Shown here: positions 1-36,622 of the stretch, piece after piece
How the letters are laid out: each line of letters begins with the position of its first letter
Numbering within the stretch: position 1 is the stretch's first letter
From: a virus
Lineage: Duplodnaviria; Heunggongvirae; Uroviricota; Caudoviricetes
IMG/VR virus record: IMGVR_UViG_2531839531_000013
Location: 1 to 36,622 of that record
Reading direction: 5' to 3' (one strand)
Length of the DNA stretch: 36,622 nucleotides
Translations under genes and position numbers: made by a program
Notes under the pieces: model-generated
Seen by the model: only the letters and a program-made list of their open reading frames with translations
Database searches by the model: none
What the model was told of the DNA's origin: nothing

Positions 1-39
1 ATGGCGCTCATAAATCTGGTATACTTACCTTTACACATT

Positions 40-402
40 GGGGCTGATTCTGGATTCGACGGGATTTGCGAAACCCAAGGTGCATGCCGAGGGGCGGTTG
101 GCCTCGTAAAAAGCCGCAAAAAATAGTCGCAAACGACGAAAACTACGCTTTAGCAGCTTAATAACCTGCTTAGAGCCCTCTCTCCCTAGCCTCCGCTCTT
201 AGGACGGGGATCAAGAGAGGTCAAACCCAAAAGAGATCGCGTGGAAGCCCTGCCTGGGGTTGAAGCGTTAAAACTTAATCAGGCTAGTTTGTTAGTGGCG
301 TGTCCGTCCGCAGCTGGCAAGCGAATGTAAAGACTGACTAAGCATGTAGTACCGAGGATGTAGGAATTTCGGACGCGGGTTCAACTCCCGCCAGCTCCAC
401 CA
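40..402 (+). ncRNA. ssrA: tmRNA (SsrA), complete 363 nt
   Basis: Begins GGGGCTGATTCTGGATTCGAC and ends GGTTCAACTCCCGCCAGCTCCACCA (tRNA-Ala-like acceptor and T arm). Internal tag ORF GCAAACGACGAAAACTACGCTTTAGCAGCTTAA = ANDENYALAA* at 129-161. Recognised as the E. coli-type ssrA. Confidence 0.97.
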
Positions 403-404
403 AA
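358..404. repeat. attL core: 47-bp direct repeat formed by the ssrA 3' end
   Basis: atgtaggaatttcggacgcgggttcaactcccgccagctccaccaaa is identical to 35131-35177. The flanking bases differ on both sides (g/t upstream, t/a downstream). Confidence 0.92.
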
Positions 405-410
405 TAAATC

Positions 411-441
411 AAGGGGTTACGTGAAAGCGTAGCCCTTTTTT
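411..441 (+). terminator. Phage-supplied replacement terminator for ssrA (possibly bidirectional, also closing the RT gene)
   Basis: Hairpin GGGTTACG-tgaaag-CGTAGCCC (414-435) followed by TTTTTT (436-441), 9 nt after the tmRNA CCA end. On the minus strand the same hairpin is followed by gatttattt. Confidence 0.6.
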
Positions 442-450
442 CTTTAGTAG

Positions 451-469
451 TGGCGGCAAAATGGCGGCA
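451..469 (+). repeat. Putative Int arm-type binding sites (TGGCGGCA x2, 11-bp phasing)
   Basis: tggcggca at 451-458 and 462-469. The same octamer, in the same orientation and with the same 11-bp phasing, recurs next to the other att copy (35018-35036). Confidence 0.4.
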
Positions 470-510
470 GACATTCAGTCAAGCCCAGTTGCTACTACAT
501 GCGATCGCAA

Positions 511-1284
511 TTACAACTTAAAGAGTTTCGCTTGCCCTGGATTAACAGCTTCGACGTAGTTTTTGACCCCTATTCTGTGCGGCTCATAATTGCTTGAATA
601 GAAATCAATCAGGAAGTCACTCATTTTCTGAGATGTGACTTTCATAACTCCCTTACTCAAAGTTAAATTAAACACGCTAATCTTTGACGATGGTGCCTGA
701 GTTTTACTCATGTTGGCTTGATAACCAGATTTACGCATTGCCACTAGTGCTTCGTCGTAAGCCGCTTGTAATTGGGCCAAATCGTTTGACGAGATGATCA
801 CATCATCCATAAACACACTTAGCTTGAGATCATGATGTTTGTTCAATCGGCGTAGTAAGCTACCAAAATAACTTTTATCTAAGCAGAGGGTTGCAAGTAT
901 TGGAGATTGAACAAAACCAAAAGGGAGGACATGCTTATGTGGACTATGGGACAAGTTTCTTACAGTTGAAAATGTTGAGATTTCCCGCGCTTGAGAATAG
1001 GTGAAGTAGCTCTTTAGATCACGGGTGATACGACTACGGCTCGTTGACTGAAAAAATTGTTTAATATCAACAACGGCAAAAAAATCACTTTTTAAGTGTA
1101 ATCTGGCAGCTTTAAGATGCCCACCAGTTCTTAGATGGTAAAAATAGAGTGGCGGAATCCACTTGTTTCTGACATCCTGAAGTATCTTCCCTCCGACTTT
1201 ACGTGCCTCAACGCTTGGGACATAAACCCAAACCCCGGGCTTAATCTCAAATTTATCTTCCCACCTTTGAACTTCTATTGTCAT
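511..1284 (-). CDS. Compact reverse transcriptase-like protein (257 aa), cargo
   Basis: RT palm motifs occur in the correct order: FFAVVDIKQFFQS (motif A, Asp73), LPFGFVQSPILATL (motif B'), and FMDD (motif C, residues 158-161, codons 802-813). There is a retron-like AARLH just upstream of motif A. ATG at 1282-1284, with no own SD; the start lies inside the upstream ORF. Confidence 0.8.
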   Translation of the reverse strand: MTIEVQRWEDKFEIKPGVWVYVPSVEARKVGGKILQDVRNKWIPPLYFYHLRTGGHLKAARLHLKSDFFAVVDIKQFFQSTSRSRITRDLKSYFTYSQAREISTFSTVRNLSHSPHKHVLPFGFVQSPILATLCLDKSYFGSLLRRLNKHHDLKLSVFMDDVIISSNDLAQLQAAYDEALVAMRKSGYQANMSKTQAPSSKISVFNLTLSKGVMKVTSQKMSDFLIDFYSSNYEPHRIGVKNYVEAVNPGQAKLFKL

Positions 1285-1426
1285 GAGTTAAATTGTTGTA
1301 GTTGAAGGCCATGTTAAGAACGGCGTAAACCGCACCAACTAAGCCAACAAACGCGGTTGCGCATTTGAGCATAGCGGTGATCAGTTCAACACGCGCCTTA
1401 ACTAAGCCAAGTTCGTTTGTATCCAT
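1253..1426 (-). CDS. Small predicted membrane protein (57 aa from the second ATG), overlapping the RT start by 32 nt
   Basis: GGAGGA (1434-1439) lies 7 nt upstream of ATG 1426. Product MDTNELGLVKARVELITAMLKCATAFVGLVGAVYAVLNMAFNYNNLTHDNRSSKVGR has one hydrophobic helix (about ITAML...LNMAF) and a polar, basic tail. Confidence 0.45.
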   Translation of the reverse strand: MDTNELGLVKARVELITAMLKCATAFVGLVGAVYAVLNMAFNYNNLTHDNRSSKVGR

Positions 1427-1446
1427 AACTTGTTCCTCCATAGATA

Positions 1447-1623
1447 CCTGACGTCTCTTAGCGCAAGCGCATGGCCCTAACTAAATAAAAAATAACAACC
1501 AGTTAGCCCAGAAAGCTTAACAAGTCGGCGTCCGATTACATGGCAATCAGGTAATCGGTCCGCAGTCGCAAAGCGACAAACTACATATCTACGGAGTGGG
1601 GATAAATCCCCGCTAACGTCAGG
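1447..1623 (-). ncRNA. Candidate structured non-coding RNA upstream of the RT module
   Basis: On the minus strand, CCUGACGU+UAGCG (1623-1611) pairs with CGCUA-agag-ACGUCAGG (1463-1447). This helix encloses hairpins at 1598-1611 (GGGGA/UCCCC), 1565-1577 (GUCGC/GCGAC), 1532-1558 (CCGAUUAC/GUAAUCGG) and 1477-1506 (CUAACU/AGUUAG with an 18-nt U-rich loop). Confidence 0.4.
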
Positions 1624-1687
1624 CATTGTTAATTTAACCTCAACTTATAGAAAAGTATAGTTTTAAATCATGTAGTTATGTCGCCAT

Positions 1688-1906
1688 TTAAATCGGCAAA
1701 CCCACCTGTTTAAATTTATGAGGATGCGGCTGAACCGGATTTGACTCTTTTGGCGTTGCAATCGAACGAACAAAAGTTTCATGGGTAACAAAAGTATGGC
1801 TGCAGTTAATGTTCTGGCACTGGTTGTAACGCTCTTTGGTCAATGAAGATACCTGAAAACTGCTGCGAGTATGGGCGGCACTTCCACACAGTGGGCAAAT
1901 CATCAT
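1688..1906 (-). CDS. ogr: Ogr/B-family zinc-finger late transcription activator
   Basis: MMICPLCGSAAHTRSS...ERYNQCQNINCSHTF is the CxxC...CxxxxC pattern and ~72-aa size of P2 Ogr / 186 B. The start is taken at the internal Met doublet rather than the ORF-track start 1939. Confidence 0.85.
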   Translation of the reverse strand: MMICPLCGSAAHTRSSFQVSSLTKERYNQCQNINCSHTFVTHETFVRSIATPKESNPVQPHPHKFKQVGLPI

Positions 1907-1996
1907 TTTTCGAGTTCTCCCCATTTTTGCTAAATTCACAATAATGATATCGCATTATTCCATTTTTCAAACTTAAAAGTTCTCCATTGTGAAGAA

Positions 1997-3097
1997 TCAT
2001 TCCATTTCGAGATCATCAACCTTCACTTCAAGCTCAAGACTGGTCGTAAAACCATTATCCGGGCTGACGGTATGTGTCAGAGTCGTAATGGTCCATTCCG
2101 CATCATCTATCGGCTGTTTAAAGCCACTGACTTTCACTGGCATTTCCGTGTAGAGATCTGCCCGCCCTTCCGCCAGTTGTAGCGAGAATGACGCAACGCC
2201 GCGTTGCAGGCGTTCCCACTGCATTTTCGCTGCCCGTTCAGCGTTGCTCCGGTTGGCATAAGTGCGATTAAGTACCAGCACGTTTTCATCCGTACCCACC
2301 AGGTAATCGCCCTGCTTCGCTTCCAGCTCTTTCTTCTGCTTCTTAGTCCTGCGCTTACGCTTCACCGTGGTGCTTTCTTTCTTCGCGGGTTCGCGGGTAT
2401 GCAACCAGCTGGCAATTATGCCCGTATAGGCTCCGCGATCTGCCAGGGTAAAGCGGTGACTGTCGCCGTCCTTACGTGTGATAGTGATCACCGGCAGTGG
2501 TTTACCGCTGGCACTTTTGCCCTGTCCCTGCCGGATGAATAACAGATTGCCATTTTTCACCGACGCAATAGCACCGTACTGGCGCGCCAGCCGCATCAGA
2601 AAACTACCGTCACTCTCATTAGTCTGGTCTATATGCTCCACGAGCTTATCCGACAGGTCTTTACCCAGTACCATCTTCAGCTTGTGCCGCGCGGCTATCT
2701 CCTTCACCACTTCCCCAATGGTGGTCTTGTGCCACGATTTTTCACGGCGGGTATTCAGCGTTTCCCGAAAATCAGCACTTCGCGCCCGGATAGTCAGGCG
2801 GTCCGGTGCGCCAGTGTGTTCAATCTCGTCCACCGTGAATGCCCCTTTCGGGAAAAGCGGCTGCCCCTTCCAGCCCAGCGCCAGCGTAATGACCGCACCA
2901 CGGCGCGGCAGCACGATTTTCCCGTCGGCATCGTCCAGCTCCAGATCAAGCTGGTCTGCTTCAAAGCCCCGATTGTCCGTCAGAGTCAGACTCATCAGGC
3001 GGTTATCCAGCACAGTGGTGATATCCCTGCCCTCAATACTGATGCTGAATGCCGGAGTTTTGTTGCTTTTGTTAAGCAGTTCAGAGCTGAAATTCAC
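1997..3097 (-). CDS. D: Tail protein gpD
   Basis: 366 aa. Sits in the P2 gpD position downstream of U and upstream of ogr. The start overlaps the U stop. Confidence 0.88.
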   Translation of the reverse strand: MNFSSELLNKSNKTPAFSISIEGRDITTVLDNRLMSLTLTDNRGFEADQLDLELDDADGKIVLPRRGAVITLALGWKGQPLFPKGAFTVDEIEHTGAPDRLTIRARSADFRETLNTRREKSWHKTTIGEVVKEIAARHKLKMVLGKDLSDKLVEHIDQTNESDGSFLMRLARQYGAIASVKNGNLLFIRQGQGKSASGKPLPVITITRKDGDSHRFTLADRGAYTGIIASWLHTREPAKKESTTVKRKRRTKKQKKELEAKQGDYLVGTDENVLVLNRTYANRSNAERAAKMQWERLQRGVASFSLQLAEGRADLYTEMPVKVSGFKQPIDDAEWTITTLTHTVSPDNGFTTSLELEVKVDDLEME

Positions 3098-3579
3098 GAC
3101 AGCAGCCCTCCCACCGTTTTACTGATATCGCTTAAGGTAGACGTTGCCGTTTCCTGCAGATTATTCAGTTGCGCACTGAGATCACCGAACATATCGGACA
3201 GGGATTCATCCACCCGTTTGAGCGACAGGGTGAACTCAATCCGGCGCGGCATACCGTCGCGGAAAAACTCCGTTTTAGTCTGATTCAGTCCCTCAATCAC
3301 ATACATGCCATAAATCGTGCCGCTGCCTTCAATCAGGGGCCATGCTTTCCCCTGTTCTGCCATCTGCTCCAGTGCCAGCAACGACAGCCTGCCACCTGTT
3401 ATCTCCGGCATAAGAACACCGGAAAGCGTCAGCATGTCGTTGTCCGGTCCCAGAAACTGCGTGGACGGACGTCGGTTTACCCGGCTGTTTGCCGCATGTC
3501 GCCAGCTGCGTTGATACTGCAGCTCCTGATACGGCACGGTGCGCAGCATAAACACGTACAATCCCAGCACCATCATCAT
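3094..3579 (-). CDS. U: Tail protein gpU
   Basis: 161 aa, translationally coupled between T and D as in P2. Confidence 0.88.
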   Translation of the reverse strand: MMMVLGLYVFMLRTVPYQELQYQRSWRHAANSRVNRRPSTQFLGPDNDMLTLSGVLMPEITGGRLSLLALEQMAEQGKAWPLIEGSGTIYGMYVIEGLNQTKTEFFRDGMPRRIEFTLSLKRVDESLSDMFGDLSAQLNNLQETATSTLSDISKTVGGLLS

Positions 3580-6500
3580 GCGTCGTATCCCCCCTGATCG
3601 CTGTAGTTACTCCTGGCTTTTGCCTTCAGCCTGCGTTCACGTTCATCAAGCTGGCGGGCCACCTCCCGCGCAATATCCTGCGCACTTTGTCCTGGCTGCG
3701 TCTGAATGATGATCTGCATCGGTGCCTCAATCCGTTGAACGGGCGGCACAGTGGCTGCACGACTCACCATCGCTTCGCCGCCTTTCGCGGGAAGTGCCAA
3801 AGGGTGCAACGGTGGAAGCTCTGCAGGCGCGGCAGCAACGCCCATCATTCCGGCAACAACGGCAGCCAGTGCAGCTGTATTTCTCCGGCTGGTCACATTT
3901 GCCGGGCCGTTAACAATTTCCGGCCCGTTTTCACCGACGATGCCAAACTGCCCGCGCGGGATATAGCCGCCGCTGTCATACATCCCCGCAAAGCCATATC
4001 CCCATGACGGAAAACCACCCGATGGCATCATCACTTTACCGTCTGCATTCACCGTCGCAGGTTGCTGACGCGTCACGCTTTCCGGCAGTTTCGCCTTTGC
4101 AGCCTCTTTACTGACAATGCCGAGTTTATCCAGCAACCAGGAAACGCCAGATTTCAGGGAGTCCAGCGGATGCATAACCATATTCAGCCCTTCCGCCAGT
4201 GCCTCCCCGAATCGTCGCCCCATTGCCGCTGCGCTCTGCAGTTCGGCAGAAGTCGACTTAACGGGCGTCAGCAGATCAGTAAACCAGCCCCACAGCGCCT
4301 GCACTTTGTCACCAATCCACTGGAACACAGGCTTAAGCGGTTCGAACGCTGCACTGATGGGACCTGCCGCCGCTTTGAATCCTTCCACCACGCCACCGAG
4401 AAATGCGGTGATGGGTTGCCAGTATTTCCAGACAACCAGTGCCACACCCGCCAGTGCAGTAACCACAAGACCTATCGGACTGAGCAGAGCACCTAACAGA
4501 CCAGATACGGTATACAGGGCAACGCGCAACATCGCCAGTGGACCAGATGCCAGTACTCGCAGCACCGTGCCTGCGGCAGCCAGCCCGCCGCGTAGTGCTG
4601 CCAGTGGATTCATAAACATCACAGCAACCGCACGTAAACCGGATAATCCAGACCGCAAAAGTGCAACCGGCGCACCTGCTACAGTTTTCAGGACATTTCC
4701 CGTCAGTGATGCCGTGCGGCGCAAAGACGACAACGGCGCAGTAAGTAAACCTGCGGCGTTGCCCGATGAAGCAAGCCCGCGTCGCAGCAGTGCCAGTGGT
4801 GCGCCAGCCAACCAGGACAACGCGCTGCTGGTTCGAGTTACTGCTGCCGTAACGGAAGATAACGTTTTGATACCCAACACAGAGAATCCCAGACGGATCA
4901 CTGCCAGCGGCCCCAGCACTGCAGCCAGCGCCACCGCTAAGGTGCCGAGGCCGACGGTAACCGCAGCCACAACAGCCGATGCTTTCATCAGTGTGCCTGT
5001 CAGTTCCGGGTTAGCTTCCACCCAGCGACGCAACGCCCCCGTGACGCTTTTCACCGTGTACAGAATATCCATCAGCGGCTGGCGCAGCGTTTCGCCCAGG
5101 CTGCTGAAGGTGTTCTGCGCTCCGGTTTTGACCAGCAACCACTGCGCAGAAAGTGAATCCTTGTTAATGTCGGATTCTTTCTGCATGGAGCCAAGCGCAT
5201 CATTGCCCGCTGTCAGTTTTAACTGACGCTGCAGTTCCGGCAGGTTGTTTGCCAGTTTCGCCGCGTCATCGCCAAACTCTTTACCAAACAACATAGTCAT
5301 GGCAGACAGGCGCTTGTCCTGCGGCAGCGCGTTTACCTTCTCCAGCACGCGCTGGATGGTTCCCATCGCATCCTTCGTCATCTGCTTTTCAATCACTTCA
5401 GGATTGAGTTTCAGCAGATTCATCCCTTCAAAGAAACTCTTGCTTTGCATGGTGGCAATGGACAATTCACGCACCATCGCGTTTGCTGCACTGGCTGCAA
5501 CCTCTGGCGCAGCGCCCAGTGTCAGGAAGGTGGAACCCAGCGCCGCCGCTTTACGATAATCCAGACGGTCAGCCACACCGCCCAGACGTTGCATCACATC
5601 AATGATGTCTGCCCCTTTCGACATGGCGTTATCATCCAGATAGTTCAGCGCATCACCGAGCTGTTCAATATTGCGGGTGGGGATTTTGTAGAGCTGGGCG
5701 ATTTTCCCCAGACTTTCTGACAGTTCATCCGCTGGCAGCTCAAAGGCTGTTGCCGCCTTTGCTGCCGTACTGGCGAAGGCCAGCAGGTCACGTTTCTGAT
5801 CTTCCCAGCTGTCGTCAGGGTTTGCGACGTTCATGCGCGCACCACCTTCAACCAGTGCAGCGAAGTCCACCGCACCGTTTTCCATCGGCAACTGTTCGCT
5901 GGCAGCCTTGATGGCATCCTGCATTTCATAAAAACGTGCAGTGCGGTTGCCATTATCGTCACGCAGACCATTGACCTGCTTTGCCACACCTTTCATGGCA
6001 TCTTCCATGCTGGTATAGCTTTTTACTGCCGCCATCACTGGCGCACCCATTGCCAGCCCTGCAGCCGTGGTGGTGGCTCCGGCACCTGCAATACGATCAC
6101 GCACCTCCAGCGAACGGGCATAACTGGCACGCGCTGCATTCATCCTGCGCTGAGCTTCCCCCAGTCGCTTCAGCCGCGCCTCCTGTTTCGAAAGTTCCTG
6201 GTTATAACGTGATGTTTCACGGGCTAAACGGGCAGTTGCTCCCGCATCGTCTTTCGCAGAAATTCCCGCCCGGTACAGTTCAGCACGCACAAGCGCCGTC
6301 TGCTGCTGCAGCTTTTTCTGGCGTTCTTCCAGGCGCTGAACAGCCAGCCGTTGACGGCCCAGAGCAACAACCTGACGTTGCGAAGGCGGCCCCATCGCTC
6401 CCAGTTCCTGACTGAGCAAATTTGCACGCTGGCGGGCATAGTTCAGCCTGTCGCCTAATTTCTGATTTTCTGCCTGCAGCTTTCGGAAGCTGTCCAGACT

Positions 6501-6653
6501 GCTCCCGGCCTGATCAAGCTGCTTTATTGCATCGCGGGATTTTTTGACAGCAGCAGCCAGTTCTCTTGAACTGGCCTGCGCAGATCGAAATGGGCGGGTG
6601 AGCTTGTCAACCGCATTAAGAATGACCTGCAGACGCAGGTTGTTATCACTCAT
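3576..6653 (-). CDS. T: Tail tape measure protein gpT
   Basis: 1025 aa with an N-terminal coiled coil, a central Ala/Gly/Leu-rich repetitive hydrophobic region, and position after E/E+E'. Confidence 0.9.
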   Translation of the reverse strand: MSDNNLRLQVILNAVDKLTRPFRSAQASSRELAAAVKKSRDAIKQLDQAGSSLDSFRKLQAENQKLGDRLNYARQRANLLSQELGAMGPPSQRQVVALGRQRLAVQRLEERQKKLQQQTALVRAELYRAGISAKDDAGATARLARETSRYNQELSKQEARLKRLGEAQRRMNAARASYARSLEVRDRIAGAGATTTAAGLAMGAPVMAAVKSYTSMEDAMKGVAKQVNGLRDDNGNRTARFYEMQDAIKAASEQLPMENGAVDFAALVEGGARMNVANPDDSWEDQKRDLLAFASTAAKAATAFELPADELSESLGKIAQLYKIPTRNIEQLGDALNYLDDNAMSKGADIIDVMQRLGGVADRLDYRKAAALGSTFLTLGAAPEVAASAANAMVRELSIATMQSKSFFEGMNLLKLNPEVIEKQMTKDAMGTIQRVLEKVNALPQDKRLSAMTMLFGKEFGDDAAKLANNLPELQRQLKLTAGNDALGSMQKESDINKDSLSAQWLLVKTGAQNTFSSLGETLRQPLMDILYTVKSVTGALRRWVEANPELTGTLMKASAVVAAVTVGLGTLAVALAAVLGPLAVIRLGFSVLGIKTLSSVTAAVTRTSSALSWLAGAPLALLRRGLASSGNAAGLLTAPLSSLRRTASLTGNVLKTVAGAPVALLRSGLSGLRAVAVMFMNPLAALRGGLAAAGTVLRVLASGPLAMLRVALYTVSGLLGALLSPIGLVVTALAGVALVVWKYWQPITAFLGGVVEGFKAAAGPISAAFEPLKPVFQWIGDKVQALWGWFTDLLTPVKSTSAELQSAAAMGRRFGEALAEGLNMVMHPLDSLKSGVSWLLDKLGIVSKEAAKAKLPESVTRQQPATVNADGKVMMPSGGFPSWGYGFAGMYDSGGYIPRGQFGIVGENGPEIVNGPANVTSRRNTAALAAVVAGMMGVAAAPAELPPLHPLALPAKGGEAMVSRAATVPPVQRIEAPMQIIIQTQPGQSAQDIAREVARQLDERERRLKAKARSNYSDQGGYDA

Positions 6654-7082
6654 CGTTGGCCCCGCTTCTCTGAATCGCTTTATACCGCCATTCCAGCACT
6701 TCGGTCAGCGGCATAACGTCAGTAACGGATGGCGGCCAGTGAAAAATGGTGGCGATATCTGCCACCAGATCGTCAACCGTCAGGCTGTCGGTAAACCGGC
6801 AAGCACCGACTTCTTCAACAAAAAAGTGACAACCTCAACCGACATGGCAGTGAGATCTGCCGGGTCCATCTCTGCAATTTCCTGTGCAGTCAGTGCCGGA
6901 CTGGAGATGCGGGGGATCACGGTCATCATCGCGTTTACATCCATATCCATAATGGCCTGCAGGCGTGTACCGCGCAGCGCACCGGACTGCGGTTTACGCA
7001 GCACAATTTCGGTGATTTCTGTTTTACCGCGCTTGATGGGGGTATCCAGTTGAATGGTCTTTTCAGTCTGCTTATCGCTCAT
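6646..7082 (-). CDS. Tail chaperone E+E' (-1 programmed frameshift product)
   Basis: Slippery T TTT TTG lies on the minus strand at 6825-6819 within codons ACT TTT TTG. The -1 frame stays open for 57 codons (VEEVGACRFTDSL...RSGANDE). It ends at TGA 6648-6646, overlapping the T start ATG at 6653. Confidence 0.7.
6780..7082 (-). CDS. E: Tail assembly chaperone gpE
   Basis: 100 aa, located between FII and T. Contains the slippery site for E+E'. Confidence 0.85.
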   Translation of the reverse strand: MSDKQTEKTIQLDTPIKRGKTEITEIVLRKPQSGALRGTRLQAIMDMDVNAMMTVIPRISSPALTAQEIAEMDPADLTAMSVEVVTFLLKKSVLAGLPTA

Positions 7083-7136
7083 TTTGCTGTCCTGTCAATT
7101 GGGTTCTGGCGCGGTATCCCGCGCCGTTCAGATATA

Positions 7137-7652
7137 TCAGAGGCCGAGGGCGTTGCGGTGCGCTTCCATCAGGTCCACACCGTCCACAATTTCCACCATG
7201 TTGATAAGGTCCACTTCATAGAGCACCTCACCATTGATGGTCAGCTTCGCGTAGCTGTTGGTACTGGTCACTTTGGTGGTGTTGCTTTCGCCCGTCTTCC
7301 ACTCGCCGGAATCCACTTCTTTGTGACGTCCACGCACGACAAGCTCCACGGCCTGCACTTCCCCGGTATCGTCACGCTGAATAGAGCCGGTAAAGCGCAG
7401 CTGGATGCCATCCACCGTGGCTTTACCCATCTGTTTAAACAGCAGCAATTCAGTACCACCAATGGAAAATTCTGTGTCCAGCGCACTGTCATCAAGCCCC
7501 AGATCCACATCCACCGCACCCGGCATTCCGCCGCCGCGATACTTCTCATATTTGCGGGTAAATTTCGGCAGCGTCAGCGACTCAACGATCCCCTGCCAGT
7601 TGTTCCCGTCGTTAAACAGGTTCAGGTGTTTTAATTTGCGTGGTAATGCCAT
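7137..7652 (-). CDS. FII: Tail tube protein gpFII
   Basis: 171 aa, immediately downstream of the sheath gene, in P2 order. Confidence 0.9.
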   Translation of the reverse strand: MALPRKLKHLNLFNDGNNWQGIVESLTLPKFTRKYEKYRGGGMPGAVDVDLGLDDSALDTEFSIGGTELLLFKQMGKATVDGIQLRFTGSIQRDDTGEVQAVELVVRGRHKEVDSGEWKTGESNTTKVTSTNSYAKLTINGEVLYEVDLINMVEIVDGVDLMEAHRNALGL

Positions 7653-7661
7653 GTTGTCCCC

Positions 7662-8834
7662 TTACGCGCTGACCTGGCTGGCGAAATTCACCAGGTACTG
7701 ATCGGTGATGCGCTGACGCAGCATCAGGTTTTCAAGTGGCGGCACTGGCGTGTAGTCGTAGTCGATGGTGAGTTTTCCGGCTTTCAGCGTGTCTTTGTCG
7801 TTCACCGACTCATCCAGCCAGCAATCACCACCAATGAGATAGCCCTGACTGACCAGGCTGCGCATTTTGGCGCGGATACCTTCGATAATGTCGCGGGCCA
7901 GCGACGGGTTAAGCGGTTTATCCACCGCCCACATGTGTGCTTCTGCCATCGTGTCCATCAGCACCTGCGCCGTGCGGGTGTAGTTTTCGAAGGCAAAGAG
8001 CGGGTCATCACTCAGGCAGCGGGAACCCCAGAAGCGGAAACCGTCTTTACGCACAAGCGTGGTAACGTCGTTCTGGTTCAGCAGACCTGCATCGGTTGCC
8101 GGGTCCTGCAGATCCCAGAACACATCTGCAGAAATTCCGGTGACACCGTTCACGCCCACGTTGGACAGGCTTTTGTGCCATCCGGTCTGCTCGTCAATTT
8201 TGGCGCGCAGACCAAGCGCACGGGCGGTGGCATATGCCGTTGCTTCGGCATTCAGCACCGTGTCCCAGCCAGTAAAGTCAGGCCAGATCAGCATCCCTTC
8301 GCGCTGGCTGAAGTTTTCACGGTAAGTGATCGCCTCCTGCACTGTCTTGCAGCCATACGCTGACAGGTAAGCAAATCCACGCAGGCTTTGCGCCACGCTC
8401 AGCAACTCAGTAGCTACCGCCTTGGTGTCGTGGCCTGGCACGCCGAGAATGCGCGGTTTAACGCCGAGCTGTGACTGGGCAGATAACAGGGCTTTCATAC
8501 CTGTTTTTTTACCTTCAGCAGTCACTGCGCCGATGATATTGGTCGTGGTTTCGTCTTCCGTTTCACCCTGCGGCACACGCACAACAATGGTCACGGGTTT
8601 TGCCTGGTCAGCGATGGCATCCAGCGAACGGGCCAGAGTACCTGACTCACCCGCTTTACCGCTGGCAGTCAGCACATCAGTGATCAGCACGGGTTTATTA
8701 AGAGGAAACATTTTTGCATCGGCATCATCGCCCGTGCAGACCATACCCACGATGGCGGTGCTCACCGTGGTAATAGATCGGGTGCCTTCGTTGACTTCAA
8801 CAACGCGCACCCCGTGGTGGTAATCCTGAGCCAT
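7662..8834 (-). CDS. FI: Contractile tail sheath protein gpFI
   Basis: 390 aa, first gene of the FI-FII-E-T-U-D operon. Confidence 0.9.
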
Positions 8835-8910
8835 AGTGGCGAACCTCCTGATTGGATTAGGCTTCGCCCTATGTTGAAGTGATTGTGCCTGACAAACAGC
8901 TAAGCGCAGT

Positions 8911-8928
8911 TGTGTCGTTATTCACACA
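8911..8928. promoter_or_regulatory. Ogr/B-type activator site TGT-N12-ACA (late promoter PF)
   Basis: TGTgtcgttattcacACA. The centre is 85.5 bp upstream of the FI ATG (8834). Confidence 0.6.
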
Positions 8929-8976
8929 AAATAACGGTATTTGTCTGCTTGCAGGGATAATCAACATAATGCTGAT

Positions 8977-9543
8977 TCAGGGGGATTCATTGATCTTATT
9001 TGCCGGAAATTTTCTATAAATGGTAGAAACGCCTACATCAAAAATCAGTGCAATACGCTGTCTTGATTCTCCGGCCTCGAGTAAACGCCCAATCTGTGCC
9101 CACTGTTCGGTGGTCAACTTAGGACGGCGTCCACCTACTCTGCCTTTGGCACGAGCTGCAGCCAGCCCTGCCCTGGTACGTTCAACTATCAGTTCGCGTT
9201 CCATTTCAGCCAGGGCACCCATGACATGAAAAAAGAAACGGCCCATTGGGGTACTGGTATCAATACTGTCAGTCAGGCTTCTGAAATTCACACCACGCTG
9301 GCGCAACTCTTCTATCAGCGTAACAAGATGCCGCATACTGCGCCCCAACCTGTCCAGCTTCCAGACAACCAGCGTGTCTCCTGCCGATAGTGTCCTGAGT
9401 AGTTTTTTCAGCCCCGGTCTGTCGGACTTAGTGCCACTGATTTTGTCCTCAAAAATCTGCTCACATCCCGCGCAGTTCAGTGCATTACGTTGCAAATCGG
9501 TGTTCTGGTCATTTGTTGACACGCGTACATAGCCAATAAGCAT
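8977..9543 (-). CDS. Serine DNA invertase (Hin/Gin/Cin/Pin family)
   Basis: MLIGYVRVSTNDQNTDLQRNAL... contains the catalytic Ser motif, and there is a C-terminal HTH. The start is taken at the MLIGY Met (9543), which is preceded by GGGGA. Confidence 0.95.
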   Translation of the reverse strand: MLIGYVRVSTNDQNTDLQRNALNCAGCEQIFEDKISGTKSDRPGLKKLLRTLSAGDTLVVWKLDRLGRSMRHLVTLIEELRQRGVNFRSLTDSIDTSTPMGRFFFHVMGALAEMERELIVERTRAGLAAARAKGRVGGRRPKLTTEQWAQIGRLLEAGESRQRIALIFDVGVSTIYRKFPANKINESP

Positions 9544-9598
9544 GATCATCCCCCTGAATAAAAACCGGAGATGATGCCAGTTAGCTGTTACCTCTGCA

Positions 9599-9624
9599 TT
9601 TTCTTAAACGTTGGTTTGGGAGAA
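9599..9624. repeat. Invertase crossover site (cix/hix-like, 26 bp), left
   Basis: ttttcttaaacgTTggtttgggagaa has reverse complement TTCTCCCAAACC AA CGTTTAAGAAAA. Its half-site and AA core are identical to the site at 11210-11235, in inverted orientation. Confidence 0.8.
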
Positions 9625-9954
9625 GCCAGATATGTCATTCAGCGAGGAGCTAATGCCAATGGTGCGTGGATACGCTGGTCAGATGGTGCAATAGAAGTCT
9701 TTGGAACGGGGGGTTCTAATGATAATGGACTGGCTAAAGTCGTTTATCCAATTGCGCTACCTAAGCTTTCACGTTTTATCAGCATAGCGGAAAGAATAGG
9801 AACGGATTATGGGGGCACATCTAATAATGTTCACGTTTCAATGATCGTGGATGACCAGGTCACTAATACCGGTTTTTATGTCCGCTGCCAGATGTACGAC
9901 GGAACACCATCAACAAGTGCTTTTTCCTGGAGGGTTTATTGTGCGCCTGTTTAA
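9625..9954 (+). CDS. Silent alternative tail-fibre C-terminal cassette (Hv', 109 codons, no start of its own)
   Basis: The frame reads ...FLNV GLGE ARYVIQRGANANG... through the crossover site. H reads ...LTYL GLGE GSALPV... through its own site, so inversion would give an in-frame fusion after H residue 354. Confidence 0.7.
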   Translation, partial: ARYVIQRGANANGAWIRWSDGAIEVFGTGGSNDNGLAKVVYPIALPKLSRFISIAERIGTDYGGTSNNVHVSMIVDDQVTNTGFYVRCQMYDGTPSTSAFSWRVYCAPV

Positions 9955-10138
9955 TCCTGTTACTTTGACTGAAGTAATCCCCGGTCTTCATGACGTGACC
10001 GGGGCTGTTGAATTACCAGAAGATAACTGGTTTTTTACTGCATCTGAAATCCCTGAAGGAATGGAAATATCTGTTAACGAGAAGGGAGAACCCATTCTGA
10101 TTGAGATTAAACCGTCTCAGGAGGAACTGGCCAGATGA
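9941..10138 (+). CDS. Alternative tail-fibre assembly protein fragment (G', 65 codons, GTG start)
   Basis: GGAGGG lies 6 nt upstream of GTG 9941. The ORF starts 14 nt before the Hv' stop and converges on, and overlaps, the 3' end of G (10107-10138). It lacks the conserved C-terminal module present in G. Confidence 0.5.
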   Translation: MRLFNPVTLTEVIPGLHDVTGAVELPEDNWFFTASEIPEGMEISVNEKGEPILIEIKPSQEELAR

Positions 10139-10712
10139 CATCTGGCGCGGTGCTGGTATCTGTTGCCATCACCGCGTCAGTGTAATCCAGCACGGCGTTA
10201 AGTCGGGTGTTTTCTGCCTGCGTCAGCTTCCGCCCGGCCTGCAATTTCAGTTGAATCAGACTAATGGAAACCATTGCAGCATCAATCAGCGACTGCCGCT
10301 GTGTTTCTGCCATGTCTACTGCTGCTCTATGCTGTGCCTCGGTATCCGTCACCCATTTCTCACCATCCCATTTATCGTATGGCGTTAACGGGGCGATAGT
10401 GGTTGTCTTTTCAGGGTAATCACCCGGAGCTGTGATTTCTTTTGATTCTCCTGTTTCGGTGCTATAGACGATTTCACCGCGATGGTCTGGCACATATTCC
10501 CATGAGTTAAAATCTGCAGAACGGCAAATTGCATAACCAGCTTTATATGAGCCAGGAGCATCTAAACAGGAACATGCCGGGATACCGACACCCACAGCAA
10601 GATATTCGGTTGATGTGGAAATATATTCTCGTGTTTCACCATCATAATTATAAACAGTAATATCTCCCGCCTTTGTGGCGATGAGTTCCTTATTTAATAT
10701 AGCTTTATCCAT
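10107..10712 (-). CDS. G: Tail fibre assembly chaperone gpG
   Basis: 201 aa with an ATGA overlap on the H stop. The C-terminal ...LQAGRKLTQAENTRLNAVLDYTDAV...WPVPP motif is typical of Tfa/U-family chaperones. Confidence 0.85.
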   Translation of the reverse strand: MDKAILNKELIATKAGDITVYNYDGETREYISTSTEYLAVGVGIPACSCLDAPGSYKAGYAICRSADFNSWEYVPDHRGEIVYSTETGESKEITAPGDYPEKTTTIAPLTPYDKWDGEKWVTDTEAQHRAAVDMAETQRQSLIDAAMVSISLIQLKLQAGRKLTQAENTRLNAVLDYTDAVMATDTSTAPDVIWPVPPETV

Positions 10713-12271
10713 CAGGCAGCCCTCACGATATAATTAAAGGCAATGTTACGGGGTCGATTTTCGTTTGCAGTTGGAACAATTCTTGAAGCATCAAGGCCAA
10801 TCACTTTTGGGTAAACACTGCCCTCGGACCTTTCTGTCACCATACTTCTGACTAAGGAGAAATAACTATTGTTCGTTGAGGGGTTCAAAGGCACCACTGC
10901 CCCCTTAAACGAGCCTACTGATTCCCATATTGAATAATTTTCGGTGTTTACAGTCTTGAACTCACCATAGATATTACGTATGGCATCGCCCTGAGCGGAT
11001 AATATTGTTCTCCCCGCATCCGCACTACGCCCATCATCCCAGCCACGAATAAATTCACCGCGTAAATCAGGCAATTTATTTGTCGGGTAAGCCTTTGCCA
11101 GTTCCGGGTATTCTTCAGCAGAAAAAGCCGCACCATTGCATTTCAGCCAGCCTGTCGGCGGAGTGGCGGAAGGCCACGGAACAGGCACACCGACAGGTAA
11201 TGCAGAGCCTTCTCCCAAACCAAGGTATGTGAGAAGACCAGCTACATCCTTTCCACTCAAATTGGTAAGCGTATTGTCCAGCGGTTGTTTACCTGCCAGC
11301 GCATTAAGCATTGTCGTGGCAAAGTTCGGATCATTCCCCAGTGCCGCCGCCAGTTCGTTCAGTGTATCCAGTGCAGCAGGTGCAGAACCCACCATTCCTG
11401 CAATCGCCGATTTCACAAAAGCCGTAGTGGCAATCTGTGTATTGTTGACCGACTGCGCCGCCGTGGGGGCTGTTGGCGTTCCGGTGAGTGCCGGACTCGA
11501 CAACGGTGCTTTTAGTGCCAGCGCATTGTTAATGGTGGTACTGAAATTCGGATCATTGTTAATGGCTGCGGCTATTTCTTTCAGCGTGTCCAGCGTGGCT
11601 GGCGCACCATTAATAAGGGCCGTCAGTGCCGCCTGTACAAACGCAGTGGTCGCAACCTGCGTGGTATTATTCCCCGCCGCTGGCGTTGGCGCTTTGGGGG
11701 TTCCGGTAAATGTCGGGCTGGCTTTTGGCGCGTACTGTGAATGCGGGTCCGGTGCGGCAAGATGTTTTGCCATCTGATCATCCGCGTAAACCTTCAGCTC
11801 CAGTGCCTTGTCATCCACATACTTGCGGGTTGCCAGCACTACAGCAGGGTCGATTTTCAGGGTGATATTGTCCGTGCTGCTGGTAATCAGCACCATGCGC
11901 ACGGTCTGAGTGCGCCCGCTACCTTCAGCCAGTTGCGGCTTATAGCTTTCCGGGCAGTTGCCCACGGCAATCAATGCCCCGGACTCATCAAACAAGCCCA
12001 CTTCACGTATCCACCAACCGCCCTCGTTTTCAGGGATCACCTGTTCGGCAATAATCTGGCTGCTGTTCTGCGGGTCGATATAAAGCATATTCAGCGCAGC
12101 CCGGCGTTTCTCATTTACCAGTGCCGTCTGCTTTGCGTCTGGCGTTGGCAATACTCCACCGCCATCGCCCACCGCCATATGGGTAATTTTTAGCGGCACA
12201 CCGAGCGCGGCGGCGCTGGCAAGTTTCGCCGCGCCAATATCCGTCAGCAGGGTATAAAATTTTGTGCTCAT
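10712..12271 (-). CDS. H: Tail fibre protein gpH (current orientation: constant part + Hv)
   Basis: 519 aa with a conserved P2 H-like N-terminus. It contains two tandem ~75-aa repeats (NTTQVATTAFV...DPNF / NNTQIATTAFV...DPNF) and a C-terminal receptor-binding part after GLGE (residues 351-354). Confidence 0.9.
   Translation of the reverse strand: MSTKFYTLLTDIGAAKLASAAALGVPLKITHMAVGDGGGVLPTPDAKQTALVNEKRRAALNMLYIDPQNSSQIIAEQVIPENEGGWWIREVGLFDESGALIAVGNCPESYKPQLAEGSGRTQTVRMVLITSSTDNITLKIDPAVVLATRKYVDDKALELKVYADDQMAKHLAAPDPHSQYAPKASPTFTGTPKAPTPAAGNNTTQVATTAFVQAALTALINGAPATLDTLKEIAAAINNDPNFSTTINNALALKAPLSSPALTGTPTAPTAAQSVNNTQIATTAFVKSAIAGMVGSAPAALDTLNELAAALGNDPNFATTMLNALAGKQPLDNTLTNLSGKDVAGLLTYLGLGEGSALPVGVPVPWPSATPPTGWLKCNGAAFSAEEYPELAKAYPTNKLPDLRGEFIRGWDDGRSADAGRTILSAQGDAIRNIYGEFKTVNTENYSIWESVGSFKGAVVPLNPSTNNSYFSLVRSMVTERSEGSVYPKVIGLDASRIVPTANENRPRNIAFNYIVRAA
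11210..11235. repeat. Invertase crossover site (26 bp), right, inside H
   Basis: TTCTCCCAAACC AA GGTATGTGAGAA, an inverted partner of 9599-9624. Confidence 0.8.
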
Positions 12272-12873
12272 GGATTCACTCTCATTGTGTCAATAACATG
12301 GACCGCCCCGCCTTCATGCGCGGTGCCACCGGAAATAATCGTTTCGTTGATATACGGATAGATCGTGATTTCTTCGCCAAGATAGCTGGCGGCTCCCACC
12401 CAATGCGGGCCGCTGGTCTGCAGATTGATGGACATGCCGATCATGTGGCGGCTACATGGTTTGGCATCGCTTATCAGTCGCTCAAGTTCCAGATAGGTAT
12501 CTTCAGTGATGCCCTGGTCCTGCACGCCGATATCCAGGCGAAACGTGCCCGGTGTTTCTCCGGTCTGCCACCACTCAATAATGCGGATCAGGAATCCGAA
12601 CGGCTCCACCACCCGCCGCACGGCACTGGTGGTCCCTTTATGCTGATGAATATAAAAAGCATCCTTCACCACCTGGCGCTTGACGCTTTCTGTCCAGCCC
12701 TCGTCCCAGCGATCCACAGAGAACGCCCAGGCGAGATAAGGCAGGAAACTGACCGGACAGGTTGCCGGATTCCACAAGTCACGAAGCGGCACCTGCAGAT
12801 CAGAAATCCCGCTGCAGGTTTGCGCCAGTCGGCGCTCCAGTGGTGTTGAACCCGGTGGCAGCAGACTATTCAT
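12268..12873 (-). CDS. I: Baseplate protein gpI
   Basis: 201 aa, P2 order J-I-H, with overlapping stop/start codons. Confidence 0.85.
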   Translation of the reverse strand: MNSLLPPGSTPLERRLAQTCSGISDLQVPLRDLWNPATCPVSFLPYLAWAFSVDRWDEGWTESVKRQVVKDAFYIHQHKGTTSAVRRVVEPFGFLIRIIEWWQTGETPGTFRLDIGVQDQGITEDTYLELERLISDAKPCSRHMIGMSINLQTSGPHWVGAASYLGEEITIYPYINETIISGGTAHEGGAVHVIDTMRVNP

Positions 12874-13774
12874 CCGTTCCTCCGTTGGTTACGCTCCACT
12901 GCGTACATGATGCCGCCTGTGTTTTGTTCAGGACCACATCTGCCAGAGGAGAAGCCAGCTCCACACGCTGCACACCCTCAACATGCAGGGCGGCAAAGAT
13001 GGCGCTACGGCGAATATCCCGACCAAGACGCGTCTGACTGGCGATGTACTTCTGCAGGCTGGCTTTTGCCGCTGCCATTACCGGCTCTGCTTCTGGCCCC
13101 GGATAGAGAAAAATGGTGGCTTCCACGCGGTACGGGATGATTTCTGCACTGCGAACCGTAAGACGGTCAGCCACCGGGCGGACGTTCTCACTGTTCAGGG
13201 CTTTCTCCACCACATCCAGCAGGTCTTTTTCTGCTGTTCCGTCGCCTTCGCGGCTCAGAACAGTCAGCACCACCTCTGCAGGTGCCGGGCTGGTTGCACT
13301 GGCATCCGCCACCCGACCGTCGGCGCTTCGGGCATGAAATTCATAAGCTGCAGTTGGCCCCGCAACTGAAAGCCCTTCAAAGGCTGCTGGCACACGCAGG
13401 CGTAACGCTTCATCACTTTCCATCACAGCCGCAACGGGCGGTACAGCGTCATTATCAGCAGGCGTCACCGTCAGGCGTTTCACGTTGTAATTGGCAGCGA
13501 GCTGGTCCAGATCGCTCCCTATGGCATAAGCCACCATCACCGCCTGCGCGGCTTCGTTAATGCGCTGGCGCAGAAGCAACTCACGGTAAGCGTTCTCCTG
13601 CAACAATTTGGTAACGGGTTCAGATTCCAGTTCCAGCGTACGCATCACTGCTTCCTGCTCATCTTTCGGATGAAGCGCCACAAATTCTGCCTTGCGTTCG
13701 GCAAGCAGCGTCTCAAAGTCCGTCACATCCACAATCTGCGGCGCAGGTAACTGCGAAAGGTCAATCACTGCCAT
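12866..13774 (-). CDS. J: Baseplate wedge protein gpJ
   Basis: The start is taken at MAVIDLSQLPAPQIV (compare the P2 gpJ N-terminus MPIIDLNQLPAP), which overlaps the W stop. Confidence 0.85.
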   Translation of the reverse strand: MAVIDLSQLPAPQIVDVTDFETLLAERKAEFVALHPKDEQEAVMRTLELESEPVTKLLQENAYRELLLRQRINEAAQAVMVAYAIGSDLDQLAANYNVKRLTVTPADNDAVPPVAAVMESDEALRLRVPAAFEGLSVAGPTAAYEFHARSADGRVADASATSPAPAEVVLTVLSREGDGTAEKDLLDVVEKALNSENVRPVADRLTVRSAEIIPYRVEATIFLYPGPEAEPVMAAAKASLQKYIASQTRLGRDIRRSAIFAALHVEGVQRVELASPLADVVLNKTQAASCTQWSVTNGGTDE

Positions 13775-14120
13775 TCTCTGCTCCTGTTGATACGGAAAGG
13801 GAAACAGGCACACCGTTATTACGCCGCCCGGTCAGCTCCACCACCATAGAACCGTCAAAGTTGCTGTTGATGGTGATGGAATCAAGCGTCAGCCGTGGCT
13901 CCCAGCGACTCAGCGCCACATACACTGCCGACATGACCTGCAGGCGTAATGCCGGATTTTGTGGCTGGTCTATCAGTGCCGACAGCAGGGAACCATATTC
14001 CCGACGGGCAATGCGGCTACCCTGCGGTGTCAGCAGAATGTCCCGCACCGACTGGCGCAGATGATCAATATCAGTAATGACTTTGCCGCTGGCATTGTTC
14101 ATCCCGCTATAAAGCGTCAT
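13761..14120 (-). CDS. W: Baseplate protein gpW (GPW/gp25 family)
   Basis: 119 aa. The motif ...SVRDILLTPQGSRIARREYGSLL... matches my memory of P2 gpW. Confidence 0.88.
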   Translation of the reverse strand: MTLYSGMNNASGKVITDIDHLRQSVRDILLTPQGSRIARREYGSLLSALIDQPQNPALRLQVMSAVYVALSRWEPRLTLDSITINSNFDGSMVVELTGRRNNGVPVSLSVSTGAENGSD

Positions 14121-14695
14121 ACCGGGCCTCCGGTTGTATCGCCGCCTTTCAGGACGCCAGTATGCTGATGCGCATCAACCACAATCCCGTTAGAGCTCAT
14201 CGCTCCGCCGCCCTGGGTAACGCCACCATTGATCACCACTTCGCTGTTAATACGCGTGCGGTCAGCCTCCAGCACAAACTCACTGGTTTTCAGGGTGATA
14301 TTGTCAGCGGCCTCAATGACCATTGATTTGATGCCCCTGACATACCAGCGCCCGGTGGCGGGTTCGTATTCAAACCAGCCGCCGTCCGGGTATTCCGTCA
14401 CGTTGCCGTCCTCAGAGCATGAAGGTGGCGGAAACTGGTTTGAGTAGACCGCAGGCAGGGCAAACGCGGTTTCCAGATTGCCGCCAAGGCTGAACAGCAC
14501 AACCTGCTCACCCACAGACGGTTTCCACCAGGTGCGCGATTTGCCCGCGCGCAATGTCAGCCAGTTAATCCAGTTGGTTTCGAGGTCGCCAGTTTTCACC
14601 CGACACAGCCAGTTTGCCCTGTCCACTTCGGTGACTACACCTGTGCGGATCAGGTTGGTGATAAGGCGCATGATTTCGGTTAATTGTGCGTTCAT
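14117..14695 (-). CDS. V: Baseplate spike/assembly protein gpV
   Basis: 192 aa. ...WLTLRAGKSRTWWKPSVGEQVV... matches the P2 gpV core. Confidence 0.88.
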   Translation of the reverse strand: MNAQLTEIMRLITNLIRTGVVTEVDRANWLCRVKTGDLETNWINWLTLRAGKSRTWWKPSVGEQVVLFSLGGNLETAFALPAVYSNQFPPPSCSEDGNVTEYPDGGWFEYEPATGRWYVRGIKSMVIEAADNITLKTSEFVLEADRTRINSEVVINGGVTQGGGAMSSNGIVVDAHQHTGVLKGGDTTGGPV

Positions 14696-14741
14696 AGGGA
14701 AAGGTTGCCATCAGGGGAAGAAAGGCGACAGTGCTGCAACT

Positions 14742-14759
14742 TGTATCAGTGCTGATACA
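14742..14759. promoter_or_regulatory. Ogr/B-type activator site TGT-N12-ACA (late promoter PV)
   Basis: TGTatcagtgctgatACA is a perfect extended palindrome (TTGTATCAGTGCTGATACAA), located between the S stop and the V start. Confidence 0.6.
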
Positions 14760-14763
14760 AAGA

Positions 14764-15210
14764 TCACCCCGCCAGCCATTGCAGAATCATGTCGCGGGTC
14801 ATTGCCTCAACATCATCATTTACACCCAGAAGGCGACGCTCTGCGTAACGGACCTCAGGTCCTTTGCGACTGACGCGATCGCGCAAGCCGTAATGGTGAA
14901 CACGGGCAATGCGCTGCACCTTACCTTCAAACTGCACGCTGGCAGAGTCGGCGCTGGCGGCAGTTTTCAGGTATTTTGTGGTGCGAAGTTTTGTAAACAT
15001 CTGCCGTTTGATGCGGCCTTTTTTACTGCGTGCTGTTACCCGTCGCGGTTCATAGCTGCTGCCGTCAGGGTTGCGCTGCATCCTGATGTTCTGCTGCTGT
15101 GTCCGGCGCAGTTCCTGCGCCAGCTGGCGCATCATGCGGCTTCTGGCGGCTGGCTCCAGATTCGCCAGCAAGGCACTCAACCAGTCGTCCACTTTTTGCA
15201 GTTCAGCCAC
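14764..15210 (-). CDS. S: Tail completion protein gpS
   Basis: 148 aa, P2 order R-S-V. Confidence 0.8.
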   Translation of the reverse strand: MAELQKVDDWLSALLANLEPAARSRMMRQLAQELRRTQQQNIRMQRNPDGSSYEPRRVTARSKKGRIKRQMFTKLRTTKYLKTAASADSASVQFEGKVQRIARVHHYGLRDRVSRKGPEVRYAERRLLGVNDDVEAMTRDMILQWLAG

Positions 15211-15655
15211 GTTTCACCGTCCACATTTCTTCAGGTTCATCAGGTTCCGCTACAGCTTCAACGCTCGACACGCTGCCGTCAGTGCTGACCAGCACACTCT
15301 CCGTCAGTTGCAGGTTCAGGCTGATATCACAGACATCGTTGCGCAGAATATCCACCTCAAAGGTAAATAGTTTTTCCCGTAACGCCGGGTTATTGATGGC
15401 ATCGGGCTGGTTATCCCTCAGCCACAGCAAAACCGGGGCCATCAGCAGATTCTGGTCGCCGCTGAAATCCTCAATCACCGCGTTCAGGGTGTAACGGTAC
15501 TCCCACGACATGGAGCTGGCCCCCGTGGCAACCAGCGAACCGTTATCCACAAACAGATGCAGTTTGTCCGGGTTATTGCGGACATAAGGCACCGCTTTAT
15601 TGAGGGCGTGGCGCAGGGATTGTGGTTTGTTCACTGTTTCGCTCCTGACACGCAA
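15203..15655 (-). CDS. R: Tail completion protein gpR
   Basis: 150 aa. ...PQSLRHALNKAV...PDKLHLFVDNGS... resembles the P2 gpR N-terminus. The exact start is uncertain. Confidence 0.8.
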   Translation of the reverse strand: MRVRSETVNKPQSLRHALNKAVPYVRNNPDKLHLFVDNGSLVATGASSMSWEYRYTLNAVIEDFSGDQNLLMAPVLLWLRDNQPDAINNPALREKLFTFEVDILRNDVCDISLNLQLTESVLVSTDGSVSSVEAVAEPDEPEEMWTVKRG

Positions 15656-15887
15656 TAATCATGTCCACTTTGTCTGCACAGACCGCCCAGGCAGCCTCCG
15701 TTTCATCCAGCAACGCGTTCAGATCACCATTAGTGCGCGGCGTTGCCTGATCCAGCCGACACGGCGTCACTCGCGGACAACCACTGACGGTAAGCCGTAC
15801 CTCCGGTGAGTGCCGGACGTTCCCGCAGCCGGATAATGTCAGCAGGCAAAGGAGTATCAGCCCAGCGACGTAAATCCTCGTTCTCAC
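15597..15887 (-). CDS. lysC: o-spanin (LysC/Rz1-like lipoprotein)
   Basis: Signal peptide with lipobox LTLSGC. The ORF is out of frame with, and overlaps, the 3' part of lysB, as in P2 lysB/lysC. Confidence 0.7.
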   Translation of the reverse strand: MRTRIYVAGLILLCLLTLSGCGNVRHSPEVRLTVSGCPRVTPCRLDQATPRTNGDLNALLDETEAAWAVCADKVDMIIACQERNSEQTTIPAPRPQ

Positions 15888-16158
15888 GTTTCAGTTCCTC
15901 GATCCGGTGTTGTCGTTGTCTCAGCAGCGCGCTGGTCTGTTCTGCTTCGGCATAGAGCCGCGCCTGCTCCCGGTTATTGGTTTCAGTCAGAATGGACAGG
16001 CTGATAAGCTGGCTGTTGCTCTTTGCCAGTGCCTGGCTTTTGCTCTGCAGCTCGTCTGCCTGCGTGCTGATGGTCTGGCTGGCATCAGCCAGCCGCCACG
16101 TCTGCCAGCCCAGCGCCGCCAGTAATAACGTCAGCACAACCAGCAGCAACCGGTTCAT
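15730..16158 (-). CDS. lysB: i-spanin (LysB/Rz-like)
   Basis: N-terminal TM helix MNRLLLVVLTLLLAALGW followed by a coiled coil. Confidence 0.75.
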   Translation of the reverse strand: MNRLLLVVLTLLLAALGWQTWRLADASQTISTQADELQSKSQALAKSNSQLISLSILTETNNREQARLYAEAEQTSALLRQRQHRIEELKRENEDLRRWADTPLPADIIRLRERPALTGGTAYRQWLSASDAVSAGSGNAAH

Positions 16159-16532
16159 GCTGCTACCTGTTGCGCCATCTGATTACGGGTGATCCAGAAG
16201 GCAATAACGGTCAGTAGATAAAAGACCAGGGTAATAGCCCACCCCGTCCAGGCGAGACTTACAACAATCAGCAATCGCATCACCCAACTGATAAATACGT
16301 TTTCTTTTCGGGTAATTGTCTTCAGCAAAGATGCCCTCAACTCCTGCCAGAGCGGGCCATTCTTAATTAACGCAGCCAGTGCTACCGGAATTACCGCCCA
16401 TGTCAGCAGACAGGCTACCCAAACGCCGGATGCTGCCAGTACCGGAAAAATCCCCTGCGGATACACCATTGCTGCGATTAACAGCGCCATCCATAACATC
16501 AGAAACAGTCCGCTGATTAATTTCTTTTTCAT
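16155..16532 (-). CDS. lysA: Lysis timing membrane protein (LysA-like)
   Basis: Multi-TM protein starting MKKKLISGLFLMLW. The internal start 16532 is chosen because it abuts the K stop (16534). Confidence 0.6.
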   Translation of the reverse strand: MKKKLISGLFLMLWMALLIAAMVYPQGIFPVLAASGVWVACLLTWAVIPVALAALIKNGPLWQELRASLLKTITRKENVFISWVMRLLIVVSLAWTGWAITLVFYLLTVIAFWITRNQMAQQVAA

Positions 16533-16533
16533 T

Positions 16534-17046
16534 TCAGTTTGCTCCCTGTAAACACCAGGCCATCTCCCGCGCACGGCGGTTATCCAGCCCCTGATTAAAA
16601 ACACCTTTCACATAAACCCAGCGCGGCAACTGTCGGCACGCATCCGCCCAGCGCCGCTGATTGAGTAATTTCACCAGTGTGGAACTGCAGGCATTGCCCG
16701 TTCCCACGTTGAAGGCAAACGACACCGCAGCGTCATACACCTTCTGCGGCGGCTGTTGCTTCACACACCTTTCCAGCGCCCGCTCCACACGCAGCACGTT
16801 GGAGATCAGCCCTTCTGCTGCCTGTCGCTCCGTAATGGTTTTGCCGGGAATGACGCCCGACGTATTACCAATGCCGTCGGTCCAGACACCCGCGCTGCAC
16901 TGATACGGCTGCAGACGACAGCCTTCGTAATCAGCAATCAGTTTCAGCCCCTCCACGGAGGTGTGAAGCTGCTGAAAACCCGGCAGCGTGGCAGCAATAG
17001 CCAGCACGGCCCCGACAAGGCAGCGTTTAACGATTGATGGATTCAT
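16534..17046 (-). CDS. SAR-type endolysin (GH24 lysozyme, P1 Lyz / P21 R-like)
   Basis: The EGLKLIADYEGCRLQPYQCSAGVWTDGIGNT catalytic region is preceded by a Gly/Ala-rich N-terminal signal-arrest-release-like helix, CLVGAVLAIAATL. Confidence 0.88.
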   Translation of the reverse strand: MNPSIVKRCLVGAVLAIAATLPGFQQLHTSVEGLKLIADYEGCRLQPYQCSAGVWTDGIGNTSGVIPGKTITERQAAEGLISNVLRVERALERCVKQQPPQKVYDAAVSFAFNVGTGNACSSTLVKLLNQRRWADACRQLPRWVYVKGVFNQGLDNRRAREMAWCLQGAN

Positions 17047-17242
17047 AGTCCTCCCGCGAGATCTGCCCGTCGCGCAGAAGCTGGTAGGCTTTGTGTTTGT
17101 AGTACCAGTTGATAGCCAGCATCAGTACACCAATCATCAGGCCACCCAGCGTTGAGGCATCCTTGATGGACAAATCGCCCAGCCAGGCCAGCACGACGGC
17201 GATGCAGTACGTGATAAAGGCGCTGATTCGCTCAAGCGTCAT
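17027..17242 (-). CDS. Holin/pinholin
   Basis: 71 aa with two hydrophobic helices, immediately upstream of the endolysin. Confidence 0.7.
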   Translation of the reverse strand: MTLERISAFITYCIAVVLAWLGDLSIKDASTLGGLMIGVLMLAINWYYKHKAYQLLRDGQISREDYESINR

Positions 17243-17245
17243 AAT

Positions 17246-17449
17246 TCAGTCCCATAGCTGGACGGTCTGCACGGTGGTGGTGGTCGGAATGTCCGGCAGC
17301 TCCACCTGCAGCCCGTGAGGTAAAAAGGGGCCGTATTCGGCAAGCCCCGGATTTGCCTTCAGTACCTGCTCCGTGACCCCCTGCGTGCGCCCGTAATGAC
17401 GCCAGCAAAGCGCGTCCACCGTGTCATACTGATGCGCACGCACTTTCAT
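17246..17449 (-). CDS. X: Tail protein gpX
   Basis: 67 aa at the P2 gpX position between L and the lysis genes. Confidence 0.8.
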   Translation of the reverse strand: MKVRAHQYDTVDALCWRHYGRTQGVTEQVLKANPGLAEYGPFLPHGLQVELPDIPTTTTVQTVQLWD

Positions 17450-17913
17450 CAGATAAGCTCCACTGTGCAGTGCGGCGCATCCTGCACCCGGCTGATGGCC
17501 CAGCGGGCGTCACGCCACAAATCACCGCTTGCTTCCGCCAGTTCCTCGCCCCGCTTCACACCGGACGCCGTGGCGTCATAGTCCTGGTATCGTTCGTTGA
17601 GCATGGCGCGTGCCCAGCAGTAAACCGCGTTGAAATAGTGCTGAATGCGCTCACTTTTGCCGTCCAGCTGTTCCGCCGGAACTTCTGCCAGCGAGGCATA
17701 CCCCAGCATCTGCTGGCGTCTGCGAAACTCATACAGCTCTGCGTTGACCTCCGAAATTGCCGACAGCGCAACCTGCTTTAAACGCGGCTGCGTCACCGTA
17801 CCGTCAGTGCGCATGACGCTGCGAAACTCCGACAGGTCCACATCAGGCCAGAACGGCGTATTCCTGATGATTTCCGCCTGTTCCGGTGCCTGTTCTGGCG
17901 CAACAAACTTCAT
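17449..17913 (-). CDS. L: Head completion/stabilisation protein gpL
   Basis: The start is taken at MKFVAPEQ (AGGAG upstream). P2 order N-M-L-X. Confidence 0.82.
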   Translation of the reverse strand: MKFVAPEQAPEQAEIIRNTPFWPDVDLSEFRSVMRTDGTVTQPRLKQVALSAISEVNAELYEFRRRQQMLGYASLAEVPAEQLDGKSERIQHYFNAVYCWARAMLNERYQDYDATASGVKRGEELAEASGDLWRDARWAISRVQDAPHCTVELI

Positions 17914-18008
17914 GCTGCTTTCTCCTGAAATAGAGGGCGGTGGACGGGGTTTTGATGTGGCAGTGCCTTTCGCCACCCCGTGCCGCCCGTGCGCGGGGGC
18001 ACGTTCTG

Positions 18009-18659
18009 TCAGCGGCTGTCATTGCGCAGTCTGCGCTCCAGCTGCTGTTTGTCTTTTTTCACGCCACAGCGAGGATCGAGCTGTAACGCATGGTTGAGAT
18101 GATTAAGGGCGGAAGCCGGGTTGCTTTCACTCAGGACAGCGCCAATCGCTTTATGCAGACGCGCCCGTGACTGGTCCGGCATATCCAGACCGTCTGTCAG
18201 CTCCAGCGTCTGCAGCAACAGATCGGCATCAAAGCCGGTGGCGGCAAGCATTGCGCTCTGCGCCGCGTCTGCCATTTCCTCTGCCAGCACGGTCTGCACG
18301 TTGCGGTTACCCAGCGGCATCACCCAGCCATGACGCAGGGCATGACGCCCGATCTCCAGCGCCCCTGCATAATCTCCGGCATCAATGCGCCACAGCATCA
18401 CGTACATCAGCACGTCATCCTGTTGAGCGCCTCCGGCAGCCAGAACGCCCTCCGCCCAGGCGGCATATTTCGGCAGCAGCTCCACCTTGATTTCCGCTTT
18501 TTTGACCGTGGACTGAACGCCCTTGAGACGGCGGCGGTCTTCCGCCAGTTGCAGCAGCATCAGGTCATAGCCCGACGCGTGGCGAACACTGCCACCCTCG
18601 CGAGCGGCCTGTTCAGCCTGAACGCGCAGGCGATGCTGCCGTGCGGGACTCAGGCTCAT
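18009..18659 (-). CDS. M: Terminase small (endonuclease) subunit gpM
   Basis: 216 aa, downstream of N. Confidence 0.85.
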   Translation of the reverse strand: MSLSPARQHRLRVQAEQAAREGGSVRHASGYDLMLLQLAEDRRRLKGVQSTVKKAEIKVELLPKYAAWAEGVLAAGGAQQDDVLMYVMLWRIDAGDYAGALEIGRHALRHGWVMPLGNRNVQTVLAEEMADAAQSAMLAATGFDADLLLQTLELTDGLDMPDQSRARLHKAIGAVLSESNPASALNHLNHALQLDPRCGVKKDKQQLERRLRNDSR

Positions 18660-18662
18660 GAA

Positions 18663-19721
18663 TTACGCTCCGGTTTCTGCTGCGGCGGCGCTGAAGTCAC
18701 CAATCTGGATGTTTTCCACCAGTGCAGCGCAGCGATAGTCCTCAACCACATAGGCTTCGTTAACGGATTCAAAATTTTCAATCCGGTCACGTTTCGGGTT
18801 GTCGATAACTGAACGGCGGCGGGTATCTTCCTGCCAGTAGATGGACAGGTTATCCAGACGGGTGATCAGCAGCGCATTCGGCGGGAAGAACGGCGCACGC
18901 ACCGCCTGCAGGCCACCCATGCGTTTCTGACTGATGATCATATCGGCAGCCAGTTTTTCACTGTTTTCCTGCTCTTTGTTGACCAGCGGGAAATACTTGT
19001 CAGACAGCAGTTCACGACCGCAAATCACCACCAGATCGTCATCGTCCTGGTAGACCACATCGATAAGCTCATTGACGGCATCCATCACTACGGCGTCCAG
19101 GTTGGCATATTCGCCACCTTTCCCGACTTTCACCGCGCCCGGTGTGGTTTCACCGCCCGTGGTGGTGCTGCCCATGACGTGATCCGGTGCATCCTCACGG
19201 ATTTTCTGCAGCCAGCCTTTGTTCACATCCTGCAGCAGCGGGTTTTCGCTACGGTTGGAGGTTTTCGCACGCTTCACGCCGTTAAAGCCGATCATGATGC
19301 GGTCCAGAGCCTGACGTTTCACGATGGCGTTACGGATACGCACCTGGAAATCCTGAAACTTCGCCCACAGGTCCAGCTTCGCGTAGGTCAGCACCGTGTC
19401 AAAGTTAGTCTGTTCGCATTTGTATTCCACATCGACCATCAGCGTCGGATCGACAGGTTCTCGCTCTTTCGCGGTGGTATCAGTGGTTCCGGCAATGGTG
19501 CTGCCAACACCCAGCCCCAGCAACTGACCAGACTGCTCAGTCACTGGCGTGACGTTAATCAGCGTCAGGAAAGAGGCGGACTGCTGGATCTGGTCTTCCA
19601 GCGTCTGCTGCACGGACGGCTCTACGGTGAACTTGCTGGACAGTTCTTCAACTGCCACACCGTTCAGGCGCGCCAGCTGCTGCAGGTAAGCGTTAAAAGC
19701 AAAGCGGGTATTCTTCTTCAT
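18663..19721 (-). CDS. N: Major capsid protein gpN
   Basis: 352 aa, at the P2 gpN position with matching size. Confidence 0.9.
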   Translation of the reverse strand: MKKNTRFAFNAYLQQLARLNGVAVEELSSKFTVEPSVQQTLEDQIQQSASFLTLINVTPVTEQSGQLLGLGVGSTIAGTTDTTAKEREPVDPTLMVDVEYKCEQTNFDTVLTYAKLDLWAKFQDFQVRIRNAIVKRQALDRIMIGFNGVKRAKTSNRSENPLLQDVNKGWLQKIREDAPDHVMGSTTTGGETTPGAVKVGKGGEYANLDAVVMDAVNELIDVVYQDDDDLVVICGRELLSDKYFPLVNKEQENSEKLAADMIISQKRMGGLQAVRAPFFPPNALLITRLDNLSIYWQEDTRRRSVIDNPKRDRIENFESVNEAYVVEDYRCAALVENIQIGDFSAAAAETGA

Positions 19722-19737
19722 CGGGTTTTGTGCTCCA

Positions 19738-20570
19738 TCAGCAATTGGTCAGAGTGTCAGCGGGGGCGTTACCGCCTGTTGCACGCTGGCGGTAGTCCTG
19801 GCGGCTGTCTTCATGACTCAGCTTATTCACCAGTTCGTTAAAGGCGGTCTGCTGTGCCTGCAGGGCAGTCTCCAGCTCAGACAGACGTTCTTCCTGCTCA
19901 GACAGGGATTTTTCGGTGCGTGCGCTCAGGTTTTGCTGCTCAGTGGCGACCAGCTCCACGGCCTTATGCACATCAGAGAACCGGGCATCGTCGGACTGCT
20001 CTTTTTTGGTAAACAGCGCCGTGACACGGGCAAACAGGGACGGTTTGTCCTCCTGGATTTCTTCCAGTTCGATCACCGTTTCCTCTGCGGCGGTAAAGAG
20101 ATTGGCGGGATTCTGCTTGCGGTTTGCCAGCGGGTTATGGGCTGCACTGGCGCTGAATGTCAGCATTTCCGTACCCAAACTGGCAGGGTCATCAGTGGCA
20201 GCCAGGCCGACCAGGTAGGCTTTGCCCGTATCAGCGAACTTCGGGCTGACTTCCATAGAGGTGAATAATTTCTGGCCTTTTTTCACCAATTCCACCAGGG
20301 ACTCCGTTGGCTCAACGTCGGCATACAGCGCCATCTTGCCTGCCAGCGGCCTTCCGTGATTTCTTCAGCAAACAGCGCCGTCACCTTGCCGTAACGGTTA
20401 AAGGTGCTGTCCGGGAGATAAGACTTGATGTGCTCAAGGTTAATCAGCGCGGTATACACCGCCGGGTTGTAGCTGGCTGCCATCTGTTCCAGCCATTCAC
20501 GCTGGATTTCGCGTCCGTCGGTGGTGGCACCTTCCACCCCGATGCGAAAACGCTTTGCTTTCACTGTCAT
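19738..20570 (-). pseudogene. O: Capsid scaffold/protease gpO, interrupted by an apparent 1-nt deletion
   Basis: N-terminal ORF 20283-20570 (MTVKAKRFRIGVEG...AEEITEG) and C-terminal ORF 19738-20334 (MALYADVEP...GGNAPADTLTNC) are collinear with P2 gpO but in different frames. The frames switch at gaaGGCCgctg (about 20348-20351). Confidence 0.8.
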
Positions 20571-20648
20571 GAGCCGTGCTCCGTTAGAAATAACTTACTG
20601 GAGCCTTATGGTTGCGGTGATGGGGGCAGTGAAACAATGCGCGGTATT

Positions 20649-20666
20649 TGTACCGACAACCACACA
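20649..20666. promoter_or_regulatory. Ogr/B-type activator site TGT-N12-ACA in the O/P divergent late promoter region
   Basis: TGTaccgacaaccacACA. The centre is 87.5 bp from the O ATG (20570) and 55.5 bp from the P ATG (20713). Confidence 0.6.
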
Positions 20667-20712
20667 AACCGCAGGCGGGGAAAGCCTTCATTCAAGGCTG
20701 TAGGTTTGTGCC

Positions 20713-22479
20713 ATGAACACCACACTGACACCCGCAGATCTCGATCCCCGTCGGCAGGCCATGCTGCTGTACTTTCAGGGATACCGCGTAGCCCGCATTG
20801 CTGAAATGCTGGGCGAGAAAGTTGCAACCGTTCACAGCTGGAAGAAACGCGACAAGTGGGGTGACTATGGGCCGCTGGATCAGATGCAGCTCACCACCGC
20901 CGCACGTTACTGCCAGCTCATTATGAAGGAGCACAAAGAAGGGAAAGATTTCAAAGAAATTGACCTGCTGGCGCGCCAGTCGGAGCGCCACGCGCGGATC
21001 GGCAAGTTTAACAATGGCGGCAACGAAGCCGACTTAAACCCTAACGTCGCCAACCGCAACAAAGGCCCGCGCCGTCAGCCGGAAAAGAATGTTTTCACCG
21101 ATGAACAGATAGAGAAACTGGAAGAAATCTTCCATTCCTCCATGTTCAACTACCAGCGCCACTGGTGGGAAGCCGGAAAAACCAACCGCATCCGCAACCT
21201 GCTGAAGTCACGCCAGATCGGCGCGACCTTTTACTTTGCCCGTGAAGCCCTGATTGACGCCCTGCTTACCGGACGTAACCAGATTTTCCTTTCTGCCAGT
21301 AAGGCACAGGCTCACGTCTTTAAGCAGTACATCATCGACTTCGCCAAAGAAGTCGAGGTGGAGCTGAAAGGCGATCCGATGGTGCTTCCTAACGGGGCCA
21401 CGCTTTACTTCCTCGGCACCAATGCCCGCACGGCGCAGAGTTACCACGGCAACCTGTATCTGGATGAATATTTCTGGATACCGAAATTCCAGGAGTTGCG
21501 CAAAGTGGCTTCCGGTATGGCTATTCACAAGAAATGGCGACAAACCTATTTTTCCACGCCATCCAGCCTGACCCACAGTGCTTATCCGTTCTGGTCCGGT
21601 GCGCTGTTCAACCGTGGACGCAACAAAGCTGACAAGGTGGACATCGACCTGTCCCACAGCAATCTGGCCCCCGGCCTACTGTGCGCAGACGGGCAATACC
21701 GCCAGATAGTCACCGTGGAAGATGCGGTGCGCGGCGGCTGTAACCTGTTCGACCTCGACCAGCTGCGCATGGAGTACAGCCCGGACGAATACCAGAACCT
21801 GCTGATGTGCGAGTTCGTGGACGATCTCGCGTCCGTGTTCCCGCTCAGCGAACTGCAGGCGTGCATGGTGGACAGCTGGGAAGTCTGGACCGACTTTCAT
21901 GCACTGGCCCTGCGCCCGTTTGGCTGGCGCGAAGTGTGGATCGGTTATGACCCGGCAAAAGGTACGCAGAACGGCGACAGTGCCGGATGCGTGGTGGTGG
22001 CTCCGCCAGCCGTGCCGGGTGGTAAGTTCCGCATTCTTGAGCGTCACCAGTGGCGCGGGATGGACTTCCGCGCCCAGGCTGACGCCATCAAAAAACTGAC
22101 CGAACAGTATAACGTGACCTATATCGGTATCGACTCGACCGGCGTCGGTCACGGGGTTTACGAGAACGTGAAAGCGTTTTTTCCTGCCGTCAGGGAGTTT
22201 GTCTATAACCCCAACGTTAAAAACGCCCTGGTACTCAAGGCCTACGACATTATCAGCCACCGCCGTCTGGAGTTTGACGCCGGGCACACCGACATTGCGC
22301 AGTCATTTATGGCAATCCGTCGCGCTACCACTGCCAGTGGCAACCGCCCGACCTATGAAGCCAGCCGCAGCGAAGAAGCCAGCCATGCCGATCTGGCCTG
22401 GGCAACAATGCACGCACTGTTTAACGAACCGCTGCAGGGCGAGTCCGCCAATACCAGCAATATTGTGGAGATTTTTTGA
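20713..22479 (+). CDS. P: Terminase large (ATPase) subunit gpP
   Basis: 588 aa. LKSRQIGATFYFAREA Walker-type motif, as in P2 gpP. Confidence 0.95.
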   Translation: MNTTLTPADLDPRRQAMLLYFQGYRVARIAEMLGEKVATVHSWKKRDKWGDYGPLDQMQLTTAARYCQLIMKEHKEGKDFKEIDLLARQSERHARIGKFNNGGNEADLNPNVANRNKGPRRQPEKNVFTDEQIEKLEEIFHSSMFNYQRHWWEAGKTNRIRNLLKSRQIGATFYFAREALIDALLTGRNQIFLSASKAQAHVFKQYIIDFAKEVEVELKGDPMVLPNGATLYFLGTNARTAQSYHGNLYLDEYFWIPKFQELRKVASGMAIHKKWRQTYFSTPSSLTHSAYPFWSGALFNRGRNKADKVDIDLSHSNLAPGLLCADGQYRQIVTVEDAVRGGCNLFDLDQLRMEYSPDEYQNLLMCEFVDDLASVFPLSELQACMVDSWEVWTDFHALALRPFGWREVWIGYDPAKGTQNGDSAGCVVVAPPAVPGGKFRILERHQWRGMDFRAQADAIKKLTEQYNVTYIGIDSTGVGHGVYENVKAFFPAVREFVYNPNVKNALVLKAYDIISHRRLEFDAGHTDIAQSFMAIRRATTASGNRPTYEASRSEEASHADLAWATMHALFNEPLQGESANTSNIVEIF

Positions 22480-23513
22480 TGGGAAAGAGTAAGAAGAACC
22501 GCGCTGCGTCGACGAAACAGATCCAGCATAAAAGCCAGACTTCAGCCGAAGCATTCAGCTTCGGTGATCCCGTTCCTGTTCTGGACCGCCGCGAACTGCT
22601 GGACTATGTGGAATGCGTACAGATGGATCGTTGGTACGAGCCGCCTGTGAGTTTCGACGGACTGGCGCGAACCTTCCGCGCCGCCGTGCATCACAGCTCA
22701 CCGATTGCAGTGAAGTGCAACATTCTGACCAGCACCTACATCCCTCACCCGCTGCTCAGCCAGCAGGCTTTTTCGCGTTTTGTACAGGACTATCTGGTTT
22801 TTGGTAACGCCTACCTGGAGAAACGCACGAACCGCTTCGGTGAAGTTATCGCCCTTGAGCCTGCACTGGCAAAATACACCCGACGCGGGTTAGACCTGGA
22901 TACCTACTGGTTTGTGCAATACGGCATGACTACGCAGCCGTATCAGTTCACGAAAGGCAACATTTTTCATCTGATGGAACCGGACATCAACCAGGAGATC
23001 TACGGCCTGCCTGGTTATCTTTCTGCCATTCCGTCAGCTCTGCTCAACGAGTCCGCCACGCTGTTCCGCCGCAAGTATTACATTAACGGCAGTCATGCAG
23101 GCTTCATCATGTACATGACCGATGCAGCGCAGAACCAGGAGGATGTGAACAACCTCCGCAATGCGATGAAAAGCGCCAAAGGTCCTGGTAACTTCCGTAA
23201 CCTGTTTATGTACTCGCCTAACGGTAAAAAGGACGGGCTTCAGATTATCCCGTTGTCAGAAGTGGCGGCGAAGGATGAGTTCCTGAATATCAAGAACGTG
23301 AGCCGGGACGACATGATGGCGGCGCATCGTGTGCCGCCACAAATGATGGGGATAATGCCTAATAATGTCGGGGGGTTTGGGGATGTGGAGAAGGCCAGTC
23401 GCGTATTTGTACGTAATGAATTAACGCCCTTGCAAAAAAGGCTACAAGAGCTGAACGACTGGCTGGGCGAAGAAGTGATTAAATTTACGCCCTATATTCT
23501 TTCAGAAGAATAA
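22476..23513 (+). CDS. Q: Portal protein gpQ
   Basis: 345 aa, ATGA-coupled to P, at the P2 gpQ position next to cos. Confidence 0.93.
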   Translation: MMGKSKKNRAASTKQIQHKSQTSAEAFSFGDPVPVLDRRELLDYVECVQMDRWYEPPVSFDGLARTFRAAVHHSSPIAVKCNILTSTYIPHPLLSQQAFSRFVQDYLVFGNAYLEKRTNRFGEVIALEPALAKYTRRGLDLDTYWFVQYGMTTQPYQFTKGNIFHLMEPDINQEIYGLPGYLSAIPSALLNESATLFRRKYYINGSHAGFIMYMTDAAQNQEDVNNLRNAMKSAKGPGNFRNLFMYSPNGKKDGLQIIPLSEVAAKDEFLNIKNVSRDDMMAAHRVPPQMMGIMPNNVGGFGDVEKASRVFVRNELTPLQKRLQELNDWLGEEVIKFTPYILSEE

Positions 23514-23521
23514 TTCCGAAC

Positions 23522-24220
23522 TTATTTGTTTCTTCTTTGTTCACGCCTTGTCTTGGCTTCGATAAGGCGTTGAGGTTCAGTGTAAAGCCGTTCTAAAAAA
23601 AGATAGGTAAAATCTTCAAGATCCTCAGCAGCAGCTTTATCCAAAATACCTTCATGCGCTCCATCATTTCCGTCATCTTTAACGCATTCAGCTAGTTCCC
23701 TTAAAGCTTCAGGCAGTAGATGATTATCAAATAACCACTCCATTCTTAACCCTAGGCTTCTCCTTATTTTTTGCGCAGGCCCTTGCTCCCCATCAGGAAG
23801 AAGTCCTTTTGTGGCATAATCAAGGCAAAGCCTAAACATGGTTGCTGCTGCATTATAACAACCTATAGCCAAACATTTCGCCCCTTCCTCATATGCACTA
23901 TTGATATGCTCAGGTAAGAACTCTGGTGGCTCCTCTACTGCTAAGTCTGCCGGTGATATAGGCCTAACAACCTCTGCAACTTCCTTTAAGCCGAATATTC
24001 CACTTTCCCAATTATAGCCATCTAAAGTTTTATTTTTCGTTAAAGGTCTGCAAAGAAACATTGTCGTTTTATGACACTCTCGGCAAACACAATAGACCTC
24101 GTATTCGTATGTTTTACCCCCGCCCAATGCATTGTAAACCCTAGTGCAATTCAGCCCATTAACATCAAACGCTATTTTTTGTGATCCACATCGTGGACAG
24201 TCATCCACTAACATAACCAT
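23522..24220 (-). CDS. Zinc-ribbon + DUF4145-like domain protein (cargo, 232 aa)
   Basis: The N-terminus CPRCGS...x34...CVCRECHK has four Cys. The C-terminal LGLRMEWLFDNHLLPEALRELAECVKDDGNDGAHEG...AEDLEDFTYLFLERLY matches my memory of the DUF4145 (PF13643) signature. The gene is AT-rich and has a GGGAGGAG SD. Confidence 0.7.
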   Translation of the reverse strand: MVMLVDDCPRCGSQKIAFDVNGLNCTRVYNALGGGKTYEYEVYCVCRECHKTTMFLCRPLTKNKTLDGYNWESGIFGLKEVAEVVRPISPADLAVEEPPEFLPEHINSAYEEGAKCLAIGCYNAAATMFRLCLDYATKGLLPDGEQGPAQKIRRSLGLRMEWLFDNHLLPEALRELAECVKDDGNDGAHEGILDKAAAEDLEDFTYLFLERLYTEPQRLIEAKTRREQRRNK

Positions 24221-24288
24221 GTCAATTACTCCTCCCTATGAAAAAAATGAGTTGAAAAATTGAATATTCACGACTTAAAAAGCTAGCC

Positions 24289-24317
24289 TATTTAACACCA
24301 TAATTTCATTAATTCAA
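24289..24317 (-). promoter_or_regulatory. Putative sigma70 promoter of the ZnR-DUF4145 gene
   Basis: On the minus strand: TTGAAT (24317-24312), a 17-nt spacer, then TAAATA (24294-24289). It begins 14 bp from the cos core. Confidence 0.45.
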
Positions 24318-24330
24318 CCATGAGCGCGCG

Positions 24331-24349
24331 CTCGTATCCCCGCCACGCC
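24331..24349. other. Probable cos cohesive-end site
   Basis: The reverse complement GGCGTGGCGGGGATACGAG shares its first 13 nt with the 19-nt 186 cos end as I remember it (GGCGTGGCGGGGAAAGCAT; P2 GGCGAGGCGGGGAAAGCAC). It sits in a GC-rich patch at the expected position beyond Q. Confidence 0.55.
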
Positions 24350-24390
24350 TGCCCGCTTTGTGTAGTGGTTTTCATGCACCTGCATGACAT

Positions 24391-24418
24391 AAGCAAAAGC
24401 CCGCCAGCTCTGGCGGGC
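24391..24418 (-). terminator. Rho-independent terminator downstream of the HNH gene
   Basis: On the minus strand: GCCCGCCAG-ag-CTGGCGGGC followed by TTTTGCTT. Confidence 0.6.
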
Positions 24419-24531
24419 ATCAGCAAAAACGATCCTCAAACGATCATGCGATTTCATGCGGCATAGACATGCGTTGGCAAAAATGTACGAAATACTCAGC
24501 TTATAGGAAATGGTCTTTTTCCAACCTCCAG

Positions 24532-25251
24532 TTAGCCAAAGCAGAAACCAATATTGCAATTTGAAACTCCACAGTTGTGAAATTGATGTGGACCTACTCT
24601 TAGCTTGTGTTCGTCTCCTACAATCCGAGTCCCCTTAACCAACATATCTAATCTTTCCACAATCAATCTTTCAGGCGCATCAACTTTAATAATTAAACGA
24701 GGACCTTTCCTTTTTTCTATAATAGTTATTCTAGGACCGACAACCTGAACATCCCAATGCCTTGCACTACAAACCCACTCATTCTTAATTAATTCAAGAT
24801 TAACAATACCTTGACTATCGTAAAATTTACCCGAAATAAGAAAAGCATTATTTTCTTTTTCAATGGTTAACAATGGCTCATTTTGAAACATTATTGGTAC
24901 AGTACAGGATTCAAACGTCGCACCACCAAATATTATTGTTGGATGCCTATCAGAAAAGTCCAATATATCGGCCACATTCCCTTTTTGTAAGGCTGCAGGA
25001 GATTCCATTGCTTTAATTATTTTCTCTTTAGAGTAAAGACGTTTCGTTACTTTCGCATGGCACGTAGGACAAAGTAGTGCTATTGCATTTGGAGAGTGCT
25101 CCTTTGCATCAGCGTATGTGGGAATTACATGCTCATACTCAACAATGGGAGAAGCACAAACAACGCAACCGAAGCCACAGCGCTGCCTTACCTCCAGTTT
25201 TACAGGTTCAGGAATTGTTCTAGATAACCCATGCTTGTTAATAGTTGTCAT
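24532..25251 (-). CDS. HNH endonuclease domain protein with unknown C-terminal domain (cargo, 239 aa)
   Basis: CGFGCVVC...VEYEHVIP...HSPNAIALLCPTCHAK carries the HNH/zinc motifs. The C-terminal ~150 aa are beta-rich with no motif I recognise. The gene is AT-rich and occupies the P2 old/tin position. Confidence 0.8.
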   Translation of the reverse strand: MTTINKHGLSRTIPEPVKLEVRQRCGFGCVVCASPIVEYEHVIPTYADAKEHSPNAIALLCPTCHAKVTKRLYSKEKIIKAMESPAALQKGNVADILDFSDRHPTIIFGGATFESCTVPIMFQNEPLLTIEKENNAFLISGKFYDSQGIVNLELIKNEWVCSARHWDVQVVGPRITIIEKRKGPRLIIKVDAPERLIVERLDMLVKGTRIVGDEHKLRVGPHQFHNCGVSNCNIGFCFG

Positions 25252-25373
25252 AACCTTACCTTAAAACTTCGAGAAACCTTTTATATATTGATACTATATC
25301 AACTAACGCCTCGCACAGCTCGTTGTTCAACCTTGCTGACGCCAGAAGCAAGTTCAGACGCCAGCAACGTTTC

Positions 25374-25607
25374 TTAATGCAGCCAGCTGTCGTCTTCCCA
25401 CACCTTCTGCATAATTTTCATCACTTGCTTCCTTTCTTCGTCCAGTTGCAGTCCGGTCAGTTCCACACCGTTAGAGCTACCTTTGCGGATGCGAATTACC
25501 GTTTTTGGATATAGGGGGCGCAGATTGCGGTAAAGCTCGGATTCAAGGGCGTCCAGGGTAGACTGGCTAATCTTCTGCTCTTTATCGATCATTATTTCAA
25601 TGCGCAT
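25374..25607 (-). CDS. DinI-family protein (77 aa)
   Basis: MRIEIMIDKEQKISQSTLDALESELYRNL...KIMQKVWEDDSWLH aligns with E. coli DinI (MRIEVTIAK...DALAGELSRR...ILQETWESADDWF). GAGGTG SD. Confidence 0.8.
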   Translation of the reverse strand: MRIEIMIDKEQKISQSTLDALESELYRNLRPLYPKTVIRIRKGSSNGVELTGLQLDEERKQVMKIMQKVWEDDSWLH

Positions 25608-25617
25608 AAAAGTCACC

Positions 25618-25806
25618 TCAGCTGATGACATCCATTGAGCGGTTGTATTCGTGGGTTCTGATTTTTGCCATGAGTTCATCTGTCAGTTCAGAAACCCACT
25701 GCAAAGCCAGCCCCTTCTCTTCATCACTACACTCACTAGCCGCTACAAGTTTAAGAAAAAAATCAATGCGCTGGAGCTTCAAAGACTCCAAAAAATAGTC
25801 CTGCAT
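25618..25806 (-). CDS. Small SOS-controlled protein (62 aa), possible Tum-like antirepressor N-part
   Basis: AGGAGG lies 5 nt upstream of ATG 25806. It is the first gene after the LexA box and sits 10 nt upstream of the DinI-like gene. Confidence 0.5.
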   Translation of the reverse strand: MQDYFLESLKLQRIDFFLKLVAASECSDEEKGLALQWVSELTDELMAKIRTHEYNRSMDVIS

Positions 25807-25847
25807 CTTTCCTCCTATGACACCACAAGCAATACTGTATGTATAAC

Positions 25848-25867
25848 CACTGTTTATATTTACAGTA
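25848..25867. promoter_or_regulatory. LexA (SOS) box
   Basis: caCTGTttatatttACAGta is a perfect CTGT-N8-ACAG, about 45 bp upstream of ATG 25806 in an AT-rich promoter region. Confidence 0.8.
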
Positions 25868-25959
25868 TATAATAATCTTACTGATGTAAAACGTTTTTTT
25901 ACGTTCATCAGCCTGATATGCCTGGTATTATTAAGAGCACGAATTGTTAACCCGCGTAA

Positions 25960-28374
25960 TTAATACAGGTTTCGCCACTTATCATCTTCCTGCAAACGCT
26001 GGTTCCGATAGAAGATACGCAGGCCTGCTCCTGACGGAATACTGCCGCCGCGAAGGAGTAAATCGACCTCTTTCTCGCTGCCATCAAATCCTCTGGACTT
26101 CAGTTCATAGACGAGCTGCTGTCGCTGATGGTCTGTAATTCGCTGTTTGTAGTCTTTACGCCGTTTCGGTTTCACCAGGCGTAACCTTGCAGCCAGTTCC
26201 CGGCGCTCTTTTTTGCTCATACTGTGCAGGTAATCATGCAACTCCTTGTCATCCATGCGGGTAATGTCCGTCCTGGTATCCCCATCAGCTGATTTGTCTT
26301 TCCCTTGTTGGTTCAAATTTTCAGCAAGGGGACAGTTATTGCCACGAGTCCAAGGGGCGCAAGCGCCCTGGTCGGCTGCCGCCTCCTGAACGTCAACGGC
26401 TTTACGAACCATTTTCCACTTCACTGCATGAGTGCAGATCTTGCCCTCTGCAATGGGTGACCAGATGCCATAAATACGAATACCATGATCGCCATAGGCG
26501 GTCGGCTCTTCGTTAATTTCATAAGCAGTTCTGATGAGGTGATATTTACGGGGAACCAGTACACCTCCCTGCTTCATGATATAGGTGGCAAAACAACCAG
26601 CATCAGCAGCAGCCAGAATGGCATCAAGGCGCGGGTTATCCAGTACCGGCACACCTGCTTTTTTGTCACCCTGCTGCCTTGCCGCCTGACCAGCCAGCAA
26701 TCGCAGTTCACGGTAAGCCTGACGCCCCGGAATGCCAAAGAAGCGGAATTGCTGAACACGATGCAAAGACGCCCAGGCATTCACGTATTCAGCATTATCA
26801 CGCAGAGATTTACCCGTTTCCTTGCTGATCTCGCCAGCCAGACCACGCCCGTCAATGTTCTTGCTGATATATTTCGCGATGTAGCTTGTCGGCGTTCCTT
26901 TGCGCGGGTTAATCAACTCAGACTTAAAGCGTGGTCCCGTGTTATTCCCCAGCTCCTCGCGGTCTTCACGAATGGCAAACTTACGCAACAAAGCAGTAAT
27001 GGCGCGGCGATCTTTTTTGCGCATAAAACACAACAGGTGCCAGTGAACTGTACCGTCATGATGCGGCTCAGCCACCCGCACGCCATACCAGCGCAATCCG
27101 GCTTTGTGCATAGCCTTACGAAATGCAGCAAACATGCCGACCAGATAATCGCTGCTTTGTCTTACTGTCGCGTTGGTCCAGGTCGGGTTTGGCCTGCCGT
27201 TATTTAGCGTGGAATGGAAACGTGACGGACAGGTGATGGTGTAGAAAACGGCGCAGTCACCACGCATTTCCGCGATAAGCTCCAGACCTTTAACGCAGGC
27301 CATCATCTCATTGCGGCGATGCGCCGGGTTGCTGCTGCTGGCGTTTACCACATCCTCCATGTCCAGCATGTCGCCGTCTTCGTTCACCAGTTCATGAGAA
27401 CGGAAAAACTCCAGAGACTTACGGCGCTGCTCACGTTTATGCATCACGGCTTCATAGCTGACATAGGGAGATGCTTTTTTGCTGACCAGACAGACAGCAC
27501 GCAACTGCTCTTCCCGCCATTCGCAACGCATCTTCCATAATTTCCGATACCACCAGTCGGCGCACAGCATACGCGCCAGCGAACCCGGAATGAGTTCATA
27601 GGGCACAGGTTTGCGGCGGTTTCTTTTCCGGCGGAGTTGCTCAAACGCAGGCGGTATGACATCCAGTCGCAGGGTTTCTGCTGCCACCTTTTCCCATGTC
27701 TTGCGGATTTCTTCCGGCTTAACATCATCGGAGGCGTACAAATCACCACAAGCGGCATCAAGACACATGCTCATATGCGCAGCGACAAGGGTGGACAGGC
27801 GTTTCACCTGATCCTGACTCATTTCAGGCAGGATCAGCAGACCGTCCAGCCCTTCATGGCTTGCCATAAAACGAAAAGATGCAGATAGCTGGCTGTCGCG
27901 TACATGCTCCAGTCGTTCCAGGCATGGCTTAATCGTCTCACGCAAATAGCGGGAATAAGCCTTTGGCCTGCCCAGGTTGCTGAAGTATTTAATACGTTGC
28001 ATCAGCGGCTTGCTGATATGGGAAGGCTGGGCGTTGACATCCGCCAGAATGACCATATCCGGATTAAAACGCTGCTGCTCATGCGCCAGCTTTGCCCGGC
28101 TAATTAGCTTATCCTGCTCCATTTCGCGCTGGACAGGATCACGGGATTCATTAAAGAAATAACGCTCCCAGACCTGATCACTCAGTGCCTCGCGGCGCAG
28201 TTGTTCCTGCTCGTTATCGGCAGCGTACAGAGTGATCAGGTTTGAAAGCGCAGAAACCGGCGCAACTTCCGCCGGGTCCAGATAAGGGTTAATGGCCTTT
28301 TTCGGGCTGTTCCATGAGAATGCTGCGGCAGCCTCGTTAAAGCCGCAGCAGTTGTTCATATCGGCATGACTCAT
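25960..28374 (-). CDS. A: Replication initiation endonuclease gpA (HUH rolling-circle type)
   Basis: 804 aa with the HUH motif TVHWHLLCF and the Tyr motif [12 protein letters not shown]. Confidence 0.9.
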
Positions 28375-29228
28375 GCACGTACTCCGTACACGGCAGAACT
28401 GTCCACGCCACGCGAATAATCAAATCCCACCCAGCAGCGCGGCCCGGAAACAGCAATGATTTCTGTTGCTGATTTACCCTCGCCAGCTGCCACACCGATG
28501 CTGCGTTTTGCTTTGATGTAGTGGTGGGTGAAATTGCGATACAACGAACGGATCAGGGATGTGTCACTGTTAGAAACAATGACCGGATGTCCTTCTGATA
28601 ACCGATGTTCAAGAACGGATGCCAGGTGATACTGGTCATCTTCAGTGAAACCATCAGTGTGATAGCCGGAAAACGTACCGTCATACGGCGGATCGCAATA
28701 CACCACATCCCCCGCCTTCAACATCGCCAGCGTTTCATCAAAGCTGGCGCAGATAAACGTTGCTCGCTGGGCTTTTTCTGCAAATGCGCGAATTTCTTTT
28801 TCAGGGAAATACGGATTTTTATAATTACCGTAGGGAATGTTGAAATGCCCGCTCTTGTTATAGCGACATAAACCACGGTAACCGTGACGATTGAGATACA
28901 GGAAATATACCGCTTTCATGAAATCAGTAATTTCAGTTGAGTAATTAAACTCCTGCCTTATGTTGTAATAAGCCACCTCCCTGTTTGCTTCCTCAAATAA
29001 AGCTCTGGCGCGAGATATAAACGATTCACAATCAGCAGCAACCTTTTTATAGAGGTTGATTAAATCAGGATTAATATCCGCAACAAGATAGCTGGGGTAC
29101 TCCGTCTCCATCATCACAGCACAGGAACCCGCGAAAGGTTCAACCAGTCGCGGGCCAGCAGGAAGATGCTTTTTCAGTTCGGACATAATGGCGGTTTTAT
29201 TTCCCGCCCATTTCAGGATGGTGCTCAT
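28371..29228 (-). CDS. dam: DNA adenine methyltransferase (Dam family, orphan)
   Basis: [17 protein letters not shown] (SAM-binding) and DPPY motifs. The start is taken at MSTILKW (GGAGG SD), overlapping the upstream stop. Confidence 0.9.
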
Positions 29229-29452
29229 ACAGCACCTCCGTTGTAATGTTTGCCTTTCAGCTCTGCGATTTCCTGACAGGTAATGCAAAGCTGCACACCC
29301 GGAATGGCGCGGCGGCGTGCTGGCGGAATTGGCGCTTCACACTCAATGCAAAGCACGCGGGACACGCCCGGCGTTTTGGCACGGGCAGAACGGATATGGC
29401 GCTGGCGTTCTTCTTCAACGCGCTGCTGTACGAGATCCATTGCATCAGCCAT
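29225..29452 (-). CDS. TraR/DksA-family zinc-finger protein
   Basis: C-terminal CIECEAPIPPARRRAIPGVQLCITCQ is a four-Cys finger. Confidence 0.8.
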   Translation of the reverse strand: MADAMDLVQQRVEEERQRHIRSARAKTPGVSRVLCIECEAPIPPARRRAIPGVQLCITCQEIAELKGKHYNGGAV

Positions 29453-29691
29453 TAGTGGATCTCCTGCGCTTCGTTCTGGATTGCTTCAGCTGCCACACGC
29501 AGCAGTTCAGCCGCTTCAACGTGGTTTAGCTGGCGGGATGTGATATGGCACGCAAGGCTATCAAGGCGAGCTGCCATTGCTTCAGCTCTTGCCCGGCGTT
29601 CTTCCAGACGAGCCTCTGTCAGTAAAATATTAAGCCCTGCATCATCCGGTCCGGTTTTAGTCGTGAGGGTTTCAATATTACGCATAATCAA
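29452..29691 (-). CDS. Hypothetical early protein (79 aa)
   Basis: An ORF in the early operon, ATG-coupled to its neighbours. I recognise no motif. Confidence 0.5.
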   Translation of the reverse strand: MIMRNIETLTTKTGPDDAGLNILLTEARLEERRARAEAMAARLDSLACHITSRQLNHVEAAELLRVAAEAIQNEAQEIH

Positions 29692-29752
29692 TTCTCCTGA
29701 ATTTAGCTAAAGGGATACCCGGCGGGTTTACGCCATGAATTTCATTAGTTGG

Positions 29753-30094
29753 TTAATTCGGCATGGTTAGCCGTCTGGGAAATAAGCTCACCACTGCACG
29801 AAAATGATTCATTGCTTTAATCAGCTCCCGCTTTTCGTCAGTGGTCAGCTCATTAATGCTGATGCTATGACGTTCAGCTGGAATTTTTGCCATAAAGAAT
29901 ATAGCAGCCAGTGCCCGTTTATTTTGTTCATTATTGATATCCCGTGGATCACGCATATCTTTAATAAACCGCTCCAGCTCTGACTCAATATTCAGGCCAA
30001 AAACTTTCGCCCTTAACTCCGCAATATGATTAAGTCCATTCAGGCGTTCACCGGGTCTTAATGGAACAGTCGCCGCAGCGCCTTCAATAGCCAT
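29753..30094 (-). CDS. Hypothetical early protein (113 aa)
   Basis: An ORF in the early operon. I recognise no motif. Confidence 0.5.
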   Translation of the reverse strand: MAIEGAAATVPLRPGERLNGLNHIAELRAKVFGLNIESELERFIKDMRDPRDINNEQNKRALAAIFFMAKIPAERHSISINELTTDEKRELIKAMNHFRAVVSLFPRRLTMPN

Positions 30095-30258
30095 TGGTTC
30101 CCCCGTTTTTTCGTTGATAGTTCTGCCAGCAATTCATCTTGCGAACGGCACGGATGCCAGCGTTTACCATCCTCACCCATGATCCAGCCGTGACCGTAGT
30201 GCATTGCCGGACTTTGTTTTACCAGCAGCGATGCAAATGATGGTTCTTTCGTCAGCAT
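30058..30258 (-). CDS. Small early protein in the position of 186 fil
   Basis: The start is taken at MLTKEPSF (GAGGTG SD), just after the cII stop. The assignment is by position only. Confidence 0.4.
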   Translation of the reverse strand: MLTKEPSFASLLVKQSPAMHYGHGWIMGEDGKRWHPCRSQDELLAELSTKKRGNQWLLKALRRLFH

Positions 30259-30265
30259 AAGCACC

Positions 30266-30775
30266 TCACAGCAAACCGAATGAAGCACCGAGGCCAGTCA
30301 CGGTATCAACTGCACTCGCCATCGCAGGATTAGCCTGTAAACGGGCCTGCAATGAAACAGCAGCCAGCGCCATCAGTCGTGTAACAGAGTTAATGCTGCT
30401 GATCGCATCACGACGGCCTACACTGGTTTTTACATCGCCAGAAACCGCACCTGCCGCGACACGCCCTATCTCTGCAGTTGCACTCATGACGTAATGCGGC
30501 AGTTTCTCTTTTGCCACCTCATTAATCGGTACACATGGCAGGCAGTGAATCTGTGCCAGAAAACCGTCTACCAGCGTTGAATCTTCCGTCAGATCGGTAA
30601 GTAGCCAGATATCTGGCGCATTGAGCTGATGCGGTTGATCTGGGTTGAGTTTGTTTCGCAGAGTCTGGACATTCATTCCTGCACGTTCTGCCAGCTTCGC
30701 CATATTGTGACGAAGTGCAAAAGCTCTACAGGCTTCATCAAAATGCGGGTGTTTGGAAATCTTATAATCAAACAT
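30266..30775 (-). CDS. cII: CII-like lysogeny establishment regulator (186 type)
   Basis: 169 aa with the HTH region MAKLAERAGMNVQTLRNKLN. It is the second gene of the pR operon after apl, as in 186. Confidence 0.8.
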   Translation of the reverse strand: MFDYKISKHPHFDEACRAFALRHNMAKLAERAGMNVQTLRNKLNPDQPHQLNAPDIWLLTDLTEDSTLVDGFLAQIHCLPCVPINEVAKEKLPHYVMSATAEIGRVAAGAVSGDVKTSVGRRDAISSINSVTRLMALAAVSLQARLQANPAMASAVDTVTGLGASFGLL

Positions 30776-30807
30776 GCTACCCCCTTAGAAAGTTCTCATA
30801 ATTGAAC

Positions 30808-31050
30808 TTACTTACCAACAATGACGCGGAAGTTGGAATGTCCGAGGGATTCACGGACCTGATCAGTTTTGTACATCAGATAACGCAGACTTACGCGGCC
30901 TTTGTTTTTTTCTTTCTTGACCATGTACTTAGCAAGTTGACCATGGTGAATTTTTTGGTAAACAGAGCCGCGGGAAATGCCCTCCCACTCTGCGAACTCT
31001 GCAGGTGTTGCCATCTCTTTTGGTACACGAATTGAAATATCAGTACTCAT
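30808..31050 (-). CDS. apl: Apl/Cox-like excisionase-regulator
   Basis: 80 aa, HTH-like, the first gene transcribed from pR and divergent from cI. Confidence 0.7.
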   Translation of the reverse strand: MSTDISIRVPKEMATPAEFAEWEGISRGSVYQKIHHGQLAKYMVKKEKNKGRVSLRYLMYKTDQVRESLGHSNFRVIVGK

Positions 31051-31129
31051 AGTGCAGTATCTCTTACTTTGTGTGCGTGTTAGTTCGTTTTAGCCCGTCT
31101 CTTAAACTCTCACATCAAGAGACAAGAAA

Positions 31130-31158
31130 ACATTACGATCTTGATTCAAGATTGTCAA
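31130..31158 (-). promoter_or_regulatory. Putative lytic promoter pR with an operator palindrome in the spacer
   Basis: On the minus strand: TTGACA (31158-31153), a 17-nt spacer, then TAATGT (31135-31130). The spacer contains the perfect palindrome ATCTTGAtTCAAGAT (31138-31152). Confidence 0.55.
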
Positions 31159-31171
31159 ATGGAGATTACCA

Positions 31172-31804
31172 ATGTTAAACATCAGAATGGGTTCCGATAC
31201 GGGAGGTAAAGCAGCTATTGAGAGGCTGCTTGCGGCTTATGGATTCACAACTAAGCAGGCATTAAGTGAGCACCTGAATGTCTCAAAAAGCACTATGGCA
31301 AACAGAGTGTTACGTGACAGCTTTCCTGCTGACTGGATAATTCAGTGCGCACTAGAAACCGGTGTTTCGTTGCTTTGGTTAGCTACAGGACAGGGAAGCA
31401 TGAAAGCAGGATCTGAGACTGAAAAAAGATCTCATAATGAGAACAAACAAGCAATTAAACCGTTATCTAAACTCATAACTCCATCTATTCCTAAAGGAAC
31501 CTTGGAGAATGGACAACTCAGTATTGATGAAGAGATTTTCCTAGACCACAGCATATTACCTGCAAATTATGAAGAATCGATGTTCTTAGAAACCCCTACT
31601 GATTGTTATCTCATCGATAAATCAGTTAAACAAGTCAGCAATGGATTCTGGCTTATCAATATTGATGGAATGATTATTATTGCAAAAATTATGCGGATTC
31701 CCGGCAATAAGATTGTAGTAAATCAAGATGAAGCGTCTTTCGAGTGCTCTGCTGATGATGTGGAAGTTATTGGGCGTGCAGTCAAAGTAATAAAGAGTAT
31801 CTAA
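31172..31804 (+). CDS. cI: CI-like immunity repressor (186 type)
   Basis: 210 aa with an N-terminal HTH (TTKQALSEHLNVSKSTMANRV) and a C-terminal oligomerisation domain. It lies upstream of, and is co-oriented with, int. Confidence 0.8.
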   Translation: MLNIRMGSDTGGKAAIERLLAAYGFTTKQALSEHLNVSKSTMANRVLRDSFPADWIIQCALETGVSLLWLATGQGSMKAGSETEKRSHNENKQAIKPLSKLITPSIPKGTLENGQLSIDEEIFLDHSILPANYEESMFLETPTDCYLIDKSVKQVSNGFWLINIDGMIIIAKIMRIPGNKIVVNQDEASFECSADDVEVIGRAVKVIKSI

Positions 31805-31806
31805 AC

Positions 31807-32823
31807 ATGACTGTCAGAAAACAGCCAAACGGCAAATGGTTGTGTGAGTGCTATCCCAATGGACGCAATGGCAAGCGCGTGCGTAAGCAATTTGCTACGA
31901 AAGGAGAAGCCATTGCTTTTGAAAGCTTCACAATGGAAGAAGTGAATAAAAAACCGTGGCTAGGTGAAAAGGATGATCGGCGACGCCTATCAGAATTAAT
32001 TGAGCTTTGGTATTCCCTGTATGGCCAGACACTCGCAGACCCCAAGCGCCTCATGGCGAAACTTAGAATTATCTGTAATGGTCTAGGCGACCCCATCGCC
32101 TCAGAACTGACAGCCGGTGACTTTACAAAATACCGCGAAGCACGGTTAAAAGGCGACGTTCGTAACGAAGACGGCACACTAATGTCGCCAGTAAAACCAC
32201 GCACGGTGAATCTTGAGCAACGTAACCTATCATCGGTTTTCGGCACATTGAAAAAACTAGGCCACTGGTCAGCACCAAATCCTCTCGCCGGGCTGCCAAC
32301 ATTTAAAATCGCTGAGGGGGAACTGGCGTTCCTGACCTCGGAAGAAATTAAACGTCTGCTAGATGCCTGCGCTGATTCTCAAAACCCCAGTCTGCTTTTG
32401 ATTGCAAAAATATGCCTGGCCACCGGCGCACGCTGGAGTGAAGCCGAAAACCTGCAGGGCCATCAGTTATCTAAATACCGCATCACTTATACCAAGACGA
32501 AGGGCAAGAAAAACCGCACCGTGCCGATATCTCAAGATCTGTATGACGAACTCCCCAAGAACAGAGGGAAGCTATTCACCCCGTGCAGAAAAGCCTTTGA
32601 ACGGGCAGTAAAGCGAGCTGGCATCGAGCTGCCAGAGGGCCAATGCACTCACGTGCTACGTCATACATTCGCCAGTCATTTTATGATGAATGGCGGAAAC
32701 ATACTGGTCCTACGCGATATTCTGGGCCATGCCGATATAAAAATGACGATGATTTACGCCCACTTTTCGCCGGATCATCTTGAAGATGCAGTTACTAAAA
32801 ACCCTTTATGCAACTTAAGATAG
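31807..32823 (+). CDS. int: Tyrosine integrase (P2/186 family)
   Basis: 338 aa with ATGARWSEA (Arg), HVLRHTFASH (HxxR) and LGHADIKMTMIYAH (His/Tyr). Confidence 0.9.
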   Translation: MTVRKQPNGKWLCECYPNGRNGKRVRKQFATKGEAIAFESFTMEEVNKKPWLGEKDDRRRLSELIELWYSLYGQTLADPKRLMAKLRIICNGLGDPIASELTAGDFTKYREARLKGDVRNEDGTLMSPVKPRTVNLEQRNLSSVFGTLKKLGHWSAPNPLAGLPTFKIAEGELAFLTSEEIKRLLDACADSQNPSLLLIAKICLATGARWSEAENLQGHQLSKYRITYTKTKGKKNRTVPISQDLYDELPKNRGKLFTPCRKAFERAVKRAGIELPEGQCTHVLRHTFASHFMMNGGNILVLRDILGHADIKMTMIYAHFSPDHLEDAVTKNPLCNLR

Positions 32824-32908
32824 AGTAACTTATGAAAATAAACTCAAATTATTTACAAATATAATATTCAGCAGGTTATCCATTCTTATTTAACTCTTCA
32901 GACTGAGA

Positions 32909-33130
32909 TTAGATTTTATTTATAGAATAAGATAATTTCATATCACAAAAAACCTGTAAGCCCTCATCTTTGTTGTATAAAAACATAAAAGATGCCATAT
33001 TTAAAAAAGTAGAAAAGCATTGCAATGCAACATTAAAAATAAACCAATAAAAACCAGTCATTAGAAAATGAAAAAAAACAAAAACATTTTTTATCAAAGC
33101 TTCAGTCTGACTACTAGTTTGACTCTGCAA
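32909..33130 (-). CDS. Possible small hydrophobic protein (73 codons, non-ATG start)
   Basis: An open frame that is unusually long for such AT-rich DNA. Two hydrophobic stretches (VFVFFHFLMTGFYWFIFNVAL, FSTFLNMASFMFLY). TTG start, no clear SD. Confidence 0.25.
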   Translation of the reverse strand: MQSQTSSQTEALIKNVFVFFHFLMTGFYWFIFNVALQCFSTFLNMASFMFLYNKDEGLQVFCDMKLSYSINKI

Positions 33131-33137
33131 TTAACTA

Positions 33138-33169
33138 TCAAGATGATCAATATTTATTGATCATCTTGA
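33138..33169. repeat. 32-bp near-perfect palindrome with two GATC sites
   Basis: tcaagatgatcaata-tt-tattgatcatcttga, located 33 bp downstream of the deaminase stop. There is no flanking T-run. Confidence 0.7.
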
Positions 33170-33201
33170 AGTTGCCCTCAGGAAAGATGAGTATAATATT
33201 T

Positions 33202-34935
33202 CTACTCAAGAAGATATTCTAACTCATCTTTTATCGGGATAACTTGCTCATAAAGTCGGTGATATGACTTCCCAATTGCGCCTCTGAATTGTATTAACTT
33301 TGGTGGCTTGTTACCTATATTAATAATATGGTCTTGAGCTATACCTGGGTAGGGATCAATAAATACAATTTCAGATATACCTAACTGATAAGCTTTTTTC
33401 GCACACAGCTCACAGGGACTGGCAGTTGTATATAACCTCCCCCCCTGAACGCCAATGCCACCATATTTTGCAAGTTGTAAAAATGCGTTTTCCTCAGCAT
33501 GTAATGCACGTGTATGAACTTGATTACCTTTTTTATCTTTATCAAGATCATTATGTATATCTTTAAAACAATAAGATAAGTTCCTGCCTCTATAAATATC
33601 ACCAGTTTTATCTATCGCCCTAAAATTTAATAGTTTCTCATTAGCTTTAATTCTGAAAGAACTATTATTTCTCTCATAATGACTGTACACTTTTTCATCA
33701 AAGTCGTTCATTAGGCCATCTAGCGATCTCATAGAGCAAGGAATCTGACCGTTGGCGACATCATTCCAACCCACTGATTTTATTGAATTTTCACCATCAG
33801 TTACTACAGCTCCCACCTGTCTAGATATACAACCAGAGTTTAATTTTACCGTATACGCAACTTGCATAACCCTTTCCATTGCAGTAGGTGTTATCAGACC
33901 AGGATGCTTCATCAGTGCGATGTACCACGCTAATTGTGCTTTTAAAATATTGTCATTATCAAATTCATTTTTTGGGTTAAAAATGTGTATATCTGATAGT
34001 TCAATGCATTTAGTTACATTTGGATTAGTGAGATGTTTGTAAGAGTTATCACCTTTACCTGACTCTACAGAATCTATTTCCTCTATCTGCTTTTCAGAAA
34101 ACTTATGTAGTTTCCGCAAATAGTTTGTTCGATGTTCATCTGGGGCATTTATTGACATTAAATGAAATGCAGAATATCTATCCTTAAAAAATTTTGCTTC
34201 ATATGGATTTCTAATAGCATCTATGACAATTAATGCGTTATCTCTTTTGCTTTTTCTTATTAATTTAATAACCCTATTAATAGTTTCCGGCAAATGAAAA
34301 ACAGATTTAGGTATAAACTCTTTATCTTCAAAATCGACTTCAATACGCCCACGGCGTCTAATTGACTTACCTGCTAACTGATAGACTGAAACATATAAAT
34401 TTGAGTTTATCGCATTTAGTTCAGCTTTGAATTCCTTAGTAAATTTTCTAACTAACCTCAAAATTGATATAAATTTATTAATCGTTTTTTCATTAAGCTT
34501 CAATTCACTATTATGATCAAGCAAATTCTCAATTACATTTTTAAATCTTGTTAAAATGAGATTATCTGAAAATACACCAAAAGTTAATACATTATCTAAA
34601 TGCTCTTTACTGATAGATTTATTAGATGATAGAATAAACTCAGAAGCTTCTTCAACTGTTAACATCAAAAGATACGCTGAGATTAGGTCACTCACCTTAA
34701 TTGAGTAAAAATTTTCCCAGTGATTTTCTGCGAATTTTTTAACTATATTATAACGATGGACATCCAATCCCTTGTAAAAACCCTGTAATTTACTTACATC
34801 AGGGAAGACTGTTTTTTCGTTTTCAAGAATATTAGCTGTTGTTGTGCAACCAGAACCAGTTCGACCTGTCAAACCGACTAAAATAAACTGCCCATTTTCA
34901 AGGAAAAGCTCACTAACGAATTTTTTTTCTTTCAT
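33202..34935 (-). CDS. P-loop kinase-like + cytidine/dCMP deaminase fusion (dCTP-deaminase type anti-phage protein)
   Basis: N-terminal Walker A GLTGRTGSGCTT. C-terminal zinc-deaminase motifs RQVGAVV, HAEENA and PCELCAKK. The region is very AT-rich (for example, 34441-34500 has 11 G/C in 60 nt). ATG 34935 is preferred over GTG 34938. Confidence 0.85.
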   Translation of the reverse strand: MKEKKFVSELFLENGQFILVGLTGRTGSGCTTTANILENEKTVFPDVSKLQGFYKGLDVHRYNIVKKFAENHWENFYSIKVSDLISAYLLMLTVEEASEFILSSNKSISKEHLDNVLTFGVFSDNLILTRFKNVIENLLDHNSELKLNEKTINKFISILRLVRKFTKEFKAELNAINSNLYVSVYQLAGKSIRRRGRIEVDFEDKEFIPKSVFHLPETINRVIKLIRKSKRDNALIVIDAIRNPYEAKFFKDRYSAFHLMSINAPDEHRTNYLRKLHKFSEKQIEEIDSVESGKGDNSYKHLTNPNVTKCIELSDIHIFNPKNEFDNDNILKAQLAWYIALMKHPGLITPTAMERVMQVAYTVKLNSGCISRQVGAVVTDGENSIKSVGWNDVANGQIPCSMRSLDGLMNDFDEKVYSHYERNNSSFRIKANEKLLNFRAIDKTGDIYRGRNLSYCFKDIHNDLDKDKKGNQVHTRALHAEENAFLQLAKYGGIGVQGGRLYTTASPCELCAKKAYQLGISEIVFIDPYPGIAQDHIINIGNKPPKLIQFRGAIGKSYHRLYEQVIPIKDELEYLLE

Positions 34936-35017
34936 CACGTCCCACTTATGAATGTAAGAATATTCAACATATTAATTATAATTTATTAACTCATTTTGTT
35001 CTAGATACTTGATGTAA

Positions 35018-35036
35018 TGGCGGCACTTTGGCGACG
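35018..35036 (+). repeat. Putative Int arm-type binding sites (TGGCGGCA / TGGCGACG, 11-bp phasing)
   Basis: Same octamer family, orientation and phasing as 451-469, about 100 bp from the att core. Confidence 0.4.
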
Positions 35037-35130
35037 GAGCATTAAAAACGCGTAAGACGAGCAAATACAACAAAACACTAACACATTGTTTTTAAATATA
35101 AATAGCTGTTTTTACTATACTAAAAATGGT

Positions 35131-35177
35131 ATGTAGGAATTTCGGACGCGGGTTCAACTCCCGCCAGCTCCACCAAA
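35131..35177. repeat. attR core of the 186-like prophage, and also the ssrA-derived junction of the downstream intA island
   Basis: A 47-bp copy of the ssrA 3' end, identical to 358-404. Confidence 0.92.
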
Positions 35178-35222
35178 ATTCTCCATCGGTGATTACCAGA
35201 GTCATCCGATGAAGTCCTAAGA

Positions 35223-35254
35223 GCCCGCACGGCGCAAGCCCTGCGGGCTTTTTT
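35223..35254 (+). terminator. Native ssrA rho-independent terminator (displaced by the prophage)
   Basis: GCCCGCA-cggcgcaagccc-TGCGGGC followed by TTTTTT. The sequence after the repeat matches the E. coli ssrA downstream region as I remember it. Confidence 0.7.
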
Positions 35255-35380
35255 GTGCCCTCAATTTGTCCCGCGAAGTCCGAAGAAAACTAATTAAATC
35301 CGATCCTTTTAGGCACCTTGTTAGGCACCTCATAAAGCTTTATTGTTTTTTGAGGTGCCTAAAACTATGGAAACCCGGCA

Positions 35381-36622
35381 ATGGCAAGACAAACCAAACC
35401 TCTATCCGTTAAAGAAATAGAATCAGCCAAACCCAAGGAGGCGGACTACGTTCTCTATGATGGCGATGGCCTTGAGCTACTCATTAAATCCAGCGGGAGT
35501 AAAATCTGGCAGTTTCGCTACATTCGCCCTGTCACCAAGAAACGAGCAAAGAAGAGCATAGGCTCCTACCCGTCAGTTACCCTTGCCGATGCCAGAAACT
35601 ACCGTGCAGAGTCCCGCTCACTACTGGCTAAACAGATCGATCCGCAGGAACATCAGCAAGAACAATTGCGCAGTTCGCTGGAAGCCAAAACCAACACTTT
35701 CCAACTCGTAGCTGAACGTTGGTGGAATGTGAAGAAAGCCAGTGTGACAGAGGACTATGCGGAAGATATCTGGCGCTCTCTTGAAAGAGACGTCTTTCCT
35801 GCGATTGGCGACGTTAGCGTTACAGATATTAAAGCTCATACACTGGTTCAGGCCGTACAACCGGTTCAGGCCAGAGGAGCACTGGAAACTGTTCGTCGCC
35901 TGTGCCAACGTATTAATGAGGTCATGATCTATGCCCAGAACACAGGGCTGATTGATGCTGTTCCCAGCGTTAATATCGGTAAAGCCTTCGAGAAGCCTCA
36001 GAAAAAGAACATGCCCAGCATTCGACCGGATCAGCTACCTCAGTTAATGCAGACGATGCGAACAGCCAGCATTAGCCTTTCCACACGCTGCCTGTTCATG
36101 TGGCAACTTCTTACTATTACCCGCCCTGCCGAAGCGGCTGAAGCTCTCTGGGAAGAGGTAGACATAGAAGCGCGAGAGTGGAAGATTCCTGCAGCACGCA
36201 TGAAAATGAACCGCGACCATACTGTTCCATTGTCAGATGAAGCAATTGCGATACTAGAGATGATGAAGCCGTTAAGTGGAAATCGAGAATTTATCTTTCC
36301 CAGCCGCATCAAGCCAAACCAGCCGATGAACAGTCAGACCGTAAACGCATCGCTAAAACGCGCAGGTTTTGGTGGGGTGCTCGTTTCACACGGCCTGCGA
36401 TCTATCGCCAGTACAGCCCTTAATGAGCAGGGATTTCCACCTGATGTTATTGAGGCTGCACTTGCTCATGTGGATAAGAATGAGGTTCGTCGTGCGTATA
36501 ACCGTAGTGATTATCTTGAGCAGCGACGGCCTATGATGCAGTGGTGGGCTGATTTTGTGATGGCTGCAGATCACGGTAGTATGATTGAAGGAGGGATAAA
36601 GGCAATGCGGTTAGTTGGATGA
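35381..36622 (+). CDS. intA: P4-family tyrosine integrase (CP4-57 IntA-like)
   Basis: 413 aa. MARQTKPL...LYDGDGL.LLIKSSGSK.WQFRY N-terminus, with TITRPAEAA, HGLRSIAST and AHVDKNEVRRAYNRSDY catalytic motifs. Closely resembles K-12 IntA as I remember it. Confidence 0.93.
   Translation: MARQTKPLSVKEIESAKPKEADYVLYDGDGLELLIKSSGSKIWQFRYIRPVTKKRAKKSIGSYPSVTLADARNYRAESRSLLAKQIDPQEHQQEQLRSSLEAKTNTFQLVAERWWNVKKASVTEDYAEDIWRSLERDVFPAIGDVSVTDIKAHTLVQAVQPVQARGALETVRRLCQRINEVMIYAQNTGLIDAVPSVNIGKAFEKPQKKNMPSIRPDQLPQLMQTMRTASISLSTRCLFMWQLLTITRPAEAAEALWEEVDIEAREWKIPAARMKMNRDHTVPLSDEAIAILEMMKPLSGNREFIFPSRIKPNQPMNSQTVNASLKRAGFGGVLVSHGLRSIASTALNEQGFPPDVIEAALAHVDKNEVRRAYNRSDYLEQRRPMMQWWADFVMAADHGSMIEGGIKAMRLVG

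Follow-up and report, generated by a model that had tools for sequence, protein, structure and literature searches.

The stretch of DNA analysed here (the window, 36,622 nucleotides) carries an uncatalogued, widespread and very small retron-type module whose layout is known from Type VI retrons, minus the HTH gene. It consists of three parts, all on the minus strand: a structured RNA of about 190 nt, a 57-aa open reading frame for a small protein (SP), and a 257-aa reverse transcriptase (RT). The parts are conserved and covary, the RT fold has its catalytic residues intact, no further partner gene accompanies it, and its location is that of mobile cargo. We regard it as reasonably likely that this is a self-contained retron-type module of three co-evolving parts, working by analogy with the Type VI retrons. 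By the same analogy it is probably an anti-phage abortive-infection defence, that is, a suicide switch.

Layout of the module and its prophage setting

The features discussed below are the following, with coordinates in the window and the strand in parentheses:

40-402 (+): ssrA (tmRNA) gene, the prophage attachment site, given as context only (295.8 bits)
511-1284 (-): compact 257-aa retron-clade RT without an SD of its own, its start 32 nt inside SP (from profile and fold comparison)
1253-1426 (-): SP, 57 aa, in which a basic/polar N-terminus is followed by one hydrophobic helix, the near-invariant NY and a tail that varies
1435-1446 (-): SD-side arm UAUCUAUGGAG, containing the SP SD GGAGG (1439-1435); pairs with the anti-SD segment
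1436-1626 (-): retron-type ncRNA resembling msr/msd, which extends from the first base of a1 as far as the SD-pairing arm and abuts the SP coding sequence
1444-1455 (-): a2 inverted repeat GACGUCAGGUAU; pairs with a1
1461-1470 (-): conserved hairpin HP2, GCGCuuGCGC, with UA(A/G)G after it; 99% paired
1479-1484 (-): conserved UU(G/A)GUU motif; T141, T142 and T146 invariant
1495-1558 (-): variable central hairpins, the presumptive msd (cDNA template stem-loop)
1565-1577 (-): conserved hairpin HP1 GUCGCuuuGCGAC, family consensus GUCACnnnGUGAY; 98% paired
1586-1596 (-): anti-SD segment CUCCGUAGAUA; pairs with 1436-1446
1598-1611 (-): SL1 hairpin GGGGAUUUAUCCCC, variable in sequence across the family, with a hairpin at this place in the aligned loci
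1613-1614 (-): AG that adjoins the 3' end of a1 and is invariant, its G1613 being the candidate branching guanosine, which would prime from its 2'-OH
1615-1626 (-): a1 inverted repeat AUGCCUGACGUU; pairs with 1444-1455
1632-1637 (-): putative -10 element TTAAAT, weak in the window, 5 nt upstream of a1
1688-1939 (-): ogr/Delta late activator, outside the module and given as context only (PF04606, 6.7e-22)

A first-pass annotation of the window, made from its letters alone, had described a structured RNA, a small hydrophobic ORF and a compact retron-like RT as one block of cargo between ogr and the ssrA attachment site. Both parts of that description are borne out: the same three parts recur, with covariation, in dozens of unrelated genomes, and the PF04606 and tmRNA matches flank the module, which is thus cargo of a 186/P2-like prophage. 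The overlap of the two reading frames is also as first described, SP (1253-1426) and RT (511-1284) sharing the 32 nt 1253-1284, so that the SD-less RT starts inside SP and SP stops inside RT. The block was called AT-richer than the backbone, and its GC content is indeed 0.39-0.46 over 451-1950 against 0.54-0.60 beyond 2100, although ogr is AT-rich too.

RT genes are familiar as accessory prophage cargo from Abi-P2 and other members of the P2 family (Odegrip 2006; Rousset 2022 hotspots). The present locus differs from these in lying between ogr and att and not in the hotspot beside the portal/cos end, and its RT belongs to another clade than that of Abi-P2, which is of UG/Abi type and about twice the size. 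The classical P2 hotspot in the window is occupied by HNH and DUF4145 genes. A search of E. coli genomes for an empty site (the att side joined to the ogr side) gave 0 of 1904 records with at least 80% coverage in one place; the top match was another occupied site.

The reverse transcriptase

The protein matches Pfam RVT_1 (E=1.8e-21) as a single RT domain, and the palm motifs that had been read from the sequence are secure, the catalytic residues D73, Q126-S127-P128 and D160-D161 being invariant among 32 homologues; motif C, FMDD, occupies residues 158-161. Almost all of the top PADLOC matches are retron RT profiles, with RT_VI first for the window protein (62.7 bits); the top NCBIfam RT match is retron_St85_RT, at 49.5 bits against a cutoff of 235, with the other retron models lower. 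The best RT matches in a profile search of the PDB are all retron RTs. The AF2 model of the window RT (pLDDT 95.0, pTM 0.89), compared with the PDB by Foldseek, has retron RTs as its top 17 neighbours (TMq 0.65-0.76), led by that of Ec86 (Retron-Eco1, type II-A; TMq 0.73), onto whose residues 59-296 residues 13-251 align by profile. The RT is therefore closest to retron RTs in both sequence profile and fold, with no catalogued retron type consistently best: the PADLOC retron type profiles give the family only 40-75 bits, and for 7 of 10 diverse members RT_VI is outscored by a different profile (I-B, II-A or that of a Cas-associated RT). Profile and structure comparison, the route suggested by the first-pass annotation, thus yields a nearest clade without a consistent type, and the annotation was right to place the protein outside the characterised families in that no existing profile captures it. 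When a word-indexed database was searched with the RT profile, only family members stood among the best 120 matches listed.

The length of the RT is nearly uniform across the family. Nearly all of the approximately 285 clusters at 50% identity fall within 244-270 aa, and nearly every locus has an in-frame stop shortly before the start; the protein is therefore not a truncated remnant. To call it shorter than any RT family was an overstatement, since the PADLOC profiles RT_VI and RT_X have 279 and 272 positions. Against Ec86 it lacks about 45 N-terminal and about 25 C-terminal residues. The same alignment shows both signatures of retron RTs, NAxxH and VTG, to be altered: the family motif A-[ALV]-x-x-H is aligned with NATPH of Ec86, and (V/A)-F-N, with F205 and N206 invariant, stands over VTG. 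The AARLH that had been likened to NAxxH accordingly agrees with it in the histidine and differs in the rest.

Other classes of RT were considered and set aside. UG/Abi RTs are usually longer than 400 aa and carry extra domains, whereas this protein has 257 aa and one RT domain, and matches to UG33, UG17 and Drt3a are always weaker than those to retron profiles. The group II intron RT model TIGR04416 gives 23.3 bits where its cutoff is 300, and Rfam finds no intron RNA in the module; DGR and CRISPR-associated RTs were set aside because of profile scores and architecture. We think it very unlikely that the module belongs outside the retrons, with a defence RT of the DRT/UG-Abi kind, in which case the ncRNA would template, for example, concatemeric or homopolymeric cDNA and the a1/a2-like helix would only scaffold RT binding. 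The unconserved NAxxH and VTG speak for such a reading, as do the weak UG17, UG33 and Drt3a matches of some members and the RTs of DRT2 and DRT9 (both ncRNA-templated) among the weaker structural neighbours. Outweighing these are the consistently higher retron profile scores, the retron RTs in all of the top 17 structural ranks, the lack of the extra domains typical of UG/Abi RTs, and a closing helix followed by an invariant AG, which is the geometry of retron priming.

The small protein SP

The longest frame at the SP locus, 1253-1441(-), would encode 62 aa; the 57-aa form starts from the ATG at 1426 behind GGAGG and is the one annotated by PGAP (174 nt; hypothetical protein, WP_000380485.1). 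It has no match in Pfam, PADLOC or NCBIfam. Of 79 loci, 73 have a small ORF that overlaps the start of the RT, and across the family SPs are 40-60 aa long with one helix. The NY dipeptide is present in 45 of 48 SPs and is encoded by synonymous codons (TAC 28, TAT 17). The ORF was first described as encoding a membrane protein: it is hydrophobic, with KD19 at or above 1.6 in 35 of 48, but most of the helices carry 1-3 charged residues, and from its sequence a membrane protein is plausible.

The RT is translationally coupled to SP, by the overlap here and by in-frame fusion in lineages of Klebsiella, Serratia and Pantoea, which account for thousands of assemblies. The fused SP-RT frame of Klebsiella would encode 302 aa. 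In the AF2 model of a natural Klebsiella fusion, SP forms a long helix (pLDDT 57-73) joined by a disordered linker, with no confident SP-RT contact; docking of SP on the RT was set aside, as this moderate-confidence model has no packing between them.

The fusions bear on the alternative that SP is not a toxin but serves the RT as a subunit with a structural or targeting function, for instance as a membrane tether or N-terminal extension, the effector being encoded elsewhere or the module serving another purpose. The helix that occludes the SD (see below) would then provide negative autoregulation by the RT-ncRNA particle. Besides the fusions, this reading accounts for an RT that lacks its own SD and always overlaps SP, and it has a parallel in LtrA, the RT of a group II intron, whose binding occludes its own RBS. 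We consider it unlikely, since all characterised retrons have a toxic effector, for which SP is the sole candidate here, since the SPs of Type VI, comparable in size and hydrophobicity, are toxic, and since the fusion model shows a floppy linker with SP unpacked on the RT.

The structured RNA

The leader upstream of SP folds with an MFE of -80.1 kcal/mol against -66.1 +/- 4.75 for shuffled sequences (z = -2.95; 1 of 200 shuffles as good), in agreement with the structured leader first noticed. It is, however, more than a leader: with its a1/a2 repeats and invariant AG it is, by its sequence features, a retron-style msr/msd-type ncRNA. Covariance model R1 finds it in the window at 1419-1627(-) (66.7 bits, E=2e-13) and exactly once per locus in 61 of 80 sources, in every case on the RT strand and immediately before SP; 21 of the 61 played no part in building R1. 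The model also locates a copy in Klebsiella, and Rfam has no family for this RNA in the window or in four other loci.

Across the family the a1:a2 helix is 98.3% paired, with compensatory changes at 6 of 7 pairs, as against about 33% for slid controls. The AG that follows a1 (A15 and G16 of the alignment; A1614-G1613 in the window) is invariant in 40 of 40 aligned sequences and stands in the context UUAGC / AUAGG, a position that appears to match the priming G of retrons. In canonical retrons such as Ec86 the priming G stands at the same position after a1. The likeness to Ec86 extends to closure of the ncRNA by a1/a2, to the AG directly after a1 in a UUAGC context and to a variable central stem-loop.

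In HP1 the fourth pair shows a compensatory change from A-U to G-C, in the window and in locus L001. HP2 is essentially invariant and hence gives no covariation information. The central region is unconserved in sequence yet retains a hairpin (median 46 nt, range 35-102, median z = -1.9), and enterobacterial members, including the window, have two. The UUGGUU of the ncRNA is complementary to AACUAC, the NY codons of SP; since both are near-invariant the pairing admits no covariation test. As the cause of NY conservation this pairing was set aside, the synonymous codon variation favouring selection on the protein. A copy of the anti-SD within the msd (a direct repeat in the style of Vpa2, at least 7 nt) is seen in 7 of 55 sequences, compared with 3% among non-cognate pairs; its length is 9 nt in Xanthomonas loci, and the window lacks it. 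As a general family feature it was rejected, the signal being weak and restricted to lineages.

The ncRNA is probably transcribed from its own promoter. Of 40 family members, 22 have a -10-like hexamer (at least 4 of 6 matches, A2 and T6 required) 5-8 nt before a1, as against 9 of 40 at a control position, and we take this as moderate family-wide support, at the level of sequence, for a -10 element there. Near-consensus promoters precede a1 in two loci (L007, TTGACC-16-TATAAT; L026, TTGACA-17-TATGAT); a consensus promoter scan of the window found none upstream of a1.

Occlusion of the SP ribosome-binding site

The SD of the small ORF had been noted as strong. GGAGG is present, but it pairs with the ncRNA in a helix that covaries; SP is therefore probably under translational gating and not freely expressed. 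The anti-SD:SD helix has at least 7 bp in 52 of 59 family sequences; the mean is 8.05 for cognate pairs and 5.60 for non-cognate ones, and 0 of 20000 permutations reached the cognate mean. The 3' arm contains an SD-like purine tract in 50 of 59 sequences, and the SP start codon follows 7-12 nt past it. Co-occurrence and covariation, which the first-pass annotation wished to see checked in other P2/186-like prophages, are found across the family: the parts recur together, and both a1:a2 and anti-SD:SD covary. These two helices cross each other and may either coexist as a pseudoknot or alternate. The crossing of the priming helix by a covarying one that occludes the SD points to a compact RNA switch between cDNA priming and translation, and that SP translation is gated by the ncRNA is, from the pattern of pairing, probable.

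Short one-helix hydrophobic peptides whose SD is blocked by RNA pairing are known from the toxins of type I toxin-antitoxin systems, such as Hok and TisB, in which translation is blocked by pairing at the SD. The likeness is one of working only: SP has no sequence similarity to such toxins by Pfam, PADLOC or NCBIfam, and the occluding RNA acts here in cis as part of the RT template, with no antisense RNA gene evident.

Distribution and genomic context

The family is widespread in the Proteobacteria, with members in S. Typhi and in thousands of Klebsiella genomes; 13 records of sequenced Klebsiella phages also carry the module. Its genomic contexts are varied and scattered, often mobile or defence-like. 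Within 3 kb of the module in 53 loci there is no other conserved ORF of at least 60 aa, and an HTH gene is absent from all 53; because SP overlaps the RT directly, there is no room for a further gene between them.

We consider it highly improbable that the module is a selfish retroelement or serves the life cycle of the phage (priming, lysogeny control) in place of defence. Its place in a prophage beside the late-gene activator would fit such a role, and so would the patchy, scattered contexts. Yet P2-like phage contexts account for only 3 of 79 loci, and most P2-like prophages lack the module, which is found in 28 of 5426 E. coli genomes; it is also present once per locus and lacks any integrase or endonuclease partner.

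Relation to Type VI and other retrons

The first-pass annotation did not recognise the architecture, but the order ncRNA - small protein - (HTH) - RT is that already described for Type VI retrons (Mestre 2020, PMC7736814). Two preprints of 2025-26 deal with their mechanism: in Retron-Vpa2 and Retron-Sen3 the SP toxins are embedded in structured RNA with a sequestered RBS, and both studies centre control on the HTH, though the mechanisms that they propose disagree (10.1101/2025.10.22.683967; 10.64898/2026.04.27.721009). With the Type VI retrons (Retron-Vpa2, Retron-Eco12, Retron-Sen3) the present module shares a structured ncRNA followed by a small hydrophobic helical protein and a short RT, an SP RBS sequestered in the RNA fold (hyRNA), retron-like terminal inverted repeats on the RNA, and RT_VI as the best PADLOC profile of the window RT. 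It differs in that the Cro/C1-type HTH (cluster 2_1, 91-110 aa) is missing near the module, its RT resembles theirs weakly and inconsistently and is translationally coupled or fused to SP, and the SD pairs just 3' of the first msr-like hairpin, crossing a1:a2. Type VI SPs form the clusters cl2075, cl2760, cl3272 and cl3897; those described, of cl2075 type, have 75-79 aa and three helices against 40-60 aa, one helix and NY here.

The module might, then, be a divergent sub-lineage of Type VI that has lost the HTH, with the RT taking over its role, and that works like Retron-Vpa2/Retron-Sen3. This is a rival in classification only, the mechanism being the same, and we consider it rather unlikely. 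Beyond the common gene order and sequestered RBS, it draws on RT_VI being the top PADLOC match for the window protein and the best-scoring members, and the only retron profile that often aligns nearly end to end (for P0013, residues 18-243 on profile positions 49-271 of 279). About 22% of the catalogued Type VI entries also lack the HTH, and Type VI RTs score lowest of the retron RTs on general retron HMMs. Set against this are the low and inconsistent RT_VI scores given above, the different SPs and the absence of an HTH from all 53 loci analysed; moreover, 12 family accessions are missing from the published tree of 292 Type VI/IV/V sequences.

Among other retrons, Ec86 has a large enzyme as its effector, whereas the candidate here is a 57-aa peptide encoded between ncRNA and RT, with translation apparently gated by RNA. 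The type IV retron Ec48 (Retron-Eco6), whose RT clade, retron clade 3, also takes in types V and VI, resembles the module in having a membrane-type effector (here SP, putatively). That effector is larger, with two TM segments, and is encoded downstream of the RT, with no SD sequestration described; no type IV profile is among the PADLOC matches listed for the RT family.

As a tentative proposal, to which we give somewhat less than even weight, the module would represent a new, fourteenth retron type and the smallest self-contained one (about 1.2 kb). In it the RT of about 250 aa, and not an HTH antitoxin, would restrain a one-helix toxin, and the crossing helices would couple reverse transcription to translation of toxin and RT.

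Proposed mode of action

For the self-contained retron-type module that we favour, the working may be pictured as follows. In the uninfected cell a particle of RT and ncRNA, perhaps with cDNA, would keep the SD occluded, so that little SP and little further RT are made; the variable central hairpin would serve as template for the cDNA, an ssDNA predicted to be roughly 100 nt long and copied from about 1456 back towards HP1 (about 1564). Phage infection would disturb the state of the cDNA or the particle, for instance by recombination or anti-RecBCD functions of the phage; lambda Gam/Red and recB/recC backgrounds are triggers of Type VI, IV and V retrons. At that point the SD would open, SP would be translated and would damage the cell, probably at its membrane, and the infection would be aborted; by this abortion the prophage would protect its lysogen. 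We infer cDNA synthesis from G1613, toxicity of SP, the direction of the translational switch and the anti-phage role.

Several observations sit uneasily with this picture. Because the RT is coupled or fused to SP, occlusion of the SD should also shut off the RT, which complicates a simple model in which cDNA derepresses the toxin. If SP were strongly toxic, it is hard to see how thousands of Klebsiella genomes could carry a constitutive SP-RT fusion. Both characterised Type VI systems need the HTH that is missing here, and the weak match of the RT to catalogued types, the replaced NAxxH and VTG and the charged residues in the SP helix also count against it.

Significance for retron annotation

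Annotation tools miss the family, the retron models of PADLOC and NCBIfam scoring the RT far below family level; the cutoff used in a 2026 retron census already drops many of the weakest-scoring reference RTs. A family of about 285 clusters, present in very many clinical Klebsiella genomes, has in this way been overlooked by current retron and defence annotation. It offers a natural 'HTH-less' counterpart of the Type VI retrons and, because the mechanisms proposed for these disagree and both hinge on the HTH, allows a direct test of how the toxin is restrained and what role reverse transcription has. An RT of about 250 aa with an ncRNA of about 190 nt would also be attractive for retron genome editing, if cDNA is made. 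At NCBI every member is named 'reverse transcriptase domain-containing protein' and the SP 'hypothetical protein'.

The RT module of the prophage

At the right end of the 186/P2-like prophage, between ogr and the tmRNA gene, lies a module composed of a non-coding RNA (ncRNA), a small protein (SP) and a reverse transcriptase (RT), with the following features:

40-402: tmRNA gene, flanking the module
511-1284, minus strand: RT ORF (257 aa; PGAP name 'reverse transcriptase domain-containing protein')
1253-1441, minus strand: small ORF encoding SP (62 aa from the first ATG)
1446-1436, minus strand: SD arm, with the Shine-Dalgarno (SD) sequence of SP
1455-1444, minus strand: a2, 3' inverted repeat closing the ncRNA
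1470-1461, minus strand: HP2, conserved hairpin
1484-1479, minus strand: UUAGUU
1558-1495, minus strand: variable hairpins
1577-1565, minus strand: HP1, conserved hairpin
1596-1586, minus strand: anti-SD, pairing with the SD
1611-1598, minus strand: SL1, first hairpin
1614-1613, minus strand: AG
1626-1615, minus strand: a1, 5' inverted repeat
1688-1939: ogr, flanking the module on the other side

The RT matches Pfam RVT_1 (E=1.8e-21). Started at the ATG at 1426, behind GGAGG (1439-1435), SP is 57 aa long; this is the PGAP choice, annotated as a hypothetical protein, and its end falls 32 nt within the RT ORF. The 274 nt 5' of the small ORF fold with -80.1 kcal/mol against -66.1 +/- 4.75 for shuffles (z = -2.95). 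The GC content is 0.39-0.46 over the module versus 0.54-0.60 in the tail genes, while ogr is as AT-rich as the module. The block had been described accurately in the first-pass annotation: ORFs, overlap, RT motifs, structured leader and ogr/tmRNA flanks were all recovered. Very probably it constitutes a module of a retron-type RT, an ncRNA and SP, and this module is real, conserved, widespread, and missed by current annotation.

The RT family and its affiliation

A single-sequence search returned 72 RT homologues with identities down to 33%, nearly all of 244-270 aa, and an exhaustive profile search of 1.84 billion representatives gave 285 clusters at E <= 1e-30. The best 150 of these 285 all score above 225 bits and almost all measure about 245-270 aa, the exceptions being shorter, apparently partial entries. 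The RT is not a truncated remnant, because a stop codon just 5' of its start closes the reading frame in nearly all of 79 loci taken from species-representative genomes of Gamma-, Beta- and Alphaproteobacteria. Its invariant residues (the motif A Asp, D73; the motif B Q-S-P, 126-128; the catalytic DD, 160-161), together with a confident AlphaFold2 (AF2) model of complete fingers, palm and thumb (pLDDT 95.0, pTM 0.89), show a catalytically intact RT of retron fold. Within the cluster of the family member P0001, the annotations of E. coli, Klebsiella and S. Typhi include many shorter members (99, 71, 147, 193 aa); the gene may frequently be disrupted in some genomes, or split by annotation.

In our profile searches no catalogued type captures this RT; its best matches, weak as they are, are retron RTs throughout. 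In PADLOC, RT_VI ranks top at 62.7 bits, followed by a Cas-associated RT profile (59.3 bits) and retron types I-B, IX and II-A; NCBIfam retron_St85_RT reaches 49.5 bits (cutoff 235), and a profile search of the PDB matched Ec86, Kva2, Eco8 and Ec78, each near 50 bits. Among PDB structural neighbours the best 17 are retron RTs (TMq 0.65-0.76), with G2L4, group II, DRT9 and DGR RTs ranking lower. For ten diverse members RT_VI is the top profile in three and I-B, II-A or Cas-associated RT in the rest, at 40-75 bits throughout; the affiliation is shallow. Residues 13-251 align to Ec86 59-296, with A-[ALV]-x-x-H and (V/A)-F-N standing where retrons have their signatures NAxxH and VTG, respectively. 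We conclude that this is a retron-clade RT that none of the catalogued types captures; since RT_VI most often aligned end to end, a loose kinship with Type VI is suggested.

A retron-type ncRNA

The leader is very probably an ncRNA of retron type. When 40 non-redundant loci were anchored on their conserved motifs, a common plan emerged: a1 (7-10 nt), (G)AUAGG or UUAGC with an invariant AG, a hairpin of varying sequence and the anti-SD; then the hairpin GUCACnnnGUGAY, a variable hairpin and UUGGUU; then the hairpin GCGCnnnGCGC, UAGG plus 2-3 nt, a2 and 0-6 nt; and finally the SD-containing arm, 7-12 nt and the AUG of SP. In the MAFFT alignment of these loci, seven of the eight a1:a2 pairs show compensatory changes, and the whole tested structure is 94.9% paired versus 30-36% with the partner slid. 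A covariance model built from the ncRNA alignment and scanned over 80 sources (627 kb) matched 61 of them, including 21 loci outside the training set; each locus has exactly one match, invariably on the strand of the RT and immediately 5' of SP. The model matched the Klebsiella loci as well. In the 59-sequence covariance-model alignment 98.3% of a1:a2 is paired, and 6 of the 7 pairs show compensatory changes. The central variable region (median 46 nt; two hairpins in enterobacteria) keeps a hairpin without sequence conservation, and retron msd stems likewise vary in sequence while the hairpin is kept. Rfam holds no family for this ncRNA. About half of the members have a -10-like element 5-8 nt 5' of a1, some with near-consensus promoters; that of the window is weak (TTAAAT, 1637-1632).

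Pairing of the SP Shine-Dalgarno sequence

The purine-rich SD region that directly follows a2 can pair with a segment directly preceding HP1 (CUCCGUAGAUA / UAUCUAUGGAG in the window, anti-SD segment first). This helix has at least 7 bp in 52 of 59 distinct sequences (median 9 bp), and its 3' arm contains an SD-like tract in 50 of the 59. Cognate arms pair with a mean of 8.05 against 5.60 for non-cognate arms, and the cognate mean was reached by 0 of 20000 permutations. The pairs differ widely (CCUCAUC/GAUGAGG, CUCCAUU/AAUGGAG, CCUCUAUUC/GAAUAGAGG, CCUUUGACAU/AUGUCAAAGG), and these differences among loci constitute covariation. The order a1 < anti-SD < a2 < SD makes the helix cross a1:a2; the two therefore form either a pseudoknot or alternative states.

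In the window and in one other locus (L001), about 20 nt are inserted between anti-SD and HP1. Part of this insertion, UGUAGUUUGU, is complementary to ACAAGUUAUG across the SP start codon (window 1572-1585 and 1424-1433, minus strand); in the enterobacterial prophage lineage specifically, the AUG may thus be occluded in an additional or alternative way. Three Xanthomonas loci (L037, L042, L065) and two Pseudomonas loci (L029, L031) carry a 7-9-nt direct repeat of their own anti-SD within the variable msd hairpin (e.g. CUCUAUUCG), a feature that is not shared generally and that the window lacks. These repeats recall the direct repeats of Retron-Vpa2, proposed to let cDNA open the riboregulator.

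The small protein

A small ORF overlaps the RT start in 73 of the 79 loci. Trimmed to the start codon behind the SD arm (n=48), the SPs measure 39-93 aa, mostly 40-60. They begin with a basic stretch, often MKKF, continue with about 25 hydrophobic residues and the dipeptide NY (45 of 48), and end in a variable tail, for which the overlap codes. In 35 of the 48 the hydrophobicity of the helix would suffice to span a membrane (KD19 >= 1.6), although 1-3 charges are usual in it. No match was found in Pfam, PADLOC or NCBIfam. The comparisons of ncRNA and SP show a co-evolving ncRNA with retron priming geometry and a co-evolving one-helix peptide, its SD paired to the ncRNA.

In all loci the ncRNA motif UU(G/A)GUU (window 1479-1484) is complementary to AACUA(C/U), the NY codons (about 1299-1304), both being too invariant for a covariation test. 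The Tyr codon varies synonymously (TAC 28, TAT 17; Asn is AAC in 41 of 45), so selection on NY acts at least partly at the protein level.

In-frame SP-RT fusions of 302-309 aa occur in Klebsiella, Serratia and Pantoea lineages. At the DNA level the Klebsiella form consists of the ncRNA followed by a single ORF between umuDC, which it adjoins, and the SRAP/yedK gene:

L083:3785-4909 (Klebsiella pneumoniae CP128442.1): SP-RT fusion (302 aa), same ncRNA upstream; also in the loci L082 and L084

The fusion protein is indexed in 7,802 blocks of the assembly collection. In its AF2 model residues 3-36 form a single long helix (pLDDT 57-73), the linker around NY is disordered, and the RT core is modelled with confidence, whereas no confident docking of the SP helix on the RT is seen. 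In L082 a second, unrelated RT gene (494 aa) lies just upstream of umuD, and this spot may thus be a variable hotspot.

Comparison with Type VI retrons

The first-pass annotation knew no parallel for the three-part architecture, but the ncRNA-SP-RT layout and the sequestered SD are already familiar from Type VI retrons. By the definition of Mestre et al. 2020 (PMC7736814), Type VI comprises systems of RT clade 3 in which a Cro/C1 HTH protein is accompanied by small auxiliary proteins, helical and 75-79 aa long; that study did not yet find an ncRNA for them. Retron-Vpa2 unites its msr-msd with the coding sequence of SP in a single 'hybrid RNA', to which HTH and RT bind (Zhang et al. 2025, bioRxiv 10.1101/2025.10.22.683967). 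Retron-Sen3 makes ssDNA and SP all the time; there HTH acts as the antitoxin, and inhibition of RecBCD triggers the system (Garcia-Rodriguez et al. 2026, bioRxiv 10.64898/2026.04.27.721009). Our family shares the layout, the sequestered SD and a short RT, but it is without HTH, its SP is different and shorter, its RT is coupled or fused to SP, and the RT similarity is weak. Twelve family accessions are missing from a published tree that covers 292 Type VI/IV/V RTs, and a 2026 retron census set its general-HMM cutoff at 160 bits, a level at which many Type VI RTs already drop out. Literature searches yielded nothing relevant on an HTH-less version, on retrons in P2-like phages, or on 'hyRNA'. 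Placed by profile scores and layout, the family would be either a sister of Type VI or a lineage deep within it, and the most fitting class for the module is a retron that follows Type VI-like logic minus the HTH.

Working model

The RT would prime from G1613 and, templated by the sequence 5' of a2 (HP2, UUAGUU, variable hairpins), synthesise a cDNA of about 100 nt. The resulting RT-RNA(-cDNA) particle would hold the SD closed; infection would alter it, whereupon SP would be translated and the cell disabled. The direction of this switch is a guess. As the RT is coupled to SP, occlusion of the SD also limits the RT, so that the helix can just as naturally be read as negative autoregulation. That Klebsiella has a constitutive fusion of SP and RT argues, moreover, that a tethered SP need not be acutely toxic. 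By analogy, we give an abortive-infection defence with SP as the effector about even chances; the explanation as a whole, a retron-type module acting as abortive-infection defence, we hold to be somewhat the better bet. The module offers a minimal natural system for testing the gating of a small toxin by reverse transcription. Its RT/ncRNA pair is unusually small, and its covarying crossing helices would link priming to translation.

Distribution and prophage context

An all-against-all comparison of ORFs of at least 60 aa within 3 kb in 53 loci revealed no conserved neighbour gene; the sole cluster comprises 7 loci, with varying position and orientation. Some loci lie between housekeeping genes (gyrB, tgt, queG, metE, thyA), others adjoin mobile or defence-like genes (AAA_13, MORC-like ATPase, SNF2-PLD helicase, MobA, Mu transposase, integrase), and only 3 of the 79 have a P2-like context. 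The module evidently has no other partner and occupies mobile or cargo locations. The full block is present in 28 of 5426 complete E. coli genomes and, at 99.5% identity, at the genome end of 13 Klebsiella phage records; the RT cluster of P0001 includes more than 900 Klebsiella contigs and S. Typhi CT18. In Marinobacter algicola, the module is followed at a distance of about 2.4 kb by group II intron domains (L005:7190-7482; Rfam RF02001, 129.6 bits; RF01998), which are probably unrelated to it.

The closest E. coli relative of the prophage, NZ_CM125675.1 (L081), carries IS1203 in the tail-fibre/invertase region (L081:26167-27380 versus window 9626-11033 without it), the only large difference, with 98.4-99.4% identity elsewhere. 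Between the replication/DinI genes and the portal gene (window 23522-25251, minus strand) are a DUF4145 protein (232 aa; weak PADLOC PD-T7-4 match, 1.2e-6) and an HNH endonuclease (239 aa), which, lying in the classical accessory hotspot of P2, may be a second defence cargo of the same prophage. Past the integrase of the prophage (31807-32823), the window end at 33202-36622 holds an anti-phage dCTP deaminase (578 aa; PADLOC dCTPase, 483.6 bits) and a further tyrosine integrase (35381-36622), suggesting that the prophage has another integrative island next to it in tandem, on the side of its integrase (attL) and not on that of ssrA.

Follow-up and report, generated by a model that had tools for sequence, protein, structure and literature searches.

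Type VI retrons are recognised by a small protein (SP) encoded between the non-coding RNA (ncRNA) and the HTH-RT genes (10.1101/2025.10.22.683967; 10.64898/2026.04.27.721009). [quoted passage not shown] The SP of Retron-Sen3 is likewise toxic and its RBS is also sequestered, with a long-range pairing, IR1-IR2, between the ncRNA and the SP region (10.64898/2026.04.27.721009). A Cro/C1-type HTH (cluster 2_1) lies upstream of the reverse transcriptase (RT), or overlaps it, in about 78% of type VI systems (PMC7736814); it acts as an antitoxin in Sen3 (10.64898/2026.04.27.721009) and represses reverse transcription in Vpa2 (10.1101/2025.10.22.683967). The accessory proteins of this type belong to clusters cl2075, cl2760, cl3272 and cl3897 (PMC7736814), or are the SPs of the 'Large' lineage. 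Type VI retrons make little or no msDNA without a trigger, and their cDNA accumulates once host nucleases have been blocked by Gam or by recombination proteins of a phage.

The locus described here was found in a stretch of viral DNA of 36,622 nucleotides (IMG/VR record IMGVR_UViG_2531839531_000013), which is referred to as the window. It is a cargo module of a P2-like prophage, located at its ogr/attR end next to ssrA, and consists of a leader RNA, an SP gene and an RT gene. The sequence-only reading had found it unusual for a mini-ORF to lie between ncRNA and RT; this has to be reversed, since type VI retrons are recognised by exactly this placement, as in Retron-Vpa2 and Retron-Sen3. The locus shares with type VI (Retron-Vpa2, Retron-Eco12, Retron-Sen3) a gene for a small helical protein between a structured ncRNA and the RT, a predicted sequestration of the SP RBS, an SP coding region that appears to be built into the RNA fold as in a hyRNA, and a hydrophobic C-terminal core in the SP. 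Type VI systems are also carried by P2-like phages (KS5 gp44/gp45), and RT_VI was the best PADLOC RT model for all 19 of the 19 family members tested, each at 1.9e-24 or weaker.

In contrast to type VI, the module of the window has no Cro/C1 HTH, whereas KS5 gp45 scores 117 bits on HTH_VI. The best PADLOC model of its RT, RT_VI, gives only 62.7 bits against 260.3 for KS5 gp44 (identity 24%), and the RTs of the window family are shorter (about 255 aa versus about 280-340). None of 11 family accessions is present in the published 292-sequence tree of types IV, V and VI. The SP agrees with the type VI accessory proteins in position and size. When read side by side, however, it showed no visible similarity to the SPs of Sen3, Yersinia, Xenorhabdus (cl2075) or Vpa2; it bears an invariant Asn-Tyr motif of its own, and its gene either overlaps the RT gene, with translational coupling, or forms a fusion with it. 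Identity with Retron-Vpa2 was rejected on two of these grounds, the unrelated Vpa2 and Sen3 SP sequences and the absence of the family from the published tree. The locus thus has the appearance of a type VI relative with two genes and no regulator.

No match to HTH_VI was obtained in the window locus, and there is no room for an HTH gene, as the SP abuts or overlaps the RT at every locus. A 49-aa ORF (1477-1626) was considered as the missing HTH and discarded: it falls entirely within the ncRNA, matches no family and is not conserved as a protein. Across the homologous loci, no neighbour other than the SP and the RT is conserved. The system is self-contained, with leader RNA, SP and RT as its parts, and the SP is the only candidate for the third retron component because no other neighbour is conserved.

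Type IV retrons (Retron-Eco6/Ec48) are the sister clade of type VI, with RTs in the same broad clade 3 (PMC7736814). [quoted passage not shown] A further minimal arrangement is that of DRT2, in which a UG2 RT and an upstream ncRNA produce rolling-circle cDNA that encodes the Neo protein. DRT2 resembles the locus in its minimal RT, its upstream structured ncRNA and its lack of a large accessory gene, and differs from it in that the RT of the window does not match the Drt2 models, the small ORF is conventional and pre-existing, and the ncRNA has a retron-type a1/a2-UAG architecture. DRT2, Abi-P2 and other UG RTs were set aside, as none of these models matched above noise in PADLOC or NCBIfam.

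The SP gene and its overlap with the RT gene

The SP gene (57 aa plus stop; 1253-1426, minus strand) is defined by its sequence, by the homologous loci, by its substitution pattern and by an AlphaFold2 model. The proposed opening of this ORF, GGAGGA-N7-ATG at 1426, can be read directly from the minus strand: GGAGGA (1439-1434) is followed by a 7-nt spacer and the ATG (1426-1424), and the frame closes with TAA (1255-1253). RefSeq/NCBI PGAP uses the same 57-aa start (WP_000380485.1, labelled hypothetical protein). The ORF list also holds a 62-aa alternative that starts at an in-frame ATG at 1441; this start was rejected, as it lies inside the Shine-Dalgarno (SD) sequence, is not preceded by another SD and lacks conservation (ACG in locus L001).

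With a strict motif (SD and ATG of a small ORF that ends within the RT start or abuts it), the gene was recognised in 71 of 80 homologous loci. Manual inspection added five loci with an SP and another two in which the SP is fused in frame to the RT, which brings the SP-equivalent ORF to 78 of the 80 RT loci, across Proteobacteria; one of the SP-less loci is disrupted by an IS and the other is truncated by its contig. In nine Enterobacterales loci, the median dN/dS of the SP was about 0.28, and variable sites at codon positions 1, 2 and 3 numbered 10, 8 and 24. The sequence-only reading had taken the ORF for a genuine gene tied to the RT and had named its conservation and dN/dS among homologous loci as checks; its retention in 78/80 loci, the purifying selection and the third-position bias bear this out.

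A chance ORF in a non-coding leader, never translated, would be in agreement with the results of the database searches, as the SP had no match in Pfam, PADLOC or NCBIfam and a single, non-significant match in PHROGs (E = 0.079). Moreover, small ORFs commonly arise by chance, and many are present in the ORF list of the window. However, the ORF, its SD and its ATG are kept in those 78 loci with a coding pattern of substitutions, which leaves this explanation extremely improbable; the comparative data have effectively refuted it already, and from sequence comparison the SP ORF is confirmed as a real, conserved coding gene under purifying selection.

The RT gene (511-1284, minus strand) encodes a compact retron-type reverse transcriptase of 257 aa (Pfam RVT_1, 1.8e-21). 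Its leading PADLOC matches are models of retron RTs, and its best NCBIfam match, retron_St85_RT, falls far below the cut-off of that model. A comparison with the PDB gave 17 matches, mostly named retron RTs; Ec86, Eco8, Kva2, Ec78, Ec67 and Ec83 were the best relatives, with nearly full-length alignments. The consensus of the family has the catalytic motif (Y/F)MDD, and VFN at the position of the retron 'VTG' motif. By these matches, the RT is placed in the retron or retron-like RT lineage. At E<=1e-30, its family comprises 269 clusters at 50% identity.

As previously noted for the window, the last 32 nt of the SP ORF (1284-1253, minus strand) overlap the RT, whose ATG at 1284 is in another frame and has no SD. 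The energy of the duplex with the 3' end of the 16S rRNA is +2.6 kcal/mol at the RT start versus -9.3 kcal/mol at the SP start. In every member of the family the RT starts within the SP ORF, and the median SD strength is -8.4 kcal/mol for the SP versus -1.5 kcal/mol for the RT. On these grounds, the translational coupling proposed from the window alone holds family-wide. In several lineages the two proteins are fused in frame; the fused variant of K. pneumoniae (P0036, 302 aa, 7802 index blocks) retains an intact leader.

Overlapping ORFs and natural in-frame fusions could also mean that the SP and the RT are a single gene, either expressed by programmed ribosomal frameshifting or split by mutation. 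We consider this very improbable, because the overlap can be as short as 4 nt or as long as 116 nt, and the RT is in the +1 frame at most loci and in the -1 frame at others. Furthermore, the tail of the SP, which forms the overlap, is unconserved, so that there is no common slippery site; the RT opens with a separate ATG, whose place ahead of W-x-HKFEIKPG is conserved; and the split arrangement occurs in about 75 independent loci.

The leader RNA and its pairings with the SP gene

The SP gene is preceded by a retron-like (msr-msd-like) leader ncRNA of about 180 nt, extending from the a1 to the a2 arm (1446-1624, minus strand; all features of this section are on this strand), for which a multi-stem fold closed by a1/a2 is predicted (fold z = -3.25). 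The element is kept in about 60 homologous loci. An Rfam search (E<=1, positions 1-2200) returned no leader family, only the neighbouring tmRNA and weak 'permuted tmRNA' echoes, and a minus-strand scan for a sigma-70 consensus promoter of the leader found none. The a1 arm, GCCUGACGU (1616-1624), pairs with the a2 arm, ACGUCAGGU (1446-1454), with a duplex energy of -18.1 kcal/mol in the window. In alignment A3, nine of its ten pairs had compensatory changes and the core pairs were about 100% paired; pairing reached 90% versus 29-42% in slide controls, and 0 of 500 shuffles matched the observed covariation.

Directly 3' of a1 lies a UAG (1613-1615), in which G1613 is the candidate branching (priming) G. 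The T, A and G at these positions are invariant in 41/41 aligned sequences, and the trinucleotide matches UUAGC, the context of the Ec86 branching G. Three stem-loops lie between a1 and a2. SL1, GGGGAUUUAUCCCC (1598-1611), is predicted in the fold and has a counterpart at the same position in most homologues (UAGGCnn...nnGCCUA). SL2 (1565-1577) has the sequence GUCGC-UUU-GCGAC, or GUCAC-N3-GUGAU in most homologues, with 95.6% of cells paired and one pair with compensatory changes. The third, a GCGC-loop-GCGC hairpin just 5' of a2 (1461-1470), has 99.4% of cells paired and a GCAC/GUGC compensatory change in one locus.

The segment CUCCGUAGAUAU (1585-1596) is complementary to positions 1436-1447 and would act as an anti-SD, through a 12-bp duplex of -18.0 kcal/mol. 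Its partner is the SD arm (1434-1447), in which the paired part, GUAUCUAUGGAG (1447-1436), includes the first four bases of GGAGGA. Since MAFFT loses register at the SD region, column counts were replaced by an anchor-based permutation test that compared duplexes within and between loci, with SL2 as the SD-independent anchor. The anti-SD/SD duplex averaged -13.85 kcal/mol in own-locus combinations and -9.69 kcal/mol in cross-locus combinations across the family, and 0 of 10,000 permutations reached the observed value. These data indicate that the leader hides the SD of the SP by means of an anti-SD that is conserved and covaries with it. The a1/a2 and anti-SD/SD stems are isoenergetic, cross each other and have 2 nt in common (1446-1447, which belong to both a2 and the SD arm); from these three properties, they are expected to form a pseudoknot or a switch.

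The leader also appears to pair with the SP coding sequence. Within the conserved motif UUURGUU (1479-1485), close to a2, UAGUU (1483-1479) pairs with AACUA (1303-1299), which belongs to the invariant Asn42-Tyr43 codons AAC UAC (1298-1303), a feature identified by conservation, codon usage and covariation with the ncRNA motif. The variable base of the motif and base 3 of the Asn codon were G/C in 52 cases, A/U in 8, G/U in 1 and A/C in 1 (Fisher p = 2.4e-8, a value not corrected for phylogeny). The AAU/RAUU state occurs in at least four to five independent lineages; the AACUA/URGUU helix is short (5 bp), and only one of its positions varies. This pattern argues that the Asn42-Tyr43 codons are under both protein and RNA constraint, and that the SP coding sequence forms part of the folded RNA, as a 'hybrid RNA'.

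A coding region that pairs with the ncRNA also fits an upstream or leader ORF in which the act of translation matters and not the product: ribosomes would reach the SD-less RT start and melt the pairings between the ncRNA and the coding region, tuning RT synthesis and RNA folding. The position of the RT start, always within the ORF and without an SD, agrees with such a role, as do the mean SP identity across the family of only 16% and the unconserved C-terminal tail. In addition, the synonymous divergence of the SP (median dS 0.37) is lower than that of the RT (0.73 to saturated), as would be expected under constraint on the RNA. Nevertheless, we regard this reading as improbable, because a dN/dS of about 0.28 with a strong third-position bias denotes selection at the amino acid level. 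A length of about 40-60 aa, the basic N-terminal pattern MKK..RLV, the hydrophobic helix and the net positive charge are kept across alpha-, beta- and gammaproteobacteria and survive the turnover of the sequence. Finally, the invariant Tyr is encoded freely by TAT (35) or TAC (34), and the RNA helix does not include the third base of its codon.

The SP as candidate effector

AlphaFold2, run with database-derived homologues, predicted that the SP is one continuous helix from residue 3 to 41 (mean pLDDT 79). In the SP of the window, 27 residues in a row are uncharged, and the maximum KD19 (the maximum Kyte-Doolittle score in a 19-residue window) is 1.94. The family median of this maximum is 1.82, and 52 of 69 SPs reach at least 1.6; however, a run of at least 18 uncharged residues is present in only 12 of the 69, as charges usually break the hydrophobic stretch. 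Nearly all members are net cationic, Y43 is invariant and N42 is more than 90% conserved (two alignments). The description of the SP as one ~23-residue TM helix with a basic tail is thus only partly borne out: a single TM stands for the allele of the window but not clearly for the family, in which the polar, basic tail is not conserved; the label 'holin-like' found no specific support. A classical TM helix is not general in the SP family, given the charged residues inside the stretch in most members. A single helix that is cationic and very hydrophobic in composition is in keeping with a small effector active at the membrane; an amphipathic helix that binds proteins would agree with the data equally well.

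Our preferred explanation, with a probability of about 55%, is that the SP is the effector of a three-part retron-like defence module (ncRNA, SP and RT), gated by the RNA and co-translated with the RT. This effector is probably membrane-active. A parallel is offered by the type I toxins Hok, TisB, Ldr, Ibs and Fst, which are cationic, hydrophobic, single-helix peptides of at most about 60 aa; in these systems RNA structure occludes the SD, in hok through long-range 5'-3' pairing of the mRNA. The SP resembles them in its small cationic hydrophobic helix and in an SD apparently hidden by RNA structure. It differs in that its repression would depend on a cis-acting retron ncRNA rather than on a trans antisense RNA, its gene is coupled to a reverse transcriptase, it has no sequence relationship to them, and it is itself a putative toxin.

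Alternatively, the SP could be a structural accessory or an N-terminal module of the RT and not a toxin. It might serve as a membrane anchor or a dimerisation helix, or replace the ~60 N-terminal residues that the compact RT lacks relative to Ec86; the real output would then be the cDNA, or an effector encoded elsewhere. The alignment of the RT to RT_VI begins only at profile position 50, and that to Ec86 only from residue 60. Coupling makes the production of SP and RT obligately 1:1, in-frame fusions are found in several lineages, including the very abundant variant of K. pneumoniae, and the helix is broken by charges in most SPs, all of which agrees with an accessory. We nevertheless hold this role to be unlikely. 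No other conserved gene is available as effector, and the characterised retrons are tripartite, with an effector (PMC7736814). Fusions of RT and effector are normal in retrons, as in the RT-Toprim of type I-C, the RT-DUF3800 of type VII-A1, the RT-protease of type XI and the RT-TIR of type XII (PMC7736814), and are no argument against an effector. In those systems, as in the SP family, effector and RT are separate in some lineages and one polypeptide in others; they differ in carrying an enzymatic domain at the C-terminus of the RT, whereas the SP is a ~45-residue helix at its N-terminus. An elaborate sequestration of the SD is also hard to explain for a harmless subunit, and the SP at the same position is a toxin in the nearest characterised systems.

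If the SP is the effector, uninfected cells would keep the SD mostly hidden and make little SP and RT, in a fixed ratio. The RT, together with its cDNA, would probably restrain the SP directly, in place of the absent HTH antitoxin. Reverse transcription or a build-up of cDNA would remodel or remove the template RNA, the SD would open and translation of both proteins would increase; since the RT is co-translated with the SP, this step could reinforce itself. The accumulated SP, a cationic and strongly hydrophobic helix of 40 residues, would damage the membrane or arrest growth in some other way, and the infection would be aborted.

Two features sit uneasily with this scheme. If the RT depends on translation of the SP, expression of the SP can never be shut off completely, and the fused variants yield SP whenever RT is made. 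Leaky SP and the fusions together argue against a purely translational off-switch, so a post-translational restraint is needed, and this restraint is only assumed. Furthermore, the anti-SD is close to the 5' end, a region expected to hold the msr and not the template, which makes removal of the anti-SD by reverse transcription speculative.

A more specific version, which we put forward tentatively as a possible but doubtful one, is that the locus represents an unclassified minimal type of retron, in which a bistable RNA gates one RBS, the SP causes abortive infection and the RT serves as the antitoxin. The bistable element would be the a1/a2 stem versus the anti-SD/SD stem, and the single RBS would serve the toxin and also the RT, the latter through coupling or fusion. 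Positive feedback would follow, as reverse transcription unlocks translation of its own enzyme in a burst that ends in abortive infection by the SP.

Occurrence and implications

The module occurs in P2-like prophages of E. coli, Klebsiella and S. Typhi, and the fused form is chromosomal in very many K. pneumoniae assemblies. A tblastn search of phages with the RT recovered only 13 near-identical Klebsiella P2-like phages and no type VI RT. In these clinically important genomes (K. pneumoniae, S. Typhi and E. coli prophages), the SP is annotated as 'hypothetical protein' and the RT under a generic name; the locus is likely an unannotated defence module, which current defence-system finders are expected not to call.

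At about 1.15 kb, with two ORFs and one RNA, this is a very small and tractable system, in which the anti-SD, the a1/a2 stem and the pairing between codons and ncRNA are each open to compensatory mutagenesis. The natural split, overlapping and fused forms of SP and RT provide a ready series for the study of how retron RTs restrain their effectors. The type VI principle of a toxin gene inside the retron RNA has been described so far in only two preprints; if our explanation is true, this locus would extend the principle to a second, large RT family without an HTH regulator, and such a family would help to separate the role of the RNA from that of the HTH.

A small conserved gene coupled to the reverse transcriptase

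The small protein (SP) gene runs on the minus strand from an ATG at 1426 to 1253 and is preceded by GGAGGA (1439-1434) and a 7-base spacer. The ATG of the reverse transcriptase (RT), at 1284, falls within this gene, so that the two overlap by 32 nt, and lacks a Shine-Dalgarno (SD) sequence. This arrangement, described in the sequence-only reading, was confirmed from the sequence, and PGAP annotates this very 57-aa product as a hypothetical protein. A 62-aa version from the ATG at 1441 was rejected, as that start is not conserved.

To the window's own locus we added 79 loci with RT relatives, one genome per species, from gamma-, beta- and alphaproteobacteria, with a small number of other phyla also represented. 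A strict motif search for a small ORF with ATG and SD that terminates at the RT start or within it was positive in 71 of the 80 loci. Inspection of the remaining nine revealed the same ORF in four, an Asp-Tyr variant in one and in-frame RT fusions in two; SP was absent from one locus destroyed by an IS and from another cut by a contig end. The only clear SP loss was observed in the degraded symbiont Candidatus Erwinia dacicola (L014, 1-230), where leader and SP have given way to an IS-type transposase that reads on into the region of the RT. The peptides are highly divergent (mean identity 16%). They have in common a size of about 40-60 aa, an N-terminus that is basic (MKK..RLV), an extended hydrophobic helix and an almost unchanging Asn-Tyr towards the C-terminus, the Tyr being encoded by TAT in 35 cases and by TAC in 34. 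Many genomes carry SP labelled 'hypothetical protein', according to a profile search. Among nine Enterobacterales loci, median dN was 0.10 and median dS 0.37 (ratio ~0.28), with 10/8/24 variable sites per codon position. This conservation, the low ratio and the third-position excess indicate that the SP ORF is a real gene.

Across 70 distinct loci, the SD energy had a median of −8.4 kcal/mol at the SP start (93% at or below −5) and of −1.5 kcal/mol at the RT start (13% at or below −5). The RT start fell inside the SP ORF in all 70, with overlaps of 4-116 nt in either alternative frame; SP and RT are thus predicted to be made together. Two loci (L041 and L062) and the protein clusters P0036 (K. 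pneumoniae), P0020 (Serratia) and P0110 (Pantoea) carry a single SP-RT ORF, and in these fusions ATG codons directly follow the Asn-Tyr codons. The P0036 fusion (302 aa, listed in 7802 index blocks) is chromosomal, adjoins umuDC and a SRAP/yedK gene (L092-L094, 2501-3409) and retains the entire leader, including its closing arms a1/a2, the segment complementary to the SP SD (anti-SD) and the UUAGUU motif. The earlier proposal of a translationally coupled candidate effector was reasonable and has gained comparative support. The main uncertainty in the mechanism proposed below is the toxin role: SP could instead be an RT subunit. The fusions are compatible with a subunit and also with an effector, because retron effectors are often fused to their own RTs.

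AlphaFold2, run with 60 homologues, modelled SP as a single helix (residues 3-41) with a disordered tail (mean pLDDT 79; >90 at residues 11-40). The family is net cationic and strongly hydrophobic, with a median maximum Kyte-Doolittle score (19-residue window) of 1.82, and a membrane-active helix is plausible. The description of SP as a single-TM peptide suits the window's own member, which has one predicted helix and 27 consecutive uncharged residues, but only 12 of 69 members have at least 18; a classical single TM segment is not a trait of the family.

A leader RNA that pairs with the SP gene

The upstream 271 nt adopt a multi-stem fold (z = −3.25) with a closing stem of 12 bp. When 41 sequences were aligned, its arms a1 and a2 (1624-1616 with 1454-1446, minus strand) showed compensatory changes in 9 of 10 pairs and a core essentially 100% paired; none of 500 shuffles matched the observed covariation, and moving the partner by 1-3 columns lowered pairing from 90% to ~30-40%. 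An invariant UAG directly 3' of a1 (1615-1613) matches the surroundings of the Ec86 branching G. Homologues further conserve, on the same strand, a GUCAC-N3-GUGAU hairpin (1577-1565), the UUURGUU motif (1485-1479) and a GCGC hairpin beside a2 (1470-1461). These features argue that the leader is a retron-type ncRNA. A 49-aa ORF lies wholly inside it (1477-1626, minus strand), where relatives sometimes receive a 58-aa gene call (L084, 1275-1451); this is probably a spurious call over structured RNA, because we found no family match and no conservation as a protein.

An inverted-repeat scan revealed that the SD region is complementary to a stretch immediately 5' of the GUCAC hairpin. The window's anti-SD CUCCGUAGAUAU (1596-1585) and GUAUCUAUGGAG (1447-1436) form a duplex of −18.0 kcal/mol. 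Both sequences vary between loci while their complementarity is kept: with the anti-SD located by the hairpin anchor, independently of the SD, own-locus duplexes averaged −13.85 kcal/mol versus −9.69 kcal/mol for all cross-locus combinations, and none of 10,000 permutations reached the observed mean. The SP ribosome-binding site is therefore predicted to be hidden by leader pairing. The a1/a2 and anti-SD/SD helices cross (order a1, anti-SD, a2, SD), have two nucleotides in common and are isoenergetic in the window (a1/a2, −18.1 kcal/mol). They amount to a pseudoknot or to a switch with two states.

The third base of the SP Asn codon changes together with the UUURGUU motif: 52 loci combine AAC with RGUU, 8 combine AAU with RAUU, one has a G-U pair and one is mismatched (Fisher p = 2.4e-8, counting loci without phylogeny correction). 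AAU is found in no fewer than 4-5 separate lineages. The covariation supports a 5-bp helix, AACUA/UAGUU (1303-1299 with 1483-1479, minus strand), whose halves lie ~175 nt apart. The third base of Tyr is unpaired in this helix, and the choice between TAT and TAC is therefore free. On this comparative evidence the SP coding sequence appears to be part of the RNA fold; dS is lower in SP than in RT, which is consistent with RNA-level constraint. In alphaproteobacterial loci (L066, L068, L073, L079 and relatives; ~3001 in each), the scanned RT start overlaps the invariant Tyr codon (AAC UAU G); six bases would then do triple duty, in the SP motif, the RNA helix and the initiation of RT.

Prophage setting of the module

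The prophage is P2/186-like and adjoins the tmRNA gene ssrA (40-402, plus strand, Rfam). On the minus strand, gpD (3097-1997), Ogr (to 1688, Pfam Ogr_Delta), ~250 nt of non-coding sequence, SP and RT are followed only by the attachment region and ssrA. Weak Rfam 'tmRNA_permuted' matches around the true tmRNA (1-161 and 342-580, plus strand), below the gathering threshold, appear to be echoes of ssrA or of att duplication and no separate genes.

Across 29 complete E. coli genomes and 13 Klebsiella P2-like phages, the leader-SP-RT module keeps 99-100% identity. No gene family up- or downstream was common to more than 6 of the 80 loci, and the module is self-contained. In Buttiauxella, K. huaxiensis and Pectobacterium (L088, L089, L091) it occurs without flanking ogr or gpD, often still beside ybjL and once with a primase and a RelB/ParE pair; it therefore moves independently of the phage. 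Seven complete E. coli genomes (H82-H88) carry IS421 (IS4-like) exactly at the 5' edge of a1 (window ~1623/1624; L083, 1352-2464), between ogr and a leader, SP and RT still 99% intact; the element may separate the module from its native promoter or put another in its place.

Elsewhere, two cargo-like genes beside replication gene A (25960-28374) code for a 239-aa HNH-endonuclease protein and a 232-aa DUF4145 protein (together 23522-25251, minus strand) and may be a second defence or accessory locus of the prophage; a Dam-type methyltransferase occupies 28371-29288. Past the prophage integrase (31807-32823), a 578-aa protein with a cytidine/deoxycytidylate deaminase domain (33202-34938, minus strand) and a second, P4-type integrase (35381-36622, plus strand, extending past the window end) suggest tandem islands at the ssrA site.

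Relationship to type VI retrons

The RT (1284-511, minus strand; 257 aa, Pfam RVT_1) belongs to a family of 269 clusters at 50% identity (exhaustive profile search, E≤1e-30), and the best 150 matches listed are almost all of ~250-265 aa. The PADLOC retron model RT_VI was the top model, weakly, for 19 of 19 diverse members (window RT, 62.7 bits; strongest member, E = 1.9e-24). As a reference we used the bona fide type VI retron of Burkholderia phage KS5, another P2-like phage, whose gp44 scored 260 bits on RT_VI and gp45 117 bits on HTH_VI; gp44 shares only 24% identity with the window RT. The solved structures closest to the family profile are all retron RTs, and the published tree that covers all type IV/V/VI RTs contains 0 of the 11 family accessions extracted. 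From these comparisons we regard the family as retron-like, compact and distinct; among described RTs those of type VI are its nearest relatives, and it may branch within that type or next to it.

Type VI retrons are defined by an HTH protein, with small accessory proteins in a subset (Mestre et al. 2020, PMC7736814). For Retron-Vpa2, the toxin proved to be the small protein; a 'hybrid RNA' bearing msr-msd as well sequesters its RBS and start codon, HTH keeps reverse transcription repressed, and msDNA relieves the block on SP translation (Zhang et al. 2025, 10.1101/2025.10.22.683967). In Retron-Sen3, the toxic SP is neutralised post-translationally by HTH, its RBS lies in a basal stem, and long-range pairing connects the ncRNA to the SP region (Garcia-Rodriguez et al. 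2026, 10.64898/2026.04.27.721009). Our locus has the same layout and RNA logic, and the earlier view that a mini-ORF between ncRNA and RT is unusual for retrons is outdated. Unlike both systems, it has a different RT family, an unrelated SP, SP-RT coupling or fusion and no HTH, for which there is no room between SP and RT in any of the loci compared.

The most likely mechanism, inferred as a whole, is that the leader RNA would hold SP and RT translation low, and RT with its cDNA would restrain the SP made alongside it. If a phage altered reverse transcription or the stability of the cDNA, the RNA would be remodelled and the SD exposed, and the rising level of SP (and RT) would allow SP to arrest the cell. 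The locus is best classified, rather than as an established member of type VI, as a new form of the 'hybrid RNA' retron design that resembles type VI and lacks the HTH.

Follow-up and report, generated by a model that had tools for sequence, protein, structure and literature searches.

In Type VI retrons such as Vpa2, Eco12 and Sen3, the operon has the order ncRNA-SP-HTH-RT and involves a 'hybrid RNA' (hyRNA). A Cro/C1-type HTH gene is located between the SP and RT genes in approximately 78% of these retrons. In Vpa2, the ribosome binding site (RBS) of SP is sequestered in the hyRNA and translation of SP requires msDNA (10.1101/2025.10.22.683967). In Sen3 and the cl2075 lineage to which it belongs, the RBS is part of the basal stem and IR1-IR2 pairing connects the ncRNA with the region of SP (10.64898/2026.04.27.721009). 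The ssDNA of Retron-Sen3 is produced constitutively; according to a census cited by Garcia-Rodriguez et al., msDNA was undetectable for six Type VI retrons.

The locus analysed here lies in a 36,622-nt stretch of viral DNA (the window), and all of its features are on the minus strand. The 191-nt stretch that had been flagged upstream of an RT gene had a folding energy of -67.7 kcal/mol compared to -51.2 kcal/mol in shuffled sequences (z = -4.1), and was more stable than 200 of 200 dinucleotide shuffles. When the window was left out and a covariance model was trained on 35 other loci, the model placed the element at 1424-1628 (52.9 bits, E = 3e-8). Sixty matches to the same model were obtained, spread over the Proteobacteria, each of them directly 5' of an SP-RT operon, and the leader and the RT family always co-occurred, down to approximately 35% RT identity. 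As judged by sequence comparison, the flagged region is a genuine structured RNA, conserved over many loci, at the head of an operon of SP and a minimal retron-like RT. We lean towards the interpretation that this leader is a new retron-like 'hybrid RNA', which would act both as the substrate that the RT copies and as a translational lock on an SP that resembles a membrane toxin.

The complementary segments described in the initial annotation were all found where it had placed them, and comparison across the homologues revealed abundant compensatory changes. A match to an Rfam retron family, which had been suggested as a check, was not obtained; a scan of positions 1-3000 against Rfam release 15 gave no match in the flagged region even at E <= 10, and at gathering thresholds the only match in the whole window was to tmRNA, with no retron family represented. 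Invariant columns were called from an alignment of 35 sequences (A2), and all pairing statistics count related loci as independent. Minimum-free-energy folds of the whole transcript gave mixed, alternative pairings; folds of this type cannot represent a pseudoknot.

The region also contains an ATG-initiated frame of 49 codons (1477-1626), and its structure could be incidental to a coding function. This explanation can be virtually dismissed, since no frame was open in more than 10 of the 60 homologues, base pairs rather than codons were conserved, and RefSeq has no gene annotation here. The median longest ORF across the element was 24.5 codons in these homologues. The initial annotation had set conservation of the 49-codon ORF against its RNA interpretation; the ORF was not conserved, and that interpretation was not refuted on this count.

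The leader is closed by a helix, P0, in which the 5' arm CCUGACGU (1616..1623), which is like retron a2, pairs with the 3' arm ACGUCAGG (1447..1454), which is like retron a1. Family-wide, two-sided changes were present at seven of the eight pairs in 58 distinct sequences, and 91.7% of cells were paired compared to 30-41% in slid controls. Covarying variants included UCCCGGC/GCCGGGA, CCUUGGC/GCCAAGG and CCCCAGC/GCUGGGG. P0 is a terminal inverted-repeat helix of the a2/a1 type that encloses hairpins, one of the features by which retrons are recognised. The closing helix had originally been drawn with 13 bp; the 8 bp between 1623-1616 and 1454-1447 covaried, whereas the 5-bp UAGCG:CGCUA extension did not hold. 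The extension was rejected because G1611 would be used twice, being also part of hairpin 1, and because its 3' arm sits within the conserved hairpin P4. It was invariant among close relatives, and so a shorter, 3-bp UAG:CUA contact may form.

Directly 3' of the P0 5' arm is a UAG (1613..1615), of which the T, A and G columns were all invariant in A2; it occurs as UUAGC in the window and as [A/G/U]UAGG elsewhere. The initial annotation had pointed to the UUAGC next to the 5' arm, which we take to be the context found in Ec86 msr, and the invariance of UAG at this position agreed with it. By analogy with retrons, the G of this UAG is a candidate branching residue. The junction that faces the 5' UAG, UAAGAG (1455..1460), has the family form UAGG plus 2-3 nt and is conserved as GCGCUAGG in A2, so that a conserved UAGG/UAAG precedes the P0 3' arm. 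It may be the counterpart of the retron 'opposing G'.

A predicted -10 box, TAAATT (1631..1636), matched the consensus. At 40 of the 52 homologous loci, a hexamer of the form TANNNT ended exactly 16-17 nt 5' of the U in the invariant UAG, with the sequence TAAATT, TAAGTT, TAATGT or TAGATT in close relatives. Because the box is at a fixed distance, the 5' end of the RNA was placed at P0, with a probable transcript start at approximately 1625, the 5' end of that helix. The promoter proposed previously, ATGATT/TATAAG, was not reported by the promoter scan, and TATAAG (1649-1644) is 13 nt upstream of the family -10 position. The retron msr-msd-like layout that had been suggested was otherwise borne out, in that an inverted repeat closes a multi-hairpin domain upstream of the RT and its 5' arm is the probable start of the transcript. 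The leader and SP are presumably carried on one transcript.

Within P0 the three hairpins noted originally (1611-1598, 1577-1565 and 1558-1532) were conserved in comparison with other loci. P1, GGGGA-UUUA-UCCCC (1598..1611), had two-sided changes at four of six modelled pairs; a hairpin was present at the equivalent position in every family member, with register shifts in close relatives. P2, GUCGC-UUU-GCGAC (1565..1577; family consensus GUCAC-nnn-GUGAY), was paired in 98.6% of cells and had AU to GC and UA to CG changes. P3, CCGAUUAC-11 nt-GUAAUCGG (1532..1558), is variable in sequence and length across the family; among eight close relatives, three of its pairs had two-sided changes, and the upper stem was AUUAC:GUAAU in the window and AUGC:GCAU in close relatives. 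A further hairpin, P4 (GCGC-UU-GCGC, 1461..1470), was near-invariant in most members (97.4% paired) and covaried in distant ones (UGCC/GGCA, GCAC/GUGC and CCCGUG/CACGGG).

The fourth hairpin of the initial annotation, CUAACU (1506-1501) with AGUUAG (1482-1477), was not conserved. In six to seven of the eight close relatives two of its six pairs were mismatched and a third fell on an alignment gap. It was rejected, since its 3' arm is taken up by a conserved long-range helix (LR, below) and the hairpin is lost even in close relatives. Its 5' arm lies in a variable spacer (1484..1531) together with a U-rich run and a local hairpin that was predicted for the window sequence only; close relatives have two to four tandem copies of CUGGGCUUA in the spacer. 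As neither hairpin 4 nor the long U-rich loop was conserved, the proposal that this loop would template an A-rich cDNA found no comparative support.

The SP gene (1253..1426) encodes a protein of 57 aa, RefSeq hypothetical protein WP_000380485.1, with a basic N-terminus, a hydrophobic helix of approximately 25 aa, an invariant Asn-Tyr (NY) and a short polar tail. More than 60 loci encoded an SP of 39-77 aa ahead of the RT, each with NY, and the best 19-aa hydropathy was at least 1.6 in 46 of 64. There were no matches to SP in Pfam, PADLOC, NCBIfam or PHROG. SP resembles a small membrane toxin and may be toxic.

The SP gene overlaps the start of the RT gene by 32 nt. The RT (511..1284, 257 aa, WP_000151541) matched Pfam RVT_1 with 77 bits and has the catalytic motif FMDD; the catalytic YxDD is intact, with D160 and D161 invariant. 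The best PDB sequence matches were retron RTs throughout, with Ec86 matching at E = 4e-12 over positions 12-248 of 252. The AlphaFold model (pLDDT 94.7) was confident and covered the palm, fingers and thumb completely; in a Foldseek comparison with the PDB, the first 17 matches were all retron RTs, with a TM of approximately 0.73. Retron RTs are thus the nearest relatives of the downstream gene product in sequence as well as in predicted fold, in support of the retron interpretation in the initial annotation. In place of the VTG motif of retrons the RT has VFN, with F205 and N206 invariant; in the alignment with Ec86, SILNNATPH corresponds to GGHvaalklH, so that the Asn of NAxxH is lost, A59 is near-invariant and H63 is invariant.

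When the PADLOC retron-type HMMs were applied, all 26 family members tested gave weak matches to every type, the best being E = 1.9e-24 (VI), 3.7e-22 (I-B) and 2.3e-21 (IX). The window RT scored 62.7 bits for RT_VI (E = 8e-18), 54.5 for I-B and 51.7 for IX, short of what membership in the Type VI family would give. The NCBIfam retron models were matched far under their cut-off (49.5 compared to 235 bits). Among the UG, Abi and DRT defence RT models, RT_UG33 was the best at 33 bits and Drt3a scored 17.6 against a cut-off of 200; at 257 aa, the RT has no extra domain and no C-terminal extension of the type usual in UG/DRT enzymes. By profile scores the RT falls outside all 13 retron types; its sequence and predicted fold indicate that it is retron-like. 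Literature searches on WP_000151541, on hyRNA and on new or unclassified retron types gave nothing about the leader-SP-RT family.

The unusually small size of the RT, the overlap of the genes, which suggests stoichiometric co-translation, and the invariance of Asn-Tyr in more than 60 SPs raise the idea that SP belongs to the RT enzyme as a subunit, such as a protein primer acting through the invariant Tyr of NY, with the leader as the template and an autoregulatory site. AbiK and DRT9 are protein-primed enzymes. We regard this idea as quite improbable. The RT fold is closest to that of retron RTs, which are RNA-primed, there is no homology with known priming domains, and SP is largely one hydrophobic helix.

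Two pairings that were absent from the initial annotation connect the leader to the SP message. In the first, PK, an anti-Shine-Dalgarno linker, CUCCGUAGAUA (1586..1596), pairs with UAUCUAUGGAG (1436..1446), which includes the SP Shine-Dalgarno sequence GGAGG (1439-1435), to give 11 bp with one G-U. The pairing score was 19.6 for cognate and 14.1 for non-cognate strands (Wilcoxon p = 3e-11, with related loci treated as independent), and 30 of 50 loci outscored at least 95% of non-cognate partners. The strands covaried, as in CCUCAUUGAA/UUCAAUGAGG and CCUUAGAUC/GAUCUAAGG, and in close relatives one pair alternated between U:A and A:U. Exact direct repeats of 7-9 nt between the linker and P3 were present in Xanthomonas and Paraburkholderia loci; such Vpa2-like repeats were neither general nor found in the window, the mean longest shared word being 5.6 compared to 4.8 in shuffles.

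In the second, LR, the strand UAGUUAGGGCCAUG (1470..1483), with the family motif UU[GA]GUU ... CAU, pairs with CAUGGCCUUCAACUA (1299..1313) inside SP, in the codons for N-M-A-F-N-Y, to form a 14-bp helix with one bulged C. A local pairing partner for the UUGGUU motif had been sought and none was found, and it was this failure that led to the SP codons as the partner. Family-wide, the duplex energy was -20.1 kcal/mol for cognate strands, -16.0 for non-cognate and -14.9 for shuffled strands (Wilcoxon p = 1e-10, again counting related loci as independent). Covariation extended to a synonymous site: all 39 loci with the Asn codon AAC had UU[GA]GUU, and all 8 with AAU had UU[GA]AUU. The nucleotides here are constrained twice, by the helix in the RNA and by the motif of the protein. 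It had been proposed that the leader gates translation of SP through the proximity of the closing helix to the Shine-Dalgarno sequence. Gating is probable; it would operate not through that helix but through PK, between the linker and the Shine-Dalgarno sequence, and through LR, which reaches into SP.

Sequestration of the Shine-Dalgarno sequence and pairing with the ORF are the best-supported of the new features, and neither requires reverse transcription. The leader could serve solely to repress, in cis, the translation of a small membrane toxin, folding back as in hok and tisB; the RT may bind it or be co-regulated, the leader would not be used as template or primer, and msDNA would not be made. 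SP, at approximately 48 aa and with one hydrophobic helix, is like a type I toxin, and the six Type VI retrons for which the census cited by Garcia-Rodriguez et al. records no detectable msDNA also fit. We nevertheless consider this explanation unlikely, since the leader accompanies the RT family even at identities of approximately 35%, and P0 with the invariant UAG at the 5' end and the conserved P1 and P2 exceed what masking of a Shine-Dalgarno sequence needs. Furthermore, an intact YxDD means that a template should exist, and no other conserved structured RNA lies nearby.

The a1/a2-like helix, the UAG, the retron-like RT fold and a neighbouring effector gene would also suit a classical retron, in which msDNA made constitutively from the leader, as the ssDNA of the Type VI Retron-Sen3 is, acts as the antitoxin that inactivates the effector SP until a phage interferes with it and frees SP. 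This arrangement appears improbable here: no surface for DNA binding is obvious in a hydrophobic peptide of 48 aa, an antitoxin-type partner such as an HTH protein is absent, and the covarying lock on the Shine-Dalgarno sequence favours translational control.

The RT lineage comprises approximately 280 clusters at 50% identity, from Alpha-, Beta- and Gammaproteobacteria. Among 5,426 complete genomes of E. coli, 28 carried it, and strain C2 (NZ_CP010117) is one E. coli strain with the locus. The module was present in 13 Klebsiella phage genomes, with P2-like phages of Klebsiella among its carriers, and lies at the cargo end of P2-like prophages; it was found outside P2 contexts too. Annotation pipelines label the two genes merely as "reverse transcriptase domain-containing protein" and "hypothetical protein". 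Neither an HTH ORF nor a Pfam HTH match was present at the window locus or at the homologous loci inspected, so that RNA structure alone would have to silence the toxin.

Under the hybrid RNA interpretation, a single transcript would carry the 5' leader, then SP and then the RT. In the resting state, the PK and LR locks would hold off SP translation. Once bound to the leader, the RT would use the G of the UAG at the P0 junction as its priming site, in the manner of a retron, and would read the template leftwards, starting at the 3' arm and passing P4, the LR strand, P3 and P2 on the way to the linker. The cDNA, or removal of the template by RNase H, would free the SP-coding strand first and the Shine-Dalgarno sequence second, SP would be made, and growth of the infected cell would stop. 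If translation of the RT is coupled to that of SP, a fully locked SP would leave the cell short of RT. Copying of the leader by the RT and a part in defence against phages are both putative. More tentatively, the family may be a widespread, unclassified two-gene system that dispenses with a protein antitoxin and consists of the leader, a membrane toxin of 40-60 aa and an RT of 255 aa. One RNA would be both template-primer and toxin mRNA, held by two coevolving locks, one of them in the codons of the toxin's invariant motif, and reverse transcription would open toxin translation on phage infection. If the hybrid RNA interpretation is correct, the family would be a minimal system for testing translation that is switched on by cDNA synthesis, with a very small retron-type RT (approximately 255 aa) and a defined RNA partner, and the ogr-attR end of P2-like prophages would be a further cargo site for defence genes.

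The mRNAs of type I toxin-antitoxin systems such as hok/sok and tisB/istR hide the ribosome site by fold-back inhibition. The locus is like them in encoding a small hydrophobic protein with a single helix and in masking its own ribosome site by long-range intramolecular pairing; it differs in that there is no evident antisense RNA gene, the linkage to an RT is invariable and the leader has retron-like features. As in Ec86/Eco1, a helix of the a2/a1 type joins the ends of the leader, its 5' arm lies at the probable transcript start and small hairpins come next, and the window RT is closest to this enzyme in sequence (E = 4e-12) and fold (TM 0.73). However, the RT is approximately 60 aa shorter at the N-terminus and has VFN for VTG and AAxxH for NAxxH, there is no long msd stem-loop, P3 being short, and the leader is fused to the mRNA of an effector. 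The Rfam and NCBIfam retron models were not matched by the window locus.

The comparison with Type VI retrons revealed that the RT, on PADLOC profile scores, does not group with the Type VI clade (clade 3); the 62.7 bits of the window RT on RT_VI, nominally its top PADLOC match, are about equal to its scores on I-B, IX and II-A. The window locus also differs from Type VI retrons in having no HTH gene, SP overlapping the RT start directly, in masking the Shine-Dalgarno sequence by a pseudoknot with an internal linker, and in placing the 3' arm of LR in the codons of the SP NY motif rather than downstream of the stop codon. The 7-nt direct repeats proposed to unlock Vpa2 have equivalents in some lineages of the leader family only, and the window is without them. 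In both systems, a structured leader with terminal inverted repeats comes directly before the genes for a hydrophobic, helical protein of small size and for a short RT of the retron type, the ribosome site of SP is sequestered by leader structure, a long-range inverted repeat joins the leader to the SP region, and carriage is on mobile elements. By size and hydrophobicity, an SP of this type lies between the leader and the RT in more than 60 loci, and PK and LR were both cognate-specific and both covaried, as in a hybrid RNA, presumably within a single transcript. These likenesses point to a so far undescribed leader-SP-RT system that is related to the hybrid RNAs of Type VI retrons; if so, the hybrid RNA logic of Type VI reaches a separate and much simpler RT lineage.

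The window DNA was found to be from E. coli and to carry a P2/186-like prophage integrated beside the tmRNA gene ssrA (40-402, plus strand). At this end of the prophage the minus-strand gene order was gpD (1997-3097), the Ogr/Delta zinc-finger protein gene (1688-1939), the leader, a small ORF (1253-1426) and a gene for a 257-aa reverse transcriptase, RT (511-1284), which ends shortly before ssrA. The small ORF encodes SP, a hydrophobic 57-aa protein; RefSeq labels SP "hypothetical protein" and RT "reverse transcriptase domain-containing protein". The 1.3-kb leader-SP-RT module was present in 28 of 5,426 complete E. coli genomes (coverage of at least 80%). The module is carried by phages: 13 Klebsiella phage genomes had it at their right end, and its proteins were 99% identical there. 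Six additional close relatives were recovered, four adjoining ogr in P2-like prophages and two in other surroundings, and these differing contexts indicate that the module moves as a unit. In a Pectobacterium-related contig (L083, 2282-3087) RelB/ParE-type toxin-antitoxin genes followed the module directly, with no prophage end, so that the module also is found in non-P2 defence or toxin-antitoxin neighbourhoods.

Other features of the prophage region were recorded. Just beyond the prophage integrase end, a 578-aa protein (33202-34938, minus strand) scored 483.6 bits against the PADLOC defence model for dCTPase (dCTP deaminase) and contained a Pfam cytidine/deoxycytidylate deaminase domain. 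It is followed by a second phage-type integrase (35381-36622, plus strand), and together the two suggest another small defence island beside the prophage. Two minus-strand cargo genes (23522-24220 and 24532-25251) lay between the portal/terminase block and replication gene A, a site that appears to be the P2-like defence hotspot of Rousset et al. 2022. One of them encodes a DUF4145 protein that matched PADLOC PD-T7-4 weakly (26 bits), and the other an HNH endonuclease-domain protein. A resolvase-type DNA invertase gene (8977-9549, minus strand) adjoined a fragment resembling a tail-fibre C-terminus (9571-9954, plus strand); this pair is probably a tail-fibre inversion switch of the prophage.

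RT proved to be retron-like. Its family of compact proteins (approximately 255 aa) gave 72 matches in a word-indexed search and 281 cluster representatives in an exhaustive profile search (E <= 1e-30). When the family profile was compared with the PDB, the top of the list contained only retron RTs, the first being Ec86 (E = 4e-12), whose alignment covered positions 12-248 of 252. Consistent with this result, the 17 best Foldseek matches to the AlphaFold model of RT (pLDDT 94.7) were retron RTs (TM approximately 0.73), with G2L4, DRT9, group II intron and DGR enzymes ranking below them. However, all 26 sampled members matched each PADLOC retron-type model weakly and about equally, RT scored far under the cut-offs of the NCBIfam retron models, VFN replaced the retron VTG motif, and of NAxxH the A and H alone were kept; RT is therefore placed outside the 13 described retron types.

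Scanning of one genome per species yielded 129 confirmed loci, of which the 80 kept represent the Gamma-, Beta- and Alphaproteobacteria together with a small number of other lineages. A small ORF (39-77 aa, median 48.5) almost always preceded the RT gene and usually overlapped its start. Across loci SP had a basic N-terminus, a single hydrophobic helix of approximately 25 residues and an invariant Asn-Tyr. That SP is a priming subunit of RT was considered improbable. An upstream in-frame AUG at 1441 (1441-1427, minus strand) would lengthen the window SP to 62 aa; it overlaps the Shine-Dalgarno (SD) sequence (AUGGAGG), inside one strand of the pseudoknot described below. On the basis of RefSeq and the family alignment, the AUG at 1426 was favoured as the start.

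The SP-RT operon begins with a leader that was conserved and covarying. Folding of a 191-nt stretch gave -67.7 kcal/mol, whereas its dinucleotide shuffles averaged -51.2 +/- 4.0 kcal/mol (z = -4.1, none of 200 as good), so local structure exceeds expectation from composition. One architecture was common to the 300 nt 5' of the small ORF: the 5' arm of the closing helix P0 (7-12 nt), an invariant UAG, hairpin P1, a pyrimidine linker, hairpin P2 (GUCAC-nnn-GUGAY), at least one variable hairpin (P3), a conserved UU[GA]GUU motif, CAU, hairpin P4 (GCGC-loop-GCGC), UAGG plus 2-3 nt, the complementary 3' arm of P0 and, within 25-35 nt, the SD and AUG of the small ORF. A covariance model trained on 35 loci, with the window left out, gave 60 matches in 81 sources, all on the coding strand immediately 5' of the small ORF; the window matched at 1424-1628 (52.9 bits, E = 3e-8). 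In the model-fitted alignment, which favours structure, 91.7% of paired cells were complementary, compared with 30-41% when partners were slid 1-3 columns, and both-sided changes occurred in 15 of 24 pairs, among them 7 of the 8 in P0 and 4 of the 6 in P1. The initial annotation had made compensatory change a test of its helices; P0 covariation also was evident in the raw sequences, independently of that alignment. In 40 of 52 loci a TANNNT box ended exactly 16-17 nt 5' of the UAG, and such a fixed spacing would put the start of transcription at the 5' end of P0. The window has TAAATT (1636-1631) as this box, in place of the -10 element TATAAG (1649-1644) proposed earlier.

The complementary segments reported in the initial annotation were all found at the coordinates given there, and its helices were compared among eight aligned close relatives. 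The hairpins at 1611-1598 (P1), 1577-1565 (P2) and 1558-1532 (P3) were kept, P3 with compensatory changes. From the proposed 13-bp closing helix, the 8-bp P0 (CCUGACGU:ACGUCAGG; 1623-1616 with 1454-1447) held, whereas the 5-bp UAGCG:CGCUA extension was not supported; the bases flanking P0 vary. The extension would consume bases of the conserved P4 (1470-1461) and the invariant UAG. A 3-bp UAG:CUA contact, whose bases are all invariant among these relatives, may form. The fourth proposed hairpin was lost in six to seven of the eight (two pairs mismatched, one at a gap), and the spacer carrying its 5' arm had two to four tandem CUGGGCUUA copies instead. This site separates P3 from the UUAGUU motif, and in L088 (944-980; 4.1 copies), L082, L087, L002 and L085 it held CTGGGCTTA, a 9-nt unit repeated perfectly in tandem, with 2 to 4 copies in close relatives and approximately one degenerate copy in the window (about 1521-1487); the segment tolerates length change, or perhaps generates it. 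A 49-codon ORF across the element is not a gene, as each frame was open in at most 10 of 60 sequences, and the alternative that this ORF explains the region has virtually no credence. The finding of the initial annotation is real, and better than could be seen at the time, although two pairings and the promoter were wrong.

Two further pairings had gone unnoticed. Comparison of loci showed that the leader pairs with the SD: the linker 3' of P1 holds an anti-SD sequence whose partner is the SD together with the bases just 5' to it. The window pairs CUCCGUAGAUA (1596-1586) with UAUCUAUGGAG (1446-1436). With the linker enclosed by P0 and the SD outside it, the pairing is a pseudoknot. Its flanking positions covary (CCUCAUUGAA/UUCAAUGAGG, CCUUAGAUC/GAUCUAAGG, CUCUCUGUAC/GUAUAGAGAG), and linkers scored 19.6 with their own tails and 14.1 with unrelated-locus tails (Wilcoxon p = 3e-11, related loci being counted as independent), outscoring at least 95% of foreign tails in 30 of 50 loci. 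Loci at the greatest divergence, which are mainly alphaproteobacterial, did not show the pairing. Some lineages, Xanthomonas (L036, L041, L064) and Paraburkholderia (L013, L016, L023, L025), have an exact 7-9-nt copy of the anti-SD linker inside P3, for example CUCUAUUCG or CAUUGCG/CAUUCCG, and the copies change in step between relatives; this repeat was absent from the window and most loci.

The leader likewise pairs with the SP coding region: the UU[GA]GUU...CAU segment is antisense to the codons of the C-terminal motif conserved in SP. The window helix, 14 bp with one bulge, joins UAGUUAGGGCCAUG (1483-1470) to CAUGGCCUU(C)AACUA (1313-1299), the codons for N-M-A-F-N-Y. This long-range helix recurred in nearly all loci with differing sequences (UUGGUUGAUGCCAUGU/ACAUGGCGAUUAACUA, UUGGUUGGUGAUCU/AGGUCACCAACUA, AGUUGACGACC/GGUCGUCAACU), and mean duplex energy was -20.1 kcal/mol between cognate partners but rose to -16.0 when they were non-cognate and to -14.9 when they were shuffled (p = 1e-10, again counting related loci as independent). 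The synonymous third base of the Asn codon followed the motif: the 39 loci with AAC all had G in the motif, and the 8 with AAU all had A. In the 7 nt beside the motif, 65.5% of positions were paired compared with 52.9% for permuted partners, and the 65.5% was attained in none of 2,000 permutations, related loci here too being treated as independent. The pairing accounts for the conservation of UUGGUU and CAU, and gives the 3' arm of the rejected fourth hairpin another partner. A leader acting purely in cis, without reverse transcription, could use both pairings; this main rival was considered possible but unlikely.

By analogy with retrons and Type VI systems, RT would prime from the G of the UAG beside P0, and copying would start at the 3' arm and run leftwards. 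The cDNA, or RNase H acting on the template, would free first the SP-coding strand of the long-range helix and then the SD-binding linker, whereupon SP, a putative small membrane-active protein, would be translated and infection aborted. This mechanism as a whole was given somewhat better than even chances. The classical logic, in which msDNA acts as an antitoxin, was judged distinctly unlikely.

No paper describing the leader-SP-RT family was found in the literature searched, coverage of which was incomplete, and the small size of the module makes it a good experimental target. Among described systems, Type VI retrons (ncRNA-SP-HTH-RT) come closest. One of them, Retron-Vpa2, carries its msr-msd and SP message on a single "hybrid RNA" (10.1101/2025.10.22.683967), and in Sen3 and its cl2075 lineage IR1-IR2 pairing connects the ncRNA with the SP region (10.64898/2026.04.27.721009). 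The linker/P3 repeats of some lineages recall the 7-nt direct repeats of Retron-Vpa2, proposed for msDNA-dependent unlocking. In contrast to Type VI retrons, the present family has a different RT lineage and no HTH gene, masks the SD by a pseudoknot, and has the distal arm of its long-range helix inside the SP codons. The hybrid-RNA logic is common to both, and the leader is best read as a retron-like hybrid RNA.

Follow-up and report, generated by a model that had tools for sequence, protein, structure and literature searches.

Defence hotspots of P2-like phages and related single-gene systems

In P2-like phages, the interval between gpA and gpQ, which surrounds the cos site, is a published defence hotspot (Rousset et al. 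2022, PMC9122126; Vassallo et al. 2022, PMC9519451; PMC13586616). Its landmarks are gpA, DinI, cos and gpQ, between which variable low-GC accessory genes are found in otherwise collinear prophages. In the portions of these papers available to us, the interval is described as a single hotspot and the two sides of cos are not separated. In P2 itself, the cargo (old and tin) lies entirely on the side of cos that faces gpA (the A side), and just 187 bp lie between cos and gpQ (the Q side). The hotspot of P4 satellites is similar in that accessory defence genes adjoin the cos shared by P2 and P4, but it belongs to a different element and its flanks are the integrase and psu-delta-sid.

A second point of comparison is RAZR/PD-T7-4, a self-contained abortive-infection RNase that combines sensor and effector in one polypeptide (PMC13017515). 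This single-gene system has an N-terminal Cys4 zinc ribbon followed by a C-terminal DUF4145/HEPN domain, and its zinc-finger region is variable while its HEPN region is conserved (Zhang et al. 2026, PMC13017515). RAZR acts alone: it is activated by ring-forming phage proteins, which form rings of the size of the portal, and it cleaves RNA (PMC13017515).

Here we describe a locus from a 36,622-nt stretch of viral DNA (the window), which is a P2-like (Peduoviridae) prophage. The first-pass annotation, made from the sequence, had regarded this locus as unusual. It is instead an ordinary example of the described P2 defence hotspot, and not a two-gene system; indeed, its two cargo proteins (WP_000245245 and WP_000207842) already appear in the supplementary arrangement table of a published hotspot paper. 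What is new here is the relation of one of them, a DUF4145 protein, to RAZR as judged from sequence, the fidelity of each cargo family to one side of cos, and the transcription of the same DUF4145 allele in the LF82 lysogen.

Two cargo slots around a conserved cos segment

The gene order assigned with Pfam is gpP, gpQ, cargo, cos, cargo, DinI and gpA, and a P2-type ogr, tail genes, CI and an integrase are found elsewhere in the window. On the plus strand, the gpP terminase gene (20713-22479) is followed by the gpQ portal gene (22476-23513; Phage_portal, E 9.7e-19), which is the backbone flank of the Q-side slot. The Q-side cargo cassette extends from gpQ to cos (23514-24323) and carries the DUF4145 gene on the minus strand (23522-24220; DUF4145, PF13643, E 4.5e-7), which encodes a Zn-ribbon protein of 232 aa with a HEPN-like domain and is convergent with gpQ, the two stop codons being 8 bp apart. 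The A-side cargo cassette extends from cos to DinI (24473-25302) and carries the HNH gene, also on the minus strand (24532-25251; 239 aa; Pfam HNH, 24.8 bits against a cut-off of 21.4). The backbone flank of this slot is a minus-strand DinI-family gene (25374-25607; DinI, E 1.3e-22), annotated as a 77-aa protein in relatives, and beyond it lies the gpA replication endonuclease gene (25960-28374, minus strand; Phage_GPA, E 5.6e-127), the outer landmark of the published hotspot. As the first-pass annotation had it, the DUF4145 and HNH genes share the minus strand and are separated by 311 bp (24221-24531).

That annotation also placed a cos core in this gap, and homology to P2 and Cartapus agrees with the placement. 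The reverse complement of the 19 nt at 24331-24349 (minus strand), GGCGTGGCGGGGATACGAG, can be aligned column for column with the cohesive end of P2 (cosL/cosR), GGCGAGGCGGGGAAAGCAC, with 14/19 identities, and the “putative cos site” annotated in phage Cartapus is matched as well. Even with 3 mismatches allowed, the window contains a single copy of the motif (chance expectation, 0), and in 56 IMG/VR loci an identical or nearly identical motif is found between gpA and gpQ. Because it aligns with the mapped cohesive end of P2 and is unique in the window, we take 24331-24349 to be the putative cos. An ORF overlapping cos (24314-24559, minus strand) has no family match, falls within the conserved cos segment described below and was treated as spurious.

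The putative cos core sits at the Q-side edge of a conserved 149-bp segment (24324-24472), which is common to all relatives whichever cargo they carry and is delimited by overlapping homology blocks. HNH-carrying relatives with other Q-side cargo lose homology at 23440-23487, within the 3' end of the gpQ gene, and regain it at 24302-24324, where the homology of the HNH-only relatives with the cos segment starts. Similarly, relatives with only the DUF4145 gene lose homology at 24472-24473, the other bound of the segment, and regain it at 25300-25376. In these comparisons the 149-bp cos segment reads as a homology anchor between two cargo slots. Base composition follows the same boundaries: GC is 0.40 in the Q-side cassette and 0.38 in the A-side cassette but 0.56 in the cos segment, which resembles the backbone (0.53-0.55). 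Thus, what had been proposed to be one AT-rich islet is two AT-rich cassettes split by the cos segment.

The cos segment also contains a hairpin resembling an intrinsic terminator (24418-24399, minus strand), detected by a terminator scan and by folding, with 8 pairs, of which 7 are G-C, followed by a T-run (-21.2 kcal/mol, z -2.7). This hairpin is predicted to end A-side transcription ahead of cos. The first-pass annotation was right that a terminator lies in the gap but assigned it to the HNH gene, whereas the same hairpin is present in Cartapus, whose A-side cargo differs. Because it lies inside the cos segment common to relatives with other A-side cargo, the terminator is a feature of the backbone rather than a part of the HNH cassette.

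Cargo on the two sides of cos assorts independently. At a flank identity of 94-99%, at least six alternative Q-side states and at least six alternative A-side states were found. The partners of the same HNH allele across cos include an 89-aa ORF, a PIN protein, two small ORFs, a 554-aa ORF, a RES protein and a near-empty slot, and the same DUF4145 allele pairs with at least five other A-side cargos. Each family keeps to its own side in cos-containing P2-like loci, with DUF4145 on the Q side in 47/47 and HNH on the A side in 10/10. Unlike in P2, both sides of cos are filled here. Independent assortment, side fidelity and the breakpoints together bear out one of the two readings offered initially, that of independent genes in a two-sided hotspot around cos. 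The DUF4145 and HNH genes are separate transcription units and separate recombination modules.

With considerable confidence, we interpret the locus as a cos-proximal P2-like hotspot with two sub-slots, in which single-gene AT-rich cassettes are exchanged independently around the 149-bp cos segment. Each sub-slot would hold one horizontally acquired AT-rich cassette with a single gene and its own expression signals, and cassettes would be exchanged by homologous recombination, anchored in gpQ and cos on one side and in cos and DinI/gpA on the other. Because the cassettes are exchanged independently, the present DUF4145-HNH combination would be one of many, and because cos is cut between the two slots, the two genes would lie at opposite ends of the virion DNA.

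The Q-side protein, a probable distant relative of RAZR

The DUF4145 domain of the Q-side protein scores 30.3 bits in Pfam (cut-off, 23.1). In PADLOC, the protein matches PD-T7-4 with an E of 1.2e-6 and 26 bits over profile positions 39-165 of 211 (~60%); this is a distant similarity, but 44 of the 45 family members match the same profile (best E 3.6e-11), and it is the only recurrent PADLOC match of the family. The shared architecture extends to an N-terminal Cys4 zinc ribbon, in which C8, C11, C46 and C49 are invariant across 45 sequences, to the C-terminal DUF4145/HEPN domain, and to the pattern of conservation, which is high in the HEPN region and low in the zinc-finger region. K181 and H189 are also invariant. 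By the offset of the PADLOC profile, rather than by a direct alignment with RAZR, H189 corresponds to H154 of RAZR, and K181, 8 positions upstream, stands where the R-x7-H motif of RAZR (R146, H154) has Arg; an invariant Lys would thus replace the catalytic Arg in this family. There are two further differences: the N-terminal domain is larger (232 aa for the protein versus 211 positions for the profile), and the gene occupies the cos-gpQ slot of a P2-like prophage, whereas PD-T7-4 homologues have been reported to overlap an integrase gene.

The AF2 model of the DUF4145 protein (pLDDT 86) has a beta-sheet domain over residues 1-88, and Foldseek matches it to HEPN domains with a probability of ~0.9 but an E of only 0.3-0.5; against the PDB, these are generic HEPN proteins only. 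Neither a PDB profile search nor Foldseek returned RAZR, whose structures 9Y9C and 9Y6U may not be contained in the searched copies. Profile and single-sequence searches of the PDB gave nothing relevant up to an E of 10, the best 150 of 1,890 matches in an exhaustive profile search were all closer members of the DUF4145 family, and NCBIfam holds no name for either the DUF4145 or the HNH protein. The protein is distinct from the “putative HEPN” pFR103 tested by Rousset et al., which begins MNDIFVLTREE.

On the strength of its profile match and domain architecture, we regard the DUF4145 protein as a probable distant relative of RAZR/PD-T7-4. In neighbour clustering, neither the DUF4145 nor the HNH family had a conserved neighbour outside P2, which for the DUF4145 protein fits a single-gene system. 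By analogy with RAZR, the Zn-ribbon-HEPN protein would be an abortive-infection RNase, kept inactive until it is assembled by a ring-forming protein from an incoming phage.

The position of this family may itself carry meaning. The DUF4145 gene lies 8 bp away from the portal gene of its carrier phage in all 47 cos-containing P2-like loci examined, down to ~50% identity, and its cassette begins 7-29 bp from the cohesive-end core. It is thus conceivable, though we think it unlikely, that the RAZR-like family occupies the cos-gpQ slot for a reason other than chance and that the sides of cos are functionally distinct niches rather than one hotspot. The first observation could then reflect selected linkage of sensor and self-portal, whereby a sensor allele and a self-portal allele that does not trigger it would be inherited together; alternatively, the second could reflect a need for a position at the very end of the virion DNA.

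The A-side protein has an HNH domain and a second, all-beta domain

The HNH protein matches phrog_6544 (E 2.5e-111) and consists of an N-terminal HNH domain with a CCCC zinc site and a C-terminal all-beta domain of ~145 aa. C29, C32, H41, H52 and C61 are invariant in the family, and C64 is conserved in at least 90%. Its AF2 model is of high confidence (pLDDT 94.8), but Foldseek matches, to McrA, ScoMcrA, Cap5, IscB and HNH proteins of phages, are confined to its first 80-90 residues; no structural match to the C-terminal beta domain was returned. Like EcoKMcrA and ScoMcrA of type IV restriction and Cap5 of CBASS, the protein has an HNH beta-beta-alpha-metal core with a four-Cys zinc site (Foldseek probability 0.9-0.99 over ~80-90 residues, at a weak E of 0.02-0.2), and the HNH gene stands alone. 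In contrast to theirs, its second domain is all-beta and differs from the SRA, SAVED and McrA N-terminal domains. PADLOC gave no convincing defence model for it, returning only mREase_IV (E 0.0095).

Homology, of the one protein to PD-T7-4 and of the other to the HNH fold of defence nucleases, suggests a defence role for both. The HNH plus beta-domain protein would most probably be a further exclusion nuclease that acts alone. RNase activity of the one protein, DNase activity of the other and the triggers of both are likewise inferred.

Alternatively, the HNH gene may be a selfish, homing-type endonuclease gene whose product cuts HNH-less P2-like genomes near cos and which spreads by recombinational repair, rather than a defence gene of benefit to the host. 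One may point to its free-standing position in an intergenic slot with sharp insertion boundaries, to the near-identical allele (at least 99.4% nucleotide identity) across diverse E. coli backgrounds, and to BFVD matches that include phage HNH homing endonucleases. However, many unrelated cargos occupy the same A-side slot, and thus slot turnover requires no homing. Furthermore, the nearest solved HNH domains are those of the defence nucleases McrA, ScoMcrA and Cap5, no DNA-binding module known from homing enzymes could be recognised in the protein, and the family is widespread in chromosomes across phyla. We regard homing as quite improbable.

Co-occurrence of the two cargo genes

The other initial reading took the two genes as one system, with the Zn-ribbon-DUF4145 protein as the sensor of infection and the HNH protein as the effector, assembled as a unit only in the circular or integrated genome. 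Co-occurrence statistics, the check proposed with it, leave this pair unsupported. Across 5,426 complete E. coli genomes, ~1,256 of which match the cos segment, 43 carry the DUF4145 gene and 21 the HNH gene; 3 genomes (2 strains) have the two together, out of 61 carrier genomes. Conversely, 40/43 DUF4145 carriers lack HNH and 18/21 HNH carriers lack DUF4145, and none of 239 homologous loci elsewhere has both families (IMG/VR, 0/159; species genomes, 0/80). Nevertheless, the 3 co-occurrences in E. coli are nominally above the expected 0.7 (Fisher p = 0.03, or 0.14 with the clonal pair collapsed), so that a weak synergy between the two genes may exist.

The genes are also adjacent, on the same strand and both AT-rich, and the pair recurs in a diverged prophage of Citrobacter enshiensis at 84-89% amino-acid identity. 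However, all 5.5 kb of the C. enshiensis locus align collinearly at ~80% nucleotide identity, which fits vertical descent of one phage lineage. At the same divergence, the partner of HNH in C. freundii is a RES protein, and that of DUF4145 in an ETEC strain is a DUF2971 protein. In addition, the architecture of RAZR-type proteins is self-sufficient (PMC13017515), and the predicted terminator and the putative cos lie between the two genes. Taken together, a sensor-plus-nuclease unit seems highly improbable.

The overall importance of the finding is modest, but it bears on how the hotspot is read. What was published as one P2 “gpA-gpQ hotspot” is in effect a pair of slots, exchanged separately on either side of a 149-bp cos anchor and each having resident families of its own. 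Counts of “systems” derived from gene arrangements at this hotspot should thus be split at cos; otherwise, unrelated neighbours such as DUF4145 and HNH are scored as multi-gene systems. The locus also offers two candidates for testing, namely a widespread RAZR-like subfamily beside the portal gene of P2-like phages, in which Lys would stand in for the catalytic Arg, and a broadly distributed HNH-plus-beta-domain protein.

Finally, the HNH gene adjoins cos near the terminase and portal genes, reportedly the layout of HK97-type phages, but there is hardly any chance that its product is a packaging accessory like HK97 gp74 that aids terminase cutting: the gene is absent from P2, from Cartapus (a virion producer) and from ~98% of the E. 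coli genomes with the cos segment (it is present in 21 of ~1,256), and is therefore not a conserved component of the packaging module; it lies in a swappable low-GC cassette; its 239-aa product has an extra beta domain; and its family lies away from P2-type packaging genes in 68/80 viral and 79/80 genomic loci. Because the gene is missing from nearly all relatives, we reject this role.

Expression of the Q-side gene

A sigma-70 scan found no convincing minus-strand promoter upstream of the DUF4145 or the HNH gene, and its site counts overall were no greater than in shuffled sequence. Transcripts of this DUF4145 allele are seen in a relative, the LF82 lysogen, where the gene is named CARTA_1 and reaches log2 values of 7-9.6; the adjacent portal gene is at ~2.5-3.

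Two cassettes around a conserved cos anchor

The window is a P2-like prophage in the orientation opposite to the standard P2 map. Pfam matches place the large terminase gpP (20713-22479, plus strand), the portal gpQ (22476-23513, plus), the DUF4145 protein (23522-24220, minus), the HNH protein (24532-25251, minus), DinI and the replication endonuclease gpA (25960-28374, minus), with ogr, tail genes, a CI-type repressor and an integrase elsewhere. These coordinates bear out the first-pass annotation that the DUF4145 and HNH genes both lie on the minus strand, 311 bp apart. The putative cos that it placed between these two cargo genes, at 24331-24349, is well supported by homology to the mapped cos of P2: its reverse complement, GGCGTGGCGGGGATACGAG, aligns column for column with the mapped P2 cohesive end, GGCGAGGCGGGGAAAGCAC, within a longer conserved block; the putative cos annotated in phage Cartapus, the P2-like prophage of strain LF82, is identical; the motif occurs once in the window at up to 3 mismatches and never in shuffles; and an identical or near-identical motif lies between gpA and gpQ in 56 IMG/VR loci.

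The window was compared with eleven related prophages and with the two genome ends of Cartapus, all of which carry other cargo. In relatives that share the HNH gene and lack the DUF4145 gene, homology stops within the 3' end of gpQ (23440-23487) and resumes at 24302-24324, while in those that share the DUF4145 gene and lack the HNH gene it stops at 24472-24473 and resumes at 25300-25376. These sharp breakpoints define a Q-side cassette, between gpQ and cos (23514-24323, GC 0.40), and an A-side cassette, between cos and DinI/gpA (24473-25302, GC 0.38), split by a 149-bp cos segment (24324-24472, GC 0.56) kept by every relative compared. Because this conserved segment of normal GC lies in between, the proposed single AT-rich islet resolves into two AT-rich cassettes around a cos anchor. 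The cohesive-end core is placed at the Q-side edge of the segment, so that the Q-side cassette starts just 7-29 bp from it. The segment is thus strongly asymmetric, extending about 7 bp beyond the 19-nt core towards gpQ and about 123 bp towards gpA, and any terminase-recognition sequence must be on the A side, the portion that holds a small hairpin (24353-24368) and a terminator-like hairpin.

The latter (24418-24399, minus strand; 8 pairs, T-run, -21.2 kcal/mol) had been ascribed to the HNH gene. A hairpin is indeed present in the 311-bp gap, but it lies inside the conserved cos segment and is also found in Cartapus despite the other A-side genes there; it is a backbone feature, predicted to halt A-side transcription before cos. 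An 81-aa ORF with a TTG start (24314-24559, minus) covers both the cos core and this hairpin; it has no family match, sits in non-coding conserved sequence and is probably not a gene.

Independent assortment of the two genes

Two readings of the gene pair had been proposed: independent genes in a two-sided hotspot around cos, or a sensor and a nuclease working together. The former is supported by independent pairing across cos, and such a hotspot is already published. The identical HNH protein (WP_000207842) lies across cos from an 89-aa ORF, a 351-aa PIN protein, two small ORFs or a 554-aa ORF, an 86%-identical homologue in Citrobacter freundii is paired with a RES-domain protein, and in one IMG/VR contig the Q-side slot opposite the HNH gene is nearly empty. 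Likewise, at least five other A-side contents, those of Cartapus/LF82 among them, accompany the DUF4145 protein (WP_000245245 and close variants).

The suggested co-occurrence check was run on 5,426 complete E. coli genomes, about 1,256 of which match the cos segment. The DUF4145 gene is present in 43 and the HNH gene in 21; both occur in 3 genomes (two of them a strain and a derivative of it), against 0.7 expected under independence (Fisher one-sided p = 0.03 as counted, 0.14 with the clonal pair collapsed). The two families were never found within 6 kb of each other among 80 HNH-family and 79 DUF4145-family IMG/VR loci, nor was a DUF4145-family gene found at any of 80 HNH-family loci from distinct species genomes, one of which is P2-like. 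Outside the P2 context, no neighbour is conserved in more than 6 of 31 (HNH) or 3 of 25 (DUF4145) dereplicated loci. The sole diverged recurrence found is a prophage of Citrobacter enshiensis (CP119862.1; locus L014, 4952-6705), in which HNH, cos and DUF4145 stand together (84% and 89% amino acid identity for HNH and DUF4145, respectively). This locus is collinear with the window over all 5.5 kb compared, from gpP to gpA, at about 80% nucleotide identity, as would be expected from vertical descent of one phage lineage. Given the rare co-occurrence, the changing neighbours, the absence of the two together from the other loci, the lack of a conserved partner and this collinearity, the sensor-plus-nuclease pair is not supported.

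Side fidelity and relation to the published hotspot

Among P2-like IMG/VR loci with a recognised cos motif, all 47 that carry a DUF4145-family gene have it in the cos-gpQ interval, pointing away from cos and convergent with gpQ, at identities to the window protein as low as about 50%; all 10 that carry an HNH-family gene have it on the other side, between cos and gpA/DinI. These loci are related by descent, and the counts are hence not a probability. They show that each family keeps to its own slot, which is expected if cassettes swap by homologous exchange between the two flanks of a slot. The DUF4145 family is closely tied to P2-like phages (50/79 viral loci). The HNH family is mainly found outside P2, with no P2 markers in 68/80 viral and 79/80 genomic loci; in species genomes (L182-L261) this HNH-plus-beta-domain family, which has no annotated family match, occurs across many bacterial phyla and in a few archaeal MAGs (Methanophagales, Methanothrix). 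In Pseudomonas palleroniana (CP194560.1; locus L021, 8001-8696), a 50%-identical DUF4145 homologue lies by itself next to a P2-like prophage, just beyond the prophage's integrase.

Cargo at the P2-like cos hotspot is already known as a phenomenon. The gpA-gpQ interval beside cos was described as a phage defence hotspot, its 18,150 loci showing 1,650 arrangements, with P2 old and tin as the founding examples (Rousset et al. 2022, PMC9122126), and was confirmed by Vassallo et al. (2022, PMC9519451) and a 2026 census (PMC13586616). Both window accessions appear in the supplementary arrangement table of Rousset et al., the HNH protein as 'hypothetical', and variation 'close to cosL' was noted in Ralstonia P2-like phages (PMC5694545). 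What is added here is that the hotspot consists of two slots whose contents assort independently on either side of a 149-bp anchor, that each of these two families is confined to one side of cos, and that the Q-side gene is RAZR-like. Cutting of cos between the slots places one gene at each end of virion DNA; nothing found here points to a functional meaning of this placement.

A RAZR-like protein in the Q-side slot

The DUF4145 protein is best called a distant relative of RAZR, with membership partly established. In its AF2 model (pLDDT 86), an N-terminal beta-sheet domain is followed by a C-terminal helical domain whose best PDB matches in Foldseek are HEPN proteins (probability about 0.9, with weak E-values of 0.3-0.5); DUF4145 is a HEPN family (PMC3710099). 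C8, C11, C46 and C49 are invariant in the family alignment, the C-terminal domain is highly conserved (motif C-x-K-DD-GNDGAH-x-G), and variability peaks in the stretch that links the zinc ribbon to the helical domain. The sole recurrent PADLOC model for the family is PD-T7-4 (E 1.2e-6 for the window protein), which matches 44/45 relatives (best 3.6e-11). PD-T7-4, labelled 'Zn finger-HEPN' and renamed RAZR, is a single-protein abortive-infection RNase that cleaves RNA once it has assembled as a 24-mer around rings built by an Erf-like recombinase or by phage portal proteins; it requires both R146 and H154, and its specificity is set by the zinc-finger domain, the most variable region (PMC13017515). 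H189 of the window protein putatively corresponds to H154, and the invariant K181 to R146, a lysine where RAZR has arginine; this correspondence rests on profile offset, hence the wording 'distant'.

In the LF82 lysogen, CARTA_1, the same allele, is expressed at log2(FPKM+5) 4.7 in LB and 7-9.6 in other conditions, with the adjacent portal gene at about 2.5-3, and the A-side CARTA_47 is also expressed (PMC9928086 supplement). The DUF4145 gene ends 8 bp from the gpQ stop codon (23514-23521), and RAZR is triggered by portal rings of other phages; avoidance of self-activation by the resident portal in the phage's own lytic cycle is a puzzle, and the constant placement of a portal-ring-sensor relative beside its carrier's own portal gene is a curiosity.

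The HNH protein

The HNH protein has a Pfam HNH match above threshold, a conserved four-Cys zinc site and catalytic His, and a confident AF2 model (pLDDT 94.8). Foldseek alignments cover the first 80-90 residues only, with EcoKMcrA, ScoMcrA, CBASS Cap5 and IscB among PDB matches and phage HNH proteins in BFVD; residues 92-238 make up an all-beta domain without a structural match. The protein belongs to phrog_6544 (function unknown), and PADLOC and NCBIfam returned no convincing match. By its slot and closest HNH folds, it is most likely a stand-alone exclusion nuclease; a homing-type selfish nuclease is possible. A terminase helper of the HK97 gp74 type is excluded in practice, since neither P2 nor Cartapus has the gene and about 98% of the E. 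coli genomes that match this cos segment lack it too. A Dam-type N6-adenine methyltransferase gene (28371-29288, minus), placed directly upstream of gpA here and in Cartapus alike, would be relevant if the HNH protein proves modification-dependent.

Other loci in the window

Just beyond ogr (1688-1939), at the attR-side prophage edge, a GC 0.40 stretch encodes a 257-aa reverse transcriptase (511-1284, minus; Pfam RVT_1 E 1.8e-21; best PADLOC model retron RT_VI, E 7.8e-18), a candidate retron-type defence gene that would mark a second accessory position. A serine resolvase/invertase (8977-9549, minus; Pfam Resolvase E 2.3e-53, plus HTH_7) adjoins a short ORF resembling a tail-fibre C-terminus (9571-9954, plus; weak Pfam Gp53-like_C match, 20.6 bits, cut-off 24.9), with the tail-fibre assembly gene (10107-10712) nearby; the arrangement resembles an invertible host-range switch for tail fibres, located where P2 has Z/fun. 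Finally, a very AT-rich stretch (GC 0.30-0.34), flanked by the P2-like integrase (31807-32823) and by a second integrase distinct from it (35381-36622, running off the window), holds a 578-aa gene (33202-34938, minus) that matches the PADLOC dCTPase model of dCTP deaminase defence (E 2.9e-145).

What the first reader, a model, noticed from the sequence alone, without database searches (positions are those of the whole stretch)
23522..24220. Zinc-ribbon + DUF4145-like protein inserted between portal gene Q and cos
In the P2 family, as I recall, only ~0.2 kb of non-coding DNA separates the 3' end of Q from cos. Here an AT-rich 699-bp gene fills that gap. Its stop is 8 bp from the Q stop (convergent), and its own TTGAAT-17-TAAATA promoter starts 14 bp from the cos core. 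The protein combines an N-terminal four-Cys ribbon (CPRC...CRECH) with a C-terminal helical domain matching my memory of DUF4145, a domain otherwise seen attached to restriction and defence proteins. It is a stand-alone gene with its own promoter in a prophage, so a lysogen-expressed superinfection-exclusion or defence function (or a sensor for one) is plausible. I do not recognise it as a named system.
Basis: partly seen in the sequence, partly recalled or inferred. Interest (0 to 1): 0.7.

Follow-up and report, generated by a model that had tools for sequence, protein, structure and literature searches.

The report
RAZR-like defence RNase beside phage cos
A Fels-2/P2-like prophage carries, in the known defence-gene slot next to its packaging site, a stand-alone zinc-ribbon plus HEPN gene that is a distant sister of the recently solved anti-phage RNase RAZR (PD-T7-4); the find is real and sensible but largely anticipated.

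Summary
A 232-aa ORF lies at 23522-24220 (-), 8 bp from the stop of portal gene Q. It has four invariant zinc-ribbon Cys and a Pfam DUF4145 match above the curated cut-off.

It is not unnamed. Zinc ribbon + DUF4145/HEPN is the architecture of PD-T7-4, renamed RAZR (Nature 2026). RAZR is an abortive-infection RNase activated by assembling around phage portal or Erf-like rings.

This protein belongs to a separate sister family:
- Profile-profile probability to RAZR is 97.8%, with 20-25% identity.
- It scores 26 bits on the PD-T7-4 model, against 236 bits for a true member.
- Lys replaces the catalytic Arg. Arg and Lys interchange across the wider family.

The gene is cargo, not backbone. Among 80 prophages with near-identical Q, the Q-cos interval runs from 0.19 to 3.5 kb with about 48 arrangements. 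Those include retron RTs, GmrSD, SieB, TIR, PIN and OLD-like genes. This gene fills the slot in 3 of 80.

The locus is the P2 gpA-gpQ hotspot described in 2022, and that paper's table lists this exact protein.

Best reading: a lysogen-expressed, single-gene, RAZR-like abortive-infection RNase. No activity, expression or trigger was tested here. I rate it a new variant of a known kind, of moderate interest.

The parts
23514..24323 (-). Cargo module: everything between the Q stop and the point 7 nt beyond the cos 19-mer where related prophages stop being alike.
   Evidence: In 41 related loci the sequence is conserved through GGCGTGGCGGGGATACGAG+CGCGCGC and then diverges completely. On the other side, cargo ORFs end 12-80 nt after Q in most arrangements. 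GC is 0.42 against about 0.55 in the backbone.
23522..24220 (-). CDS of 232 aa: a RAZR-like zinc-ribbon + DUF4145/HEPN protein (identical to WP_000245245.1 / Cartapus CARTA_1).
   Evidence: ORF. Pfam DUF4145. PADLOC PD-T7-4 E 1.2e-6. PHROG 1305 E 9.5e-53. 100% identical to the Cartapus protein. AF2 model with mean pLDDT 89.2.
24044..24220 (-). N-terminal zinc-ribbon domain (aa 1-59; C8, C11, C46, C49), the presumed sensor.
   Evidence: The four Cys are invariant in 116 sequences. The model shows four beta strands. Mean pairwise identity is 0.43 here against 0.64 in the HEPN part.
23927..24043 (-). Linker (aa 60-98), the least conserved segment. It ends in the conserved SPADL...PPE.LP motif.
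   Evidence: Mean pairwise identity 0.24; alignment A1.
23525..23926 (-). DUF4145/HEPN-like helical domain plus a long basic C-terminal helix (aa 99-232).
   Evidence: Pfam match aa 114-203. hhalign to the RAZR family covers aa 38-222. Helices 104-118, 122-138, 150-165 and 195-231 in the model. Best PDB fold match is the HEPN protein 2q00_A, probability 0.92 but E 0.38.
23654..23680 (-). Predicted active-site motif K181-DDGNDGA-H189. It aligns with R146...H154 of RAZR.
   Evidence: BLASTP and hhalign alignments. H189 is invariant and K181 is present in 115/116. Arg or Lys occurs at this position across the wider family. pLDDT is lower here (block mean 61).
24229..24236 (-). Shine-Dalgarno GGGAGGAG, 8 nt upstream of the ATG.
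   Evidence: Read from the sequence.
24289..24317 (-). Candidate own promoter TTGAAT-17-TAAATA with TGn before the -10. It belongs to the cargo, not to the backbone.
   Evidence: Read from the sequence. It lies inside the cargo-specific stretch. The consensus scan did not call it, so it is unproven.
24331..24349 (-). cos 19-nt cohesive-end sequence GGCGTGGCGGGGATACGAG (flanking landmark, not part of the cargo).
   Evidence: Conserved in all related loci. It falls inside the cos feature annotated in phage Cartapus, equivalent to window 24323-24381.
24399..24418 (-). Terminator-like hairpin (8 bp stem, 7 GC pairs, then a T-run) between the upstream HNH-like gene and cos. It would insulate the cargo from upstream transcription.
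   Evidence: Only 2 terminator-like sites were found against 1.6 expected, so this is weak on its own.
22476..23513 (+). Portal gene Q (flanking landmark), convergent with the cargo and with no terminator between them.
   Evidence: Pfam Phage_portal E 9.7e-19; coordinates; no terminator-like site between the stops.

Best explanation
The gene is an accessory anti-phage module carried in the cos-adjacent hotspot of a Fels-2/P2-like prophage integrated beside ssrA.

Proposed mechanism, by analogy with RAZR (PD-T7-4):
1. The gene is transcribed in the lysogen from a promoter it brings with it.
2. It makes a single 232-aa protein with an N-terminal Cys4 zinc ribbon (sensor) and a C-terminal DUF4145/HEPN domain (effector).
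3. The protein is inert on its own.
4. The variable zinc-ribbon domain binds a protein of an infecting phage. In RAZR this is a large ring, either a portal or an Erf-like recombinase.
5. Binding orders the HEPN domains into active dimers or oligomers.
6. The K181/H189 site then cuts RNA non-specifically, stopping translation and aborting the infection.

Shown here: domain architecture, homology to RAZR, conservation of the metal ligands and of the K/H motif, cargo status, the defence character of the slot, and the absence of a partner gene.

Inferred only: expression in the lysogen, RNase activity, abortive outcome, and the identity and ring shape of the trigger.
For: Architecture and homology:
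- Pfam DUF4145 is above its cut-off, and four Cys are invariant.
- The PADLOC PD-T7-4 model is the only hit, at E 1.2e-6.
- PD-T7-4 was annotated 'Zn finger-HEPN'. It was then renamed RAZR and shown to be a ring-activated RNase needing R146 and H154.
- A bona fide RAZR-family alignment (A3) hits PDB 9Y9C at 260 bits. It aligns to this protein's family at hhalign probability 97.8%, E 9.7e-13, over 152 columns.
- BLASTP against E. coli RAZR gives 25% identity over 136 aa, with K181 on R146 and H189 on H154.
- The wider family carries Arg or Lys at that position, as expected if the positive charge matters.
- The zinc-ribbon domain is more variable than the HEPN domain (0.43 against 0.64), as reported for RAZR.

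Cargo status:
- The gene fills the slot in 3 of 80 near-identical backbones.
- About 48 alternative arrangements exist, carrying RT-Toprim retrons, PIN, DprA, GmrSD, SieB, TIR, KAP, AIPR, Cap4, Schlafen and OLD-like TOPRIM.
- GC is low.
- The locus is the published P2 hotspot and lists this protein.

Stand-alone gene:
- No conserved neighbour appears in 80 genomic loci.
Against: - There is no experimental evidence for this protein or its family.
- It is not a close RAZR: 26 bits on the PD-T7-4 model against 236 for a true member, and no PDB hit by sequence.
- The Foldseek PDB search gave only weak HEPN matches (2q00_A, E 0.38) and did not list 9Y9C among the 50 matches shown.
- The catalytic Arg, whose alanine mutant abolishes RAZR defence, is Lys here.
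- The active-site loop is the least confident part of the model.
- The first zinc knuckle was not included in the profile alignment, so sensor equivalence rests on architecture.
- In RAZR the linker is reported as mostly conserved; here it is the least conserved part.
- The promoter is weak by consensus and not statistically supported.
- A portal-sensing protein encoded by a phage that makes its own portal ring would need a way to avoid self-activation.
Confidence: 0.6

Rival explanations
1. It is a HEPN-type abortive-infection RNase, but its sensing logic differs from RAZR. The zinc-ribbon domain would recognise a non-ring phage protein or a nucleic acid, and activation would not need a megadalton ring assembly.
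For: - The N-terminal halves of the two families do not align beyond the second zinc knuckle.
- The linker, needed for RAZR activation, is unconserved here.
- Four extra conserved Cys in the HEPN domain (C116, C121, C132, C179) have no counterpart in RAZR.
- The C-terminal helices differ between the families.
Against: - Overall architecture, length and motif spacing are the same.
- The variability pattern fits a protein-sensing zinc-ribbon domain.
Confidence: 0.22
2. It is a phage counter-defence factor. A RAZR-like protein with an altered active site would coat the phage's own portal, or compete for it, shielding it from host RAZR-type sensors.
For: - It is encoded back to back with the portal gene.
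- Arg is replaced by Lys at the catalytic position in all close relatives.
- RAZR family members bind portals.
Against: - K181, H189 and the GND motif are under strict conservation, and Arg/Lys interchange within the family, which argues for a working site.
- 75 of 80 genomic copies lie outside P2-like prophages, next to unrelated genes.
- Adjacency to Q is explained by the hotspot: dozens of unrelated defence genes sit in the same place.
- The gene points away from the late operon and has lysogen-type signals.
Confidence: 0.04
3. It is a zinc-ribbon DNA-binding regulator or a cos/packaging accessory protein, as the PHROG label 'DNA binding protein' suggests.
For: - PHROG 1305 is annotated as a DNA binding protein, as is the relative in Shigella phage POCJ13.
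- The gene lies next to cos.
Against: - It is absent from 77 of 80 prophages with the same packaging genes and the same cos, so packaging does not need it.
- The conserved part is the HEPN domain with its K/R-x7-H motif, not the zinc ribbon.
- The PHROG label is an untested annotation.
Confidence: 0.04
4. It is a selfish or addiction-type toxin gene that rides in the hotspot and gives no protection against phages.
For: - HEPN RNases are common toxins.
- The gene is solitary and scattered across phyla at 45-50% identity, which suggests horizontal spread.
Against: - No adjacent antitoxin-like partner is conserved.
- RAZR itself is non-toxic without a trigger.
- The slot is otherwise filled with bona fide defence systems.
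Confidence: 0.06

Closest known systems
RAZR (ring-activated zinc-finger RNase), formerly PD-T7-4; E. coli UMB1727, PDB 9Y9C/9Y6U (Zhang et al., Nature 2026, PMC13017515; Vassallo et al. 2022, PMC9519451)
   Same: - A single-gene system of about 220-230 aa.
- An N-terminal Cys4 zinc ribbon (CxxC, about 30 residues, CxxC), then a linker, then a C-terminal DUF4145/HEPN domain.
- A basic residue, seven residues, then His, in the motif [RK]..GN...H at the same alignment position.
- A conserved E-[AG] and R-L helix pair.
- The sensor domain is more variable than the effector domain.
- Homology is supported by hhalign probability 97.8% and the PADLOC hit.
   Different: - Only 20-25% identity, and 26 bits on the family model against 236 bits for a true member.
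- Lys instead of the catalytic Arg in this protein and all relatives of at least 48% identity.
- The motif is DGNDGAHEG rather than VGNNAVHPG.
- Four extra conserved Cys in the HEPN domain.
- A different, basic C-terminal helix.
- The linker is not conserved.
[quoted passage not shown]
- Trigger and activity are unknown.
P2-like phage cos-adjacent (gpA-gpQ) defence hotspot: old/tin in P2 (Rousset et al. 2022, PMC9122126; Vassallo et al. 2022; PMC13586616, NAR 2026)
   Same: - Located between replication gene A and portal gene Q, directly beside cos.
- Extreme presence/absence polymorphism.
- Alternative cargo consists of defence systems.
- The exact protein WP_000245245 appears in Rousset's hotspot table labelled DUF4145.
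   Different: - The published description treats A-Q as one locus.
- Here cos splits it into two independently assorting slots. The same Q-side gene is paired with different A-side cargo in the window and in LF82.
- I found no record that a DUF4145 gene from this hotspot was tested.
DUF4145 family of the HEPN superfamily (Anantharaman et al. 2013, PMC3710099)
   Same: - The Pfam match is above its cut-off.
- That paper already lists 'Zinc Ribbon' among the DUF4145 fusions, places the family in conflict systems, and notes the Rx4-6H motif is conserved in only about 80% of members.
   Different: That work is a computational survey. It does not define this sub-family or its phage location.
Other zinc-ribbon + DUF4145 proteins in temperate phages: Stx-phage POCJ13 gp20 / PhiR5_2, Burkholderia phi644-2 gp55, Gordonia Meyran gp1
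   Same: - Full-length relatives at 25-32% identity with Arg-x7-His.
- They lie in moron positions: next to HigBA and Ren in Stx phages, and as the first gene beside cos, terminase and portal in Meyran.
   Different: - They are separate clades, scoring 15-21 bits on the PD-T7-4 model.
- None has been characterised.

Membership tests
RAZR / PD-T7-4 | N-terminal Cys4 zinc-ribbon domain | tested here: met
   C8, C11, C46 and C49 are invariant in 116 homologues. A beta-rich N-terminal domain is modelled at pLDDT 85-96. Only the second knuckle aligned in hhalign.
RAZR / PD-T7-4 | C-terminal DUF4145 (divergent HEPN) domain | tested here: met
   Pfam PF13643 at 30.3 bits, above the 23.1-bit cut-off. 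hhalign to the RAZR family has probability 97.8%.
RAZR / PD-T7-4 | Catalytic Arg (R146) and His (H154), both required for defence | tested here: not met
   The His is present and invariant (H189). The Arg position is Lys (K181) in 115/116 close homologues. More distant members of the same family have Arg in 69 and Lys in 44 of the representatives, so the change is conservative. The defining Arg is nevertheless absent.
RAZR / PD-T7-4 | Scores as a member on the family's sequence model | tested here: not met
   PADLOC PD-T7-4 gives 26.1 bits, against 235.9 bits for the Streptococcus phage Javan263 member. My RAZR profile gives at most 44 bits on this family, while within-family scores are 200-370 bits. 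There is no hit to 9Y9C by sequence. PADLOC shows no curated cut-off.
RAZR / PD-T7-4 | Single-gene system with no obligate partner | tested here: met
   No neighbour family is shared by more than 6 of 80 loci, and those 6 lie at varying distance and orientation. Neighbour Pfam content is heterogeneous. The adjacent HNH-like gene is absent from other carriers.
RAZR / PD-T7-4 | Zinc-ribbon domain is the most variable region (specificity determinant) | tested here: inconclusive
   The zinc-ribbon domain (0.43) is more variable than the HEPN domain (0.64), but the linker (0.24) is the most variable. In RAZR the linker is described as mostly conserved.
RAZR / PD-T7-4 | Activated by assembling as a 24-mer around phage ring proteins; non-specific ssRNA cleavage; abortive infection | not testable with these tools
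   This needs phage challenge, escape mutants, co-expression toxicity, an RNase assay and cryo-EM.
P2-like cos-adjacent defence hotspot cargo | Lies between gpA and gpQ next to cos | tested here: met
   A is at 25960-28374 (-), cos at 24331-24349, and Q at 22476-23513 (+).
P2-like cos-adjacent defence hotspot cargo | Variable content on a conserved backbone | tested here: met
   Among loci with Q at least 93% identical, the Q-cos distance is 191-3532 bp, with about 48 arrangements in 75 loci and 54 protein clusters. The boundary is sharp, 7 nt past the cos 19-mer.
P2-like cos-adjacent defence hotspot cargo | Alternative occupants are defence systems | tested here: met
   RT-Toprim retrons, PIN_12, DprA, GmrSD, SieB, TIR, KAP NTPase, AAA_13, AIPR, Cap4 nuclease, Schlafen and OLD-like TOPRIM.
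HEPN superfamily | All-alpha bundle with an Rx4-6H-type motif | tested here: inconclusive

The most novel reading that the evidence does not exclude
A prophage-borne RAZR-type sensor sits tail to tail with its own portal gene, so it must tell foreign portal or recombinase rings from the ring its own phage builds.

Two features could solve this:
- The rapidly diverging zinc-ribbon domain could be tuned away from gpQ.
- The orientation rule of the slot could matter. 70 of the 71 cargo ORFs called are convergent with Q, and no terminator lies between the stops. The strong late P-Q transcript would therefore run antisense through the defence gene and silence it just as the phage's own portal is made.

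If true, the Q-side slot would be a self-insulating parking place for abortive-infection genes. The Arg/Lys HEPN family would extend ring-templated immunity to a second, widespread protein family.
Probability: 0.12. Interest if true: 0.7.

Novelty: new variant of a known kind. Interest (0 to 1): 0.42.

Why it matters
RAZR is so far a single characterised family showing that a bacterial immune RNase can be switched on by the geometry of a phage ring.

- A sister family would test whether that principle generalises. It has the same two-domain plan, a Lys/Arg-x7-His site and about 230 representatives at 50% identity across many phyla.
- Its presence in an inducible P2-like prophage, right beside that phage's own portal gene, gives a natural system for asking how such a sensor avoids self-activation.
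- The survey shows that the published P2 'gpA-gpQ' hotspot is really two slots separated by cos. They assort independently. The Q-side slot has a razor-sharp boundary and a fixed gene orientation, which helps in mining further defence genes.

None of this overturns current views. It extends them.

Tried and rejected
Searches that gave nothing useful:
- Sequence search of the PDB with the protein and with its family profile gave no relevant hit. RAZR (9Y9C) was reached only through a RAZR-family profile seeded from Streptococcus phage Javan263.
- Foldseek against the PDB gave only weak HEPN matches, and 9Y9C was not among the 50 matches shown. I cannot tell whether that entry is in the fold library.
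- The BFVD fold search gave two unnamed full-length viral matches and nothing informative.
- NCBIfam had no model for the protein.
- Rfam and repeat scans of the region found nothing.
- The promoter and terminator scan did not exceed the shuffled expectation.

Ideas rejected:
- A two-gene system with the HNH-like gene 24532-25251. Carriers of the identical DUF4145 gene (L082, L084, LF82) have other A-side cargo, and L158 has the HNH-like gene with different Q-side cargo.
- A conserved partner gene elsewhere. None was found.
- A backbone or packaging gene.
- 'Lys for Arg means an inactive enzyme'. This is weakened because Arg and Lys alternate within the family.

Left unresolved:
- I could not map the lysogen-expressed Cartapus morons LF82_783 and LF82_789 (Misson et al. 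2023) to this gene.

Full report
**What is there**

The window is a Fels-2/P2-like prophage lying next to the tmRNA gene ssrA (tmRNA at 40-402).

- Terminase gene P (20713-22479, +) and portal gene Q (22476-23513, +) are followed by a 232-aa ORF on the opposite strand (23522-24220). Its stop codon is 8 bp from the Q stop.
- The ORF has a strong Shine-Dalgarno (GGGAGGAG, 8 nt from the ATG) and 42% GC, against about 55% in the structural genes.
- The cos 19-mer GGCGTGGCGGGGATACGAG lies at 24331-24349. This falls inside the cos feature annotated in phage Cartapus, whose first 982 bases match this region at 99.7%.
It is weak by consensus, and the scan did not call it.
- A GC-rich hairpin with a T-run at 24418-24399 (-) lies between the upstream HNH-like gene and cos. 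It is compatible with the ORF being transcribed on its own.

**Domains**

- Pfam DUF4145 matches aa 114-203 above the curated cut-off.
- In an alignment of 116 homologues, C8, C11, C46 and C49 are invariant.
- So are H189 and the GND of a motif C-V-K-D-D-G-N-D-G-A-H. K181 is present in 115 of 116.
- AlphaFold2 gives a confident model (mean pLDDT 89.2). It has a four-stranded N-terminal domain, a linker, and a helical C-terminal domain ending in a 37-residue helix.

**The named relative**

The only PADLOC hit is PD-T7-4 (E 1.2e-6).

- PD-T7-4 was found in a functional selection and annotated 'Zn finger-HEPN'.
- It was renamed RAZR in a 2026 Nature paper.
- RAZR has an N-terminal Cys4 zinc ribbon and a C-terminal DUF4145 domain that is a divergent HEPN RNase.
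- R146 and H154 are needed for defence.
- RAZR is harmless alone and is activated by the portal proteins of T7, T3 and SECphi18, or by the Erf-like Gp77 ring of SECphi27.
- It assembles as a 24-mer around those rings, cleaves ssRNA non-specifically and aborts the infection.
- Its zinc-ribbon domain sets the specificity and is its most variable part.

**How close is it to RAZR?**

- Sequence searches of the PDB with the protein or its family profile found nothing.
- I therefore looked for a true RAZR member. Among weak tblastn hits in phages, the Streptococcus phage Javan263 protein scores 236 bits on the PD-T7-4 model.
- Its homologues give an alignment, A3, that hits RAZR chain 9Y9C_OA at 260 bits.
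- Profile against profile, my family and the RAZR family align with probability 97.8% (E 9.7e-13). The alignment runs over 152 columns, from the second zinc knuckle to the end of the HEPN domain, at 20% identity.
- BLASTP against the E. coli RAZR sequence gives 25% identity over 136 residues. It places K181 on R146 and H189 on H154.
- Cross-family profile scores are 25-45 bits, while within-family scores are 200-370 bits.

The protein is therefore homologous to RAZR and built the same way, but it belongs to a distinct sister family.

Differences from RAZR:
- Lys sits at the catalytic Arg position.
- Four additional conserved Cys lie in the helical domain (C116, C121, C132, C179).
- The C-terminal helix is different.
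- The linker is unconserved.

An exhaustive profile search finds 230 representatives at E ≤ 1e-30. Among the best 150 listed, of which 146 were new to the session, the position eight residues before the His is Arg in 69, Lys in 44 and another residue in about 13. The Lys is thus a conservative alternative within the family rather than a sign of an inactive enzyme.

**Cargo or backbone?**

I fetched 80 viral contigs whose Q is 93-99% identical to the window's and measured the distance from the Q stop to the cos core.

- The distance runs from 191 to 3532 bp. There are about 48 arrangements in 75 measurable loci, and 54 protein clusters.
- Only two loci are empty (about 0.2 kb, the P2-type state).
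- The gene studied here fills the slot in three loci.
- Of the 71 cargo ORFs called, 70 are convergent with Q.
- The conserved backbone ends 7 nt beyond the cos 19-mer. Past that point every cargo brings its own upstream sequence.
- Other occupants carry retron-type RT-Toprim, PIN_12, DprA, GmrSD, SieB, TIR, KAP NTPase, AAA_13, AIPR, Cap4 nuclease, Schlafen and OLD-like TOPRIM domains.
- Of the 494 phage records with a Q homologue, only the two records of phage Cartapus were among those matching this protein.
- 43 of 5426 complete E. coli genomes carry the module, LF82 among them.

**Already in the literature**

- The region between gpA and gpQ next to cos was described as a P2 defence hotspot in 2022, with 1,650 arrangements. 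Later papers confirmed it.
- The supplementary table of that paper lists DUF4145-containing arrangements. One includes WP_000245245.
- WP_000245245 is the LF82 copy of this gene.
- I found no sign that it was tested.

**Partner genes**

- The HNH-like gene on the other side of cos (24532-25251; Pfam HNH, PHROG 6544) is not a partner.
- Contigs with the identical DUF4145 gene lack it, and LF82 has different genes there.
- Another contig has the HNH-like gene with unrelated Q-side cargo.
- Across 80 genomic loci of the family, spanning many phyla at 43-84% identity, five sit against a P2-like Q (Q identity 66-90%). The rest are scattered with no recurring neighbour.

**Mechanism**

Putting this together, the most likely function is a lysogen-expressed, single-protein abortive-infection system of the RAZR type.

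- The zinc ribbon would act as sensor of a protein from the infecting phage.
- The HEPN domain would act as an RNase, using K181 and H189.
- Established here: the architecture, the homology, the conservation and the cargo context.
- Inferred from RAZR: expression, RNase activity, the abortive outcome and the ring-shaped trigger.
- The N-terminal halves of the two families align poorly. I give substantial weight (0.22) to the same effector working with a different trigger logic.
- An anti-defence decoy, a DNA-binding or packaging role, and a pure addiction toxin are each unlikely, for the reasons listed under rivals.

**An untested idea**

RAZR-type proteins sense portal rings, and this one is encoded by a phage that builds its own.

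- The fixed convergent orientation, and the lack of a terminator between Q and the cargo, mean the late P-Q transcript should read antisense through the defence gene during the phage's own lytic growth.
- That could help avoid self-activation.

**Verdict**

The gene is a new variant, a sister family, of a known defence protein, sitting in a known hotspot. Interest is moderate.

Noticed in passing
window 23514-24349; loci L082-L161: cos splits the published P2 'gpA-gpQ' hotspot into two slots that assort independently. On the Q side the backbone/cargo boundary is razor sharp: identity ends 7 nt past the cos 19-mer. 70 of the 71 cargo ORFs called point towards Q.
   Followed up: partly
window 23522-24220, aa C116, C121, C132, C179: Four further Cys in the helical (HEPN) domain are conserved in at least 115/116 homologues and have no counterpart in the RAZR family. 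A second metal site or a redox switch is possible. I could not inspect the model coordinates.
   Followed up: no
window 24532-25251 (-): A 239-aa gene on the A side of cos has an N-terminal HNH motif (Pfam E 2.4e-5) and an uncharacterised C-terminal two-thirds. It matches PHROG 6544 at E 2.5e-111 and has no PADLOC hit. It is AT-rich (37% GC) and is a separate cargo module of unknown function.
   Followed up: partly
window 33202-34938 (-): A 578-aa gene at 30-34% GC lies between the prophage integrase (31807-32823) and a second integrase (35381 onward). It matches the PADLOC dCTP-deaminase defence model at E 2.9e-145.
   Followed up: partly
window 511-1284 (-): A short (257 aa) reverse transcriptase lies between ssrA and the tail gene D end of the prophage. 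Pfam RVT_1 gives E 1.8e-21; the best PADLOC hit is retron-type RT_VI at E 7.8e-18. Rfam found no msr/msd RNA.
   Followed up: no
window 40-402 and 35381-36622: tmRNA gene ssrA sits at one end of the window, and a second tyrosine integrase with an Arm-binding domain at the other. This suggests two elements in tandem at or near the ssrA site.
   Followed up: no
L166 (Gordonia phage Meyran) 94-783: A distant zinc-ribbon + DUF4145 relative (27% identity) is likewise the first gene at the genome end, next to cos, the terminase genes and the portal gene.
   Followed up: no
L163, L164 (Stx-type phages PhiR5_2, POCJ13) 3040-3714: Another zinc-ribbon + DUF4145 clade, with Arg-x7-His, sits between a HigBA-like toxin-antitoxin pair and a Ren-like exclusion gene. 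It is annotated only as 'DNA binding protein'.
   Followed up: no
window 8977-9549 (-) and 28371-29288 (-): The prophage carries a Hin/Gin-type DNA invertase next to the tail-fibre genes, and a Dam-like orphan N6-adenine methyltransferase downstream of gene A. Both are ordinary for this phage group.
   Followed up: no
L010 (uncultured gammaproteobacterium) 10001-10699: A family member only 52% identical sits in the same place against a P2-like Q that is 66% identical. The association with the Q-side slot is therefore either old or recurrent.
   Followed up: no

What the first reader, a model, noticed from the sequence alone, without database searches (positions are those of the whole stretch)
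24532..25251. HNH nuclease with an uncharacterised beta-rich C-terminal domain at the old/tin hotspot, right next to cos
The N-terminal ~75 aa are a clear HNH/zinc nuclease fold (CGFGCVVC...EYEHVIP...NAIALLCPTCH). The remaining ~160 aa (IIFGGATFESC...NCNIGFCFG) match nothing I recognise. The gene is AT-rich, has its own terminator (24391-24418) and a palindrome TTGATActaTATCAA (25288-25302) in its upstream region. It occupies the slot between the replication/SOS genes and cos where P2 carries old and tin, a known hotspot for anti-phage cargo in P2-like prophages. An alternative explanation exists: HNH proteins next to cos and terminase genes assist cos cleavage in HK97-like phages. P2-family terminases (M+P), however, are not known to need one.
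Basis: partly seen in the sequence, partly recalled or inferred. Interest (0 to 1): 0.66.

Follow-up and report, generated by a model that had tools for sequence, protein, structure and literature searches.

The report
Orphan HNH nuclease cargo beside P2 cos
A P2-like E. coli prophage carries, in its swappable cargo slot next to the packaging site, a single gene for a zinc-dependent DNA-cutting enzyme fused to a domain of unknown fold; the family is widespread and unstudied, it is not needed for packaging, and its most likely role is a new one-protein anti-phage nuclease, which has not been tested.

Summary

The gene is a one-gene, AT-rich cassette (24473-25301). It sits between DinI and cos, which I place at about 24323-24381. 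That is the slot where P2 carries old and tin.

Three of 5426 E. coli genomes carry this cassette, while 1261 match the surrounding region. Phage Cartapus has the same backbone and cos but different cargo. The gene is therefore not a packaging accessory.

The family (PHROG 6544, "unknown function") has about 1900 clusters at 50% identity, spread across bacteria and some archaea. The architecture is always HNH followed by the beta domain, and there is no conserved partner gene. In Enterobacterales it sits in P2-like cos-proximal hotspots and in lambdoid nin regions.

Three other cargo loci in this prophage match known defence families: a retron-type RT, a PD-T7-4/RAZR-like protein and a dCTP deaminase.

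The palindrome is at chance level and is not conserved in the Citrobacter orthologue.

Best reading, inferred and untested: a stand-alone defence nuclease gated by its beta domain.

The parts
24532..25251 (-). ORF for the 239-aa HNH + beta-domain protein (WP_000207842.1)
   Evidence: PHROG 6544 'unknown function', E 2.5e-111, full length. AF2 pLDDT 94.5, pTM 0.86.
24982..25251 (-). N-terminal HNH (beta-beta-alpha-metal) nuclease domain with a Cys4 zinc site, residues about 1-90
24535..24981 (-). C-terminal all-beta domain with no known relative, residues about 91-239. Invariant residues: N157, W166, D167, M203; W159 is Trp in 61 of 62.
24473..25301 (-). Swappable one-gene cassette: 50 bp upstream, the ORF, 59 bp downstream
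   Evidence: blastn against prophages with other cargo. Homology ends at 24472 and resumes at 25302/25303. GC 0.376.
25288..25302 (.). Palindrome TTGATActaTATCAA at the upstream edge of the cassette; probably not functional
   Evidence: One of 9 perfect 6-3-6 palindromes in the window. The second arm is not conserved in the Citrobacter orthologue.
24391..24418 (-). Intrinsic terminator-like hairpin GCCCGCCAGAGCTGGCGGGC followed by TTTTGCTT. It belongs to the conserved flank and is shared by all cargo variants.
   Evidence: Conserved in L002, L003 and L093, which carry other cargo or an orthologue.
24323..24381 (-). cos region; the 19-mer GGCGTGGCGGGGATACGAG lies at 24331-24349
   Evidence: 98.7% identical to bases 1-152 of phage Cartapus, where bases 1-59 are annotated 'putative cos site'. 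24 of 32 bases match P2 cosL and the sequence after it.
25374..25607 (-). DinI-family gene, the conserved upstream neighbour (last backbone gene before the slot)
   Evidence: Pfam DinI, E 1.3e-22. RefSeq coordinates.
25960..28374 (-). gpA replication endonuclease, the backbone boundary of the hotspot
23522..24220 (-). Separate cargo gene in the cos-to-portal slot: Zn-ribbon + DUF4145 protein with PD-T7-4/RAZR-like architecture. It is independent of the HNH gene.
   Evidence: Pfam DUF4145, E 4.5e-7. PADLOC PD-T7-4, E 1.2e-6. In HNH-carrying prophages of other genera this slot holds a RES-domain gene, an RT, or an AAA_15/21 ATPase pair instead. RAZR is described in PMC13017515.

Best explanation
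The gene is autonomous prophage cargo, a one-gene 'moron'. It encodes a stand-alone nuclease that most likely acts as a single-protein anti-phage or anti-MGE defence.

Shown:
- It is an 829-bp AT-rich cassette in the gpA-to-cos hotspot of a P2-like prophage.
- Its product joins a catalytically intact Cys4-zinc HNH nuclease to a conserved all-beta domain with no solved structural relative and no sequence-family match.
- The two-domain architecture is fixed across about 1900 sequence clusters.
- There is no conserved partner or immunity gene.
- The gene is dispensable for the phage.

Inferred:
- A DNase that travels without an immunity protein must be kept harmless to its host.
- The mildly acidic beta domain, which does not look like a DNA-binding module, is proposed to be the sensor or gate. 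It would hold the basic HNH domain inactive until a phage-derived cue is bound (a phage protein or an infection-induced state).
- The HNH would then cut DNA and stop the infection, probably in an abortive manner.
- The invariant or near-invariant cluster N157, W159, W166, D167 is the candidate ligand or interface site.
For: - Location. The gene sits in the old/tin slot, between gpA/DinI and cos. The literature describes this as the main defence hotspot of P2-like phages, with most untested cargo in the equivalent P4 loci proving protective (bioRxiv 10.64898/2026.02.27.708500).
- Modularity. The cassette boundaries are sharp and other cargo occupies the same slot.
- Repeated occurrence. Orthologues (53-86% identity) occupy the same slot in Citrobacter, Cronobacter and Hafnia P2-like prophages, with different cargo on the portal side of cos. 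A 43%-identical homologue sits just downstream of the portal gene, after a RelE/XRE pair, in a Pseudomonas P2-like element.
- Other accessory sites. Relatives at 40-42% identity sit in lambdoid nin regions. Of the best 80 IMG/VR contigs, 44 are lambdoid and 13 are P2-like. One relative is on an Acinetobacter plasmid among toxin-antitoxin and AAA_15/21 genes.
- Company. The same prophage's three other accessory loci match known defence families: a retron-type RT, PD-T7-4-like, and a dCTP deaminase at E 2.9e-145.
- No partner gene. No neighbour is conserved across 83 loci (80 genome loci plus L001, L004, L005).
- Intact active site. The catalytic and zinc residues are invariant or nearly so.
- Domain charge. 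The N-terminal domain has median pI 9.0 and the C-terminal domain 5.5.
- Confident inter-domain packing: pTM 0.86.
- Sporadic distribution. Three of 5426 E. coli genomes carry this allele, and 82 of 5426 carry the lambdoid paralogue.
- Spacing. An intergenic gap of at least 88 nt lies upstream in every phage context examined.
Against: - There is no experimental data, and no match to any PADLOC v2 model.
- In 43 diverse genomes the two genes on each side are heterogeneous: housekeeping genes, integrases in at most 4 of 43 loci, and only a handful of PADLOC hits. No control set was run. There is therefore no clear defence-island signal outside prophages.
- In every phage context the gene points the same way as the upstream early or replication operon, unlike P2 old and tin. 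No consensus sigma-70 promoter was found upstream. Expression in the lysogen is unproven, and a lytic-cycle role is possible.
- The sensor role of the beta domain is pure inference. I could not inspect the model coordinates to see whether the domain occludes the active site.
Confidence: 0.45

Rival explanations
1. Type IV-like restriction nuclease. The beta domain reads a feature of foreign DNA, such as a modified base or an unusual structure, and directs the HNH to it. No immunity gene or trigger is needed.
For: - Among the closest structural matches of the HNH domain are the modification-dependent enzymes EcoKMcrA, ScoMcrA, TagI and VcaM4I.
- The best PADLOC hit, though weak, is mREase_IV at E 0.0095.
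- The gene stands alone, has no partner and is sporadically distributed.
- The invariant Trp, Asn and Asp residues could line a pocket for a flipped base.
Against: - It is mildly acidic (median pI 5.5), which is unusual for a DNA reader.
- The HNH similarity is generic. Cap5 and IscB score as high as or higher than McrA.
Confidence: 0.15
2. Phage-benefit nuclease used during lytic growth. It might degrade host or competitor DNA, stimulate recombination as the P1 Ref HNH does, or act against satellites, rather than protecting the lysogen.
For: - The gene points the same way as the early or replication operon in every P2-like and lambdoid context.
- No clear promoter of its own was found.
- By my own knowledge, lambdoid nin regions also hold recombination genes.
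Against: - It is rare among closely related phages (3 of 5426 genomes), and a related phage lacks it.
- Many members sit in chromosomal or plasmid contexts with no phage genes nearby.
- It is preceded by an AT-rich gap of at least 88 nt rather than being translationally coupled to the operon.
Confidence: 0.15
3. Selfish free-standing homing endonuclease. The HNH cuts a site in genomes that lack the cassette, and repair copies the gene in. The beta domain would supply target recognition.
For: - The mobile unit is a single gene with sharp junctions between conserved flanks.
- Free-standing HNH homing genes are common in phages (own knowledge; PMC12724721 appeared in the list).
- The family is patchy across very distant taxa.
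Against: - No NUMOD, IENR, AP2 or HTH DNA-binding module is detected, and the C-terminal domain is not basic.
- The frequency in the target population is very low, with no sign of drive (3 of 5426 genomes against 1261 that match the slot region).
- The same slot is swapped among many unrelated cargos, which fits general hotspot recombination.
- Insertion contexts in 80 genomes share nothing.
Confidence: 0.1
4. Packaging accessory. The HNH would assist terminase in cutting cos, as in HK97-like phages.
For: The gene ends about 150 bp from cos. By my own knowledge, HNH proteins assist cos cleavage in HK97-like phages.
Against: - It is absent from more than 99% of the E. coli genomes that match this region.
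- Phage Cartapus has 98.7%-identical cos and the same portal and terminase arrangement, but different cargo.
- Lambdoid homologues lie in the nin region, far from the terminase genes.
- It has an extra 150-aa domain and is twice the size of packaging HNH proteins.
- It is separated from the terminase genes by cos, a cargo gene and the portal gene.
Confidence: 0.02

Closest known systems
P2 Old and Tin (cargo of the same slot in phage P2)
   Same: Same genomic slot between gpA/orf91 and cos. Both are non-essential, swappable, AT-rich cargo. Old is also a nuclease that acts against other phages.
   Different: There is no sequence or domain relationship. By my own knowledge Old is an ATPase + TOPRIM protein, and Tin is unrelated. 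old and tin are transcribed away from cos from their own promoter. This gene is transcribed towards cos, in the same direction as gpA.
CBASS effector Cap5 (HNH + SAVED)
Type IV modification-dependent HNH restriction enzymes (EcoKMcrA, ScoMcrA, TagI, VcaM4I)
   Different: Those enzymes carry the HNH at the C-terminus behind a recognisable reader domain. Here the HNH is N-terminal and the second domain matches no reader fold.
RAZR / PD-T7-4 (zinc-finger + HEPN single-protein defence)
   Same: A single-protein system on a mobile element that combines a zinc-binding module with a nuclease. A relative with that architecture lies 311 bp away in the adjacent cos-to-portal slot (PMC13017515).
   Different: The nuclease is different (HNH DNase fold against a HEPN RNase), and there is no homology. 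The two genes assort independently.
HK97 gp74-type packaging HNH proteins
   Same: An HNH fold encoded by a phage near cos.
   Different: Not conserved among related phages, not next to the terminase genes, carries an extra 150-aa domain, and is dispensable.

Membership tests
HNH endonuclease superfamily (Pfam PF01844, beta-beta-alpha-metal fold) | Sequence profile match above the curated threshold | tested here: met
   E 2.4e-5, 24.8 bits against a cutoff of 21.4, residues 29-71.
HNH endonuclease superfamily (Pfam PF01844, beta-beta-alpha-metal fold) | Beta-beta-alpha-metal fold that superposes on solved HNH domains | tested here: met
HNH endonuclease superfamily (Pfam PF01844, beta-beta-alpha-metal fold) | Conserved catalytic His, a terminal His or Asn metal ligand, and CxxC...CxxC zinc ligands | tested here: met
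   H41, C29, C32 and C61 are invariant. C64 is conserved in 61 of 62. Position 65 is H (48) or N (14). The middle 'N' position (55) is variable.
Packaging-associated HNH (HK97 gp74-like) | Conserved in all close relatives of the phage and encoded next to the terminase genes | tested here: not met
   Three of 5426 E. coli genomes carry it against 1261 that match the region. Phage Cartapus lacks it. Lambdoid homologues lie in the nin region.
Packaging-associated HNH (HK97 gp74-like) | Required for cos cleavage or particle production | not testable with these tools
   Needs a deletion mutant. The distribution argues against it.
Named anti-phage defence families (PADLOC-DB v2.0.0) | Profile match to a defence protein model | tested here: not met
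   Only sub-threshold hits to the HNH region: mREase_IV at 0.0095 and Effector at 0.035. Newer DefenseFinder or DefensePredictor models could not be searched. The DefensePredictor main text mentions HNH only in passing; the supplements were not checked.
Type IV modification-dependent restriction enzymes (McrA-like) | A recognisable modified-DNA reader domain (SRA, PUA-like, McrA-N, SBD and similar) fused to the HNH | tested here: not met
Type IV modification-dependent restriction enzymes (McrA-like) | Cleavage that depends on DNA modification | not testable with these tools
   Needs a biochemical assay.
CBASS Cap5-type effectors | SAVED (or other cyclic-nucleotide sensor) domain and a neighbouring CD-NTase gene | tested here: not met
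   Only the HNH part aligns to Cap5. No neighbour is conserved.
HNH homing endonucleases (I-HmuI-like or free-standing) | A dedicated DNA-binding module (NUMOD, IENR1, AP2, HTH) beside the HNH | tested here: not met
   No such Pfam domain at E<=0.1. The C-terminal domain is all-beta and not basic.
HNH homing endonucleases (I-HmuI-like or free-standing) | Cleavage of the cognate cassette-free allele, followed by gene conversion | not testable with these tools
   Needs cleavage and co-infection assays. The low population frequency argues against drive.
PHROG 6544 (phage protein family, unknown function) | Full-length profile match | tested here: met
   E 2.5e-111, residues 1-238 against profile positions 1-239 of 248.
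P2 hotspot cargo (gpA-to-cos/portal defence hotspot) | Lies between gpA and cos or portal, is replaced by unrelated genes in sister prophages, and has atypical composition | tested here: met
   The hotspot is described in bioRxiv 10.64898/2026.02.27.708500.

The most novel reading that the evidence does not exclude
This is the founding member of an unnamed, widespread defence family: about 1900 clusters at 50% identity, in bacteria and some archaea, carried mainly by P2-like and lambdoid prophages in enterobacteria. One polypeptide would combine a sensor domain of a fold not seen in the PDB with an HNH DNase, and would be switched on directly by a phage component without any partner protein.
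Probability: 0.35. Interest if true: 0.65.

Novelty: new variant of a known kind. Interest (0 to 1): 0.5.

Why it matters
If the protein is protective, it adds a compact 239-aa single-gene immune nuclease to the catalogue. Its regulatory domain has no structural precedent, so it would be a new sensor fold to study. It would also give a ready handle, through escape mutants, for finding what that fold recognises.

The locus also shows that the P2 'hotspot' is really two independently assorting slots on either side of cos. Here one slot holds the HNH gene and the other a RAZR-like gene.

If it is not protective, the family is still a large (about 1900 clusters), entirely uncharacterised nuclease family of temperate phages whose role in phage biology is unknown.

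Tried and rejected
- Packaging HNH: rejected on distribution and on phage Cartapus.
- A two-gene system with the adjacent DUF4145 gene: rejected. cos lies between the two genes. The DUF4145 gene is common with other cargo. HNH orthologues pair with a RES-domain gene, an RT, or an AAA_15/21 ATPase pair instead.
- An immunity or partner gene: none. The cassette holds one ORF. No neighbour cluster occurs in more than 5 of 83 loci. A 119-aa downstream ORF is seen only in the Acinetobacter contexts examined and has no family hit.
- The palindrome as an operator: at chance level and not conserved.
- A promoter of the gene's own: the consensus scan found nothing convincing upstream, so expression timing stays open.
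- A search for the beta domain in other architectures found it only behind this HNH. Short hits look like truncated gene calls. Some members add TPR, SEC-C or CxxCxxCC tails.
- Literature: there is no paper naming WP_000207842. The DefensePredictor main text mentions HNH only in passing; its supplements were not checked.
- Defence-island enrichment around distant homologues: inconclusive. It covered only the two genes on each side and had no control set.

Full report
**What is there.** The window is an E. coli chromosomal segment holding a complete P2-like prophage.
- The prophage is integrated at ssrA. The tmRNA gene lies at 40-402.
- A perfect 47-nt direct repeat of the ssrA 3' end lies at 358-404 and 35131-35177 and marks attL and attR.
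- The finding's ORF, 24532-25251 on the minus strand, is real. It encodes 239 aa and has ATG preceded by AAGGTAAGG.
- The window region 23400-26000 around the ORF is 100% identical to NZ_CM125675.1, where RefSeq annotates the identical protein, WP_000207842.1, as 'HNH endonuclease'.

**The protein.**
- Pfam HNH matches residues 29-71 above the gathering threshold (E 2.4e-5).
- An AlphaFold2 model built on 62 homologues is confident (pLDDT 94.5, pTM 0.86). It shows an N-terminal alpha/beta HNH module (about residues 1-90) followed by 17 beta-strands (residues 92-238).
- The zinc ligands C29, C32 and C61, the general-base H41 (preceded by E or D) and H52 are invariant, and C64 is Cys in 61 of 62. 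Position 65 is His in 48 and Asn in 14 of 62 homologues, the usual HNH/HNN alternation. The nuclease therefore looks active.
- The C-terminal domain has no hit in Pfam, NCBIfam or PADLOC.
- A profile of the C-terminal domain finds nothing among PDB sequences even at E<=10.
- Its invariant residues are N157, W166, D167 and M203; W159 is Trp in 61 of 62.
- The HNH half is basic (median pI 9.0). The beta half is mildly acidic (median pI 5.5).

**The family.**
- The full protein matches PHROG 6544, annotated 'unknown function', at E 2.5e-111.
- The word-indexed search gave 269 relatives, nearly all 240-270 aa and aligned over their whole length.
- A profile of the beta domain alone, run against 1.84 billion cluster representatives, found 1904 clusters at E<=1e-3 and 1008 at E<=1e-10.
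- Among the best 150 hits, the full-length proteins carry the domain from about residue 85, and the full-length ones whose sequences were read have the same HNH in front.
- Short hits start at an internal Met and look like truncated gene calls.
- A minority add TPR, SEC-C or CxxCxxCC tails.
- Relatives occur in Proteobacteria, Cyanobacteria, Bacteroidota, Chloroflexota, Planctomycetota, Nitrospirota, Saccharibacteria and two archaeal MAGs.
- No neighbouring gene is conserved. The largest neighbour cluster occurs in 5 of 83 loci.

**Genomic anatomy.**
- blastn against sister prophages that carry different cargo shows homology ending at 24472 and resuming at 25302/25303.
- The variable unit is therefore 24473-25301: one ORF with 50 bp upstream and 59 bp downstream, at GC 0.376 against 0.551 for the structural genes.
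- The terminator hairpin at 24399-24418 lies in the conserved flank and is shared by all cargo variants. It is not the gene's own.
- The palindrome at 25288-25302 sits at the cassette edge. It is one of nine perfect 6-3-6 palindromes in the window, and its second arm is lost in the 86%-identical Citrobacter orthologue.
- cos is at about 24323-24381. This stretch is 98.7% identical to the first 152 bases of phage Cartapus, where bases 1-59 are annotated as the putative cos site.
- The 19-mer GGCGTGGCGGGGATACGAG and the following bases match P2 cosL at 24 of 32 positions.
- cos therefore lies between the HNH gene and the DUF4145 gene at 23522-24220. The gpA-to-portal 'hotspot' is really two slots, one on each side of cos.
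- The HNH gene occupies the slot where P2 has tin and old.

**Not a packaging factor.**
- The 2.6-kb region matches 1261 of 5426 complete E. coli genomes, but only 3 carry the HNH cassette.
- Phage Cartapus has the same cos, DUF4145 gene, portal and terminase. It carries two hypothetical genes where the HNH gene is.
- Lambdoid homologues sit between the replication genes and NinE/RusA/Q, far from the terminase genes.
- Of the best 80 IMG/VR contigs, 44 are of this lambdoid type, 13 are P2-like and 23 are unclassified.

**Cargo behaviour.**
- Orthologues at 53-86% identity occupy the same slot in Citrobacter, Cronobacter and Hafnia P2-like prophages. The slot on the other side of cos holds, in turn, a RES-domain gene, an RT, an unknown 533-aa gene or an AAA_15/21 ATPase pair.
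- A 43%-identical homologue sits just downstream of the portal gene, after a RelE/XRE pair, in a Pseudomonas luteola P2-like element.
- Another relative is on an Acinetobacter plasmid among toxin-antitoxin and ATPase genes.
- The lambdoid paralogue is in 82 of 5426 E. coli genomes.
- In this prophage the other three accessory loci match known defence families: an RT next to attL (retron-type, E 7.8e-18), a Zn-ribbon + DUF4145 protein (PD-T7-4, E 1.2e-6, the architecture renamed RAZR in PMC13017515), and a dCTP deaminase (E 2.9e-145) between int and attR.
- A 2026 preprint describes the gpA-to-portal region as the main P2 defence hotspot. It reports that 19% of P2 elements carry only unknown genes there, and that 6 of 8 unknown P4 loci tested were protective (10.64898/2026.02.27.708500).

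**Interpretation.**
- What is shown is a dispensable, horizontally shuffled, one-gene cassette. It encodes an intact HNH nuclease fused to a conserved domain with no solved structural relative or sequence-family match, and it has no immunity or partner gene.
- From this I infer a single-protein defence nuclease whose beta domain keeps the DNase silent until infection. I give this a confidence of about 0.45.
- The mild acidity of the beta domain and the confident inter-domain packing favour a regulatory or sensor role over DNA reading.
- Rivals: a type IV-like enzyme specific for foreign DNA (0.15), a lytic-cycle phage nuclease (0.15), a homing endonuclease (0.10), and a packaging HNH (0.02).
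- Weak points:
  - There are no experiments.
  - There is no PADLOC match.
  - The gene points the same way as the early operon and has no clear promoter.
  - Chromosomal neighbourhoods of distant members are heterogeneous.

**Novelty and score.** The HNH module and the 'effector plus sensor in one protein' logic are familiar. The C-terminal domain, the family as a whole and its role are uncharacterised. I rate it a new variant of a known kind, with interest 0.5. It is a good, cheap experimental candidate, but unknown cargo in this hotspot is expected rather than surprising.

Noticed in passing
window 23522-24220 (-): A 232-aa protein with an N-terminal CxxC...CxxC zinc ribbon and a C-terminal DUF4145 domain (Pfam E 4.5e-7; PADLOC PD-T7-4 E 1.2e-6; PHROG 1305). 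This is the architecture of RAZR (PMC13017515). It sits in a separate slot between cos and the portal gene, and several of the 1261 E. coli genomes that match the region carry it. It is too divergent from RAZR for a PDB sequence hit, so membership is unproven.
   Followed up: partly
window 24323-24381: The cos site lies between the two cargo genes. The P2 gpA-to-portal 'hotspot' is therefore two independently assorting slots, one on the gpA side and one on the portal side of cos. The portal-side slot holds a DUF4145, RES-domain, RT or AAA_15/21 ATPase gene in different HNH-carrying prophages.
   Followed up: yes
window 511-1284 (-): A low-GC 257-aa reverse transcriptase (Pfam RVT_1 E 1.8e-21; best PADLOC hit retron-type RT_VI at E 7.8e-18) lies just inside attL, next to ssrA. 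It is short for a retron RT. No msr/msd or effector gene was looked for, and Rfam found no ncRNA there.
   Followed up: no
window 33202-34938 (-): A 578-aa dCTP-deaminase-type defence protein (PADLOC dCTPase E 2.9e-145; Pfam dCMP_cyt_deam_1) lies in a stretch of 30-34% GC between the integrase (31807-32823) and attR.
   Followed up: partly
window 40-402, 358-404 and 35131-35177: A tmRNA (ssrA) gene, and a perfect 47-nt direct repeat of its 3' end 34.8 kb away. Together these delimit the prophage (attL and attR). The integrase lies at the end far from the intact ssrA gene.
   Followed up: partly
L002 2068-3125; L003 2111-3031 (same slot in other E. coli prophages and in phage Cartapus): Two alternative cargos occupy the HNH slot: a 280-aa + 71-aa pair and a 203-aa + 86-aa pair. 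Neither has a Pfam or PADLOC hit. They are further unknown hotspot cargo.
   Followed up: partly
L005 6784-7143 (Acinetobacter lwoffii plasmid) and parallel loci L006-L008: A 119-aa ORF with no family hit follows the HNH homologue in all four Acinetobacter contexts examined, but not in other genera. It could be a lineage-specific partner or just linked cargo.
   Followed up: no
P0101, P0175, P0187, P0220 (family members from metagenomes): Some family members carry extra C-terminal modules after the beta domain: a SEC-C motif, TPR repeats or a CxxCxxCC metal-binding domain.
   Followed up: partly
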